In this document: positions 1 to 56,936 of the stretch, piece by piece | Numbering within the stretch: the first letter of the stretch is position 1 | How the letters are laid out: every line of letters begins with the position of its first letter | From: Catajapyx aquilonaris | Lineage: Eukaryota | NCBI GenBank assembly: GCA_000934665.2 | Contig: JYFJ02002443.1 | Span: 1-56,936, forward strand | Length of the DNA stretch: 56,936 nt | Reading direction: 5' to 3' | Position numbers and translations under genes: made by a program | Notes under the pieces: generated by a model | Told to the model about the DNA's origin: nothing | What the model saw: the letters and a program-made list of their open reading frames with translations, nothing else | The model's database searches: none

Positions 1-1593
1 CCGTTCGTGCCGTGAACGTCGCCGGCCTACTCACCTGGCTGATTTTTACCTTGAGGGGGAGGGATTGTAGCATACCGCCTCCTAGCGGAGGTTTGGGGTT
101 ATGCTGCCTCCTAGCGGAGGTCTGTGTAAAGAGAGGAGATTAAAGCGAGTGTCAGCTCAGAGCAGACGTGTTATTATTGTGTTAGCCCAATACACAACAG
201 AGAGAAATCAGGAAGGAGTGCAAAGGTGATGTGCACTCTCTGGCATATATGAAGTGACTCCTCAATTTTGTGCCAATTTGCCAATGCACAGTCAGGGTGA
301 GTCATTACTTTCGTAGCTCTCGCTTTCGTACAAGTGGTGTGAAACATGGTTCTTCAGTTGCTCGTAAAATAATGAATCATTTGCCACATCCAAGTTCCGT
401 AAACAATGGAGTTCCATGAATGGAATAGGTGGCAGGTTGGGGGAACCATCGACATAACTGACATCATCACAATAGTCAAGCTAATGACTGAATTCATTTA
501 TCAAGCACAATCCCACTACCAGGAAAAACCCAATTATTAGGCACATATTAATCTAGAACGCTCAGAAATTAAGAGAGGAAATTCAAGTGTCACTCATACA
601 CATTTGAAAACCAGTGAACCTTGCTTCAGAGTGTTTCACAGTCATTTTCAGATCACTAATTCAGAATTGGCAACATGCAGGAATACCAGTACGTCACAAC
701 TTGTTACTTTGGACTGCTGGCAAGAACCGCGTTGCTCAATCGGTCGCACATTAAGTTTTATTCATTTAATAACTTAATATACTGCAATAGTGCAATGTCA
801 GCCTGTTTAATAAAAGCACAGAGTAGCGATGGGATAAGCTGTCACACCTTGGTTGTACCAGGTATATGAGCAGAAGAACCAATCACATGAAGAGCAAGGC
901 GGCAGATATTCCAGAAAAAAAAATTACCAGATCCACTATGATTTACATGGGGGACTTATTCTCTAATGCCCGATTGCACCAACGAAATTACCGATTACCG
1001 ATCGGATTGGTAATTCAGTTGGTACAATCAGGCATAAATGTACAAGATTAGACCAAGATTAATCTAATTGTCTGTCCTCCCAACGGAGCATCAGTTTTTC
1101 CCTTGTGAACAATTATTCTCATTTCAGCATATTTGCTATTATTAGACATTTTATATCATGCCACTGTAATATCGTGGAAGGTGTACTGCACTACCAGTAG
1201 CCTATATTAATTCCCTCGAACTTGGTACATCAAATAAATCAAAAATGGTACTACAATCAGAACGCAATGCATAATATTTTGAAGGATTCGCATAAAAGCG
1301 GCAGCAGATCACTCCAACAAAACAACATTTATCTCGTCCAACCACATGCGCTGCAACATAAGAAAACGGTGAAGTGTTAGTCACTTATATTACGCACAAC
1401 GGACTTTGTCGAGCTTCAGTCTCGGTGTACGTACTTCATAAGTGACTAACCCCTCGGAAAAAGGGGGTGACACCAAAATTAAAGAAACACGCAACGAACC
1501 AAAAAAACCAAGCGAATTATTATTGGCACAAAACGGAACAAGCGACACATACAAAGCAACTCGTATTATTTGTTCATGAGTGTCCCAACGAAC

Positions 1594-1703
1594 CTGTGCG
1601 TGACCTCCCTGTAATACTTCTTATTGTTAACGTCATTGTGAGCGTGCTGGGAGAGGGCGCCCAGGGATGAGGGAGGCATGATGCACTCCATGTCCGTGTC
1701 CAT
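1594..1703 (-). CDS. Probable first coding exon of an unidentified gene running off the left edge (MDTDMECIMPPSSLGALSQHAHNDVNNKKYYREVTH...)
   Basis: ATG at 1703, donor CAG|GTTCGT after 1594, acceptor TTTTAG before 1767. Upstream donor AAG|GTAAAA near 1895 (5'UTR exon) and another donor CAG|GTGAGT near 34. Product not recognised. Confidence 0.45.
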
Positions 1704-2435
1704 GATGATGTCTTCTTCTGCTGAATATTCCTCCTTCGTTATTCCCTTGGCAATCTCTTGTCACAGCCTAAAACGCAAGTGAACACAAAATTATTATCTC
1801 TGCAGAAGAGGGTCACAGCTGGAACTCAGATTAAAAGTTTGCGTAACCTCAAGGTCGGGGGGGAATATTGCGAAATTTTAAGCAGAGGTTTTACCTTCTT
1901 TTGATAGAGAGCTAATTATTGCAGATTTTTTTTTTTCCTCTTCTTTTCACTGATAACTTATTGGCTTTTGGAACAGCTGCCAGGAAGGGAGAGCCTTGAA
2001 GTTTTGCGGCGCTGTGGGCAGATGGCGCGCACGATTAACGGCGCAAGCTCAGCAGGCGGACGCAGGCGACATCTGGGCACCAGTGGGATAAACACGCGCT
2101 TGCTGATTAATCCGCAAAAAATTTCGTTCGAATTTAGCGAATTAAATATTTGGCAAACACGTACTGATTTTTACGCGAATTGGAATTACTTTTGTGGAAC
2201 TAATTTTTTTTTAAATAAACGAAGAGGAACGGTCCGTTCCTTAATGCAGGACAAACATGGCCGCCTTGAAGGTTATCATGATTTTAATTTACTAAAAACT
2301 AATTTGCAAATACTATTTGGCCTTGGAACTAGATTAGTTTTTAATCCGGATTACCCCGCCAGGTATTTACATATGTAACGCAGTAGAGCCTGGTACTATG
2401 CGGAGCAAGGGTTTGTCAAAATTGGTCGTAGTAAG

Positions 2436-4181
2436 ATGCAAGGTGAGGCAGCGTAGGTCCAGGGCCGGAAGGTGGGTTTCATTACAGTCTCTCTCTATTG
2501 CTTTTGGGTTGCAGAGGATGGATTTGTGACGGTCAAGTCATCATCAAGAAGAAGGAGCAGAGGTCAAGGCCAGGTCAAGTCGGTCAGCGGCGGGATTGAC
2601 TGGAAGCAGTTCCCTCGGGTCGGAAGCAGCGTCGAGGAAAAGAAGGCCGTTCTCAGGTGAATACGCTCAACTGGGAGCTCATCCCAATTAAAACATGGTT
2701 CAATTAAGTAATAAAGCAATAGTTAAAATAACAAGCAACACAATAAAATATATCAAGATTAGTAAAATGAAATATTTTGTAAAATAATTGAAATAATAGG
2801 TGAACTAATGTAATAGTTGAAATAATAGTTAAAATATGTAGAATAAATAGTTAAACAACTGAAATAATATGTAGGACAATAGCTAGAATAATATGGAAAA
2901 TAATAGCTAAAATAATATACATAACAATAGCTGAAATAGTATATCAGATAATAGCTAAAATAATATACATAACAATAGCTGAAATAGTATATCAGATAAT
3001 AGCTAAAATAGCATATAAAATAATAGCTAAAACATGTAAAATAATAGTTAACATGAGTTAAGTAATAGTTAACATGAGTTAAAATAATAGCTAAAATAAT
3101 AGTTAACATGAGTTAAAATAATAGCTAAAATAATAGTTAACATGAGTTAAAATAATAGCTAAAATAATAGTTAACATGAGTTAAAATAATAGCTAAAATA
3201 ATAGTTAACATGAGTTAAAATAATAGCTAAAATAATAGTTAACATGATTTAAAATAATAGCTAAAACAAAAGTTAACATGAGTTAAAACAATAGTTAAAA
3301 TTATATGTGGACTAATATAATAGTTAAGATAATGTGTAGACTAATATATTTAAAATATTATGTAGACTAGACTCATATAATAGTTAATACATTTAGTTGA
3401 AATAAAATATTAATAAAATAAATAATGTGAATGAATTAGAATATGATTTAAAGGCTGAGTAGGTTTTAACTGACCAAAACGTATTTTCAGGCGATTGGAA
3501 TCGACTAAGGAGGACCTGTGTTCGTCCGACTTCTGCTCGGAGTTCTTCTCCGTGTTGTCTCAGGCGCTTTCTCTGAGGGCGAACCCGGATTGTTACGAAG
3601 TGGTGTGCTACGGACTGGGGTGCTTCTCCGATTGCACCGTGTCTAGATACCAGTTGGCGCTGTTGCTGCTGCTGAAGGAGAAGCTGCGTGTCAACCGGGT
3701 TTGGGTGTATGATCCGGTCTTTTCGCCGGTTGAAAAGGACGTGCTTGAGTCTGTAGGGTGCGAGGTTATAGAGGAGAACGAGGAGGGAAAACGGCGCGTC
3801 GACACTCCCACCATATTCTACCTTCCGCACTGTCCCAAGCAGCTTATTAACAACGTACTCTGGGCTAATTGGGAGCCAAGTGCGTTCAGTAAGTGCGTAC
3901 TGATTGGAAGTGCCTTTGGCCGTATTGTTGAGAATACACCACGACGCATCCTCGAGGAATCTCTGAGCTACGTCTTGAGGGCGCATCCGTACGTGACTGA
4001 GCACGGAGTTGTGAACTGCTTTAAATACACAGACATATTCAACGATACTTCAATTCACGTGGCACACAACGTGTCTGTAATCCCTACTGATTTTTGGCTG
4101 AATTGTTGCGAACCTGAGTACAGAACCGAACGTGCAGAGTTTGTAACCAAGGCTGATTTGACATGGCCTCCAACAAACTAA
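2436..4181 (+). CDS. SRRD: SRR1-like protein; exons 2436-2442, 2515-2656, 3491-4181
   Basis: SRR1-domain motifs CYGLGCF, YQLALLL, VYDPVF, NEEGKR, FYLPHCPKQLINNVLWANW and FNDTSIH. Splice phases join as MQ-E-DGFVTV...VL-R-RLESTK. The first micro-exon is less certain. Confidence 0.88.
2700..3400. repeat. AT-rich minisatellite in SRRD intron 2; 34-bp unit AAAATAATAGCTAAAATAATAGTTAACATGAGTT with degenerate flanking subrepeats
   Basis: Near-perfect tandem copies from ~3040 to 3300, degenerate AAATAATAG(C/T)T units on both sides. Confidence 0.9.
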
Positions 4182-4468
4182 CAATGCTGCGAGGGATCGT
4201 AGCAGAATGGAGACGTATCCAGCCCAAAGTGAGCGGAACGCCTTACGCAGCTTATCTTATATCGCAGTTCCGCAAGTACCAGGTGACATCAGAGCGTACT
4301 TGCAAGTCCGAGATTGAGATGCAGTACTTGGGGAACACCTATTTGACATATCTGGAGAGCAAGCGAAAATACGCAGTTATTCACAAAGAGTTTCATGCTA
4401 AAGGCGAACGTTCGGTTGCGGAAACTGCCAAGATGGTAGGGTTCAAACTTCCTCACGACCCCAAGTGA
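4163..4468 (+). CDS. FMC1: FMC1 homolog (mitochondrial complex V assembly factor, LYR-like), intronless, overlapping the SRRD stop
   Basis: YLISQFRKYQVTSERTC...TYLTYLES...HKEFHAKGERSVAETAKMVGFKLPH matches the recalled FMC1/C7orf55 pattern. Confidence 0.9.
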   Translation: MASNKLTMLRGIVAEWRRIQPKVSGTPYAAYLISQFRKYQVTSERTCKSEIEMQYLGNTYLTYLESKRKYAVIHKEFHAKGERSVAETAKMVGFKLPHDPK

Positions 4469-4733
4469 AACATTGCATTTAATGCAAATTGTAGTAACAA
4501 AAAAAGAGCGAGCATGTTTAAAAAAAAAGTGTTTGCAATGAACAGAGCATGTTGAAGAATATTACTTGCAGATTGTTAGTCTTATAAGTAGATTTTGGCT
4601 GTACCGTTTAAAAGTGTTTTGTAATGTACGCGGTTGCCTTACGAGTCTGTCATGCAGCTTTCATGTAGCTTTTCTATCGAATGTTAATTGGTTCTTGGAA
4701 AAGTTGTGGTTATTTATTTTAGAGTTGATACGA

Positions 4734-5642
4734 ATGTGCCCGCCCTTCACATCTACGATTATGTTGTGGTACATCATTGTTGAAGCACTGTTTTGCAGTG
4801 TCACGGCAACGGTTTGTCCAAAAGGAGAGTTCAAAATTGGCTCCATGACATCTTGTCAGCCGTGGTTGGGTTGCGCCGACTTGCAACACCTGCAGATTGG
4901 TGAATTGATTGGAAACGGCGCTGTTAAAAGTGTGTTTGTTGCGAAATTAGGTGACAATGCCATGGCTTACATGCAGCTAAATAATGATCGTTACTACGAC
5001 GACTTTGCACATGGAATCAGCACATTAATTGAGCTCAACCCGAGCCAGTATGTGGTTCAATTAATTGGTTTTTGTCGTGCCAAAAGCGTGGTTTTGACAG
5101 AGCTGCACAATCACAGTGATGCAACAAACATACTGGCATTGTTGAAAGAACAAGGCCGAGATACGGCGACAGAACGTCTCAAGTTGTGTCTGAGTTACGC
5201 CAAAATTTTACGCTACATCCATTCAAAACGGTATGTAATGTGTGACTCAAATGACCTCGAAAAGCTTTTGAGCCAGTTGTTGATTACGCCGGGGTTTCAG
5301 CTAGTTCTATGCGACGTCGATTCAATGCCAGTTGTCAATAGCGATGGAATCATATGCGGCCACCGGGAACTGTTTGGCGAGTTTGTTGCCCCCGAGCAGT
5401 TATGGCCGTTCAATCCCGAACCCTACGTAGAATCTAAGATGCCAGGTTATGACGAGAAGACTGATATATGGAAAGCAGCGTCTGTCTGTGACTATTTCCT
5501 GGAAGACTTCAGAACCGTGAGGTACCATGTATTCGAAACGCATCGCCGATGCAAATGCTTGAATCCTGCTGAAAGACCCTCCGCAAATGAGCTGGTAATT
5601 CTGTACGAAACGGTGTGGCGGGAGTACGAAAGAGACTTGTAA
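4734..5642 (+). CDS. POMK: Protein O-mannose kinase (SGK196), single coding exon
   Basis: Hydrophobic N-terminal anchor, CPKGEFKIGSMTSCQPWLGC, IGNGAVKSV, VMCDSNDLEKLLSQLL, CGHRELFGEFVAPEQLWP and YDEKTDIWK. First true ATG is 4734 (alternative 4761). AATAAA at ~5748 and ~5772. Confidence 0.9.
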   Translation: MCPPFTSTIMLWYIIVEALFCSVTATVCPKGEFKIGSMTSCQPWLGCADLQHLQIGELIGNGAVKSVFVAKLGDNAMAYMQLNNDRYYDDFAHGISTLIELNPSQYVVQLIGFCRAKSVVLTELHNHSDATNILALLKEQGRDTATERLKLCLSYAKILRYIHSKRYVMCDSNDLEKLLSQLLITPGFQLVLCDVDSMPVVNSDGIICGHRELFGEFVAPEQLWPFNPEPYVESKMPGYDEKTDIWKAASVCDYFLEDFRTVRYHVFETHRRCKCLNPAERPSANELVILYETVWREYERDL

Positions 5643-5822
5643 GCAACTTGTAAGCATATTATCATGACATGCATGGAACGATAAGCTCCTGAAAAGTATC
5701 CTTGTAACGAGCCGGAAGAATGTACTGCATGTTGTGAGTCATACTAAAATAAAATATATTTCTCAAATATCAATAAAATATTAATCATTTATGTGGTCAT
5801 GGTCCGTAAAAAGGCTAGTTCA

Positions 5823-7643
5823 TCACTGATTGAACTCTTGAGCGATATGTTTGGCAATCGTGTTCAGTTGGATGTTCGACGTCCCCTCGTAAATGGCACC
5901 GATCTTGCAGTCTCGATAATACTTCTCAATAGGGAAGTCCTTCGTGTAACCAACTCCTCCCATCCACTCCATGCACTTGCTCGTAGTCAGGGCGGCTACT
6001 TCTGCAAAATAATGACATTTTAGTACAGAAAGTACGCTTCAAGTCATTGCACTTACCTGATGCGTAGTACTTGCACATCGCAGCCTGCTTGACAAATGGC
6101 TTCCCGTCCTGACAGAGCCTGGCCGCATTGTAGACGAGGAGCCTTGCGCACTCGATCTGTGTTGCCACTTGCGATACTTGGTGCTGCATCGCTTGGAACT
6201 CGTATATTTTGCGGCCAAACTGTTGTCGTTCGAATAGGTACGGTACTGTCGCATCGAAGCATCCTTGCGCCAGACCCATCATTTGTGCTCCAATTCCAAT
6301 CCTGCCTTCGTTTAGCATTGTAATTGCGTACTTGTAACCCTGCCCGACTTTTCCAAGCACGTTCTCGACTGGGATTTTAACGGAATCGAAATGGACAGCA
6401 CATGTCGAGGATGAGCGTATTCCAAGCTTTGACTCCTTTTTGCCGATAGTTAATCCAGGCGTGTTACCATCAACGATGAAAGTGGTGATTCCGCGATAAC
6501 CAGCAGATATGTCAGCGTTTGCCATCACCAGGAACACGCCAGCAATGTCAGCGCTTGATATCCACATTTTGGATCCATTAATTACGTAATGGTCACCTTC
6601 GCGCTTTGCAGTCGTCTTCAGGGAGAAAGCATCTGAACCGGATCCAGCTTCAGACAAGCAAAACGATCCGACTGTTGACGTGGCCAGTTTCGGAAGGTAC
6701 GTCTCCTTCTGCTTCTCAGTTCCAAGTTTACGTATAAGCGTGTTGATAAGCGTATTTTGTACATCGCACATGACGGACACGCCTGCTTCAGCTCGTGCCA
6801 GTTCCTCAATGACAAGGATTGTAGAGAAGAAAGTCGATCCAGTCCCGCCATACTCCTGCCCAATCTCAATTCCCATCAGCCCATTTTCAAACAACGCATC
6901 CACAACAGACTGATCCATTTTTCCTTCCTCATCCATCTTGGAAGCCAAAGGCGTAATCTTTTCCTTCGCCAATCGACGGACTGACTCACGCATCATCTGC
7001 TCATCATCCAGCAGGTAGGTCAACGGAGGCAAATGCGCTTCTCTGGCCCCACCGAGCCATCTGCGCAATTGTTTTGCTGGTCCCTGAAAATTGAAGACTA
7101 CAAATTAAATTTAATGTAAGACTAATTAGGCAAATATACCTATCCTAGCTATGTGTACGCCCAAGTAGCACGAATCGCCCTGGAACATCCCATGGATATC
7201 CAGATATCCACTGAATCGCCCTTGAACATCCCATGGATATCCAGATATCCACTGAATCGCCCTTGAACATCCCATAGATATCCAAATATCCACTGAATCG
7301 CCTTTGAACATCCCATAGATATCCAAATATCCACTGAATCGCCTTTGAACATCCCATAGATATCCAAAGATCCGCTGAATCGCCCTTGAACATCCCATGG
7401 ATATCCAAATATCTAGTGGCGATTCAGTGGATATCTGGATATCCATGGGATGTTCCAGGGTGATTCGTGCTACTTGGGGCAGTACTGTACAGTACATACA
7501 ATGCACATGCTGCAAATTAAACACATGTTATTCCATGCCCTGATTATATAATTTCTTGATTATAACCGCAGCATGGAAGCTAATCTTAATTAAAATTAAA
7601 AATTATTAACCTTAGATAAAGTTCGCCACATGTGCGCCGCCAT
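5823..7643 (-). CDS. ACADSB: Short/branched-chain acyl-CoA dehydrogenase; exons 7643-7611, 7083-6057, 6001-5823
   Basis: ACAD motifs [44 protein letters not shown] and [39 protein letters not shown] introns are phase-consistent. Confidence 0.93.
7160..7478. mobile_element. Non-autonomous foldback/MITE with long TIRs (CCCAAGTAGCACGAATC...) and ~6 internal copies of a 41-42-bp tandem repeat, in ACADSB intron 1
   Basis: 7160-7220 is nearly the reverse complement of ~7418-7478. The unit CCACTGAATCGCCCTTGAACATCCCATGGATATCCAGATAT repeats in tandem. TSD ambiguous (possibly GC). Confidence 0.8.
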
Positions 7644-7855
7644 CTTGCTTCAGTGTCGTCAACACCATCCGCAACATTATTAACTATGAAATCAAACACG
7701 TAATCTAAAATTTACCGTACGTTATACTTTACATGCCACATATTTATACTCCGAATAAACATATTTATTAATTATTTTAATTCCGATTCGCACTGTTTGT
7801 CCGCGTTGCCATCCACTTCCGGTTTGTCCGCCATATTGAATTTTCCTGGCCGGTG
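7644..7855. promoter_or_regulatory. Bidirectional promoter ACADSB / RPL26
   Basis: Head-to-head genes ~200 bp apart. ETS-type CACTTCCGGT at ~7814, pyrimidine tract at ~7841 and an RPL26 5'UTR donor GTG|GTGAGT at 7856. Confidence 0.6.
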
Positions 7856-7939
7856 GTGAGTTCTCCGAATTCTCGTGTTCTTTTATCTTTATCCACGTTT
7901 ATTGTTCCGAAATAGAACCCATCCTTCGTCCAAATCCTC

Positions 7940-8053
7940 GCTATGGGCAGCCCATGAATTGTGGCTGAAAAATCCAGCCAGATAATAGCCGTAACTAGTG
8001 TCTATTTGCGTGTGGACCACCTCTATATTTGTGGGGTACAGGGTGTGACATAA
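7940..8053 (+). ncRNA. Candidate box H/ACA snoRNA in the RPL26 5'UTR intron
   Basis: Hairpin (CAGCC/GGCTG), H box AGATAA at 7980-7985, second hairpin (CCAC/GTGG), ACA at 8048-8050. Ribosomal-protein host gene. Confidence 0.35.
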
Positions 8054-8127
8054 ATGTTCTAATAATTATTATGAAGTGTGTTCTAATTTGGCTGTTGTGC
8101 TGCCGTAGGGAGTGAGACCAGTTCAAG

Positions 8128-9495
8128 ATGAAGCTGAACAAGCTTGTGACCAAGTCGCGGAGGAAGAACCGCAAGCGTCACTTCACGGCTCCGTCTCACA
8201 TCAGGCGCAAGCTCATGTCCTCTCCGCTCAGCAAGGAGCTTAGGCAGAAGTACAGCGTAAGGAGCATGCCCATCAGGAAGGACGATGAGGTCCAGGTGAG
8301 TTGGTCGACCGCAACGTGTGAAATTTGCACATTTTAAAATTAGATATGATGATATACATGAATCCATTCACATAATGCGTGGCTGTGTTTCTCGCCTCTT
8401 CCAAACTAAAGGAATGCTAGTTTGGTTGAGGTTTTCTCTTCCGAACACGGCTTCCTTGGTTTAACAGCGGAGAGGCTTGGAACTGGCTAATGCTTGAAGA
8501 TACATGGCTCTGATCTAAACATAACCTTTGAATAATGCAGGTTTTTTGTTGAAAAAGTTTTAATCTGACACTTTTGTTTCCACTTAAGGTGGTGAGAGGT
8601 CATTACAAGGGTCAGCAGGTGGGCAAGGTTGTCCAGGTGTACAGGAAAAAGTTTGTCATCTACATTGAGCGGATTCAGAGGGAGAAGGCGAATGGAGCTT
8701 CCGTGTATGTTGGGATCCATCCATCCAAGGTTAGTCATGACCTGACGATTTGTATTGTACTATTGAGCCACCCTATGGTTCCTTAAAAAGTATGCGGTTT
8801 TTCTAACGTCCCAAATTTATACCACCCAGGGTTGCTACCATGAAGTATTTTCAGATCTCACTTGCCATGTCATGTATTACGAAGTGTTTAAAAATGCGCA
8901 GAGAGTGGGCCAGATGTAATACTGCAAAAAAAAGGAGATCCTTGTCCTGCAGGTCACCAAAATAAGTTGACCATGTTGATGACAATAATTTATTGTGCAT
9001 CTGGAGAAGCCAGTATTTAAGAGCACATTTCATCGGCATAAAGGAGTCCAATACATTTTGACGGTTTTCAGTTCAGAAAACCACATCTAACTCTATAGTT
9101 AACGTTGATTCATGTTCATACAACCTGACCTGAGGAGCTCGGATCTATCGCCTGGTGAAGTCCATTTAGGCCTAAATATTCATAATTATCCAGCAAGCCA
9201 GGATTTTTTTACATTCACTACTAATTGGATTATCTTGAAACTTATTTTTTTGGAATGTGCCCACGATTTTGGAAATTATTTTGCCGATAATTTTGTGACC
9301 TGTAGTTACAATCTTATGAATTCAACTGAAAGTGACCTTTTTTTCCCCCCTGGTTAACAGGTGGTGATAGTGAAGCTGAAAATGGACAAGGACCGCAAGG
9401 ACATCATAGAGCGGAAGGCAAAGGGTCGCCTGGCAGCCATTGGCAAGGACAAGGGCAAATACACCGAAGAGTCCACGGCCATGGAGACCTCATGA
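8128..9495 (+). CDS. RPL26: 60S ribosomal protein L26 (uL24); exons 8128-8295, 8589-8729, 9361-9495
   Basis: [33 protein letters not shown]...[21 protein letters not shown]...[25 protein letters not shown] near 9524. Confidence 0.97.
8340..8518 (+). ncRNA. Candidate long box C/D snoRNA (SNORD17-like) in an RPL26 intron
   Basis: Terminal stem TTAGA/TCTAA, C box ATGATGA 8346-8352, D box CTGA 8510-8513 located 75 nt from the 3' splice site. Guide AATCCATTCA (8361-8370) is complementary to recalled 28S UGAAUGGAUU. Long internal hairpin. Confidence 0.65.
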
Positions 9496-10690
9496 AAAGT
9501 GGCATTGTCAAAAAAAGGGCACGATTAAAAAACCTATAACATTGAAATTTGAACTTATTTTTTTTTTCTCCCTCTTGGTGATTCTGTGATTTCACAGGTA
9601 CCTTTTGTCCTTCGGGTGTTACACCTCCTGGTTATTTTTCTGCCAACTTCCATATGGTGCATATTTACAGCGTCATTGCGGTGTCCCAGATTTCTACAGG
9701 ATAGTCAAGTAGTAGGTAACTTCGATGCTACAATCGTATGTCTGCTGTCCCAAGGAGAAATGCTGTAACTCCAAAACTAGGTCGAGTGCATGCTCTGCTT
9801 TGACCCAAGCTGGGTACATACGTAGCGAGCTACATGGCCCAGCAGTAGCCTACTGCGCATGCTCACTCGCTTGGAGGGCGAGTAGGCTTAATCCCCTACT
9901 CGGCTGAGTAACTCGCAAGGTGTGTAGCCCGCTTCAGGAGGGATTCGTGAAGGACACGACTTTCATCGTTACGTGTTTTGCAGTTAGGGTGTTTTTCCTT
10001 TGGACGGCAGATGTCAGTTTCCGTGGAGGTTGTCGATGGCTGCTTTCTCAGGTGAGTGCAAGTAGACCCTGGCCGAGCAGTTACATTAACAATTACGGTA
10101 CTTGGCAGGCTGCTGGTTACGCTGATAATGAAAGTTGTGAATTAGAATGTTGTTAGAATTTCATGCATTGCGGGCAAGTGTTCTGTACTGTGGCCATTTT
10201 GGTGAGCCATGCCCGTCCCTAGCAACGGCGTATTATAAACACAAATTACATCAGTGAATCCACCAGAACAACTACAACAAATCATCAAAAAAATTCAAAT
10301 TTCGTACAACTCCCCCCGCGCCATGTTCCATCCAGCGTAGCCAACACCCGCGATGTCACCACACCACGCATCACGCATCACCCACCCGCGCCACATCACC
10401 CTCTTGTAAATATCGAACAGTAAGAAAACCACGTTCCAATATGTATATTTAAACAAAAATATGTCTTTTAACAATTGTATAAATGCTTTCCCCCCCCCCT
10501 TATCCTCCTCCCCCCTTTTTGGAATTGCTCATTACTTCCGCATCTGGTGAAAAAGGAAAGAAAAGGCGCAGCAGATGAGCTCCTTTGTTCTGTTGGGATA
10601 GCTGCACGGACGTAGAGAGCGACCTGTCCATCCGTTCCAACAACCTTTTTTTTGCTGCCCGTGTGTCTGTGTGACCCCCCATCAGAAGAT

Positions 10691-13600
10691 ATGTCTGGTG
10701 GAAGCAGCAAGGGTCAGCCCCAGCACCACACCCATGGGTTGAAGCAGACTGACCTGGACCAGATATGGGGTGACCTCAAGGAAGGGGTCGAGCAGGTCTA
10801 CAAGGGGCAGTCCATGCACAAGCCCAGATACATGGAGCTTTACACGTATCCTTTTTTGGGTTGGACGCAACGCACGCATTCTAGGGCTAGGAACAATGTA
10901 ATGTTACGTACTTGGGACGACACGAGGGGCAACGGCCTTCGTGGGTCATACAAGTGAAATGTGGCTGGGAAAAAATGTTGGGGTTTTTGCAGCAGTAGGC
11001 TGGGATATGACTTAAGCTTGTGGCTGATATGGAAATGGCGTATTGTTTCTACACGAGATCCGTTTCTGCCTGGTATGGTCACCAAGTCGGGCGTGAAAAA
11101 GGGAAACTCACGGATGGAATTGGGCACGTGCAAGTTTTCTGTAATTTAGATGAAAAAGTGAAACTCAGTTTTTTGATCAGGAGAGTCCATATTTCAAAAT
11201 ATTTTATCAGGCAATGTAGATTGTGTACTTTTTGAGATGATAAAACTGGAATGAATAAGCTCCATTGTATTTGAACCTGTGGTGCAAAATCATTTCGTTA
11301 ATTAGTGCGCAATTGGCATGTCGAAAAATCAGTCGCAATCTGGTGTTGCTTGAAAATGTATAAATTTTTAAAACATTGCTTCTGCCTTCTATTGTGATTT
11401 GTACTAGGGATATATTTTGTACAGCTGATAATTTGTGGTGCAAGTGTGTCGTCCTTAACTTAATGCCCTTCAGTCATGTGTACAACTATTGCACCAGCGT
11501 CCACCAGCAAGACGGCACAAATCGAGCTGCGCAGTCCTCACGCAGCAAAAAAGGCAAGACTCCAGGAGGAGCACAGCTCGTGGGTCTTGAGCTTTACCAG
11601 CGCCTTAAAGATTACCTCAGTCGCCATCTGAGCCACCTCTTGGTAGATGGAACTGACCTTATGGACGAGGCTGTCCTCAAGTTCTACACAGGACATTGGG
11701 ATGAATACACTTTTAGTTCAAAGGTCAGTAACTCATTGCAGTAGGATCTGAACCACTTGTATGTACATTTGGAAGGACCTGCTTATTTTTGTAAGAAGAG
11801 AGCTGATTTGTACTAAGTCAAATGAGAATTTCTGGAGTAATATTGCCTAACTTTTGCAGGTCTTGAATGGCGTGTGTGCTTACTTGAACCGACACTGGGT
11901 TAGACGGGAATGCGATGAGGGGAGCAAAGGAATATACGAGATTTACCAGTTGGCGCTTATGACTTGGCGTGATCAGCTTTTCTGCAACCTCAATGGCCGT
12001 GTTACCAAGGCAGTTCTGCAGTTGATTCAACGTGAACGCAATGGAGAAACCATCAACACTCGCCTGGTCAGTGGAGTTATCAACTGTTACGTGGAGCTGG
12101 GCTTGAACGAAGATCAGCCAAGTGCCAAGGGCCAGAACCTGTGCGTCTACAAGCAATACTTTGAGTCCCTGTTTTTAGAAGATACGGAGTACTTCTATTC
12201 TAAAGAGAGCGCTGAGTTTCTGCAGCAGAATCCGGTGACGGAGTACATGCGAAAGGCGGAGCAGCGCTTCCTAGAGGAACAAAACCGCGTGCGAATGTAT
12301 CTTCATGAAACAACTTTGGAGCAGCTGAACAAGACATGCGAAAGAGTCCTTATTGAAAAGCACCTCGAGATATTTCATTCCGAGTTCCAGAATCTGCTTA
12401 ACAACGACAAGAATTCCGATCTGGGGTGCATGTACCAACTAGTGGCTCGCATACCTGATGGTTTGGGCGAATTGCAGAACCTGCTTGAGTCGCATATCCA
12501 TTCTCAAGGGTTGGCTGCGATAGAGAAATGTGGAGAGGCAGCAAACAATGACCCTCGAGTTTACGTCAACACTGTTCTGGAGGTTCAGCGCAAGTACAAC
12601 GCTCTGGTGCTGACTGCGTTTGCAAATGACTCCAGCTTTGTGGCTGCCCTCGACAAGGCATGTGGCCGCTTCATAAACGCAAATGCTGTAACACGTCGTG
12701 CCAACAACTCGTCCAAGTCGCCCGAACTGCTGGCCAAGTACTGCGACATACTCCTGAAAAAGTCATCAAAGAACCCTGAGGATGCGGAACTTGAGGACAC
12801 TCTCACCCAGGTAATTTTTGTTGACACATTATGTCTTATTGAACAACGTGAATGGTATGATTCTTTGCGAACTAGACGCTTTTAATAGTTGCAGTGTATT
12901 AAAATAATCCTCTCTGCAGGTGATGGTGGTCTTCAAGTACATTGAAGACAAGGATGTGTTCCAAAAGTTTTATTCTAAGCTGCTGGCCAAGCGCTTGGTG
13001 CAGCACATGTCCGCCAGTGACGACGCGGAAGCCTCCATGATCTCAAAGCTGAAGCAGGCGTGTGGGTTCGAGTACACGTCAAAGCTCCAGCGCATGTTCC
13101 AAGACATTGGTGTGTCCAAGGATCTGAACGAGCAGTTTAGGAAGCACCTGGAGAACTCGTGTGACCCGCTAGACATTGACTTTGGGATTCAGGTGCTGTC
13201 CTCAGGGTCGTGGCCGTTCCAGCAGCCGTGCACACTGTCTCTCCCATCCGAGCTGGAAAGGAGCATCCAGCGGTTCTCCACTTTCTACGCCGGTCAGCAC
13301 AGCGGAAGGAAGCTCAACTGGCTCTATCAGATGTCCAAGGGGGAGCTTGTGGCCAACTGCTTTAAGAACAGGTAGCTTAGCCAGTTGCAGTTAATTTTAC
13401 AAGTACTGGAATTGTTCCCTTCAGATGTAATGTACAGTAATGAACTCTTTCCTTTACAGGTACACCCTGCAGGCCTCGACTTTCCAAATGGCTGTTCTCT
13501 TGCAATACAATTCGTCGACCTCGTGGACAGTCCAGCAGTTGCACGAACTGACCCAGATCAAGATGGACCTCCTGGTGCAGGTGGCCCAGATCCTGCTCAA

Positions 13601-13976
13601 GTCCAAGCTGCTGGTTTCCCCTGACGAGGAGGTGGCCTCTACTTCGGTCTTGTCTCTGTTTGAGGGTTACAAGAACAAGAAGCTTAGGATCAACATCAAC
13701 ATACCCATGAAGGCTGAGCTGAAGGTGGAGCAGGAGGCCACCCACAAGCATGTCGAGGAGGACCGCAAGCTTCTGATCCAGGCGGCGATCGTTCGGATTA
13801 TGAAGATGAGGAAGGCGCTGAACCACCAGCAGCTGGTTGCGGAGGTGTTTAATCAGCTTAGCTCCAGGTTCAAGCCTAGGGTGCCGGTCATTAAGAAGTG
13901 CATTGACATACTTATCGAGAAGGAGTACCTGGAGAGGACTGAGGGACAGAAGGACACTTACAGTTACTTGGCGTGA
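10691..13976 (+). CDS. CUL1: Cullin-1; exons 10691-10845, 11474-11723, 11860-12810, 12920-13371, 13460-13976
   Basis: [63 protein letters not shown] and the neddylation motif AAIVRIMK. C-terminus YSYLA. Probable 5'UTR exon ends at donor 10051. Confidence 0.97.
10846..11473 (+). other. U12-type (minor spliceosome) GT-AG intron in CUL1
   Basis: 5' splice site GTATCCTTT at 10846 and branch site TCCTTAAC at 11452-11459, close to CAG 11471-11473. Confidence 0.92.
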
Positions 13977-14696
13977 TTTGGTTCATTGTTTTTGATTCAT
14001 CAAATTTATTTTTTTTGGTTTTTCATCATTTGGTTCACTGCTGTAAGATGACCTATCATTCCAAGTGAATGGGTTTTCATATCCGGAGACAATTTTTTTT
14101 TCTCTCTCTCTCTCTCTCTCCCATTTATTTTATGTTGGAAACATGCAAAGAAAGTGCAAAGAAAGGTCTCGCATGGGAAAGTGAGGCCTGAACGTGTGTG
14201 TGTGCGCGCGAGGAATAAAGAAGAAGAGAAGAAGAAAAAAAGTTGCTGTATGGAAAGCAAGTGAGTTGGCTTGCATTTCATTGTTCATTTATTAAAAGTG
14301 GATTGGTTCATCTCATGTTTTGACTAATTAGTGCTGGTCTTTTTTTATATATAAAAAAAATAATTATTCACGATCGAGTTCACGATCTAACCCTAAATAG
14401 GTTCCCATTTATAGAAGAAGAAAAAAAAATCGAAATGTGGCGCGTAATCAATGGTGCCAACATGCTGCTCTCTGATTGGTCAAGGCTGTTCCGCTACCCT
14501 TCCAATTGCACCTCATTTTTGGCCACACTCGCAACAGTGTGGAACACATCTTGTCGCCCATTGGTCAACTGTGGGGTATGCGCGCACTAATGTCTGCCTG
14601 CAAGCACAGTGTAAAATCCAACCAGGCCAAAATCGGTGTGTGAATCGAACTCATAGGAATTTTTTCCCGCTCGAGCCAATTCTTTTTTCTTTGAAA

Positions 14697-16488
14697 ATGG
14701 AATTGAGCAATGGGGCCGCCCTTGAGACGACCCAGGGGCTGCCCCGGGGCATGCGGACGATGGAGTCTGGGCTGGAGGACTTCAATAGATCCAGCTGGAA
14801 GGACAAGGTGGTCCAATCGGATGTTCCAGCCGTATGCAAAGAAGAACCGTGCAGCCTTGGAATAGACGAGGCTGGAAGAGGACCTGTGCTTGGTACTCTT
14901 TGCATCAATTGCATGTGAAGTACTCTGCAGATGTACTTACTCATACTTGACATTCGCAGGCCCTATGGTGTATGGAATCTGCTACTGTCCGGAGTCGCGC
15001 TCGGAGGAGCTCAAGTCGGCCGGAAGCGCTGATTCCAAGACGCTTACGGAGAAGCAGCGTGAGGCCGCCTTCTCCGCATTGTGCCAGCAGTCCGAGTGGG
15101 TCGGTTGGGCTATACATGTTCTGTCGCCGTCCACCATATGCGCTGGGATGTACCGCAGGCAGAAGTACAGCCTTAACCAGCTGTCGCATGACACGGCCAT
15201 CGGTTTGATCAAGGAGGCATTGGACAATGGGGTTAATGTCACCAGTGTGTTTGTAGACACTGTGGGTCCCCCGGAGAAGTACCAGGCCAAGTTGGAGAAT
15301 ATTTTTCCGGAACTCAAGATCACTGTGGCCAAGAAGGCTGATTCGCTGTATCCGACTGTTAGTGCAGCGAGTATTTGCGCCAAGGTGGCTAGAGACAGGG
15401 CTGTGGAAGGTTGGAGGTTTCCGGAAGGGGCTTCAGTTGAGCAGAAAGGAGGTTGGGGAAGCGGCTATCCCGGAGGTATATTTTCTCTACCAGTTGGCAT
15501 ACGTAACACTGAAACCACACTTACATGGGAGCGATTTATTATAGTAGATAAATCGCTCACATGTAAACATGGCTTGAACCTTTTACATTACGTTCCCAAG
15601 TGCATGCGAAAAGCAAGAACGAGAAGCTTTTATCAAACCCTATTGACTTCTCATACGAAAACGTTCTCGAATTTGTTCCGCTTCTCATGAGCTTGGGACC
15701 AGTTTTAAAGGAGCTGTCTTAATGTCACAGATTTACAAGAATAATTTTGTTTTTCAGATCCTGCCACAAAGGCTTTTCTCAAGAATAACATTGATCCGGT
15801 GTTTGGTTTTCCGTCTCTAGTGCGATTTAGCTGGTCCACTGCGGAAAAACTGCTGGAAGAAAAGGCCGCCAACGTTGTGTGGTAAATTAATTTTTCATTG
15901 CACATTGGTTTCATGTGCCTTCTGACTCTGCACAAGAAAATTATCTTACATGTATTGCACATAATTTGTATTTTTAATGTCCAAGTTCAAATAACAAGCT
16001 TTGTACTGAGACGGCAATTATTTTATTTGAAAAGAAATATCAAATTTTGTACCCTTGGTAATGGTTCCTTACTTTTGTGACCAGCAGCCGTTCTTACGAG
16101 AGAGGTGCCTTTCTGTATGTGAATTTATTTAGAACTGAAATTAATTTCAGTCAAATTGTAAGAGCAGAACAAGCCAAAATCCAGTTTTGGTGGTGTCTCA
16201 TGCATGGAAATATATCGCTGAACTTTCATGATGATTATTAATGTATTGTCAGGCATTCCCAAACGTTATGGGATTCAATAGGATAGATAGTTTTGGTTGC
16301 ATGTAATTAACTACAAGTTTTTCTGAACTGACATTCATTTATTTCCTAATTTTAGGGAAGATGTTGATGGTGACGAGGCTGACAAGTCGACTCCTTCCGT
16401 CTTAACCTACTTTTCTCGTCAACCCAATGTGTGCAAGAAACATGAATTCTTCACCAGCCATTCCCTGAAACCTGTAGACAAGCTGTGA
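14697..16488 (+). CDS. RNASEH2A: Ribonuclease H2 subunit A; exons 14697-14892, 14960-15475, 15758-15881, 16356-16488
   Basis: [67 protein letters not shown] and [14 protein letters not shown]. Confidence 0.95.
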
Positions 16489-16609
16489 TGCGTGTGAGTA
16501 AACAGGGTTTCATTTCGCTTTGATGTGTGTACATGAACCAGGATATCAAACGTCAAAGAAAATGATAATGTGCTCATTCACAAAAATTGGCTTGATTGGA
16601 ACTGTTTTC

Positions 16610-19600
16610 CTACAGGGCAGGCAGCGTTTTGTTTCTGAGCCTCGTCAGCTCCTTTTGCAGAGCCAGAAGTTGGACCTGCTGTGTCTCAATGTCCCGGATG
16701 AGCTTGCTTCTTTCTTTAATGATCTTCATCCTCCTCTTGAGCCCCTGCCCCTTTTTATATCGTACGCCCATGTCAGTTTTCAGTTCCGCCTCTGTTATAT
16801 CTACTTTGATGCTGTGGATGTTAGAATTGGCATGTGCGTTCTGGTGTTCCTTCTGCTTGCGCAGCTTCTCTGACGCTTTCATCACCTTGTTGGCCTCAGC
16901 CACCTTCTTCTCATGTTGCTGTGAAAAAGGTCAAAAAAGGAAGTTAATCAGTTGGCATCCATCTGTTGGATCGTGTGGCAAGACAGTACTCACCTCCGTG
17001 ACCTTCTTGATACACTCCTCAAGTTTTACGACATTCTTCTGCTGCCGGCCGTGGAAGTCTGTGGCCCTGAGGAACTCCTGCATGTCTCTTGTTACGTGCA
17101 TGTGGTTTACTTCAAAGAGCATGGTGACCAGATCCATGATCTCCATCCTCCCTCTCTCGTAATCCCACTCCAGCCCCATGATCCCCTCTCTGTACGTCTT
17201 GCTGCGAGTCATCGCCTTCAGCTTCACTTCGCCCCTTCCCTTGATCAACTCGTTTACCTTCTCAACCACCATCTTGTCCACAAGTATCGCGTCTTCAAAG
17301 TGTATCATATTGGAGCATGGGAACAGCTCTGTCTGACCCTGCTTGATTACAAGCTGGATCTAATGGTAAAGCACAGGAGAGGTTTTTTCAAAAATAAGGA
17401 CACTGCTAACAGCGCATGACTTATTAATTTTTACCTCCATGTCCCTGGCGCAGTTTTCCTTACATTCCCTGATCTGAGTGAGTATTGTCAGCATATCCTT
17501 GGCAGCGGTCATGTTCTTTTCATTGCTGACCTTCTTCTTCGTCACTGCTGCCCTCCTCTCGGCCATCTCCATTGCCATTGCCTTCACCTGCGTCTCACTC
17601 ACAATTTTCGCCCTGCGCTGCTTGCAGAAGTTGGTCCAAATCGTGATTTCCATCCCCTCGGGAAGGCTGCGGGTCGTGTCATCCATCTCATCAAGAATCT
17701 TCTGAATTCTCGCAGTGATTTCATCCTCCTTCTCTGTGCCGCTTTCCTTCGTCCCCAACAAGATTTCCAGCAAGTGGTTAAGAGACTCTGCCGACCTCTG
17801 CATCTTCTGGATGTCTTTTGGCCTCCGTTTGTACAGCCGAACTAATATGTCCTGGTCACCCTGGCCTATGTCACGGATGTCCTTCTTAAAGGACAGCTCA
17901 TTCTGCCTGTCCTGAGCCAAGTAGGATTCGAACGCCTTTTGATCTCTGTCCAGGAAGCCCTGAAGTTCAGTAAGGAAGCTGTTCGTCTGGCGGTACTCCT
18001 CCTGCGACTGCTGGATGCAGGTCCTTGTGGAAAAGGCGGAGGAGGCGGAATTATGGTAACTGGTATGATGCGACACAGTGGGATTATTACAGCCAGATAT
18101 TTCAGTTATACTCACGTCAGCATTTGTTCTTGTGCGTCCATCCGGTTCCGCGTGTAAATGGTGAAGTTGAGCCTGGCGATGGTGATTTCCTCTTGCAGGA
18201 CACATGAATCGTATTTCATTTTCAACTGGAACAGTTGTTGGAGGTTTTCATCGAATACGTCCCTTGTTTCCTGTTTATTAAAAATATATATATAAAAGAA
18301 TGGCTTGTGATTTAACATGCCCTTTGCTGTGCGCAAAGTACATTGCATGGAATAATGCCGTAATACGATTTGCTGACCTTATTTTTCTCCAGGAGTTGTG
18401 CTAACTCTGCTTCGAGCTGCTTCCTGTACTTCTCCCTCTCCTCATTGAGTTCCAGCACTCTCCGCTCGTAATCCTTGAATACTTTGTTTTCCTCCTCTGT
18501 CCACTCCTCCACTGGTTTTGCGGCTATCAGAAAGGGTGGCTTGGGAATGTCTTTCTTGAGCTCATCTTCCCGTCGTTTTTCCAGCACGCCGTCCATCATG
18601 ACTATCAGGGCCTTCTCCTTGAAGTTGTCCTCCGCTTCCTTCCTCCTGCGCTCGGCCTCCTCTGCTGCCTCCTTCTCCATTCTTTTCCTCTCCTCAGGTG
18701 AGATGTACACTGGGGACAGTATTTCGTGGGGCTGCACTTCCAGGAGCCTCTCGGTCTTTTCTTCCACAGTCCACTTTGGGTCCTTCAGTCGTTCAGCTTC
18801 CTCCGACTGGCCCAGTTCATTCAGGATGTATCTGTATTACGACGTAAAGTACCAAATGAAACTTTTGGATTGTACGACTATGCTAAAGTGAAACACATTG
18901 TTTTCCTAAATATCATTTAAGGGGACTGCTGCGAGTGCTCTGGATTTTCTGTGCCCACCTTATCCTGACATTCCTCTCCGAGATGGCATTCATGTCGCAT
19001 TGCTTCTGCACCATGGCCTGATCAAATTGCTTGTTAAAGGAGACCTGCAGCTGGCGAATGACGTCCTTGATGATCAGGATTTGCTGCTGCATTCGTTGAA
19101 CAGACGTCAGTTGCAGCTGCTTGTACATGAATGAGGGCAAATCCACCAGAGTGTGAGTTTGGCTGCTGGGGAGGTTGATCCTCATGTCAATGATCGACCC
19201 ACCCATCGTGGAGTTGCTGTCCGTGTCAATGGTTGACGTCGTTGGGACCTCCTTTACCTCGTCATTCTCATCCTTCTTATCCTCGAATTCCCGTGAATCC
19301 TCTCTCAAAGGTTCTTCGCGCCTGAGAAAGACGTGATGCATAATTATTATCATCAATGCAAGAAAAGGATTGGACACACACAAACATTGCAATTGTGTGC
19401 TCTGTGGCACAATGAAATGATTTCGCTTATGATAATTAAATGAAGCGTAACTTATGGTTATTTTGAGCCGTTATGTTCTGTGAGATTCCTGTATTGTATG
19501 CCACTTCCAAACCTGGATTGCCACCTGGAGACTTTCTTTGTGCACTTTGTTAGTGAAGTATTCTTGGAGCAAAAGTAGTGAATTTATCAACAACTACCGT

Positions 19601-22600
19601 TGCTCAGTTTACTAAGTACTCACAAGGAGGTCTTTGAGCTCGACTGGTTCAAATGCTCATTCTCGATGTCCTCACAGGCTGCGTCAATCTCGCGTGCCAT
19701 TTGTATTGTTCTGAGCCTCTCTGCATCCGCAGCACTAGGAAAGGCCAGCTGGTAGTTGGGGACCTCCAGGCTTGTCCCGAAAGATTTGAGTCTCTGCGCC
19801 TTCACCTGCATTCTGTCCCAGCAGAGCTCCTTGAGCTTTTGAGTCACCAGTTCTCGCGCCATGCTGTCAGCCTTTGCCTCCGCTTCCGTCTGCTGGATCT
19901 GCTCCAGGCCTTCCGTCCACATGCGCCTCTCCTCCTCAATGTCCATTTCAAACTCGTGGGGAAGCAGTCGCTCGTTGTCGTCCAGCTTGGAGTTTGTTTC
20001 CAACAACTGCGTCACCTGTCTGCGGATTGCGTCTGCCAGGAAGCGAATCTGGTCCACCACCTCTTGGTACTGCTGCTGCTTCTCCAAACGGTTTTCCTCC
20101 TCCATCACCTGAAGAGCCGTCAGCTCGTGTGGGGCGTTGACTGTTATGAAAATTAAACGGAAATACGGTGAATATATTACTGTATAATAATAATAATCAC
20201 TAATTAAATATGAAGTAACCCATATAACTGCATATGTTTAGGAATTTTTTCTGTTGCAAGAACTCACCGAAATCATTTCTGGCCCTCATTGCTTCCATGG
20301 CTGTGTTCTCATCCTTTATGGACATCCCAAGCTGCATCCTGCTGGGCCTTATCCCCAATCCATCTGACTTACCGCCCCTGGAAATGAAATGTTAGCATCG
20401 GTTGAATCTGGAGCGATGGAGCTGAATTATGAATCGCTGATTTTATCATAAATTAAACCGATTGTAACACGATACGTTAGACGTGACGTTTCTGTCAGGC
20501 CATACCAGCGTCCATTTTACCTGAGGTCAGTGAAGGTGACCATACCATCCCCTCCTACAGTGAGGAACCCTGTGGACTGGGGAGAGACATCCCCATGCAC
20601 AATGCCGCCTGTGGTAAAGTGGTGGCAGCTGTACCTCCGGCAGCTGTCGGCATGTCCCATGGTCATGTTATATACTGTGCCGTCAGCAGCGAAGAAGTAC
20701 AGCGTGCCTATTTCGGTGGGTAGGATGACGTCGATGCGCTGGCCTGTGTCAATCTTGAACAGGTTGTACAGGTCGAGGATGTTTTCCTCATTCTGTTGGG
20801 GGAACAGTTTCCATTCAAGCCTCAGTAAATCTCATAAATTATGCACCTTGATGAACAAGTGAAAAAAAAATATGATCCTGTTCGTGTTCAGAGTTCAGTT
20901 AAAATAATTTATTTATCCCTGGTTCGGCCATTAATTAGCATCATTTTCCCTCCCCAGGGTGGTTTCCAGTTTGCGCAAGTTGGGATCCGCCCATAATTAC
21001 ATCCTGTATGACCTCATGTTGAGTGAAATAAAACTTCAAAAGAGACTGACCGGGTCCTGCTTGTACATCCCAATCTCCCGACATCTCTCCAGGTAGGTGT
21101 AGAAAGCGCCATTGGAGTAGTACAACCCCCTGCAGGTGAAATCCAGATTGTAGAGGACCGCCACCTGCAAAATGGTTTTGTATGTTGCCAAATAATGCTT
21201 GATTTCCCGAGCAGCGGCTGAGCAAACTAGGAAGCAATTATTTGGCACGTACAGTTTAAGTCTTTGAATTTCCTGAGTATGAAATAATGTTAGGCAAGGG
21301 CGCTACGGTTCTAGTGCAAGGGACGTTATGGGCCAAACCTGCAGGGAGCATTCAGCATTCATCTTGAAGATAATGATCCTGTCGGGCGTGGCTTCTGGCT
21401 GCGAGCAGACTAAAGCGGCAATCCTGAAGTCTTGCATCCCTTCCCCTGCAGACATGTCACATATGGATTGTATGACTCCCCTGGCCCAGGAGCAGCTGAG
21501 GTATTCAAATTTTTTGGAGGCTAGTCCGCTCAGGACGTAGACGAGGCCTCTGGCAGAATTGCAGGCCAGAATGAATCTGGTCTGGCAAACGAAATAGAGC
21601 TTGTCCAGTGGATTGGTGGACAGATAAACGCGGTGAACCATCTTTGGCGGAGAATCCTGCGGGGTGTAGCACACCAGGAGATTGCCATCCTCCGTCCCAA
21701 TGGTCAGGTAGCTCATGACGGGGCTGCATGCCATGGAGGTGCACTTTGTAGCCAGGTTGAAAAATGCTTCCTGCGTGTGGGTAAGTGAACTATTCAGTCA
21801 TCATTGAAAGTTAGGTTCCACGATGGTCTCAAGTGGCATAATAACAAAATCCGGAATTATCGTAATTATTTTTTTTACCAGTTGTCCATTATTGGTCTGC
21901 CAGAAGTAGAGCCTTCCTTTTGGGGTTAGACCTGCTGTGATGGTGCACTCTGGCCGGATGAAGCAGGCAGCTAGAAACTTGGGCGCAAATATGTCAGGAA
22001 CAAAGTTGCTGCCTATCACGTTCACCCCGGAAACGAGGACTATTTCTCCCTAATTAAACGAGAGTAAAGGCTATCAACATCGATAATACTGATGCAGTCT
22101 TAAAGAGTTTTTTTTTTTTTTTTGAAAATGCATGCCTCTGCTGTCCTTGCGATTGTAGTCCCTTTGTCTCCAGGAAATGCTTGCAGGACTTCACCGATGC
22201 CGAATCCCTCTTTTTCCACCTGATATGTGTCGGTTCTCAGGGAAAACATCTGGAAATAAGAAAATCGGTTAATTGTTGGCAATGCGCGAACTGAAATCCA
22301 TCATTGCATACCACTCCTTCCTTTGTGAATACTATGATATTGTTGTCCACCACATTCATGGAAGTTATGCCTTTGTCTTCAGGTACCATCTCCATTTCGC
22401 ACAAGCTCTCGTCCTCCTGGAGGATGTTCTGCATGAGGTCGTACATCACGCTGGCTGTGTCCTTGTCTTGCTCAAACTGCCATGGAGGTGCTTTTTTTCA
22501 GATTAATTATTACTGACGGTCTAAGAACCAATATCTCCAACCGTTGCTAATGAAGCTGACGGCAGTGTAGTTTTTGTTAGTTCATAACCGCCTGTTACGA

Positions 22601-24233
22601 GGCTGGAGGAATTGGTGTGATGGTGGATTCAAATCTCAATATATTTTGTTAACATTTTTTCTCTCTCTATATTGTCATGCCAGGAAAGGAAAAGCGATTG
22701 CGCCATAAGGAAGCCTGCGACCTACTTTAAATATGTATCCTTCACTGGAAGCAACCAGGAGTTCACCGGATGGCCCCCATGCTACGTCAGTGATGGTCAC
22801 ATCACCCACTGGAAGGCTCAACTTCCTCTGGGTGACGGTGGAGAGGTTCTCGAAGTAGTCAATCTCCCACACAGACAGCTTTGACTTTGTCCACTGACAG
22901 ACAGCGTTCCAACGTGTAGGGCTGGAATCAACCCGCAATTACTTATTGAAGAAGCATTGGCTCAAGTTGGAAATACATACCAAGGGGTAAGCTGTATTTC
23001 TCCATGTTCAACTTCCGTTTTGACGGTGGTTAGGGGCACCCTTTTTGAAGTCCATTTCCAAAAGTGGAATGCAAAGACTGGCACACCTGAGATGGCCACG
23101 AAGAACTCTTTTCCAAGGAAAGCTATTGCCTTGTAGTCCAGTTCGGTTGCACCTGTTTTGACAATATTTGCTGCATTATTTTTTTTAAAAAGTAAATTCT
23201 GTGTGGTAATATGTTACCTTTGAGCACTGTGTTCACTGCGAAGGTCTTGTAACAGTGGATGTATATCTTAGGGTTGATGCAGACCTCGGTGAATGCGAAT
23301 GCTCCAACGGCGATACTGGCAGTGAGAAGCCCTATCCCTTGTCCGGGAGGCACGAACACAATCTCCTCCAGGTACCCCTTGTGCTCCAACAGGACCAGGT
23401 TGTTCCTGTTGGTCTTCTTGGCGTCCTTCAGCTGGTCCTCCTCTTCCCTGGTCTTATGCTCCCAGTCCTCCATCTGCAGCTTCAGAACACGATCCTGGTG
23501 GTCCTCTTCATCTTCTTCATCTTGGTCGTAGGCTGCGGCAGTCAATCCGCCCATTGGTATCCTGGTCGCTTGGTGTCCAGTTCCTTTTCCGATGAGGCCC
23601 ATGGCAATATGTATGTTGAATGCATCATCGGGCTTGGAAACATTCATGTTGCTTGAAGTGGCCTTCCCGGGTAATCTCTGGATTTTAATACTTGACTTGC
23701 TTGCTATGCCTGTAATGCTGTGCACCTGATCCAAGTCATCTGTAGTGCTTGGCACCTGAAGCAAGTCTATATCTGTAGCGCTTGGCTGGTCCTGAGGTAA
23801 GGTGTCCTCTTCTGTCAGGTACTCCTCGTTCCCATCCGCATCGAAGGAGATTGACATCCGACCACTGTTGATGGTCCTCTTGATGCCTCTGAGCCAGAGG
23901 ATGCTGGTCCTCCGGTTTTGCTTCAGGACTGGGATGAACTTGATGGCCGTACCGCTCACATACGCCACGGTGTTGTACGTCGGTAGGCATATTTGGGACG
24001 AGGTGCATCCTTTCAGCCATCTAATAATAATTGTTAAAATTATTCATAGAATAAGAATATTCATCTTAATTGAACCACTATAGAAATATTTCACATTGAG
24101 TGAGTTTTAATGAATGTGAGCGTATGAAGGGTAATTGTGGTCAGTACTTGGCCTTGAGTTCGGTCCTACGTAAGGTGCAAGTTGGTTCGTCCCAGTTCCA
24201 ATCGATGGAATCTGCTACCTTTTTCGATGCCAT
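16610..24233 (-). CDS. CFAP43: Cilia- and flagella-associated protein 43 (WDR96), multi-exon, WD40 N-terminus and coiled-coil C-terminus
   Basis: Exon 1 (24233-24148) splices to KWLKGCTSSQICLPTYNTVAYVSGTAIKFI. C-terminal MMDGVLEKRREDELKKDIPKPPF, WTEEE...EEREKYRKQLEAEL, LVRLYKRRPK and ELTRLRNKTLPAL match recalled CFAP43. Not all internal exon borders were verified. Confidence 0.88.
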
Positions 24234-24251
24234 CTTTTGTTGATTCCCAGG

Positions 24252-24265
24252 GTTGCCTTGGTAAA
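24252..24265. promoter_or_regulatory. RFX X-box-like motif upstream of CFAP43
   Basis: GTTGCCTTGGTAAA, about 19 bp from the ATG of a ciliary gene. Confidence 0.55.
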
Positions 24266-25501
24266 ATTCGCAAAGTCTTTATTGGCGAGGTGGATGGTGG
24301 GGGGTGGGGTGCCCCAATGCCCATGCCCACAATATTTTAAAGCGAAGTACACACATTGAAGATGGTGTTTATGCCCTACTGGCTCTTACAAAATAAACTT
24401 TAAAGGCAGGTGTGTTTATTAAAGTGCCTCATTATACGGATGCGGAAGCTGTATTTTGATCACATAACATGATAAGGAGCTGGATTATTAGCATAATTAT
24501 GTTTTTTTTTTTTGCGTCGTGCTTAGAAGGACAGTACAGCAGAACGTCGGATTGTGATGTGTTGTGCAGGCTTACCCGGAATTAATCGCAGTAACCAACC
24601 TAAATGAAATAAGTGGTGGGGGCTTGTTTTGAATTTATCAACATGCAACTGAATATGCTGTGTTCAGTGCATGGTACGTACGAAAAAAAAAAGTGTTTTC
24701 ACTGATTGTATATAGTTACTTTATGACCTGTTGCATAATCTTCAATAAAAAGTCGTTGCTGTAAATTTTTTTGTCACGGTGGGTAATCATAAAAATACAC
24801 GAATTACACCTCTGACAACCTCTCTCCTTTCACTTTTACTTGGTGCGCAATTATATTCAGACCGTGACTAACAGCGGGTAAAAGTATAGGATTTATTTCT
24901 GTGTATCATAATATTTTGGTAAGTGTAAATGTTGAGTATTTTTCAGGTACTGTAACATACCAAAGTGACCGATGCACTCGAGTGCTTGCAAAGTGCAATA
25001 CGTAGTTACAAGAACGACAGTCACGAACATTTAAATTTTTATTAATACACAACCGCGCGTCTATAGCTCATGATTATTATTCGCGTGCTGTTGGAACAAG
25101 GTTGGAGCGAATTAGCTAGTGGGAAAGAAGAAGAAGAAAAAAAAGAGAATGCCTTGAGGCCATGTTCAGGTCACGTAGTTACGTATTGCAAAAGGTCTGT
25201 GCAGTATATCATCTGAGGTAGTGCAGATCTTGGCTTCAGTTGGATCCCATCCAAAGGCTCAAGTGATCGCCTTTATTTAAGGACACCTAATAATCAGCAG
25301 GTATGCCATGCCTTGCACAAAGCGTGATATTTTACGTGGGTTCCGGGAAAGCATGATGTATATGCCCCGGCTCTTTTTGGGATTCCTTTCAGTCGAGGTC
25401 AACTGGGTAGTGTGCTGTACACACAATATTCATGGAAGGTGTAGTTGAGGCTGTGTTGTCAGTGGATGAGTGTTTGTTTCTCTTCTTGGTATAGCATCAC
25501 A

Positions 25502-28500
25502 ATGACGGACGAGGAGGAGTCTGGCAACGTCACTTCTGCCAAGGAGGCGGTGGAGAGTGTGAAACTAGAGCATCAGTTTCCTTCGCCATCGGATCCTAAG
25601 TAAGTTAGCTTTCTTTTTTTTTTTCTTCGTGTGCAATGTGCGAAACATTTGCTGCAGTGCAACAACGGACTGTCACATGTCCAGAAGTGAGTGTGTGGTA
25701 TACAAATATTGAGACGAGTGGAGCTGATAAGTGATCACTTATTATTAGACATTTTGAGTATAGTAAGAATAGTTTTGTAAGTACAAATACTGGGGACGAT
25801 TTTCTTCCATTTTAGCCTTAATTGTTATCAAGGAAGTGTGGTAAACTGTATGTACCTTCAAGCGAGCTGTACTTTGCTGCATACGTTGGAAAATATTTGC
25901 GTGATAGTTCGTAATATTTGTGTATAGCATTGGACTGACAGTTGAATTATTTTTTACATTTTCTTTTACCAATTATAATGGAGAATTGGTAAAAAAAATG
26001 TAAAAAAGCTGCCCTAGTTTCTTTTGTTCTGAGAGCGAAAAAATGTACACGCTAATGTGTGCAGGATAACATACAGGATGGTAACTTTTGTGCTCATTAG
26101 AGTTTCAATGGCGTACCAAACAGTCGCAAAATATTGTTGTTGACGAGAGAGTTCAACAACTGCAATTCGCGACACTGACATGTTGTTTTTTTTTAAACTT
26201 CCGTTGGAATTTATCCAGCAGAATGGTGTATCCCCCGACCGGGTTTAAAAATAACACACCGAATGTGCGCCACCCTAAGGACATTTTCTCTCTCTTGCTC
26301 TCTCTCATATTACGTCTGATGCACGTTCCCATGTGCATAACTTGTATGACGCTATACCGGCTTGCGAAGTATCACCACTGGAATTGGACCGGGATCAACT
26401 TTCTGTCTGATTTTTGATTGACAACTGAGGGCGTTGTCGGAGTCAGCTGAAACTGTATTGCACATTTTCATCCAGTGTGTGTGATACTGCATCATCATGT
26501 ACCGAGAAAAGCGCAACCAACAAATCGTGCCTACTAATGTAAAGGTCGCATTTGACCGTTTGCAGGCGGGGTTCTAATATATGTTACTGTTATGTCGATA
26601 TGAATTATTGACGGGCCATTATAAGTCACAGCATAAGCAAAGAGGGAAGGACGTGCTGTCTGGCATGTTTTATTAATAAAATTCAAGGTTACGTTGTTTA
26701 TTTCTTGAAAGGCAGAAAAGGAACCTGTACAATATATGTTGATTTTATACTCTATGTCGGTAAGACAGTCATTACGTAATACTTTGGCCAGGTAGCCATT
26801 AACATAGCAATGCGGAATTTCGTGTTTTGAGATTCTCCGAGTCATAAGCGTAACTGACAACTCAAGGTCTCTCAAACTGGCCTTTACTTAATCTATATGG
26901 TCTTGCTCATTATCATTATTAATTATGCCATATTCATCATTTCCTTGCACAATTTGTGTGATTGATAAGTGTGACGAGTACCTGCATGTGCGGTACAGTA
27001 CGTGCATTCTTGAGACAAAAAATAATAATTTGAAAATTAATTCACTGACAGTAAGGCTTCCGGGAAATTTCCCATTGCGCACAGAAGGGAAGTCCGCCGT
27101 AAAACGATGCTGGGGTTATTTTAACTTGAGTGAGTCTATTCCCGGTACTAATGCCAGAGTGTGATTTATTTTTTACTCAGTGTCAGGAGTAAGGTCATGA
27201 TCTTGAACCTTTTGTGTCTGTCTGAGGCTCAATATTTCAGTCGATGACTCACTCAGCCGAGATGTCTTATTACTGGGGAAATTTGAGGGAATTATTTTCA
27301 ACTTCCTCCTCATACGTGTAAAGTACTTAAAGCAATGCCAGTACTCGCAGAAAATGCATATTCAAACGTCATTACAGCAAAAAAAAAGTGGGACGCGTAA
27401 AGTTTTTGGCGTATGCGAAGATATGACTCACGAACTTCGCACGTAAGTTTTTATTTTCCGAATGGTTTTGATTTTTTAAAAATTGGAAGTGTACAGGGTG
27501 ACCCTGAAGTCTGGACATAATATTGTTGTGTCAACCAACAATACATAATATTATTGCCGATTTATCCAGACTTTAGGGTCGCCCTGTTTACTGTCATAAG
27601 GATTACATTGTCCAGGGATGTGCTTTTAACAAAAATCTATATCCTCATATTGCGTATTCAGGACTAAACGCTTTATCAAAGTATTGTGACCTCTGGTTCT
27701 GTTATCACTTTTTACCTACCTCAATGCCACCTTTTTTTTGTGTGACTTCAACTCACCTGTCGGCCTTCGCATTCTCCACAGGTCGTTCTTTGGCCACACG
27801 AAATCGCCCCCAGAGGCTCCTCCCATGGCTAATCTCTGTCTCGAGCATTTTAAACAGCAAGTCTATATTAGGCCAGAACCAATTGCATCAATTGGGCATG
27901 ACGAAAAGCCATGTTACACAACAGATACAGTTATGTTAACAGCGCGAGAGTGACACTTTTTTTTTTTTTTACAAAATGGGATCGCGCCGGATATGTATTT
28001 TCCCTTTTCAATATTTCTACAACTAGCTTTCCCTTTCCGCTGCTTGGTTTCACTGCAAACACAAAACACACGTGGGGGCGATGCTGGACAAGTTCAGTAT
28101 TCCGTGGAAATGACTCACTGAGCTTTGTTGTCGGCTGGATGGTTTGTTATGGTATATGTAAAAAAGAGAGGCAAGGAGGGTTTAATGAATCAGTTTTGGT
28201 TGGATGATCACGTGTGGGCAAGGGGAAATGGTTCGTGATGGACCCCCTTATACACCTGTCACGCAGGGGTGGCCAACTACTCCTTTTGTACAATGATGTG
28301 TTTTGCAGCCGATGTTTAAAAGGCACGTCGCGAATAATAAAAAAACATCTCCGAGAAAAATGTGAAGGAGGCGTATAATCGCATCCTCAATTTTCGTCAC
28401 TATAACAAGCGAGATACACAGAGAGAGCATTGCACTCGTAATGTACATGTCGAGTGAGGCTTAATTCTGTGATTAGATGATTCCGGCTTAGTCTGGACTT

Positions 28501-31500
28501 TGTAGTGTTTGGTTCCGCAACAATAATTCCTCCGACTGTGGTTTATCTTTGAGGAATTTCGCGATTGCGATCTGCAAAGCGTGCCTGATGTCTTTCCATG
28601 GCTATATCTTTCAAATGAATTGATTTGAGCCTTGAAACTTTATGGTCGAGATGGATGAGGATTTCCGCATGGTGTTCCTGGTTACTTTTTTTTAATATTT
28701 ATATTTTGTTGTGTGTACTGTGTACACAAACAATGACAATTTCCGGCCCAGTCGTTATCCAAACTCTTGTATCACCCATTTGATAAATCCTGTCCGTGTA
28801 TATGTAAACCGGCAGCGCATTAAATAACCAACGTTGTTACGGCATTGTGAATAACACATCCATCGGAAGCATCGGATATGGCGACCCAAATTGGATATTT
28901 AAAAAAAAGTGAAATCGGTCGATCATATGTTTGGACACCCTCTGCCTCTTCTGCCAACCAGAACCGACCGACAGGTAGTTTCCATTGGGGGCCAGAAAAG
29001 CATGGAGAAGGGTCAATAGGGTGCCCCCCCACCAGACGAGTGAGTGACTCATGAGGATCGAACTGTTTGGACGAGTTGGTCATCAGCTGTACAACCTGCT
29101 GGGTTTATCTCTGTCAAATGGATTAAGACAGCCATTCACAGCGCTTCTATATCCTGCTGCTCCAGAGATTCCCTCCAACCAGAGCAGTGTGTGAGTTTTT
29201 TGTTTCAACCTGAAGAATGATGCCCGGGTTGTCAGAGTGCTTCGGGTGTGTGGTGGTGAAGAGACGCTTCTGGCTGAGAATGTCCTCCTCTCAGGGGTTC
29301 CCCCAGTGGCTTAGGATATCTAGGAACATTTTCCGTCGTAAGAAACTCGGTGGTGGTGTGATTGCAGTAGGAACGGCTGCTCCGGAAGTGGTGGTCAACA
29401 TAACAGAGGTTTCTGGTGAAGAGGACGGTCACGATGCTAAGGAGCAGCAACAAGAGCAGCAGCAGGAAAAACCCAAGAGGATGCTACGATTGGCCAGGTC
29501 ATGGATTTACTACTGGCAGTGGCGTCGGTGAGTTAATTACTGGAATTGTCATAATTATGCCGCGGAATTGACCAGAGTTGTAATTATGCCGGATGATTAC
29601 GTATGTTTGTCAGTATGGCTTTGGAACTTTCTGTACACAACAGTTTGTGCCATTATTACTGATCTGCAATGAGGCTGCATTTTTTAAAATGATGCCTTAC
29701 GAGCTAAGGCGGATGTTTTGAGTGATTTCATACGTTCATGCTTGAGTAGTAGCACCTGTGTGTTAGTTATATGTTCAACCGTGGTGCTTCAAGACAATAT
29801 GGTGTTGTTTCTTTTCAATGCCGTCATGCCCTCTTGACAGGGCCGTGATATCGTATTGCTGCGCACACCACATCCGTTGTTTGTATCCTATACTTGTATG
29901 TACCGAGAGTCGTTGTTCCTTTTTCCTTATTTGCTGGTTAGTCCGATTGCAACTTGATATAAATTTGCACTCTATTAATAATTTTGGTGGCTGTTGGATT
30001 GTACACTGTTTGGAGATGCCCTTCATGAGGTAAGCGTTTTTTGATGGACACCTCTCATTAACCTACCGCAACTCTATTGTAATTGTCCCGCTCGAGGACA
30101 CTGCATAATGTATGAATTTGTGATTATTACGGAGCGTGCTTGTATATTGTGGCAGAAATGGCACAGACCTACATGCAAGCTTTGCTAAAGGGGATCACTA
30201 GAGTATTGTAAGTATGTTTTTTGAAAATTTGACTCAAGCTGTCAGTGTGCAAAACAGTTCTTGTTTTTATAAAAATATTATGTATAAATTCACTGTGCGC
30301 GTAAATGTTATTACAAAGAGAGAAGCCCTTGTTCGACAAGTGTAATGAAAGCAAATACAATGTAACAGAAAAAGATGCCAGTTGAAGCTATTTCAATAAC
30401 AAAAGGTGGCTCTATTATTGTCATTCTATATGCCAATTGTTTCAATGAGCCATTCCTATAATAGGAAATTCAAATGCAATTCACAGCTTGGGTCTAGAAT
30501 ATATTCAATTTGGGTTGATGTTATAGTACAAATTCTTTTGATTTAAAAAAAATAAGCTGCTTAATGCCAAAAATGGCTAGCCATTAAGATTATTTCAAAT
30601 AATGGCCGGTTCGTGTAAAGGTTGCCTCGAATGGAAATGGAAGTGCACTCAAAATATTTTTGTAACTTTCGGAAAACCATTAAAATTTTTTTTTAAACGT
30701 GTCCGATGAAATATGCAACAGTAATAACATTATTGACATTGGTATAAGGATAATGAATTTTTATGTACCAATACATTTTTGATGCCATCGACTTCCTTTG
30801 TTATCACTATTATTCACCCATTACATTTTTAGATCATCCTGTGTTGCAGTAAAAATAGGCGTAGGCTGGTGAGAAGTACCACTTTGACACCGGTGTAGCT
30901 CTACATGGGCATTTGTAGTATTTTGAGCACAGTAAAATCTTCCCACATCCGCTGCGGTATGGTCATGAAGGCCAGATGTAACGCACTTTGACATTCTCCG
31001 ACGGAAACCTGCAGAATCCAAAAATAGATGGGGTCCAGTCATCATCTGATATCGATAATTAATCGATCAGGTTATCCGGAAATAATTCATATTGTGGTTA
31101 AGAAAATTCTACAGTAGGATGCTTTACGGTCTTGGGAGATAACCTATCTATACTGCTTGTTCAATGTAAATCCTGTATATGTAGCAGGTGCTTACAACGT
31201 ACAGTACGTGTAACCAAGAGCTAATAACAGTCATTAGCTCTTGGTGTAACTGAGAAGAAATTGCCATTTTTTGAGATCGTTGTGCACACTCCAAAAATAC
31301 AGTAAAATGTTAGCTATTTTTTCGCCAATGGATATGAACGGTTGAATTTTGCCAATTTTCAGTAGATTTGATTGTTTAGCATCCCAGATCGATTAAATAC
31401 ATCCGAGGCCAAGTGCGTGTCTCCTCATAAAAATGGGCAATGTTAAGGGATTTCCCTCAAATACAAGTTCCCCCACCTTGTTGTAGTTCATGGCGCCTCG

Positions 31501-34500
31501 ATCGCAAATAAAAAACTGACGAGGTCAGGTTTGCATGAGTCAACTCGTATGGCCAATTAGGAACCAGGTGCTTGCGTCGGCTGAAGTTCCGGAGGCAGGG
31601 AATGATGCTGGAAAAAAAAGAATAGCCATGTGACTGCAGTGGAAAGCAGTCTCCAGTGATCCAGCTTTGCATTTATTTGGTACTTGTACCCTGTGATATA
31701 AAAGTGGGACCAAAAAATGGGTATTCAGAAGAGGACTGCAGCTGTGTCTAGGAATCTGAGATGGAAGTTCAGGGAGAAGATTCCTATGGGGAGGACCATT
31801 AGGGGAATGTTGTGGGATCTGATCAGAATGGGGACTATTCCTAGAGAGGGGTAAGTTGCATGGTTCAACGGCGGGGAAGGGTGGGGTGCAAATTTGGGGG
31901 CCAGATTGTTTCATTGTTCTTTGTCGGCCCGGAGAGAATTGGACACCAAAGCGTGGTTTTTGATGGATCCAAGGCCGAAGAAGAAGGCGTGCATTGCATG
32001 GCCGGCTTTTTCAAGGCTGTGCTCCTCGAACTGTGCCCTCCGGAAAACTGGAAAAAATAATTGTCTACATATTATCCGTTTTTTTTTTTGAGGATGCTAT
32101 TTTTACAGAGATGGACCATGAGAAAATGATATATGTTAAAAGGCGTGGACGTCGCGAAACTTTCGGTGTGTTCGTGTATGTGAAGCAAGTTTTTCCGTTA
32201 TGTTGACGACGGAAACTCCGTTATGAGTAGGTGATGCGTGATAAGGATTATCACATCCTAATTATTGATTTGACATGCAAAGAGGATGGTGTTGACGCAA
32301 AACCTTAATAGGTGAATCACATGACTAGTCCACCTACGCGCTTCTACAAAAATTCCCCGGTGTCTCCTGACCTACCTGTTGGTTGATTTTTACCGTGCAC
32401 TTACTGTAAATGAGTTGTCAGGTGACCATCGATGAAGCGTAAGTGACTTTGTCTCGCTGGAGCAATTATGTGGTTTGTTATTTCTCAGAAAGCATTCCTT
32501 GTACAGTACAAACATTAGAATCAAAAAAAAATTTGCACAGTTTTTTTCTTCTTCTCAAAAACAATAGTGGTAACGTAATGTCTTGTTCTTACCCGAATGT
32601 GCATTACGAAAGCATCTCCTGGAATATGTGATAATTGGACGTGATTCACACAGAGTGTGCCTCTGTGCTGCTAGTACATACTCCACAGTATATGGTCATG
32701 GCTGTCTGCATATAACCGGACGTAACAATGATTTAACAAGGGAGTCAATTTGGCCACTTCACATACGTTGTGTCTGAACCAACTACGTTTTTGATCCTCA
32801 GTTACATCCATGAGTACGACGATACCTTCTTTGAACGGTTCACGTCCATGTGGCTGCCGACTGAGAAGGATGACTTCACCACCTTCGAACCTGCACCACC
32901 GATGCCACTAGAAGAAGCAGAGGAGGCTGACACCCACGAGGAGATGCTGTGGCCCAGTCTTGTCGAATTCCAGGCAAGTACTGATTATGCAGATGATGAC
33001 TAACTGTCCCACGACTGTCAACTCTCCCTCCCCAAATTGACATTTCCCATGAGCTTCTCTCTCTCTGACTAAGTCACACGGCCAGATTTTGCAGTCGGAC
33101 TGTTGCCACCTGTAGGACCTTAGTGAAAATGGCTTGCTGGGCCAAGTGTGCAGCGCTAGTACCTTCAATATAAATAGATTTTGGCACATACGACTTTTTC
33201 TTGCTCTAAAGTGCGATCGGGTTTGTTGGATCGGACTGTTTCCTCTCAGGAGATGAATGTGCTCTGTCGATTTCCGAGTTGACGAAGTGTGAAGTGCGGT
33301 TCTTGTTTCTTTTCCAATGCGGATTATGGGGGACAGGAAGCAAGTGCCTGATAGGCCTCCTAGGAGAGCCAGCAGTGTGATGAAGAAGTGTAATATCTCG
33401 CGGAGTATGTGCACCTTGAAGAGAAAAGTGACCGTAAGTGTCTGTAATGTGCAAAGACTTGCCCTTGAAAAGCAATTGCGCCACCCCGAATTATTAACAG
33501 CCTAATGACACGAAGTGCGGATGACATTTGCGTGTAATTACGATTTGAAGCGATCAAAAAAAATTATGCTGTGCCGCTTGATAAATTCTTAATTACTAAA
33601 AGTATGTTTGTTATCAGTGGAACTTGGCGTCGTCGCATGTACAGTATAGAGAAGTGCGGTCTAAACACATCCTCGAGGTCACTTTCCTGCTGAGTTGGTC
33701 AACCTTGCATCGCCTGGCCAAGGATTATCTAACTCGAGTTAATTTAAGTTAGTGTTCAAGGAAATCGGGATTATTTACAGTGGCATAATTAAATTCGTGG
33801 TAATTCCGTGAAGATAATTACACCTTTTTCCTGTCTGATTATACTAAGGAAGCATTTGATTACATGGCGGATGTGCACTTATTAACGGTGCGATTACAAA
33901 CTATGTATAAATCATCGTGTGACAGAAATAAGTAATTTATATAAACAAATAGAGATGTGAGGGTATATACGATGATGACTCCTTTTAGCAGACTACAGTT
34001 GACAATAACTGTAGCGTGCAAGTGTGGTGACTAAGTATTTGCATCCATGCATGTGTTGATTTTAATGGAACGTACCATGCAAGTTGTATAAGCAATTACA
34101 ATATGTATAACAGCAAGGTGTAATGTATAATTCAACGATTGCAATACACGTATGTTATATCTCGCCTCTCTTTTGTCATTTTCAGCTGGATGATCTGTAC
34201 TCTGAGGTGCTGTACACACTTTTGCATATGATAGGCTGCGACGTGACTGATGGAAAGGACCAGGAGGACCTCATATCGTACCTGCAGGAGGTGTTTAACG
34301 TGGACAGAGAGAAGCACGAGCTGTTGTTCCAAGGGGCTCAGTGCAAGGAGGTATATGTTTGGTCTACCCTTTGCACAGCATATGCGCAGAAACTAAGAAT
34401 AAGTCCGTGTAGGGAGAATTTCCGGTTCTATTTTTTGTGCCACCACATAATTTAGGGGGTAGGGGGTTTAAATATAGGATGGGTGAGATGTACTGTGGCA

Positions 34501-37500
34501 CACTTGGAATCTTGTCGGGTTTACGTTTTGTGATAGAAAAATATAGTGAGTGCAGGTGGGGTTAATTAGGCGCTCGTTATTTTTGGGATTGGGCCAATGC
34601 AGTTGGGCAGAGGTTGTGCTATTTTGCAAGGGCACATGTGTAGGGCAATACTGATCTTGTTAACAAGGTAATGAAGTGTTGATGGACTTTGCTTACGAAT
34701 TAATTATTGTCACACAGGCTCCACAGCTGGTGCTCAATATGGAGGTGACAGAAGCGAAGAATCTGAAAGGGAAAGATGTTAATGGTAAGCGTAATTTATG
34801 GATCACTATTTTCTTTGATTAATTTGTTAATAATTTTTTTGTGTGAAAACAGACTCAAGCGATCCTTTCTGCAACATGTTCATGTCCAGTAATACTCATC
34901 ATAAGCAAAATACATCAATGAAACCAAACACGCTGTCACCCATCTGGAAGGAGTACTTTTCCTTGTATGTCGCCATCACATTAGTTATCTCCTACATCAA
35001 TTGCGATTGTAATGCGTTGCGTCTAATTCCAGCCAAGTAATGAGTCTCCAAGAGGATGTCCTCAGCATTGAGGTTTTGTAAGTACTGGTGTTTTTTTTTT
35101 TTTTTTTTTAAAAGGAGTTGCAAAATTGCATGTAATGATTTTCAGAGATTATGATCCTGAAGAGACTGCAGTGGAGAAGATGAAACGGATTGGTGAAGTG
35201 AAGTCCACCAGAGGCCTCAAAAAACTGGTGAAGGAGATTGCCTTACTCGCATCAACCAAGAAGCAAACACATGATTTTTTAGGGGTTGTCACAGTGCCTA
35301 TGAAGGTGAGCCCTTTTTTTAACCTTTACAAACTGTAGTCAGTGAAACAGTGGAAATTCTTGATTAGATGTTACTGTGACAAAACACCCTTCGATTGCAG
35401 TCAATACCTGCCACGGGCATGGAGAAGTGGTTCCCGCTGCAAGGTCGTGCCAACAACAAAGCCTGCAAAAGGGGTGAAATAAAACTGAAGTTGCATCTTG
35501 GTTCCAAGAAGAACAAGGACGTGGCGATGCAAGAGTACAGGCAACTTCTGCAGCTCTTGTTGATCCATGAGCTCGACTGCTCCAAAGTCGAACCTTACCA
35601 GTGGAACGGCCAGTTGCCTCTCAGTGCCAGGAAGATCCTCTCGCAACATGCAAGTCAGGGGAGCTTAGGCGACACTGACATCATCTTGGCTCAATGGATG
35701 GTGTACAGTCAAGTACACTCGGACCATCCCCTCAGCTACAAACTGTTTCCGCTTTTGTTGGAGAAGTTGCAGAAGGCTATCGAGGAAGGACGGCTCACCG
35801 AAGAGGAGGTTTGTTTACCGGATTGTTCTCATGAACCGTTTTTTAAAGTTCCAATGTTGCAGGAAAGGCGATTTTGGATTGCAGCGGAAAAGCTGACTGA
35901 TAAGACTGTGTTTTTTATAAAACGAATTCATCACCAAAGCCCAACTAACACAAGCTCCGTGTGCATCCAGTTGTACCAGGCGTTAAAGTAAGTCTGTAAT
36001 GTCAGGTGTGAGTGCTCAATGCTCAGTAATTTTTTTAACAAATTTTTTTACAGTACCATGGCCACATTGATCTCATATCTCCCAACCGAAGGATCTGATC
36101 CTCCATCAAACGGCTCAATCTCATGGAAAGTGAGCCCGACAGTGTGTAATATCCAGCAGAAAATTCAGGATGCAGTCAAGGAAGGAGCTGACGAGTTGTA
36201 CGTTTAATTCGTTCATGCCGATTGTCATTACAAGGATTTAATGCTAATTCAATTAAATGTCGCTTACAGTTTATACAGTATTTTTGAGAAGAATCCACTG
36301 CCATCTGAACTTGGCAAGCACAAGCTGGACCAGCTGCTCAACATTTTGAGGCTGGTGATTGCTGATCTCTGCCGAGCTAAAGAGTCATATCACAGCATTT
36401 TTAAAGAGTAAGCGCATCCCGACTTGCTTTCATAACAGTTATCAGATTTGTAGCATGATAATTTAATTTGCAGGTTAGTAGGCGTGAACTTCGTTTCCAT
36501 AACTTGCACTGTGTACGACAGCCAAATAACCCCGTTAGCCAAACCCCTAGTGCTGGACGTATGTGATAAGCTGAAGCCTCTCTCCTTCAACGAGAACAAT
36601 TTGGCAGACAACCTCTCGGGCAACTCTCATCTTCAGATGGGCACAAGACTGTTCACTCTGTACCAGAACCTCCAGCAGATAGTGAGGATGTACTCTTCCA
36701 TGGAAGACATGACGGAGCTAGGGATGCAGGACTTTTACGAGTGGTTCAAAAAGGGGGTGGCCATGTGGCTGGAGATTGCCCTTTTCCAGGCCATGAGGAG
36801 GATATTCAAAGCAGTGCACCTGGACAAGCTGGTTCCCATTGATAAGTTTGTTAAGCACAGCTCTTCGGCCGTTGACACTACCACTATTTTCTATCAGGCA
36901 AGTGAATTTGAATCGATACATTATGTATGAATTGTTTCCATCCATCAGTACAGATCGAGTCTTTTACATTGAACATCACGTGCAATTGCAGATTAAGACA
37001 TTTTGGACTGAGCTTTCCTGGCCAGATGCGGAAGGCAGGTACACATTCGCCACAAAGATTCTTGATGTAAGTACCATTTTAATTGAAGTATTGTGTGATA
37101 TTGATTGCATTTGCATCCCATTGAATTTTTGCCCAGTGGGAAGAAATGTAAGTCCCACTCCTTCAATGTGCTTGCTCAGTTTATCATGTCAGTAACGTTT
37201 TCCCCCCGCTCGTAGGATTTGTGCCGATGCTCAGTGTACTACTGCGAAATGATGTGCAAAAGAGTGGAAGGCGTTCATGGGGAAGACAAGTCTGGGAAGT
37301 ATGAAGTTACCAATGAGTTGTGCTTGGTGATCAACAATATGGACTATGTCCAGGCTGCCATACGACCGTTGGCTAACCACCTGGAGCTGGAAGGAATCAT
37401 CGAGACACTAATGGAGAGGGATGGGACAGACGCAGCAGACCAGTGTCGCAGGACGCTAGACGTTGTCATCAGCAATACTCTCGAGAGCATGGAGAACCAG

Positions 37501-38937
37501 ATCCTTCAAGTGCTTGAGACTGTGGGGAAAAAGGTACGATTAATTCAAAATCAAAGCATACATCGTGCATTGACACTGGACTGATTTGCAGATGGCTCCT
37601 GGAATATACAGGTTCTTGCTGGAAGGTGCGGATGTTGGAAATGACGTGGACAAACTCATGAAGTATTTAGATTCAAACCTGGAGAAGCTTCATGCAAGAC
37701 TGAACAAGAAGAACTTTGACCGCGTCTTTGCAATCGTTTGGGAAAATGCCTCTCAAGCTATTTATGACCTGATTGAGAGCAACATTGATGTAAGTTTAAG
37801 AAAAGTGACATGCACTATCGTATGAGGGCTGGATATAAAAATAGTGGCATCACCTTTACGTCCCTCAGAAACGACGCCCACCTTCCTTCTTCAAAAGCAT
37901 CCATGAAGCAGTGGTGGTTCTGGCCAACTATTTCGAGGCTGACCCAACAGATGAATCGCTGGTGAAGATGCAAGAAATGCTGCTCGTCCACGGCATGGAA
38001 ACTTGGGACCTCATCTTGGCTTACCACCAGGAGAGGCAGCAGGAGCAGGAAGCCATCGAAAAATCAGAGCACGGGATGATCGGAGTGAGAGCACAGATTT
38101 GCGATGACCACCTTAGAATCGAGGTCATGAACGCCAGGCAAATAAAGTCAATGGATTCCAACGGTATGTCTCTTACGCAGCGAACACCATATGATCGAAT
38201 TACTACATGAATAAAAATACACAAAATGTTCATAAAAGGTTACTGGGCACCGTAATAAATTTAGCGCTACGTGCATGTAATAATTTAATAGGTACCTAAA
38301 ACGATACATGAATTAATCTAATTGCATATGATACATGACAGTATAAATTGAGAACAGGAATGATCATTTTGATTTTGCAGGCCTTTGCGATCCGTACATA
38401 AAAATCAACTTGGTGCCAGAAGACAGATTTTCTGCAAACAGCCAGAAAATGAAGACAAAAGTGCAAAAAAAGACTCTGTACCCACTGTTTGATGAGATTT
38501 TCTCAATGTAAGTACTGCACTTGCAAAATGTGGGACCCCCAACAATGATTTGTTTATTTTTTGGTATGCAGCCCATTGACACCTGAGGAGCAGAATGTGA
38601 AGGGCAGCCTAATCCTATTCACACTGAAGGATTACGATGTGTTAGGATCCAACCGCTTCATGGCAGAAGCGTACTTGCCGATGGGTACTGTCCCGAAAAC
38701 AGGTCCTACAACCATGATTCGGGATTTAGACCAGGTTATACTGAACCTGTCACGTCCGATACGTCACGGTGAGTGTCTTTAATCATGGGGAAATGCAAAC
38801 TTCAATTAATGTTAATTTTATTGATGAATATTTCAGATTCAGAGATCCTGAAGGCGTTAGAGAGCCGACAGCAATGGGATCGTGTTGCAAGAGACTTTGC
38901 TAAAAAACAACGGCAAAACATGCCTCCAAGACTCTAA
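25502..38937 (+). CDS. BAIAP3: Munc13-4/BAIAP3-like protein, copy A (C2A-MUN-C2B). Candidate alternative first coding exons 25502-25599, 29217/29280-29527, 31786-31850 and 33326-33433; shared exons from 32802/34186 to the stop at 38937
   Basis: FFERFTSM, LYSEVLYTLLHMIG, C2A EAKNLKGKDVNDSSDPFC, EKWFPLQGR, MUN VKHSSSAVDT and FWTELSWPDAE, C2B MNARQIKSMDSNGLCDPYIKI and FTLKDYD. All traced splice phases are consistent. BAIAP3 versus UNC13D orthology is not resolvable here. Confidence 0.9.
27494..27586. mobile_element. Short Tc1/mariner-type MITE remnant
   Basis: TIR CAGGGTGACCCTGAAGTCTGGA / TCCAGACTTTAGGGTCGCCCTG, TA on the left flank. Confidence 0.6.
31215..31243. mobile_element. 29-bp transposon footprint with a 7-bp TSD (P-element-like ends)
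   Basis: GTGTAAC-[CAAGAGCTAAT AACAGTC ATTAGCTCTTG]-GTGTAAC. Confidence 0.7.
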
Positions 38938-39130
38938 TACTGGCCAGTGTAACGGTATTATTATATTCCTTTGTGTATGCTTGAGGTGAAGACATTTTTT
39001 TAAACCTCTTAGACACTCTGTACACAACACAAGCAGCTTTCCATAAAAATGTATACTACATCTTCATGCTTGGTACTCTTACCAAGGTGTAGAGCATAAT
39101 CAAATAAAAAGGACGCATTTTTGTTTTTCT

Positions 39131-40391
39131 TCAACAGAAAAGAGAATCGAGAAAGTCATTCATTTTTTCTTCCTCGTCCTTTTCCTCAACCTTAACCGGT
39201 CCTTTCCATAAGCTTTCACTGTCCATCTCCTCCGCTTTGTCCTCTTCCTTCGAGGTGCCTTCCTCCCCCGTGTCCATCCTGCGATCCCTCTTATCCTTCC
39301 CCTTCTTTTTAGATATCCGACCATCTTCATCCACACCTCGGAGAGGATCCTTTTTGGAAGAAGATCTGCGAGCTTGGCGGTGCTTATGGTGGGAGTTCAG
39401 CTTAGACGAACATCCCGGACACAACTCTGTAAGAACCAACGTTTCATTCGAGGCAAGTTATTTATCGACTTGAATTTAGTGCGCCGCTTACTAAGCTTGA
39501 CAAGTGCATTTTTCTTAGTGTCCCTCTCCTTGTAGCAAAAGTTGACTTCCCAGGAGGTGAGGGTGTTCGACTCGGTGCATCTCTTCTCCCCACAGACGAA
39601 CTGCCCTTTCCCGTCTATGACCTCCTGTTCCGTCCTCCACCTAAGCGCCAAGCGTTTGGTCTCGCGGTACTGGCTCAGGTCAGAGATGCAAAACTCCTTA
39701 AAGAGCTTATCGTAGTAACGCTTGGCCAGCCGTTTCTCCCAGCCCTGCGCATCCTCGTCCTCCTCCCACAGGAACTGGTGGTGCTCTCGAATCACATCTA
39801 TGTCACGCTTGTCACGGGAACTGCAATGAATTAGGATGAAATTCACGCAAAACGTTCGTGCCGCATTTGCACTCACGTGTCTCTGAGGGGTAGCTTCGCC
39901 TCCTTGCTGTACAGATAGTACGTATTGATAAGCTGCACATGCTTCTCGTACTCGGTAAGTCCTCGCCATTCCCAGTAGTTCCTCCGACCCTCCTTGTCCA
40001 CCTCCGCTCTGAAGAATGACTTCGACGCAACCCCTACGCCAGAAAGAAAATTGCAATGATACTAATTATGCCAAAATGTATGAAGTACCAATGTGTACAC
40101 AATGTTGATGAGTATGTCGCTTCATTGATAATTAATAAATTAATATCATAATTAGTTTCAGTTGTGAATTTTACACTCTTACGTTGTGGTTGAGGTCTGG
40201 CCGCCTTCTGAGCCAGATCCTGCCTCTTCTGCTTGGCTTCGTCTTCCTCCTCGTCTTCGAACGCATCGTCGTAACCCCCTGCATCGGCCTTAATCAGAAA
40301 ATGAGCCTGCTAATTGCCCTAATTACCTAAAAACAAGTAGTGTTAATCATCATTTTTCGCTCACCTTTGAGAAGTCCATGGGCGCCGCCAT
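39131..40391 (-). CDS. FRA10AC1: FRA10AC1 (folate-sensitive fragile site protein homolog, spliceosome-associated), 5 exons
   Basis: DKRDIDVIREHHQFLW, WEKRLAKRYYDKLFKEFCISDLS, LRWRTEQEVIDGKGQFVCG, SWEVNFCYKE..KKNALVKL|.LCPGCSSKLN and C-terminal DFLDSLF. Confidence 0.93.
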
Positions 40392-40817
40392 GTTGGATTT
40401 GTTCGGAACTTCAACCCGGATCCGTTAGATGGCAGTGCTTGCAAAGAGGCCTACCGTATATATTGCTGTACCGTATTTGGCCACTATAATAATTAGAAAA
40501 TCGTGTTAAAATTAGTATGATAATTTTTTGGTACATCTTTAAATAGCAATAATGACTCCAGCGGCGGGATATGAGATAATTCATATAAGACCTGCATTTC
40601 CTTTCTGAGATCAACCGCGACCTTCCTGTGTGCAAGTGATTGTGCAAAAAGGTCACAGTGGTTTTGAAGAAAGAGATGTTTGTTGCCAATTTATCTCCAC
40701 TGGGTTTCCACATTAATCACGGTGTGAGGAGTGGCTTATTTCTTGGAATGCAGTTCCAAGTGGCCTATATATGCCTGGAGCAAGAGCAGTTAAGAAAAGG
40801 AGAAGCAGGTGTCGATA

Positions 40818-43800
40818 ATGGGAAGGACCTATTGTGGCATGTTGTGGGATCTACTCAGTTTGGGGAGTGTTCCTAGAGAAGGGTGAATATAATTCATATC
40901 CAAACTGGATGTTGAAGCTATGGATTAATTTATTTCCAAATTAGTGTCAAAACCTTACATGCAAATTTTCAAAAGGTGGCCCACAGAAGTTGCGTTCATG
41001 CTGGTGATATCTTGGACCGATTCAAGTCGACATGGCTGCCTATGGACGACTTCACTGCTATTGAGCCAGCGGTGACACTGACACAGCCAGATGAAGAAGC
41101 TGAGGAAGTGGATACCAATGGAGAAGTGTTGTGGCCCAGTCTGGTCCCTCAGGTATGTAACATATGATTGTCATGTTTCAAAAGTTGCCAATGGATTGTG
41201 ATTTGAATATTTCAGTCAGATGACTTGTACTCTGAAGTTCTGCACACATTGGTACATATGATTGGCTGTGATGTGACTGACAAAAAGGACCAGGCTGGCC
41301 TCATATCACACCTGCAAAAGGCGTTTAACGTTGACAATGATGTGCATGAGAAATTGTTGCAAGCGACACGATGCAAGGAGGTATGTTGGTTGGGTAAATG
41401 CTTTCTAATCACTGGCTTTAGGATATGTATTAAATTAATTTTGAATTGATTTAATATCATGCTTTGCCGAAAAAGGAATATATTTTTTCATATGTATGGT
41501 GAGTCCTAAAAGTTATACTACCTGTGGAGCATATTATTATAATAATTTGATGGTGATGATAATAATGATTGACTATTATTCTGTCATGTAGGCACCTCAC
41601 TTGGAGCTCAAAGTGCAAGTTACAGAAGCAAGGAATTTGAGAAGCAAGGATGTTAATGGTGATTATCGTAATTACTTTATTAATTTTTACCTAGATATAA
41701 TTATCTAAATATGTTATTGTCTTGGTGGGTACAGATTCAAGCAATCCTTTCTGCATCTTGTCAATATCCAGTAACATTAACCATAATCAATCCACGTCTG
41801 TGAAACAAAACACGCTGTCACCAGTCTGGAAAGAAGATTTTTCATTGTGTGTATGTAACTAATTAATATTTTTTTCATAAGCTACTAACATATGTTACGT
41901 TTCAGCCCCATGACCATTGTTCAAGAGGATGTTTTACACATTGAAGTGCTGTGAGTATTCGGTTGTACTACCTCTAAAATACTATAAGATGAATGATGCA
42001 TTTTTTGATATGATTTTGATAATATTGGTCCGCAGGGATTATGATTATGAGGATACTGTTGTGGACAAATTGAAACGAATTGGTGATGTCAAATCACCTA
42101 GAGGCTTCAAAATATTAGTGAAGGAAGTTGCATTCTTTAATAAGTCAAGCCATAACTTTTTAGGCGCTGTGACAATTCCAACAAATGTGAGTAACCTTTA
42201 GTCAATAATTATATTGCATATGCAAATAACTTCAATTTACAGCAAAGACACTCTTTAATTCCAGTCCATACCAAGCACAGGTTTGGAGGAGTGGTTTCCT
42301 CTTCAAGGACAAACTAGGAAAAAAACAAGACACAGAGGCGAGATAAAACTGAAATTGAGATTGTGCACAGGAAAGGATAAGGATGAGGCACTGCAACAAT
42401 TCAGGCAATTGTTGCAACTTCTCCTGAGATACACCCTGACCTGCTCTGAAATTAAACGGCCGTACCAGTGGATCAACCAGTTTCCTCCGAAGACCACGAG
42501 GATCCTGTCACAACAGGCCTGTCACGGAAACTTAAGCGACACTGACATTGCCTTAGCCAAGTGGACAGTGTACAGCGAGGTCCACTTGAAGCATCATCTT
42601 AACTACCAAGTGTTTAATCTGCTGCTGGAGAAGCTGCAAAAGCCAATCCAGGATGGAAAGCTCACTGAAGATGAGGTCGGGTTTTTTATACTGTATATAA
42701 TGCTTGCAGTTTTCTAGTCTAGTAAAACATTGCCTTCTGCGCAGGAATTGAGATTTTGGACTGCAGCAAACATGCTGGTTAATGAGACTATGATTTTTAT
42801 AAAACGACTTCACCACCAAAGTGCACGTGCGACCAAACTTGCTTGCATCCAACTGCATGAAGCACTGAAGTAAGCATTTATTTTTAAACATGTTATGTAT
42901 TTATTTGCATTAATGACTTTAATTTTTCTTTAGGACCATGGCGACTTTGATCATGTATCTTCCTGAGGAATGGACTGATTCTTCAATAAACTGGAATGTG
43001 AGGCCAGTGTGCAAAATTTATCAGAAAATTAGAGATGCAGCGAAGACAGGAGCTGAGGAATTGTGAGATACATGACTGTTTTTTTAAATTACATATTTTG
43101 AATGTAAAAAAACTAATATCGCAATTACAGCTTAGACAGCATTTTCGAGAAGAACCCCTTGACCTCTGAAATTGATAAGCCAAAACTGAACGAGCTGCTC
43201 AACATTGTCAGGCTTGTGACAGCTGATCTTCGCCGGACTAAACAGTCATATCGCTGCATATTTTATGAGTGAGTTGAGATGTCATTTTCATGTGGTATAG
43301 CATCAAGACAATTCAATGACCTATCATTAAATCTATAGGCTGTTGGATGTGGATTATTTTGCCATCATTTGCGCTGTGTATGACAGCAAAATCACTCCTT
43401 TAATCAAATCTCTGGTGATGGACATATGCAACAAACTGAAACCACTCTCTTTAAACGAGAGCAAGATTTCTCTGGACTCGTTTTACAAAACCCAGCTACA
43501 GATGAGCATGGGTCTGTTCACTCTGTACCAGGATCTGCTTGTGGCCAGGATGAGTTCCTGCCAGGAAAATGCGCAGGACTTTTACGAATGGTTCAAGCAA
43601 GGTGTGGCCATATGGTTGGACATTGCCCATCTTCAAGCTAAGACATACATAGTCAGAGCAGTGCAGAAAGACACGATGGTCACAGTGGATGAACATGTCA
43701 AGCACAGCTCCTCTGCAGTTGATACAATCATTATTTTACATCAGGCAAGCTTAGTAAATTTTGCTAGCAGAAATTCATGTAATTTGCATAATTTTTCCAT

Positions 43801-45585
43801 GTAGTTACAGATTAAAACGTTTTGGACTCAGATTGAGACATGGCCTGATTTGGAATGCAGGTACACATTTGCAACCAAGATAATTGATGTAAGTACTGAT
43901 TCACTATTAAATGCATGTCTCGCAATGTGTGCATTTGTAAAATAATAATTTTTGTAATTCAGGATCTGTCCCAATGCTTGACCCACTATTGCAAACTGAT
44001 GTGGGAAAGGATGCGAGATTTCCAGATTAAATCTGGAAGGTATGCAGTGATTAGAGAGTTGGGATTGGCCATCAACAACATGGATTTTGTCCAGGACGCA
44101 TTGAGGCCAAACACCAACATCCTGGAGCTGGAAGGTCTAATAGACACACTCGCAGAAAGGGACGGACAAGAAAAAGCACAACAACATATTGCTTACATTC
44201 TGGGAGGAATAGAGAAGCAGATCCAACGCAGGATGGATTATGTTGGACAAATGGTTTGTGTTTCTTTAAAAAGTTAATTGTTAATCAATAATTTCGAATT
44301 AATTACAGATGGCCCGAGAGGTGTACAAGTTCATGTCTGAAGGCGCTACTCTTGGAAATGATGTTGACGGACTCATAGCTTATTTGTCTTCAAACTGGAA
44401 CAATCTTCACTATTACGTTAACAAAAAGAGGAGTGAATATTTTTTTGCGATTCTCTGGGCAAATGTCTTGCATGTTATTTTGTACCTCATCAATAACAAC
44501 CTATATGTAAGTCTATAGAATTTTTGAATGAATTATCTCATGAAACTCTCACCAGAAGTCAAATGAAAATCCAGTCTAATATTACAGCAGTTTTGACACA
44601 TTTAATCGTATTTTGTTGTCCCACAGAACCAACGCTCACCTTCATTCTTCAAGAACATCCATGAAGCCGTGAGAGTCTTGATAAACTTTTTTGAAGCAGA
44701 CCCAATGGAGAAGTCCCTGCAAAAGATTCAGAATGTTCTTCTAATTCATGGTATGGACACTTGGGACATCATACAGGCCTACCATCACCAGAGGCATCAT
44801 GAACAGGAAGACATGGCACATTCCGAACATGGAACGATAGCAGTGAAGGCTCATATATGTGGCAACCATCTGAAGATAGAGGTCATGAACGCCGGTCAGA
44901 TCAGGCCAGTGGATTCCAGTGGTGAGTTTTGCAGATTCAGCTGCATTGTTGATAGTCGTCTGAGAAAAGTAATTATCAAACTCGTCGCCTCCTATAGGTA
45001 GTTGTAATCCGTACGTACAAATCACATTAGTACCTGAAGGAAGATTTTCAGCAAAATGCCAGAAAATGAAGACGAGAGTGCAAAAAGAGTACTATCTCCA
45101 CCCTCTGTTTGAGGAAAGCTTTTCCATGTGAGTTCGTAACAACAATACAGTGTGCTCATTGATAATGTTTATAAAAAATGTGTTTACAATATGCAGCCCG
45201 CTAATACCTGAAGAAATGAGCATGAAGGGCAACTTCATCATGTTTACATTGAAGCACAGTGGGCTATTGGGTTGTAGAGGACTCTTCAGGACGGAGAGAT
45301 GCAGCCGATTCATGGCAGAGGCTTACTTGCCAATTGATACTATTCCAAGGACAGATGGTACAGGATTATTTCAGGATTTAGAACCGGTTGTTCTGGCCTT
45401 GTCGCAGCCCACACCACATGGTGAGACAATGTTGAGGCGACATAACGAGCGGAAATTTAAATTGGTAAAAAATTACAGATTCTGTGCTCCTGAAAGTGCT
45501 GCAAAGTCGAGAGAAGTGGGATCACGTGGCAAGGGACTTCCTAAAAAATCGGATGAAAAACATGTCACAAAGGAATATAGCCTGA
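40818..45585 (+). CDS. Munc13-4/BAIAP3-like protein, copy B (divergent tandem paralog, reading frame intact)
   Basis: Exon-for-exon homology to copy A with the same intron phases. Starts MGRTYCGMLWDLLSLGSVPREG (40818-40882) and ends ...KNMSQRNIA*. No frameshift or premature stop found in the exons traced. Confidence 0.88.
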
Positions 45586-45724
45586 ATATTTCCATAGTGT
45601 ATGTGCACCATTAAATTGCTTTGTATGTCCATATTCAGTTTTTTTTTTTCAAATCGTACGTTATTCCCTAATAGTGAGCACAAAAAATTTTTTTACGCGC
45701 TTACATGTTGGCTACATTCTCTAC

Positions 45725-45738
45725 GATTGCTAGGCAAC
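45725..45738. promoter_or_regulatory. RFX X-box-like motif upstream of DPCD
   Basis: Reverse strand reads GTTGCCTAGCAATC, about 55 bp upstream of the ATG. Confidence 0.6.
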
Positions 45739-45791
45739 ATGCTATTGGCACCCCCTTGTTTATTTTGGAATTTTATTTGGAAGCGGGAAGC

Positions 45792-46754
45792 ATGGCGTGG
45801 CTCGCATCCTTGAAGGAGGCGAAGAAATCTGTGGTCGTGGAAAATGGTGAGTGTTCAACTGCTGGTTAAAAAAAAAACACTGGTACGTAATCCGCGCAAT
45901 TGACCCGTAAAACTATTTTGCGGAGTTCGGACCAGGTTTTGCAGGTATTGTTCCTTCTGGATCCTTCCATAGTTGTTTGATCAATAACTCTTGCCTTTCA
46001 TGCTCCTCATACATTGGGACCAGTTGCTATGGATCGCTTCTTTTTTTTTTGAACCACCCTGTAATGCTGTTGTGTGTTTCAGGCGTGCAAAAGGTGCACT
46101 ATTTGTTCCCTGATGGGAGCGACATGATGGAGGACTATGACGAGAAGACCAACCTTCTGATCTTGAGGGCACGGCGACAGAGGCATCCCATAAGGGGCAC
46201 CGCTGTAGTCGAGGTGGAAGTCGGCGAGATGTCCGGATCTAGAAAGATGACCGAGTTGGACGAACTGGACATCAGACAGACAGTCGGACAGGTAAAACAC
46301 TTGTAATGCAAAGTGAGTGCACAGTCTTATTTGTCTTATTAATCGCAGCCGCACATGATACGTCGCGACAATGTGTTCTCGTTCGAATGGAGGATCCGAA
46401 ACCTTCCGTACAAGCCGGACAACTTCATTGTCACAGCAGACAACGTCAAGAAGTGCCTGGAGGTTCGGACCAAGAATAGGAAGTTCTACAAGCAGATCAG
46501 GATACCGGATATGGACAGGGTAGGAGCCGCATACAAGCAGGAGAAGATCAGTTTCCTGCACAAGAACAACACCCTCATCATCTCCGTGAGTTATATACCT
46601 CGATTAGCAATGTCTTCTTTGAGCTGAGCTTGTTGGTTCATGTTGGCAGTATGAAAAGCCAGGAGAGGTTATGCAGCTGGAGAGAGAGGTTAAGACAATG
46701 CTGGCTTCGATCAAGGGTACAGGAAGAGGAAACAGCGAGTGTAAGACCAACTGA
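45792..46754 (+). CDS. DPCD: DPCD protein (deleted in primary ciliary dyskinesia; RUVBL/R2TP-associated), 4 exons
   Basis: MAWLASLKEAKKS...G|VQKVHYLFPDGSDMMEDYDEKT, FEWRIRNLPY, VRTKNRKFYKQIRIPDMDR and HKNNTLIIS|YEKP...ECKTN*. Confidence 0.93.
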
Positions 46755-49445
46755 GAGCTGTAGGATGTCTTTCGTAAGGAACGGCATTGGGATTAAATCA
46801 CGAACGAATTTTCCTGCAGTCAAATGTTTATTTCTTTTCAGGAGCAGGGAGGTGCAGGAAGTTCCACCATTTTGCATTTTTTTTAAAAAAAAGGAGACGA
46901 AATCGAGGTGACATCTGCACACATGCCCTGGATTCGCACATGAACGGCAGGACCAAAATTTTCCTGCCAATATTCCTGTTTTTTTTGTGTTGTCAAATGC
47001 CAGCCAATAAGCCCGCATTAAATTTCTTTCGTGTAATCGTGGAATGTCTTTTTTTTGTCTCAGCATGTGTGGGACGAATAGCCCCTGCTTATTTTCAGTG
47101 TTCAGTTCAGCCTGGTGTTGGGAATATGGCTGTGGCGACAGCTATCCGAGGTCTGTTTTGTGGCTTGCCAAAGGTAGGTGTGGGAATGTCCGATGCAGGG
47201 AATGCACTGCAAAAGAGTGTTGTTACCTTTTTTTTTTTGCGGAACTGTGGCTGGTATAGGATACAGTCGTGTACTACCTGCACAGTGTATCTGCTGCATG
47301 CAAAATATCTCCCCACAAGTGTAGTATCTTTTTTGAGGTTGGGATACCGCCTTAAGTTTCTGGCAGAATTTTAAAGAGCGTACTGTAATCTGCCTGACAT
47401 ATTTTGGCTGCGCAAAGTTACTGTACCCAGAGCTGCTGTCACTTATAGAGATTCCTCTGAGAAAAATGTTGGTAGTATAAAATAATGCATTATGTGGAAT
47501 ACTGCACTGTATATAGAAATTAAATTGCAGGTATGTGTACCAGTTTGGTTGATCATGTGGTATTATTATCTGAATTGCAAATAATACCTAGAATATTATT
47601 TATAGTTGGCCTCCAAACCGCAACGCCCACTCTCAAGTTAGTTTAATGTAAACATTGCGGTGGAGATGACCTCATAATGTACTGTATTGCCTTGGAGGGG
47701 GGGAAAAAGGTGTCGCTGTAATTGCAATTGTTGTTGAACTATATATGCATCATCAGTTTTACCCCCGGTTTAATCTTAAAAATCCTAATTCCCTCCCTGC
47801 ATGCAGATCAGGGCAGAACTGCTGTCCATTCCGGTGCAGACTCCAGAGGACCAGAAGCTTAGGCGTGCCACATGAAAGATTAATTCGTGCAGTGTGTTAC
47901 TGGCAACGAATAGAGTGGCACAGGTTCTTCCTCATTTACAGCTATCCTCTCAGGAGTTGGTTCAGTGGAGCCATTTTGATCCGGCTGCTTGTTATGCATT
48001 GAGTAATAATTATCCGCAGTAATTACCTGCTGCTGCTGCACTGTACACGGGAATAAGGGACCGCATCCGACCCTCTCTTTTTTTTTGGTATGTTGCGAGT
48101 GCTGCTGGCCATGCAACTAGGACAGTAAGTCGCATCAGACCGAATTAACCCAGGTGAGGAAATGTTCCCGGGGAGAGGGGGAAGAAGCGACAATCCTAAC
48201 CATGACTAATCACACTTATGAAGCAGTTAGCCCGCACTCTTTTTTTGTGTGTGTGAGTGTGTGTCCGGATGCGTATGTAGATGTGTGGCCAAACCCCTAT
48301 ACTCCCACAACTTTCTTGCATAGGTGCCAAGGGCTTGATATGAGCAGAGGGGTTAGGAGTAGAGGGGGGGGGGGCGTATACATAACAAATGCAGCTCATT
48401 ATGCTTCCAACCTGCTTTGTCATGTAATCACATTGTGCAATATAGTTGTTGGGAGGGTCCAGCGGATTATACAGGAGTGGGCTATATAGCCAAGAGTCCA
48501 CATTCGCAATTTGGAAAGGGTTGGGTGCATGTTTGGACCAGCTTTCTGCCTTTTCCTCTCTTCTCTCTCTTTTTTTTAAACCCTCTCCTGAGCATCTCTC
48601 TCTCCGAGTTCTCCTCTTTTGCCATGCAGAGCACGTCTGTATTACTGCCGTCGTCATAGCCTATAAACTGGGGGCTTCATGTCATCTCCCAAGTGTGACA
48701 TTGAAAGTTGACAACTGCAGAATGGAGTATGGAATGATTTCCTAACTTCACATGCGCATTTCATTTCACATCCTGGTAAGCGCGAGGTGAGGAAGATTCT
48801 TCCTCTCTTTTTTTTCTCTCTCTTTCTCCAAGCTTCCCCTCCTCTCTCCCCCTCACCTTCCCCCCTTTTATTCTCTCTCTCTCTCTCTCAGAGAGAAACC
48901 TGCGATGTCGTCAGGGATGGGATGACAAGATGGCTGACTGAGGTTGTCCTTCAGTCTGCTGTTGGATTAGGAAATTGATGCGAGGGAATAATTAGGAGTT
49001 ACAGGTTCTGCTCAGTAGATTGTTTTTTGTGCCGGATGACGTTTCATAACCGGATTTTTTTTGTCAGAACCAATTAAAAGAGTGTACTGTACACTCATTT
49101 TAATCCAGTAAAAGTCATAACATATACGCTAGTAGTTTTAAATGATTCACTCTGAGAAAAAAAAACTCGTTTCTCTCACTGGGTGTGGGGGTGGGAAGGG
49201 AGCGATGTAGACCTTCCGGCCGGAAGCCTCCCACCCACCAGAGGCGCTGCCTCCACCTCCCATTGCGCCTGCGCAGAACGGGCGCCAATCGGAAGCGTCG
49301 CGGTAACACTATATGGCATACCGTATAACTGAGAGCATTTCCACGCAAAAACAGACATATTGTCCGTTCGTTACGCAGGTTTTGCAGATATGAACTAGCG
49401 TATTTTATTGTAACAATACACACACACACACACACACACACACAC

Positions 49446-49721
49446 CCATGTTATAAAGTGCTATCCTTGTGAGGGTCTGGCAAAAATAAAAATTTAAAAC
49501 TAACCTAACCTAACCTAACCTAACCTAACCTACAAAATACACACGAAATTTTGGTGACCTATTTTTTCACAGTAAAAAGGATGTCTTGGTTTGATTTTCC
49601 GCCATCCTTGTGAGGACTGTGTACGTTATGAGGGCCTGAAAAAAGTCCTCGTAAGGTTTTCGGTCCTCACAAGGATAGGAAACTTGCGAAAAATATCCTC
49701 ACAAGGATAGCAATGTCTGAC
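49446..49721. mobile_element. CA-microsatellite-inserted element 1 with subterminal inverted repeats and a (CCTAA)n tract
   Basis: TGCTATCCTTGTGAGG 49459-49474 / CCTCACAAGGATAGCA 49697-49712. (TAACC)6 near 49501. Flanked by (CA)n on both sides. Confidence 0.75.
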
Positions 49722-49738
49722 CACACACACACACACAC

Positions 49739-50095
49739 TCTTGTCTTGACTAAGGCGTGGGGACGGACATTGACCACTTTTCACTGCGAGTGTAAACTGA
49801 TCTAAACTGATCTAAACTGATCTAAACTGATCTAACCTAACCTAACCTAACCTAACCTAACCTAACCTACCCTACCCTAAGTAACCTAGGCTGAGAAAAA
49901 TGGACTTTTGTGAAACCCTACAAATGAAAATAGTGGGGACATGTCCCCACTAATTTACACATGTCCCCACTGTAATGGTACACTTCGTGTGTGTGAGACT
50001 GTGGGGACCGACAAATGCCCCCACATTTGGAACTGGTCCCCACAGCTACAGTAAAACCACAGACTTCCGTCCCCAGACCTTAGTCAAGACCTGAT
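49739..50095. mobile_element. CA-microsatellite-inserted element 2 with subterminal inverted repeats, (TAAACTGATC)4 and (CCTAA)n
   Basis: GTCTTGACTAAGGCGTGGGGACGGA 49743-49767 / TCCGTCCCCAGACCTTAGTCAAGAC 50066-50090. Internal GTGGGGAC/GTCCCCAC repeats. Flanked by CA repeats. Confidence 0.75.
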
Positions 50096-51004
50096 CACAC
50101 ATTGCATGAAATACTGCAAAACCTGCGCAACGAACGGACAATATGTCTGTGTTTGCGCGGAAATGCCCACAACACGAATAATATTTTAAATATTATAGAC
50201 AGAGTGTTCAAATTTATCTGAGAATAGCCTGCCTGCTGTAGTAATGAAGCCTTCCAACGCAATTTCACACTGTAAATAGCTGTATCACTTGATTCTATAG
50301 ACGAAACCGTTTCTCAACCCTGCCAATTCAGCCAATAATGATTTCAAAGGCCACTTTTTTCTGAATAGACAGTTCCGGGATGGCGTGTGTCACGACCTCG
50401 CACAAAAGGGAGCATAAATCACCACAGGGGGAAGACTACAATGCCCTGAGAGAAAAAAACAACAAGGCTGTCATCTGACTCGAAGCAATTGAAAAATCTG
50501 TTAGAGCTCCCCATTTTACCTTAAGATTGAATCTTTTTTTTTGAGGGGGTGGAAAAACTGAAGGTAGATACCATTGGACCTTCATCCCATCCCTGATCCT
50601 GTGTGTCTCTCTCTCCTTTTTCTCTCTTTTATATACCATCCTCCTATTCCTACTACTCTTTCCCTCCACCATTTATTTCGGGCTCGGAATCCAAATGTCC
50701 CTCCGTATTTCATTTGCATAGGAGGGAGGGACGGAGAGGGAAGGAGAAAAAAAATGGTTGGGAGGGTGGGGAGGAAGAGAAGAAAAAAAAAAATCAGACA
50801 CCTGTGAGATGAAAGTCCGGGCCGCTTCGTCTCCCAGGGCGTTTGTATTTCTTGCTTCCAAATAGCGGCATGTCAGGCTCGCAGTTAATGGAAAGGAAGA
50901 ACAAAATAACATCTCATTTAGGACTTGCAAAGAAGAAGAAGAAGAAAAAAACAGGTGGATTGTCACCCTCCAACAAAGCAAGGAAAACGAAGGAAATGGG
51001 TATA

Positions 51005-51040
51005 AAGAAGAAGAAGAAGAAGAAGAAGAAGAAGAAGAAG
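51005..51040. repeat. (AAG)n microsatellite
   Basis: About 12 perfect AAG units. Confidence 0.95.
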
Positions 51041-51596
51041 ACACAAAAAATAAAGAGAGAAGATCAATTGGGGACAAATGTAAATGTCGCACGGAGACGG
51101 CGTTTATCATTGGAGAGTTGCTGGTTTTTTGGGATGAGACGGGGGCCATCTGCATTCGGAAGAGAGACCCTGCCGTTATCAAGCTGCCAAGGAATCCCCG
51201 GGATTCATTTGCATATTGAGCGCATGTGTGATTTGGCCTCTTCCAAGCAGCAGAGGAAGAAGAAAACGAGGCTTCGGTCTCCAGCACATTTGCATTATTC
51301 TACCGCGTGCTTCTGTGCAAAAAGAACAACCGCATTTTTTTTTAGCTGAAAATGGCCAATGCTACAGGAGTTTCATGAAGGAAAATAACCCAACATTGCG
51401 TCTGCAATTGTAATCGTATAATATTAAAATCCCATTCATGTTGTATGGTTATGCATTCTGATTGGTCCACCGCATATTGTTACCGCGACGCTTCCGATTG
51501 GCCCCCATCACACAACAATACCAGTAAAGAGCGTTCTTTATGTTGTCACTGTTTTGTTGAGGTCATTTCCATGCAACAGCATTCATGACACTGTAG

Positions 51597-51960
51597 CAGG
51601 GAGCATATCCTACATAAGAGGCGCAAACATTCGATTTCCGCGTCTCTCTGTTTGGGGCGTTGCCAAGGCTGGCGGCCATCTTGAAGTGTGGAGAACGCCA
51701 ACGAGGTATAAATAGGGTACAGGCAAATATAGGGTCACCATCTTTGCTTCGCGCGTGTTCTTGCCGTGTAGTTGCCATGGCCGCCAAAACCATCAAAGAT
51801 GGCGGACCCTATTTTTGCCTGTACCCTATTTATACCTCGTTGGCGTTCCCCATACTTCAAGATGGCCGCCAGCCTTGGCAACGGCCCCAAACAGAGAGAC
51901 GCGAACATCAAAGGCGCCGACAAAAGTTTGCGCCTCTTATGTACTAGTATATGCTCCCTG
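51597..51960. mobile_element. Palindromic MITE, P-element/hAT-like CAGGG ends, 7-bp TSD ACTGTAG
   Basis: CAGGGAGCATAT...ATATGCTCCCTG with inverted arms of roughly 150 bp. ACTGTAG at 51590-51596 and 51961-51967. Confidence 0.9.
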
Positions 51961-54900
51961 ACTGTAGTATAGATGAGGGACGGCGCGGCGGTTAGGTCCT
52001 CCACCACCCCAGACCGCAGGCCTAGAAAAAAGCGTGGGTTTTCTAGTACCGGTTAAAGCAAACAGTGCTAGTGTCGCATGAATCATACTTGAAGTGTTAC
52101 TTGATATTTAAGGCCTCTCCAATGCAGGAGCAGCATAGGCTTGTTACATCACGAAAAAGGGTTGCAAGGGCTGGCCCACCATTCCGGAGACCTGATCCCG
52201 GATTGGTGTTCTTTTTTTTCCCCTCCCGATGCGCAAAAGAAGAGCAAAACTTGCTAAACAATAATAAATCGCAGCCAGGGCGTGTCAGACACTTCTACCC
52301 TATACTTTTCTCTTTTCAGTTTCTTTTTTTTTTATATATCTTATGTGTATATTACACTCCTTCGCTTCCCCCAGAAGTTCCTCTCGCGCTGTAAGGATGA
52401 TGGAATTTAGTTCCATTTTCATCTTGTCTATCCAATTTCCCGGCAACTCTTCCTGACAAGTGCAAACTGAGGACGCGGGAAGCTCTTTCTTAAATTGGGG
52501 GAGAGAGAGGTATATAGGGCGGGGAGGGGGGGGGTTTCCGGCTCTCTGCAACACCTTTTTCCGGTTTCCGGACAGGGACATCAGTCAGTGCTATTTGTTG
52601 TATTATGTGTAGCAATGTACGAACTTACATCATTCCGATCCTGGAACTAATTTGAAGTTGGCGGAAGGATACATTTGTCATGCGGTCCCAAGCGGGCCAT
52701 GATTGGGTCGGATGAAGTTATGAGAACTGGTAGGTTGTATATCATGGGAACTTCGAAATGAGAGAGAGAGACCCCGAGAAAGAGGAATCGTTGTAGCGCC
52801 AGTTGGATGGGATGAAGTGGATGGTAGGGGGGGAGAGAGTTTTTCCTGGGATAAAAAAAAAATGTAGTAGAGAGAAGGGGGGGAGTAGTGCCCCAGGGGG
52901 TTTGACCTGGCAAAAATCATATCTAGCTCCGGAATGGCCACTCGGAAATCGCCCCGGCGCCCGCTGCAACTAAAAAGTTTTTCACGATTTTATGTGCCTC
53001 CAGGCGCTTCCCTTCGGCCGAAGCTCCATTCGGCCTTTGTGGCGCGCGAATGGTCGACGGGGAAATCATTATGAATACGCCTGTCCCCTTATGACACTTA
53101 CAAGATTGGCCAAAAACAATTTTTATGCGATTTCAGGGGGAGGTTGGAGGGAGGGGAGAGAGAGAAAAAAAACGTGTGAGTGTGCATGTATCGAGCATAT
53201 CTGATTTTTATCTAGGGGGGGGGGGGGNAAAAAAAAGACAAAAAAAATAAAAATAAAATAGAAGATGGTCCTGGAGGGGTCTTCAGCTGGTTTTTGCGGA
53301 GTACTGATTGATTGCGGTGTGATGGATTGCTCGAAACTGGGATTGCCCCATCAATCAAACGCATGTTATTTTTGGATATCATTTCGATGACGTGCCGAAA
53401 TTATTGATGACGAGAATTTGTACGTGTGGTGTAATCTGGCACACGCAGATGTTATCCTTGTAATGTATCCTGGTAGCATCGGAGGACATGCTTGTTCTTT
53501 ATTGTATAAAGCAAGTGATAATATTGCAAGATGTTTTGTTAACCAACAAATTAAGTGAAGGCATTAAAAAATATTATTTTGGCTTTGTCCATCCAGATCA
53601 TTCCAGCGTTGAAGTCTCTAGAGACCTGGTTAAGTATAAGTAAATAAGTTATATTCAGTGTCCAAACTATAGACGTGTTGAAAGTAGACAAGTTGCTTCA
53701 ACTGTCCAGACTAGAGAGCCCTTGAGGTCTGGTTTTATGGGGCTCAACTAAGCAATAATTTAGGTTAAATGCTACTTTCTCGTTGCAAGTTTCATGGACA
53801 TGTTCGCTCAAGTATGACTGGGATTAACTTCAATTTGTGCTTAAAATGAGCTCATACAAAATGACAGTCATTGTCACAGTAATTTGATATATGATGTTAA
53901 GCGCATATAGAGATTTTCATGAATATTTCTGGCAATTAAACTGCAGAAATATTGTGCTAAATATGAGGGGCCAAATCCATTTGGAAAAACAGGTAAAATG
54001 AGCAAAAACCGATGATTACTTCACTTTTACTGGTACAATCTTGAAACCTTTTACGTCCATATGTTTCCGCAGTTCAGCTACATATATACAAATGTGCAAT
54101 TAATACCCAATGACATTAAAGTACATGATTGCTTCACGTATTTGTGTTACACAACCAAAAGTGAACTGGCCTTTTTTTAAAAAAAATATCAGATCGGATT
54201 GAAATGCAACAAATTTTTACAGCATTTTTCGCAACCAATGTGAACTTTTACGATTACAACTTGCACGCAGAAGTACAATTCTGACCCTAACCATACCATG
54301 TAATGTAGTTAGTCGGAAAAAGAAGTTTCAAATTACACCCCAAGGTTGAAAAAAAGGGGGCAATGTGGTCGTTTTGTTCTCCCCGAAAATAAGTAGAATC
54401 TTTTTTTTTCCGCCCCATCTCAGCAGGTGAGGAAAAAGTCAGTCCGGCCCATTGAAGAAAATGAGTTTACACAAATCAGTGGCCGATAGAGACTAATTAG
54501 GCTGCTCAAAGGCGTGAAGTTATACTGAAACGGGGAGGAAGAATCCATTTGTTAGGCCAGCAAATTGGGAAGCGAATCAAGACCCCCCCTCGGTAATTAG
54601 GTGTGTAGGCTGTTTAAGATGCAATCTGCCGGCGACTTTCAAATGAGAAGAGGAAGGGGGGGGGGGGCTGGGAAAAGGAAGGGGGGAGGGAGGGATTTCG
54701 CATTATTTTCTGCCGACTTGCACAATAACGAACAGGAAGTAATTTTGAGCGGCGGATGTGACCGGACTGGCAGAGAAAAGTCAGAAAAGAGCCGGGTTTC
54801 TAGCCTATAACACCAGTGAAGAGAGATCTTCTCTCTATATATCTACTATAGTATATATACCCCCCCCCCCTCTATTTCCACCCCTCCAAACACCATCCCC

Positions 54901-56626
54901 TCCTCCTCCGACGCTTTGCCAGCTCATTTACATTCGCCGTATTTTCGCAACGTCTCTCTCGGATGAAGTCCTATTATTGCCTTCTGCCTATGTATATATC
55001 ACCATTTGAAAGGAGGAGCCGAAGTTGGGGCACGGGGAGAATACACTTTCACCGATTGGGCCGTATATCTCCAGGCTAATACATCCCTTGGGGGGCGGCC
55101 CGGAATATGAAGTGTATGAGGAAGACAGCCGGGCCCATTGTCCAAAAGAGAAAGAAAATCGCCAGGAATGCTGATGAAATCTGCGCTCTTTTACATACAA
55201 GTGTCACCCTAAAGTGTCGCGTCGTGGTGCTACTGACTTTGCTGCTGGATGGTGAGGCTTTTGGTACTGGATTTTTTTTTCTCCGGATGGGGTCTCGCGG
55301 CTGTAGTTTTGAAGGAAACAATTTGGAAATGAGAGGTGCGGAGGGCGGCGATTGAGAGAGATGAAGGACGGGTTTGGAAGGGGGTCGTGGGGATTGGCCT
55401 GCATCTCTGGGAAGGATTGAGAGACTCCAGAAGGAGTCAATCAGGGGACAGGGATGGCAGCCAAAATGATGGGACCCGGAGGCTGCTGGGACAGGACTCT
55501 CCTGGCTCCACTAGGAATATACACGGCGGGATTACACAGGATGCAAGGCCCGGTTTTATTGCGATGAGACAAACCTGCTGCAGACAGGGGACAAAAAGGA
55601 AGAGGCAGCTCAGGGCATGCCAAAAGCGGCATTGAAAAAAAAAGTTTACATAATTAATGTCTCAATTGGAGTCAATTGGACAATGTTTCCCGTCCGCGAG
55701 TAATTTCCATTTAATTAGTCCTGAATATTGAGTGCCATAAAGTGTTCCCACATCTTTAAGGACAGTGGCTATGTTCGTATATTCAAAATTATTCGGATAA
55801 GAAACATAGCCTAGCCACATCTGCATTTTGCAAACGAGTACTTTTGTTCGAAGTGCAAATAATCTGTAAATGCTGCATCGTGTAAGGCGGGAGGTCAATG
55901 ATTTTTATACCAAACAATAAATAGACTGCTATAAGTCGAATATTGAAGAGAGTCGTTACTTTAAACACAGCTACACAGCAGAAGGAACATTAAACAGGGG
56001 AAATTTTGTTAAATATTGTAATAAGTAATATTTATTTGTTGGCCTTTAAATCCATGTACACATTTAGTCCAGGCAATGAAGGGGGTGTAGACGGAAATGA
56101 CGGGACGGCAAGAATTGACCTCAGGGATTTGTTTGGACTAGTTAGGAGGTAAACATACTAAAAGTCCCGGGACCTAGGAGGTGAGGCTAAGGGGGGAGGG
56201 GGGGAAGAAGGTACGGTTTTTTGGTTTTTATATTATATCTCGAAATCGGGTAGGTCTAGCCAGAATGTGGTAATGTACAAATTTGAAGCTGGTAAAATTC
56301 CCTATGAGAATGTCTCTATTCACTATTTACGTATCTGTTATAGTTTCAGAGATATACGCTCGTCAAAATCGCGAATTCCCCCAAAAAACATTCTTGCCTC
56401 CCGTTTGTTCACAAACGTTTCCTTTTATCTCGTTTTCCGTTCATTTGAGAAGAACGTTTTCAGAGAAGACGTTGTAGAGCATTAAATTTCCTATAAAATG
56501 AGTATATTATTCCATATTGTAACCTCAGCTGATCGAAAGTTCTGCAATTTGAAAATTTTGTGCAAATTCCGATATACTATGACGCAATCCCTTGTATTGC
56601 AATTTATCGTCATTATATCATCGGAT

Positions 56627-56843
56627 TATATTATGTTATATTATGTTATATTATGTTATATTATATTATGTTATATTATGTTATATTATGTTATATTATA
56701 TTATATTATGTTATATTATTGTAAATTATATTATTGTATATTATATTATATGTTATATTATATTATTGTAAATTATATTGTTATATTATTGTAAATTATA
56801 TTATGTTATATTATTGTATATTATATTACATTGTATTACATTA
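56627..56843. repeat. (TATTA/TATGT)n pentanucleotide microsatellite
   Basis: Tandem repeats visible directly in the sequence. Confidence 0.9.
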
Positions 56844-56845
56844 TA

Positions 56846-56936
56846 CAGGGTGTCTAATCTTTTTTGTCCGAACAGTGATCGGAAAATTCCGCGTAGCTGC
56901 TACCTTTTAAGCAGTGACTTGCAACCGGTGATTTGT
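56846..56936 (+). mobile_element. Possible left end of a Tc1/mariner-type element, truncated by the window edge
   Basis: TA|CAGGGTGTC terminus. Partner TIR not in the window. Confidence 0.35.

Follow-up and report, generated by a model that had tools for sequence, protein, structure and literature searches.

SRRD and FMC1 of Catajapyx aquilonaris probably constitute an old dicistronic mRNA, whose second cistron is read by long-range leaky scanning rather than by termination-reinitiation. That these two genes share a transcript is well supported: SRRD and FMC1 abut across most of the loci examined and the coding DNA of SRRD is nearly free of AUG, and a common capped mRNA is therefore likely. 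The AUG desert in SRRD, which was observed in all 15 lineages and is confined to this gene, is new in this analysis, and no published report of SRRD-FMC1 as a dicistronic or bicistronic pair was found in a search that missed most subscription journals.

The window analysed is the whole stretch of 56,936 nucleotides (contig JYFJ02002443.1), in which SRRD, FMC1, and POMK follow one another on the forward strand and ACADSB converges from the reverse strand (Table 1). The first-pass annotation had described three unrelated genes on one strand, and the names that it gave them were upheld by the SRR1 domain in SRRD (E 1e-49, Pfam) and by named homologues of FMC1 (approximately 50–55% identity) and POMK (approximately 40–50% identity); a Pfam search alone made no call for the FMC1 of the window. 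Re-reading of the sequence bore out the FMC1 ATG at 4163, the SRRD stop codon (TAA) at 4179–4181, the resulting 19-nt overlap, the in-frame TGA at 4154–4156 upstream of FMC1 and a second in-frame ATG at 4184 just past the SRRD stop (TAA-CA-ATG). In an alignment of 33 FMC1 proteins this second ATG shows no conservation, and due to this it was rejected as the main FMC1 start, which is likelier to be at 4163. The earlier reading of SRRD as one open frame from 2436 is replaced by three exons encoding 279 aa, both introns being skipped with GT..AG ends in X1, a single contig-level run (kind unrecorded, unstranded) whose contigs skip GT..AG introns. FMC1 and POMK, which had been considered to be uninterrupted, are both covered in X1 with no joint within either, and the reported lack of AATAAA before about 5748 was confirmed: neither AATAAA nor ATTAAA is present between 3491 and 5748, where the variant AATGAA occurs at 4537. 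The region 3491–5800 is single copy in the genome, positions 2000–6200 gave no Rfam matches, and the genome collection searched contained no relatives of this genome.

Table 1. Features of the SRRD-FMC1-POMK region and their positions in the window.
Feature	Coordinates	Strand	Remarks
Leader	2263..2435	+	Covered by the X1 contig bearing SRRD exons 1–3; AUGs at 2278, 2373, 2398
SRRD exon 1	2436..2442	+	7 nt coding; start codon, A at -3; joint 2440>2513 (GT..AG) in X1
SRRD exon 2	2515..2656	+	Joints in X1
Out-of-frame ORF in exon 2	2518..2529	+	3 codons; G at +4 and, in the spliced RNA, A at -3
SRRD intron 2	2657..3490	+	AT-rich; 12- and 34-nt tandem repeats inside
SRRD exon 3	3491..4181	+	SRR1 domain; no internal Met; sole AUG (3709) ahead of the FMC1 start
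Strongest cryptic acceptor in SRRD exon 3	3539..3563	+	Start of X1 contig 2 at 3563 (may reflect a coverage gap)
FMC1	4163..4468	+	101 aa; homologue of LYR-type F1-ATPase assembly factor; AUG 19 nt inside SRRD
FMC1-POMK spacer	4469..4733	+	265 nt; 8 AUGs; variant AATGAA at 4537
Acceptor-like site in spacer	ends 4722	+	Frame matches that of SRRD exon 1; score at the 90th percentile
POMK	4734..5642	+	302 aa; one exon; homologue of protein O-mannose kinase
First AATAAA hexamers after SRRD intron 2	5748 and 5772 (5748..5777)	+	
ACADSB-like acyl-CoA dehydrogenase, last coding exon	5823..6001	-	Convergent; 180 nt separate its stop from that of POMK

The synteny check that had been suggested placed SRRD, which like FMC1 encodes a conserved protein, immediately upstream of FMC1 in 24 of the 30 true FMC1 loci fetched, and this arrangement is not due to chance; four loci (L022 and L027–L029) have no SRRD upstream of FMC1. 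Of 27 longer FMC1 proteins in the database, 15 are fused models carrying the SRR1 Pfam domain, and the frequency of such fusions in insect gene models would be explained by the shared-mRNA arrangement; a Glossina model joins FMC1 to THOC7, not to SRRD. As the convergent ACADSB is also retained beside the block in seven loci, synteny alone does not show co-transcription. The distance from the SRRD stop to the FMC1 start ranges from -149 to +130 nt in the 15 lineages, and AATAAA or ATTAAA between the SRRD and FMC1 stops is absent in 10 of them and present in five.

In the final ≤600 nt of SRRD, 45 AUGs were seen over the 15 lineages versus 130 expected (observed/expected, O/E, 0.35), with counts under expectation in every lineage, and AUG was the most depleted of the 64 triplets in seven of them. 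The SRRDs of these lineages share only 26–81% identity; the lineages are related to one another and were merged by eye, and p-values therefore overstate their independence. The SRRD of the window has one AUG versus 9.0 expected, the lowest value among 13 long open frames, and this AUG (3709) has a pyrimidine at -3 and opens 15 codons. No depletion was found in the controls FMC1 (O/E 1.02), POMK (0.95), and ACADSB (1.2). When out-of-frame AUGs alone were considered, O/E was 0.47 against codon shuffles, with all 15 lineages below expectation, and 0.64 against synonymous resampling, with 12 below (controls 0.98–1.28); L005, L010, and L019 are not depleted under the latter, conservative null. In 100-nt bins the ratios were 0.13–0.66 in each bin from -600 to the FMC1 AUG, where depletion stops, and 0.88–1.41 beyond it. 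Where out-of-frame AUGs remain, a purine occupies -3 in 9 of 33 cases, compared with 59 of 111 control AUGs (p 0.01), and only 2 of 42 residual ORFs in SRRD overlap the FMC1 start.

At the protein level, the SRR1 core is devoid of Met in 51 of 88 proteins from the insect-containing clade versus 3 of 82 outside it, and the median Met content of the SRRD proteins is 0 versus 3, the outside proteins having been compared for Met content only. The clade/outside ratio is 0.27 for Met and 0.75 for the next residue. In the tree, two linked, Met-poor SRRDs (L004 and L020) do not group with the Met-poor clade, and Met has been regained in ant/wasp-like SRRD. The loss of Met is probably caused by selection against AUG. 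If it were instead a protein-level quirk of SRRD, the three genes being ordinary, tightly packed monocistronic genes, this would agree with the compactness of the genome and with conserved neighbours that include a convergent gene; however, the depletion extends to out-of-frame AUGs and stops at the FMC1 AUG, and the Met content is ordinary in SRRDs from outside the clade, which makes this explanation barely credible.

The desert in exon 3 can also be accounted for if FMC1 has a promoter of its own, near the start of this exon or in intron 2, in which case the SRRD coding DNA would provide a monocistronic FMC1 mRNA with a long 5' UTR free of AUG. Consistent with this, the X1 contigs break at 3563–3588, and the 3' contig starting at 3563 is deeper (24, although this includes ACADSB) than the SRRD 5' contig (5). 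We consider this explanation unlikely, as the 5' portion of the SRRD coding sequence is likewise depleted (5 AUGs versus 19.4 expected in 12 loci), a weak SRRD start context is not predicted by it, and a start cannot be placed from contig depth.

An A at -3 is present at the FMC1 AUG in 10 of 12 loci versus 2 of 12 for the SRRD AUG (p 0.02); the window departs from this pattern in having an A at -3 for SRRD and G at both -3 and +4 for FMC1. In the leaky scanning model that we favour, one capped mRNA would hold both SRRD and FMC1, and some ribosomes would bypass the SRRD start, or alternatively would translate a short ORF overlapping it out of frame and then reinitiate; the bypassing ribosomes would then cover about 820 nt by scanning before they meet the FMC1 AUG. 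As the SRRD AUG in the window has an A at -3, a role is probable here for the short ORFs at 2398 and 2518. The first of these has 19 codons and overlaps the SRRD start in spliced RNA, while the second is a candidate reinitiation uORF. Short out-of-frame ORFs were also present close to the SRRD start in all 10 other loci scanned, which is only suggestive of a role in the mechanism.

The first-pass annotation had proposed one transcript translated by termination-reinitiation, with ribosomes that end SRRD restarting at the adjacent FMC1 AUG. The sharing of a transcript by SRRD and FMC1 is well supported by their conserved geometry and the AUG desert, but the mechanism is the weaker one, as it fails to predict either the loss of AUGs over 600 nt upstream or the weak SRRD start, and we regard it as very unlikely. 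Stop-start overlaps of the TAATG and ATGA types do occur in 4 of 15 lineages, with a distance of +2 nt in two more, and of 118 FMC1 N-termini only one, that of the closest FMC1 relative (P0001), would fit the same 19-nt overlap with the closest SRRD relative (P0271). However, spacings of -149, -53, and +130 nt are also found, and a TURBS-type signal was rejected, the UGGGA motif occurring 30–100 nt upstream of the SRRD stop in 3 of 15 lineages and being absent in the window.

X1 covers 3563–6001 without a joint, and thus spans FMC1, POMK, and the antisense ACADSB. As the mRNA of an antisense gene has been merged here, separate transcripts evidently fuse in the assembly, and X1 is compatible with one SRRD-FMC1 mRNA but does not prove it. 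An assembled contig from another species (L008) lacks both SRRD introns, contains SRRD and FMC1, and ends with AATAAA followed by a run of A.

Another proposal of the first-pass annotation was one promoter with alternative 3' splice sites, by which SRRD exon 1 or 2 would be joined to an acceptor in or after SRRD to yield mRNAs for FMC1 (and POMK). Outside the window this was borne out by the ant-like contig L025, where the SRRD 5' exon is spliced in a different frame to the terminal part of SRRD, so that a short ORF precedes FMC1, and by RefSeq isoforms from Athalia, Orussus, Colletes, and Plodia that link the SRRD N-terminus to FMC1. Additionally, more AUGs are retained in lineages whose acceptor ahead of FMC1 is better (Spearman 0.68 for 15 lineages, not phylogeny-corrected), and the window itself has an acceptor-like site 11 nt before POMK and, at 3563, a strong cryptic acceptor. 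The proposal found no support for FMC1 in the window, where the AGs within 50 nt upstream of its AUG score no higher than the 62nd percentile (using a matrix built from 15 introns of one species) and X1 has no joint into FMC1, although contigs drop rare forms. Furthermore, if SRRD were skipped, the AUG desert would be unnecessary, and we consider alternative splicing unlikely as the explanation. Moths and ant/wasp-like lineages have a spliced form that lacks some or most of the SRRD core, and the constraint on AUG is relaxed in the ant/wasp-like lineages.

Dicistronic and polycistronic genes in Drosophila similarly place unrelated ORFs on one mRNA, as is likely for SRRD-FMC1; stop-start distances in exclusively polycistronic loci are -34 to 319 nt, and monocistronic forms that arise through splicing or from different promoters are frequent (Crosby et al., 2015; PMC4528330). 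The SRRD-FMC1 pair was not found in the supplements of this work under the gene IDs tried. Most of the Drosophila pairs fail the requirements for scanning (PMC4528330), whereas SRRD as the first ORF carries a scanning signature. The sloth1-sloth2 bicistronic mRNA (PMC9681215) resembles the present case in old linkage, a mitochondrial product, leaky scanning (proposed here), and a weak ORF1 and strong ORF2 context (here across loci, not in the window), but its ORF1 has 79 codons and its products are paralogues, whereas SRRD has 279 codons and is unrelated to FMC1. Green algal bicistronic loci (PMC11291117) likewise have a weak ORF1 Kozak context (again across loci in our case) and an ORF2 that is not AUG-depleted, and the depletion before ORF2 (median O/E 0.49 and 0.43) compares with 0.35 for SRRD-FMC1; their ORF1 is relatively small and their mechanism was tested, whereas ours is a proposed one. 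In rice tungro bacilliform virus ORFs I–III, about 895 nt of AUG-free coding RNA is scanned (reviewed in PMC3542737), against a proposed 821 nt in SRRD-FMC1, but the former is a viral RNA and the latter a cellular housekeeping pair. The silkworm uENF1-uENF2-PP tricistronic mRNA (PMC2978622) is also an insect polycistronic mRNA with context-dependent scanning (proposed here), but it encodes related secreted peptides and is limited to moths, and the third ORF in our case, POMK, lacks a scanning signature.

Cellular leaky-scanning pairs known so far mostly have a short first ORF, whereas SRRD is a conserved protein of 279 residues, whose amino acid content appears to be shaped by translation of its neighbour FMC1. 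RNAi or knockout of either gene may affect both. Met-poor ORFs with loss of out-of-frame AUGs provide a cheap screen for hidden dicistronic mRNAs. The scanning and splicing lineages offer a natural comparison. A broader scenario, which we put forward tentatively and with some doubt, is that insects and related groups have an ancient eukaryotic operon-like mRNA. SRRD would have been purged of Met to allow scanning to FMC1, some lineages would have switched to splicing and regained Met, and POMK would be the third cistron in several lineages; in that case, Met-free ORFs would mark hidden polycistronic mRNAs genome-wide.

Scanning through FMC1 probably does not bring ribosomes to POMK. This route was rejected, as 13 AUGs were seen between the FMC1 and POMK starts in the window versus 10.0 expected, and in the other five lineages their number was close to or over expectation. 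POMK could be translated following a splice to the acceptor ending at 4722, from its own promoter, or by low-level reinitiation after FMC1.

SRRD, FMC1, and POMK are closely packed on the plus strand of the window and are followed by a convergent acyl-CoA dehydrogenase gene, which we take to be ACADSB; the genome of this species contains one copy of the SRRD-FMC1-POMK region. The naming is based upon an SRR1 domain for SRRD (E 1.2e-49), 178 homologs for FMC1, of which those carrying names are insect FMC1, and 314 homologs for POMK. The junction described in the first-pass annotation was confirmed in the sequence, viz. an FMC1 ATG at 4163 overlapping SRRD (TAA at 4179-4181) by 19 nt, a second in-frame FMC1 ATG at 4184, an in-frame TGA before FMC1 at 4154-4156, and no AATAAA or ATTAAA between 3491 and 5748. 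Judging by the general roles of SRRD and POMK, the three products have no apparent functional link. In PMC4381221, FMC1 figures among the LYR-type OXPHOS assembly factors.

Coordinates of SRRD and of the convergent gene in the window (X1, contig-level sequencing run of the same species)
Feature	Position	Strand	Remarks
SRRD	coding exons 2436-2442, 2515-2656, 3491-4181	+	279 aa; both introns skipped in X1
Acyl-CoA dehydrogenase (ACADSB-like)	stop 5823-5825	minus	converges on the block; family by domain match

A metagenome scan for FMC1 yielded 32 loci, of which L032 and L033 (E 7e-5 and 9e-4) were rejected, consisting of long unrelated ORFs. In 24 of the other 30, SRRD is directly upstream of FMC1; the upstream sequence is too short to judge in L006 and L026, and SRRD is absent there in L022 and the near-identical L027-L029. 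POMK follows in 11/30, 14-79 nt past the FMC1 stop, and a convergent ACADSB in 7/30. Since the convergent gene is conserved as well, synteny by itself proves little. Among 27 longer FMC1-matching database proteins, 15 contain an SRR1 domain (beetles, cockroach, lice, flies, mosquitoes, wasps, bee); in one from Frankliniella, FMC1 is fused to POMK, and in one from Glossina, to THOC7. In Diploptera, an SRR1+FMC1 model and POMK have neighbouring locus tags and accessions. Many public insect models (P0241-P0259, P0267) show SRRD-FMC1, FMC1-POMK or FMC1-THOC7 fusions. Most of these are probably annotation artefacts of tight packing. The arrangement itself is real and widely conserved. The ACADSB-like gene lies tail-to-tail with the block (window 5643-6001) in L011, L014, L015, L016, L019, L021, and L025, and is kept even in ant-like loci lacking POMK. 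In L022 (1-760) and L027-L029, natural controls for lost linkage, the FMC1 AUG follows an acceptor-like site by a few bases.

ATG triplets were counted in one locus per lineage, picked by eye among near-identical junctions (L010 represents L011, L013, L014, L016, L017, and L026; L021 represents L023 and L024; L008 represents L007); L003 and L025 contain too little SRRD and were left out. The 13 aligned of these 15 lineages (window included) are 26-81% identical (median 37%); as the lineages are related, the evidence is at best as strong as the p-values suggest. Within at most the last 600 nt of SRRD (introns included in the L031 segment), 45 ATGs occur versus 130.4 expected from dinucleotide content, with all 15 lineages below expectation; ATG ranks first in depletion among the 64 triplets in seven lineages and within the top five in 12. 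The ratio is 0.95 for POMK (6 loci), 1.2 for ACADSB (3) and 1.02 for FMC1 (18). The window's SRRD has 1 ATG versus 9.0 expected, the lowest ratio among its 13 open frames of at least 200 codons, and only two AUGs (2518, 3709) occur in the 821 nt from the SRRD start to the FMC1 start. All 100-nt bins from -600 to the FMC1 AUG are at 0.13-0.66 and the three past it at 0.88-1.41 (14 loci); the SRRD 5' coding part is depleted likewise (5 ATG versus 19.4, 12 loci). Ordinary packing of genes is hardly a credible account of this block.

Out-of-frame ATGs in SRRD amount to 0.47 of codon shuffles (15/15 lineages below) and 0.64 of synonymous resampling (12/15 below, the exceptions being L005, L010, and L019), versus 0.98-1.28 in controls; this loss cannot be explained by protein selection on Met. 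A purine is present at -3 of 9/33 leftover out-of-frame AUGs versus 59/111 in controls, and A at -3 in 10/12 FMC1 starts versus 2/12 SRRD starts, the window being among the exceptions. The proteins are affected as well. In a midpoint-rooted FastTree of 170 SRR1 cores (150 representatives, 13 locus and 7 fused-model sequences; 152 columns), a clade of 88 tips (support 0.88) has a median of 0 Met (51 with none) versus 3 outside (none in 3/82), and its Met frequency is 0.27 of that outside (next residue 0.75). Among 20 representatives checked, names were obtained for seven: Eulimnadia (0 Met), Cimex (4), Rhynocoris (3), and Odynerus (4) inside the clade, and Artemia (5), Branchiostoma (3), and Glandiceps (2) outside. 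An ant/wasp-like subclade averages 2.0 Met, and the SRRD-linked L004 (0 Met) and L020 (1 Met) sit outside the Met-poor clade.

We consider it probable that SRRD and FMC1 share an mRNA on which ribosomes would scan through SRRD to reach the FMC1 start, and the pair likely belongs among dicistronic mRNAs. Flies (PMC9681215) and algae (PMC11291117) have bicistronic mRNAs read by leaky scanning, and the pair would work like these; it is set apart by its ORF1 length and by the Met imprint that the ORF1 protein bears. The literature searched, in the parts seen, contained no report of this pair; the fly pair could stand in the PMC4528330 supplements under another ID. An internal promoter would give FMC1 a long AUG-free leader and is an unlikely alternative. 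Some contigs from other loci resemble transcripts: L008 carries SRRD and FMC1, lacks both SRRD introns of its relative L009 and ends in AATAAA followed by an A run, L020 has intronless SRRD and FMC1, and L005 and L012 have all three genes intronless and end just past the POMK stop. We infer an RNA origin for these four contigs, but the introns may have been lost rather than spliced out. Termination-reinitiation, one of the two routes of the first-pass annotation, we regard as very improbable.

Its other route, splicing, is seen in some lineages. In L025, which is ant-like in that it resembles L015 and L021, the SRRD 5' exon is joined to the terminal portion of SRRD in a different frame, so that a short ORF remains before FMC1. 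RefSeq isoforms of Athalia, Orussus, Colletes, and Plodia, of a kind generally made with RNA support, join SRRD N-termini to FMC1. Across lineages, a better acceptor before FMC1 accompanies more retained AUGs (rho 0.68, acceptors scored by a rough matrix built upon 15 introns of the window's species); by this matrix, no AG near the window's FMC1 start exceeds the 62nd percentile. As the main route in the window's species, splicing is unlikely. In L008 (66-110), the donor used for the first SRRD intron lies 15 nt farther downstream; this breaks the frame and places a stop right after the start, whereby the principal ORF of this polyadenylated contig would be FMC1.

X1 contigs skip GT..AG introns, as expected if X1 is RNA. 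A spliced contig (depth 5) spans 2263-3588; another (depth 23.6) spans 3563-6001 without a joint and then runs on into ACADSB exons. Being unstranded and merging an antisense gene, the latter is compatible with one mRNA but no demonstration of it. Among X1 contigs, from which rare forms get dropped, none was listed with a joint leading into the start of FMC1 or of POMK. The start of the deeper contig at 3563, which may reflect a coverage gap, coincides with the strongest cryptic acceptor of SRRD exon 3, whose score of 4.6 matches that of the exon's real acceptor. Its use (window 3539-3588) would cut SRRD to a short ORF before FMC1, as in L025.

For POMK, scanning is unlikely because neither FMC1 nor the spacer is poor in AUGs (13 AUGs versus 10.0 expected in the window, 8 in the spacer). 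An acceptor-like site 11 nt before the POMK AUG is in frame with SRRD exon 1 and scores at the 90th percentile, just under all 15 real acceptors (leave-one-out scoring). The FMC1-POMK spacers of five other lineages (14-79 nt, 0-1 AUG) would fit either reinitiation or a spliced leader.

Minisatellites (within window 2811-3369 and 7172-7413) occur in SRRD intron 2 (12- and 34-nt units) and an ACADSB intron (41-nt unit, recurring in other X1 contigs). A spliced gene with high coverage at 7865-9400, presumably ribosomal protein L26-like from its ORF, is divergent from ACADSB.

What the first reader, a model, noticed from the sequence alone, without database searches (positions are those of the whole stretch)
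40818..45585. Intact Munc13-4/BAIAP3 paralog with Ca2+-ligand aspartates substituted in both C2 domains
Seen: copy B keeps every exon and an open frame. The C2A loop-1 Asp is Asn (copy A SDPFC, GAT 34861; copy B SNPFC, AAT 41743). The C2B loop-1 Asp is also Asn (A CDPY, GAT 38389; B CNPY, AAT 45006). C2B loop-3 DYD (38630-38638) becomes HSG (45255-45263), followed by a 9-residue insertion. C2A loop-3 DYD is retained. Known: these Asp residues coordinate Ca2+ in C2 domains, and D-to-N changes there are the standard way to disable Ca2+-dependent Munc13-4 activity. Inference: a Ca2+-insensitive priming/tethering factor, or a dominant-negative regulator, sitting next to its Ca2+-sensing parent as a two-gene exocytosis system.
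Basis: partly seen in the sequence, partly recalled or inferred. Interest (0 to 1): 0.8.

Follow-up and report, generated by a model that had tools for sequence, protein, structure and literature searches.

The report
Calcium-ligand-poor duplicate of unc-13-4 gene
An invertebrate genome carries two neighbouring copies of a vesicle-priming gene of the Munc13-4/unc-13-4 family. The faster-evolving copy is intact and transcribed but has lost half of the aspartates that normally hold calcium, so it probably works without calcium. This is an interesting but not unprecedented fate for a gene duplicate.

Summary
Copy B (40818-45585, + strand) is a 19-exon, 1099-codon open gene with the same exon phases as copy A. 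The cited codons are exactly as described: AAT 41743, AAT 45006, HSG 45255-45263, and a 27-nt insertion. I add a third D-to-N change, in C2A loop 3 (A HDFLG, B HNFLG, AAC 42154).

Eight Asp positions are invariant in 11 conservative relatives and in A. B keeps 4 of them: 3 of 4 in C2A and 1 of 4 in C2B.

B is not decaying:
- Pairwise dN/dS is 0.20-0.25.
- Codon-position identity is 73/80/53%.
- All exon length differences are multiples of 3.
- 0 of 2000 neutral simulations stay open.
- Spliced contigs of a public run cover its 3' half.

B does evolve faster than A. Its unique changes are 1.6-2.8 times A's, and its tree branch is 0.54 against 0.11.

The window is not vertebrate. Both copies fall in the arthropod-type 'unc-13 homolog 4B' (staccato) clade, and they are each other's closest relatives.

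Best reading: B is a constrained, diverged paralog. Its C2B cannot bind Ca2+ canonically and has gained basic loop residues, so it likely acts as a Ca2+-independent tether or priming factor. The 'two-gene system' and 'dominant-negative' ideas have no support. Similar Asp-poor '4B-like' paralogs exist in insects and springtails.

The parts
40818..45585 (+). Copy B gene. Nineteen exons: 40818-40882, 40990-41152, 41216-41380, 41592-41658, 41735-41846, 41906-41950, 42036-42186, 42265-42675, 42745-42869, 42934-43062, 43131-43268, 43339-43744, 43811-43888, 43963-44253, 44309-44506, 44627-44921, 44998-45127, 45197-45420, 45479-45585. 1099 aa, stop TGA at 45583-45585.
   Evidence: Homology-guided model. 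The frame is open. Junctions 43888/43963 and 44253/44309 are seen in a spliced contig. Exon 1 and the exon 2 acceptor are not supported by RNA.
41592..42312 (+). Copy B C2A domain (introns included). Ligand positions: D151 (41649), N157 (AAT 41743), D207 (42037), D209 (42043), N246 (AAC 42154).
   Evidence: Pfam C2 hit on the exon piece, 30.0 bits. Family alignment. Coordinates.
44846..45486 (+). Copy B C2B domain (introns included). Ligand positions: D944 (44912), N950 (AAT 45006), H1010 and G1012 (45255-45263). The polybasic beta3-beta4 stretch is retained.
   Evidence: Pfam C2 hit, 24 bits. Family alignment. Coordinates. Loop charges.
45273..45299 (+). B-specific 9-residue insertion in C2B loop 3 (CRGLFRTER). 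It adds three Arg and one Glu.
   Evidence: Pairwise alignment. No relative has a comparable insert. Exon 18 is 27 nt longer in B.
43339..44506 (+). Copy B central MUN region (exons 12-15).
   Evidence: Pfam MUN hit on the exon-12 piece: E = 0.00037, 20.1 bits, below the 24.2 cut-off. Full-length blastp to unc-13 homolog 4B proteins.
29481..38937 (+). Copy A gene, the conservative sister copy. Nineteen exons, 1105 aa from the ATG at 29481; the frame is open back to 29214. All 8 invariant Asp are present, plus D246. Stop TAA at 38935-38937.
   Evidence: Spliced contigs give 11 junctions. Model. 5' exon located. Ligand coordinates.
39100..40400 (-). Fra10Ac1-family gene lying between the two copies, tail-to-tail with A and head-to-head with B.
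   Evidence: Pfam PF09725, 150 bits. Spliced in run X1 with CT..AC joints at 39820/39877 and 40032/40182.
45911..46624 (+). Start of a DPCD-family gene directly downstream of B.
   Evidence: Pfam PF14913 on two ORF pieces, 45.8 and 104 bits.

Best explanation
Copy B is a functional, transcribed, faster-evolving sister copy of copy A. It arose by an old local duplication of an unc-13-4B/staccato-type C2-MUN-C2 vesicle tethering and priming gene. Its folds and MUN core remain under purifying selection. Its C2B has lost 3 of the 4 invariant Ca2+-coordinating Asp and gained a basic 9-residue loop-3 insertion, and its C2A has lost 2 of 5 acidic ligands.

Most likely mechanism (inferred, not shown): C2B no longer binds Ca2+ in the canonical pocket. 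Instead it contacts acidic membranes constitutively through the retained polybasic strand and the now positively charged top loops. B would then act as a Ca2+-independent, or at most weakly Ca2+-modulated, tether or priming factor, and A would remain the Ca2+-triggered one.

Shown: intactness, constraint, rate asymmetry, the substitutions, and transcription of the 3' half. Inferred: loss of Ca2+ binding, constitutive membrane binding, and division of labour with A.
For: Open frame and splice sites:
- 19 exons and 1099 codons with no stop; 18 of 18 introns have GT/GC-AG ends.
- All 10 exons that differ in length between A and B (exons 2-19) differ by multiples of 3 (exon 19 corrected to +6 with A's stop at 38935-38937).
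- Random substitution of A's CDS left 0 of 2000 simulated sequences open, even at only 200 changes. The observed difference is 1013 nt.

Selection:
- dN is 0.25-0.29, dS is 0.92-1.37, and the ratio is 0.20-0.28 by four methods.
- Identity by codon position is 73, 80 and 53%.
- By region, the C2A ratio is about 0.17 and the C2B ratio 0.15-0.18, no higher than MUN at 0.26-0.30.
- Given that A matches the family consensus, B's retention rises from 59% in the least conserved columns to 86% in the most conserved.
- Introns are no more alike than shuffled introns (0.78 against 0.77).

Transcription: contigs of run X1 that are 100% identical to the window skip GT..AG introns of B at 43888/43963 and 44253/44309, and cover bins 43688-45635.

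Ligand loss:
- Eight Asp columns are D in 11 of 11 conservative relatives and in A. B has D,N,D,D in C2A and D,N,H,G in C2B.
- The C2A fifth position is D or E in 10 of 11 relatives and N in B.
- The 'CDPY' Asp aligns with the SDPY Asp of synaptotagmin C2 domains. Through the Tribolium relative it also aligns with the loop-1 Asp pair of solved human Munc13-4, 9la9.
- Neutralising the loop-1 Asp pairs in human Munc13-4 cut Ca2+ sensitivity about 10-fold (PMC3328385).

Charge: the C2B loop 1 plus loop 3 segments go from net -2 in A to +3 in B. The polybasic strand stays at +4 against +5 in A.
Against: - No Ca2+ binding or membrane binding was measured or modelled.
- B keeps the first loop-1 Asp in both domains and the DxD of C2A, so C2A may still bind Ca2+ weakly.
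- RNA support covers only the 3' half of B, from one small run of unrecorded library type. The 5' exons and the start codon are predictions.
- B has also lost 5 other invariant residues (L677I, C730G, L830W, F842S, T996Y, in A numbering). It evolves faster than A overall. Part of the Asp loss may therefore be general relaxation; the enrichment test is only p = 0.03.
- The 11 'conservative' relatives were chosen after I had seen the alignment. The 5 divergent paralogs and one isoform row were left out of that count.
- No ortholog of B from another species was found, so selection on the B branch alone could not be estimated. Splitting dN by the rate asymmetry gives roughly 0.3-0.4 for B, which is my inference.
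Confidence: 0.5

Rival explanations
1. B is still a Ca2+ sensor, with lower affinity or altered stoichiometry. C2A keeps D151, D207 and D209, and Asn side chains can still ligate Ca2+ through their carbonyl oxygen. B would then respond to higher or more local Ca2+ rather than being insensitive.
For: B keeps 3 of 4 invariant Asp in C2A and the first loop-1 Asp in C2B. The engineered human mutants that lose function change both loop-1 Asp, not one. The C2A region of the pair is strongly constrained, with a ratio of about 0.17.
Against: C2B keeps only 1 of 4 invariant Asp, and H and G cannot substitute for the DxD pair. In C2A the second and the fifth ligand positions are both neutralised. From recall of synaptotagmin-1 C2A structures, those two touch all three Ca2+ sites between them.
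Confidence: 0.22
2. B is a redundant duplicate under relaxed constraint, drifting towards loss. The Asp changes are early damage, not adaptation.
For: B carries 1.6-2.8 times more unique changes than A against all 11 outgroups (chi-square 6.0-38.4). Its branch is 0.54 against 0.11. It keeps 94 of 117 near-invariant columns against A's 105. Invariant MUN residues are also changed.
Against: dS is about 1.2 and the introns are saturated, so the duplication is old. Even so, there is no stop, no frameshift and no lost splice site in 3.3 kb, and 0 of 2000 neutral simulations stay open. Third codon positions are far more diverged than first and second. Retention tracks family conservation. The gene is spliced and transcribed.
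Confidence: 0.12
3. B is a dominant-negative or competitive regulator. It would occupy the same Rab, SNARE or membrane sites as A without responding to Ca2+, and so damp A-dependent exocytosis.
For: The MUN region and the overall architecture are retained, so shared partners are plausible. Both genes appear in the same run.
Against: There is no direct evidence. No interaction, co-expression in one cell type or stoichiometry data exist. Contig depth cannot rank expression. Adjacency is explained by tandem origin.
Confidence: 0.08

Closest known systems
Human Munc13-4 (UNC13D; solved structure 9la9) and its engineered C2A* (D127N/D133N) and C2B* (D941N/D947N) mutants
   Same: Both have C2A-MUN-C2B architecture. 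An insect relative of A and B matches 9la9 at E = 3e-87. B carries Asn at the positions that align with D133 and D947. The engineered mutants lose Ca2+-dependent lipid and SNARE binding and fusion (PMC3328385).
   Different: B is a natural gene of an invertebrate. It keeps the Asp that align with D127 and D941. It additionally lacks the C2B loop-3 DxD and the fifth C2A ligand, and it has a 9-residue basic insertion. It lies in a different clade from the proteins named munc13-4 or BAIAP3-like.
Arthropod 'protein unc-13 homolog 4B' (Drosophila Staccato type)
   Same: These are the best full-length matches. A is 36-38% and B 30-32% identical over about 1000-1140 residues to the Topomyia, Coccinella and Gryllus proteins and an unnamed Logan protein. 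A and B fall in this clade. They share the short C2A beta3-beta4 loop.
   Different: The conservative members keep all 8 Asp. A and B share G-to-D and W-to-L changes in C2A that these proteins lack. Staccato's role in tracheal tube fusion is recalled from the literature, and only search listings were seen.
Annotated 'unc-13 homolog 4B-like' divergent paralogs: Anopheles (P0098), Episyrphus (P0069), Planococcus (P0071), Orchesella (P0085, P0027)
   Same: These are extra copies beside a conservative 4B gene. They sit on long branches of 0.52-1.86 and lack several of the 8 Asp. Examples are Orchesella SNPF in C2A loop 1, Episyrphus N at C2B D2, and Orchesella G at C2B D4.
   Different: They are independent duplications, since each groups with its own lineage and B groups with A. 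The sets of lost Asp differ. None has B's loop-3 insertion. I found no functional study of any of them.
Ca2+-independent C2 domains in paralog families (for example Munc13-1 C2A and C2C, and several synaptotagmins); recalled, not tested here
   Same: The principle is the same: a C2 fold is kept while the acidic pocket is lost, and membrane or protein binding becomes Ca2+-independent. A paper on Ca2+-independent C2 domains appeared in a search listing (PMC8507603, abstract only).
   Different: Those are long-established family members. Here the change is seen in a lineage-specific duplicate lying next to its Ca2+-competent sister.

Membership tests
Munc13-4 / BAIAP3 / unc-13-4 family (C2-MUN-C2 priming factors) | N-terminal C2, central MUN (MHD1/MHD2) region and C-terminal C2, in that order | tested here: met
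   Pfam C2 hits above cut-off on exon pieces at both ends of A and of B (24-30 bits; cut-off 22). A MUN hit on the B exon-12 piece scores 20.1 bits, below the 24.2 cut-off. The spliced proteins could not be given to Pfam. End-to-end blastp of B to unc-13 homolog 4B proteins covers residues 53-1095.
Munc13-4 / BAIAP3 / unc-13-4 family (C2-MUN-C2 priming factors) | Significant full-length sequence similarity to named members | tested here: met
   B against P0009 (unc-13 homolog 4B, Topomyia): 32% identity over 1090 residues, 526 bits. A against the same protein: 37%, 748 bits. The relative P0134 matches human Munc13-4 9la9 at E = 3e-87.
Munc13-4 / BAIAP3 / unc-13-4 family (C2-MUN-C2 priming factors) | Canonical Ca2+-coordinating Asp in loops 1 and 3 of both C2 domains | tested here: not met
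   A has 8 of 8. B has 4 of 8 (C2A: D,N,D,D; C2B: D,N,H,G), and its fifth C2A ligand is N. This feature defines the Ca2+-sensing activity, not homology. B is a homolog that fails the sensor signature.
Munc13-4 / BAIAP3 / unc-13-4 family (C2-MUN-C2 priming factors) | Ca2+-dependent phospholipid and SNARE binding, and stimulation of fusion | not testable with these tools
   This needs recombinant protein assays like those in PMC3328385.
unc-13 homolog 4B (staccato) subclade versus the BAIAP3-like/munc13-4-named subclade | Placement in a family tree | tested here: met
   Quick IQ-TREE of 24 rows. A and B are sisters (SH-aLRT 100) inside the group holding the insect and springtail 4B proteins. That group is separated from the group holding Antedon BAIAP3-like, Ixodes munc13-4, Strigamia and Oscarella (98) (names). 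The careful search did not finish, the root is at the midpoint only, and no vertebrate sequence is in the tree.
Unprocessed pseudogene (decaying tandem duplicate) | Stops, frameshifts, lost splice sites, dN/dS near 1, no transcript | tested here: not met
   No stop or frameshift, and 18 of 18 introns have intact ends. The dN/dS ratio is 0.20-0.28. Spliced contigs exist.

The most novel reading that the evidence does not exclude
Asp-poor copies of unc-13-4B have arisen repeatedly and independently: here, in Anopheles, in a hoverfly, in a mealybug and in springtails. Each has been kept under selection. Together they would define an unrecognised functional class of constitutive, Ca2+-independent MUN-domain tethers working beside the Ca2+-triggered copy. 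B would be an especially clear case, because its acidic C2B pocket has been replaced by a basic loop that mimics the Ca2+-bound state.
Probability: 0.2. Interest if true: 0.55.

Novelty: new variant of a known kind. Interest (0 to 1): 0.36.

Why it matters
Munc13-4-type proteins are studied as Ca2+ sensors for lysosome-related organelle and granule exocytosis, and the main tool for separating their Ca2+-dependent roles is the engineered Asp-to-Asn mutant. A natural, selected copy carrying comparable and more extensive changes next to an unchanged sister gives a ready-made comparison. It could show which functions of the C2-MUN-C2 scaffold survive without canonical Ca2+ binding. The apparent recurrence in insects suggests this is a regular evolutionary outcome rather than an accident. 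It is still an ordinary fate for a duplicated C2-domain gene, and Ca2+-independent C2 domains are well known, so a specialist would be interested but not astonished.

Tried and rejected
- Whole-genome search: no genome is held for this window.
- Orthologs of B:
  - A word-index search with B exon 8 in 'longer' mode scored 0 of 271 candidates.
  - An exhaustive HMMER search with B exon 12 found 116 proteins. The best was only 44% identical, and none was closer to B than to A.
  - The same word-index search with A exon 12 found 2 arthropod proteins at 44-46% identity.
  - No species with an ortholog of B could therefore be identified, and no branch-specific dN/dS was possible.
- Taxon: the ACADSB-like ORF is 53-73% identical to fish, insect, crustacean, mollusc and cnidarian proteins alike among the 120 listed of 8000 scored. 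I conclude only 'metazoan, not a sampled vertebrate'. The family tree leans towards arthropods.
- RNA runs: no RNA holder is listed. One run of unrecorded kind holds 20% of the words. Once laid, its contigs proved to be spliced.
- B bins 40766-43687 have no cover in that run. I draw no conclusion from this.
- Contig depths (A 26.3, B 6.5) were not used to rank expression, as the tool instructs.
The claim that the C2 folds are kept rests on sequence conservation only.
- The intron-identity figures use a lenient global aligner, so only the comparison with shuffled introns is meaningful.
- The careful tree search did not finish in two 300-s runs. The quick tree is reported.
- Earlier-findings look-ups returned nothing.
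- Literature searches for natural Ca2+-insensitive Munc13-4, BAIAP3 or unc-13-4 paralogs returned nothing relevant in the listings.
- I first read ATG 29501 as A's start. I rejected it because the donor lies one base further on, which puts that ATG out of frame.
Full report
**What is in the sequence**

| Site | Copy A | Copy B |
|---|---|---|
| C2A loop 1 | SDPF, GAT 34861 | SNPF, AAT 41743 |
| C2B loop 1 | CDPY, GAT 38389 | CNPY, AAT 45006 |
| C2B loop 3 | DYD, 38630-38638 | HSG, 45255-45263 |

The two regions align to each other on the + strand in 9 blastn segments of 65-78% identity. Pfam finds C2 domains in exon pieces at both ends of both copies. It also finds a sub-threshold MUN match in B: 20.1 bits against a cut-off of 24.2. 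In all, 5 of the 14 pieces had a hit.

**Gene models**

One public run of unrecorded library type holds part of the region. When laid on 32000-46600, its contigs are 100% identical to the window (14 of 14 in the 99+ class). They skip GT..AG introns, or CT..AC introns for the minus-strand gene, so they derive from spliced RNA.

- These contigs give 11 junctions of copy A directly, including one GC-AG intron. With the remaining 5' exons read from the sequence, A is a 19-exon gene of 1105 codons.
- A's 5' exon lies at 29481-29527, in a frame open back to 29214. An alternative 5' exon ends at 25599.
- For B, I searched for the best-scoring AG...GT/GC exon homologous to each A exon with the same phase, placed the last exon by hand, and corrected exon 1.
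- The B model has 19 exons, 3300 nt and 1099 codons. It has no internal stop, 17 GT-AG introns and one GC-AG intron at the same position as in A, and a TGA at 45583-45585.
- Two B junctions (43888/43963 and 44253/44309) are confirmed by a spliced 389-nt contig.
- B's exon 1 and the exact acceptor of exon 2 are predictions only.
- A and B are 58% identical (627 of 1075 aligned residues).

**The Ca2+ ligand positions**

I aligned A and B with 17 relatives. Eleven of them are conservative, full-length members. I chose these 11 after seeing the alignment. Five divergent paralogs and one isoform row were left out of the count.

In those 11 and in A, the first four canonical Asp positions of each C2 domain are D without exception.

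| Domain | Copy A | Copy B |
|---|---|---|
| C2A, positions 1-4 | D148, D154, D204, D206 | D151, N157, D207, D209 |
| C2A, position 5 | D246 | N246 (AAC 42154) |
| C2B, positions 1-4 | D962, D968, D1027, D1029 | D944, N950, H1010, G1012 |

- The fifth C2A position is D or E in 10 of the 11 relatives.
- B C2B also carries a 9-residue insertion (45273-45299) that no relative has.
- The CDPY Asp aligns with the SDPY Asp of synaptotagmin C2 domains in PDB searches.
- The Tribolium relative aligns its loop-1 Asp pair with that of solved human Munc13-4, 9la9.
- In human Munc13-4, changing that pair to Asn in C2A (D127N/D133N) or in C2B (D941N/D947N) raised the Ca2+ half-maximum about 10-fold and abolished Ca2+-dependent activities (PMC3328385, passages read).
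- B carries the change at the second Asp of each pair only.

**Is B decaying?**

The evidence says it is not.

- Pairwise dN is 0.25-0.29 and dS is 0.92-1.37, giving a ratio of 0.20-0.28 with NG86, LWL85, YN00 and ML.
- Identity is 73%, 80% and 53% at codon positions 1, 2 and 3.
- Homologous introns are no more alike than shuffled introns: 0.78 against 0.77 under the same lenient aligner. Neutral sites are therefore saturated and the duplication is old.
- All 10 exons (2-19) that differ in length do so by multiples of 3 (with exon 19 corrected).
- Random substitution of A's CDS produced on average 8.5 stops at 200 changes and 24 at 700. None of 2000 runs stayed open at any level. The observed difference is 1013 nt.
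- By region, the two C2 domains are at least as constrained as the MUN region (ratios about 0.15-0.18 against 0.26-0.30).

**B evolves faster than A**

- In all 45 of the 45 best-scoring relatives listed, A scores higher than B.
- Tajima-type counts against each of 11 outgroups give 66-126 changes unique to B and 26-59 unique to A, with chi-square 6.0-38.4.
- In a quick IQ-TREE of 24 rows, A and B are sisters (SH-aLRT 100) with branches of 0.11 and 0.54. The rows were A, B and the 22 relatives with the longest coverage.
- B keeps 94 of 117 near-invariant columns against A's 105. Its retention rises with conservation, from 59% to 86%. That is the pattern expected under relaxed but real purifying selection.
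- Of 48 columns invariant in the 11 relatives and in A, B differs at 9. Four of these are Asp ligands (4 of 8, against 5 of 40 elsewhere; p = 0.03). The other five are L677I, C730G, L830W, F842S and T996Y.
- The ligand loss is therefore somewhat concentrated, but it is not the only erosion.

**What family, and what organism**

- The nearest named proteins are arthropod 'protein unc-13 homolog 4B', at 36-38% identity to A.
- The tree puts A and B with springtail and insect 4B proteins. They sit apart from a group with crinoid 'BAI1-associated protein 3-like', tick 'munc13-4', centipede and sponge proteins.
- The protein collection does contain vertebrates. The window's ACADSB-like ORF is only 53-73% identical to them, and equally close to invertebrates. 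The window is therefore not from a sampled vertebrate.
- Neighbouring genes are Fra10Ac1 (minus strand, between A and B), DPCD (downstream), and Cfap43, RNase HII, cullin, ACADSB-like and SRR1 (upstream).

**Mechanism**

*Shown:* B is an old, intact, constrained and transcribed sister copy with 4 of 8 invariant Asp replaced.

*Inferred:* C2B, with 1 of 4 Asp left, cannot form the canonical Ca2+ pocket.

- Its loop 1 plus loop 3 segments change from net charge -2 in A to +3 in B, while the polybasic beta3-beta4 stretch is kept at +4 against +5.
- This would favour constitutive binding to acidic membranes, resembling the Ca2+-bound electrostatic state.
- C2A keeps 3 of 5 acidic ligands and may retain weak Ca2+ binding.
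- I rate 'Ca2+-independent or weakly modulated tether/priming factor' at about 0.5. I rate a lower-affinity sensor at 0.22, drift towards loss at 0.12, and a dominant-negative role at 0.08.
- Nothing supports a coordinated 'two-gene system'. The adjacency is what tandem duplication leaves behind.

**Novelty**

- Degenerate, Ca2+-independent C2 domains are common in paralog families (recalled).
- Annotated '4B-like' paralogs of Anopheles, Episyrphus, Planococcus and Orchesella also lack several of the 8 Asp and sit on long branches.
- Four literature searches found no study of such natural copies in their listings.
- I classify B as a new variant of a known kind, of moderate interest.

Noticed in passing
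window 39100-40400, minus strand: A Fra10Ac1-family gene (Pfam, 150 bits) lies between the two unc-13-4 copies. It is spliced in run X1. Its 5' end (about 40.38 kb) is head-to-head with copy B's predicted ATG (40818), which suggests a short shared bidirectional promoter region.
   Followed up: partly
window 36898 (A) and 43745 (B); also 32974 (A) against 41153 (B): A GC-AG intron is conserved at the homologous position in both copies. A has a second GC donor after exon 2, where B has GT.
   Followed up: partly
window 25570-25599 and 29214-29527: Copy A transcripts in run X1 join exon 2 (32802) to two alternative upstream exons. One ends at 29527, in a frame open back to 29214 with several in-frame ATGs. 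The other ends at 25599, more than 7 kb upstream. This could be an alternative promoter or read-through from the upstream gene.
   Followed up: partly
A residues 151 and 203, B residues 154 and 206 (window about 34784/34853-34854 and 35077/35146 in A): Both copies share Asp in place of the loop-1 Gly of C2A (G in 11 of 11 relatives). Both also share Leu in place of the Trp before the loop-3 DxD (W in 10 of 11). Even the conservative copy therefore has an unusual C2A.
   Followed up: no
relatives P0098, P0069, P0071, P0085, P0027: Annotated 'unc-13 homolog 4B-like' or unnamed paralogs of Anopheles, Episyrphus, Planococcus and Orchesella lack several of the 8 canonical Asp and have long branches. 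Asp-poor duplicates seem to recur in this family.
   Followed up: partly
window 3474-24043: Upstream gene content: SRR1-domain gene, a weak kinase-like ORF, an ACADSB-like gene as a single 392-codon ORF (5929-7104, minus strand), cullin, RNase HII, and a Cfap43-like gene (minus strand). Several of these genes have few introns or only very short ones.
   Followed up: partly
window 50600-51350 and 53228: There are low-complexity runs (poly-Lys/Glu/Ser-type ORFs and microsatellite-like tracts) around 50.6-51.3 kb. A single N sits at 53228.
   Followed up: no
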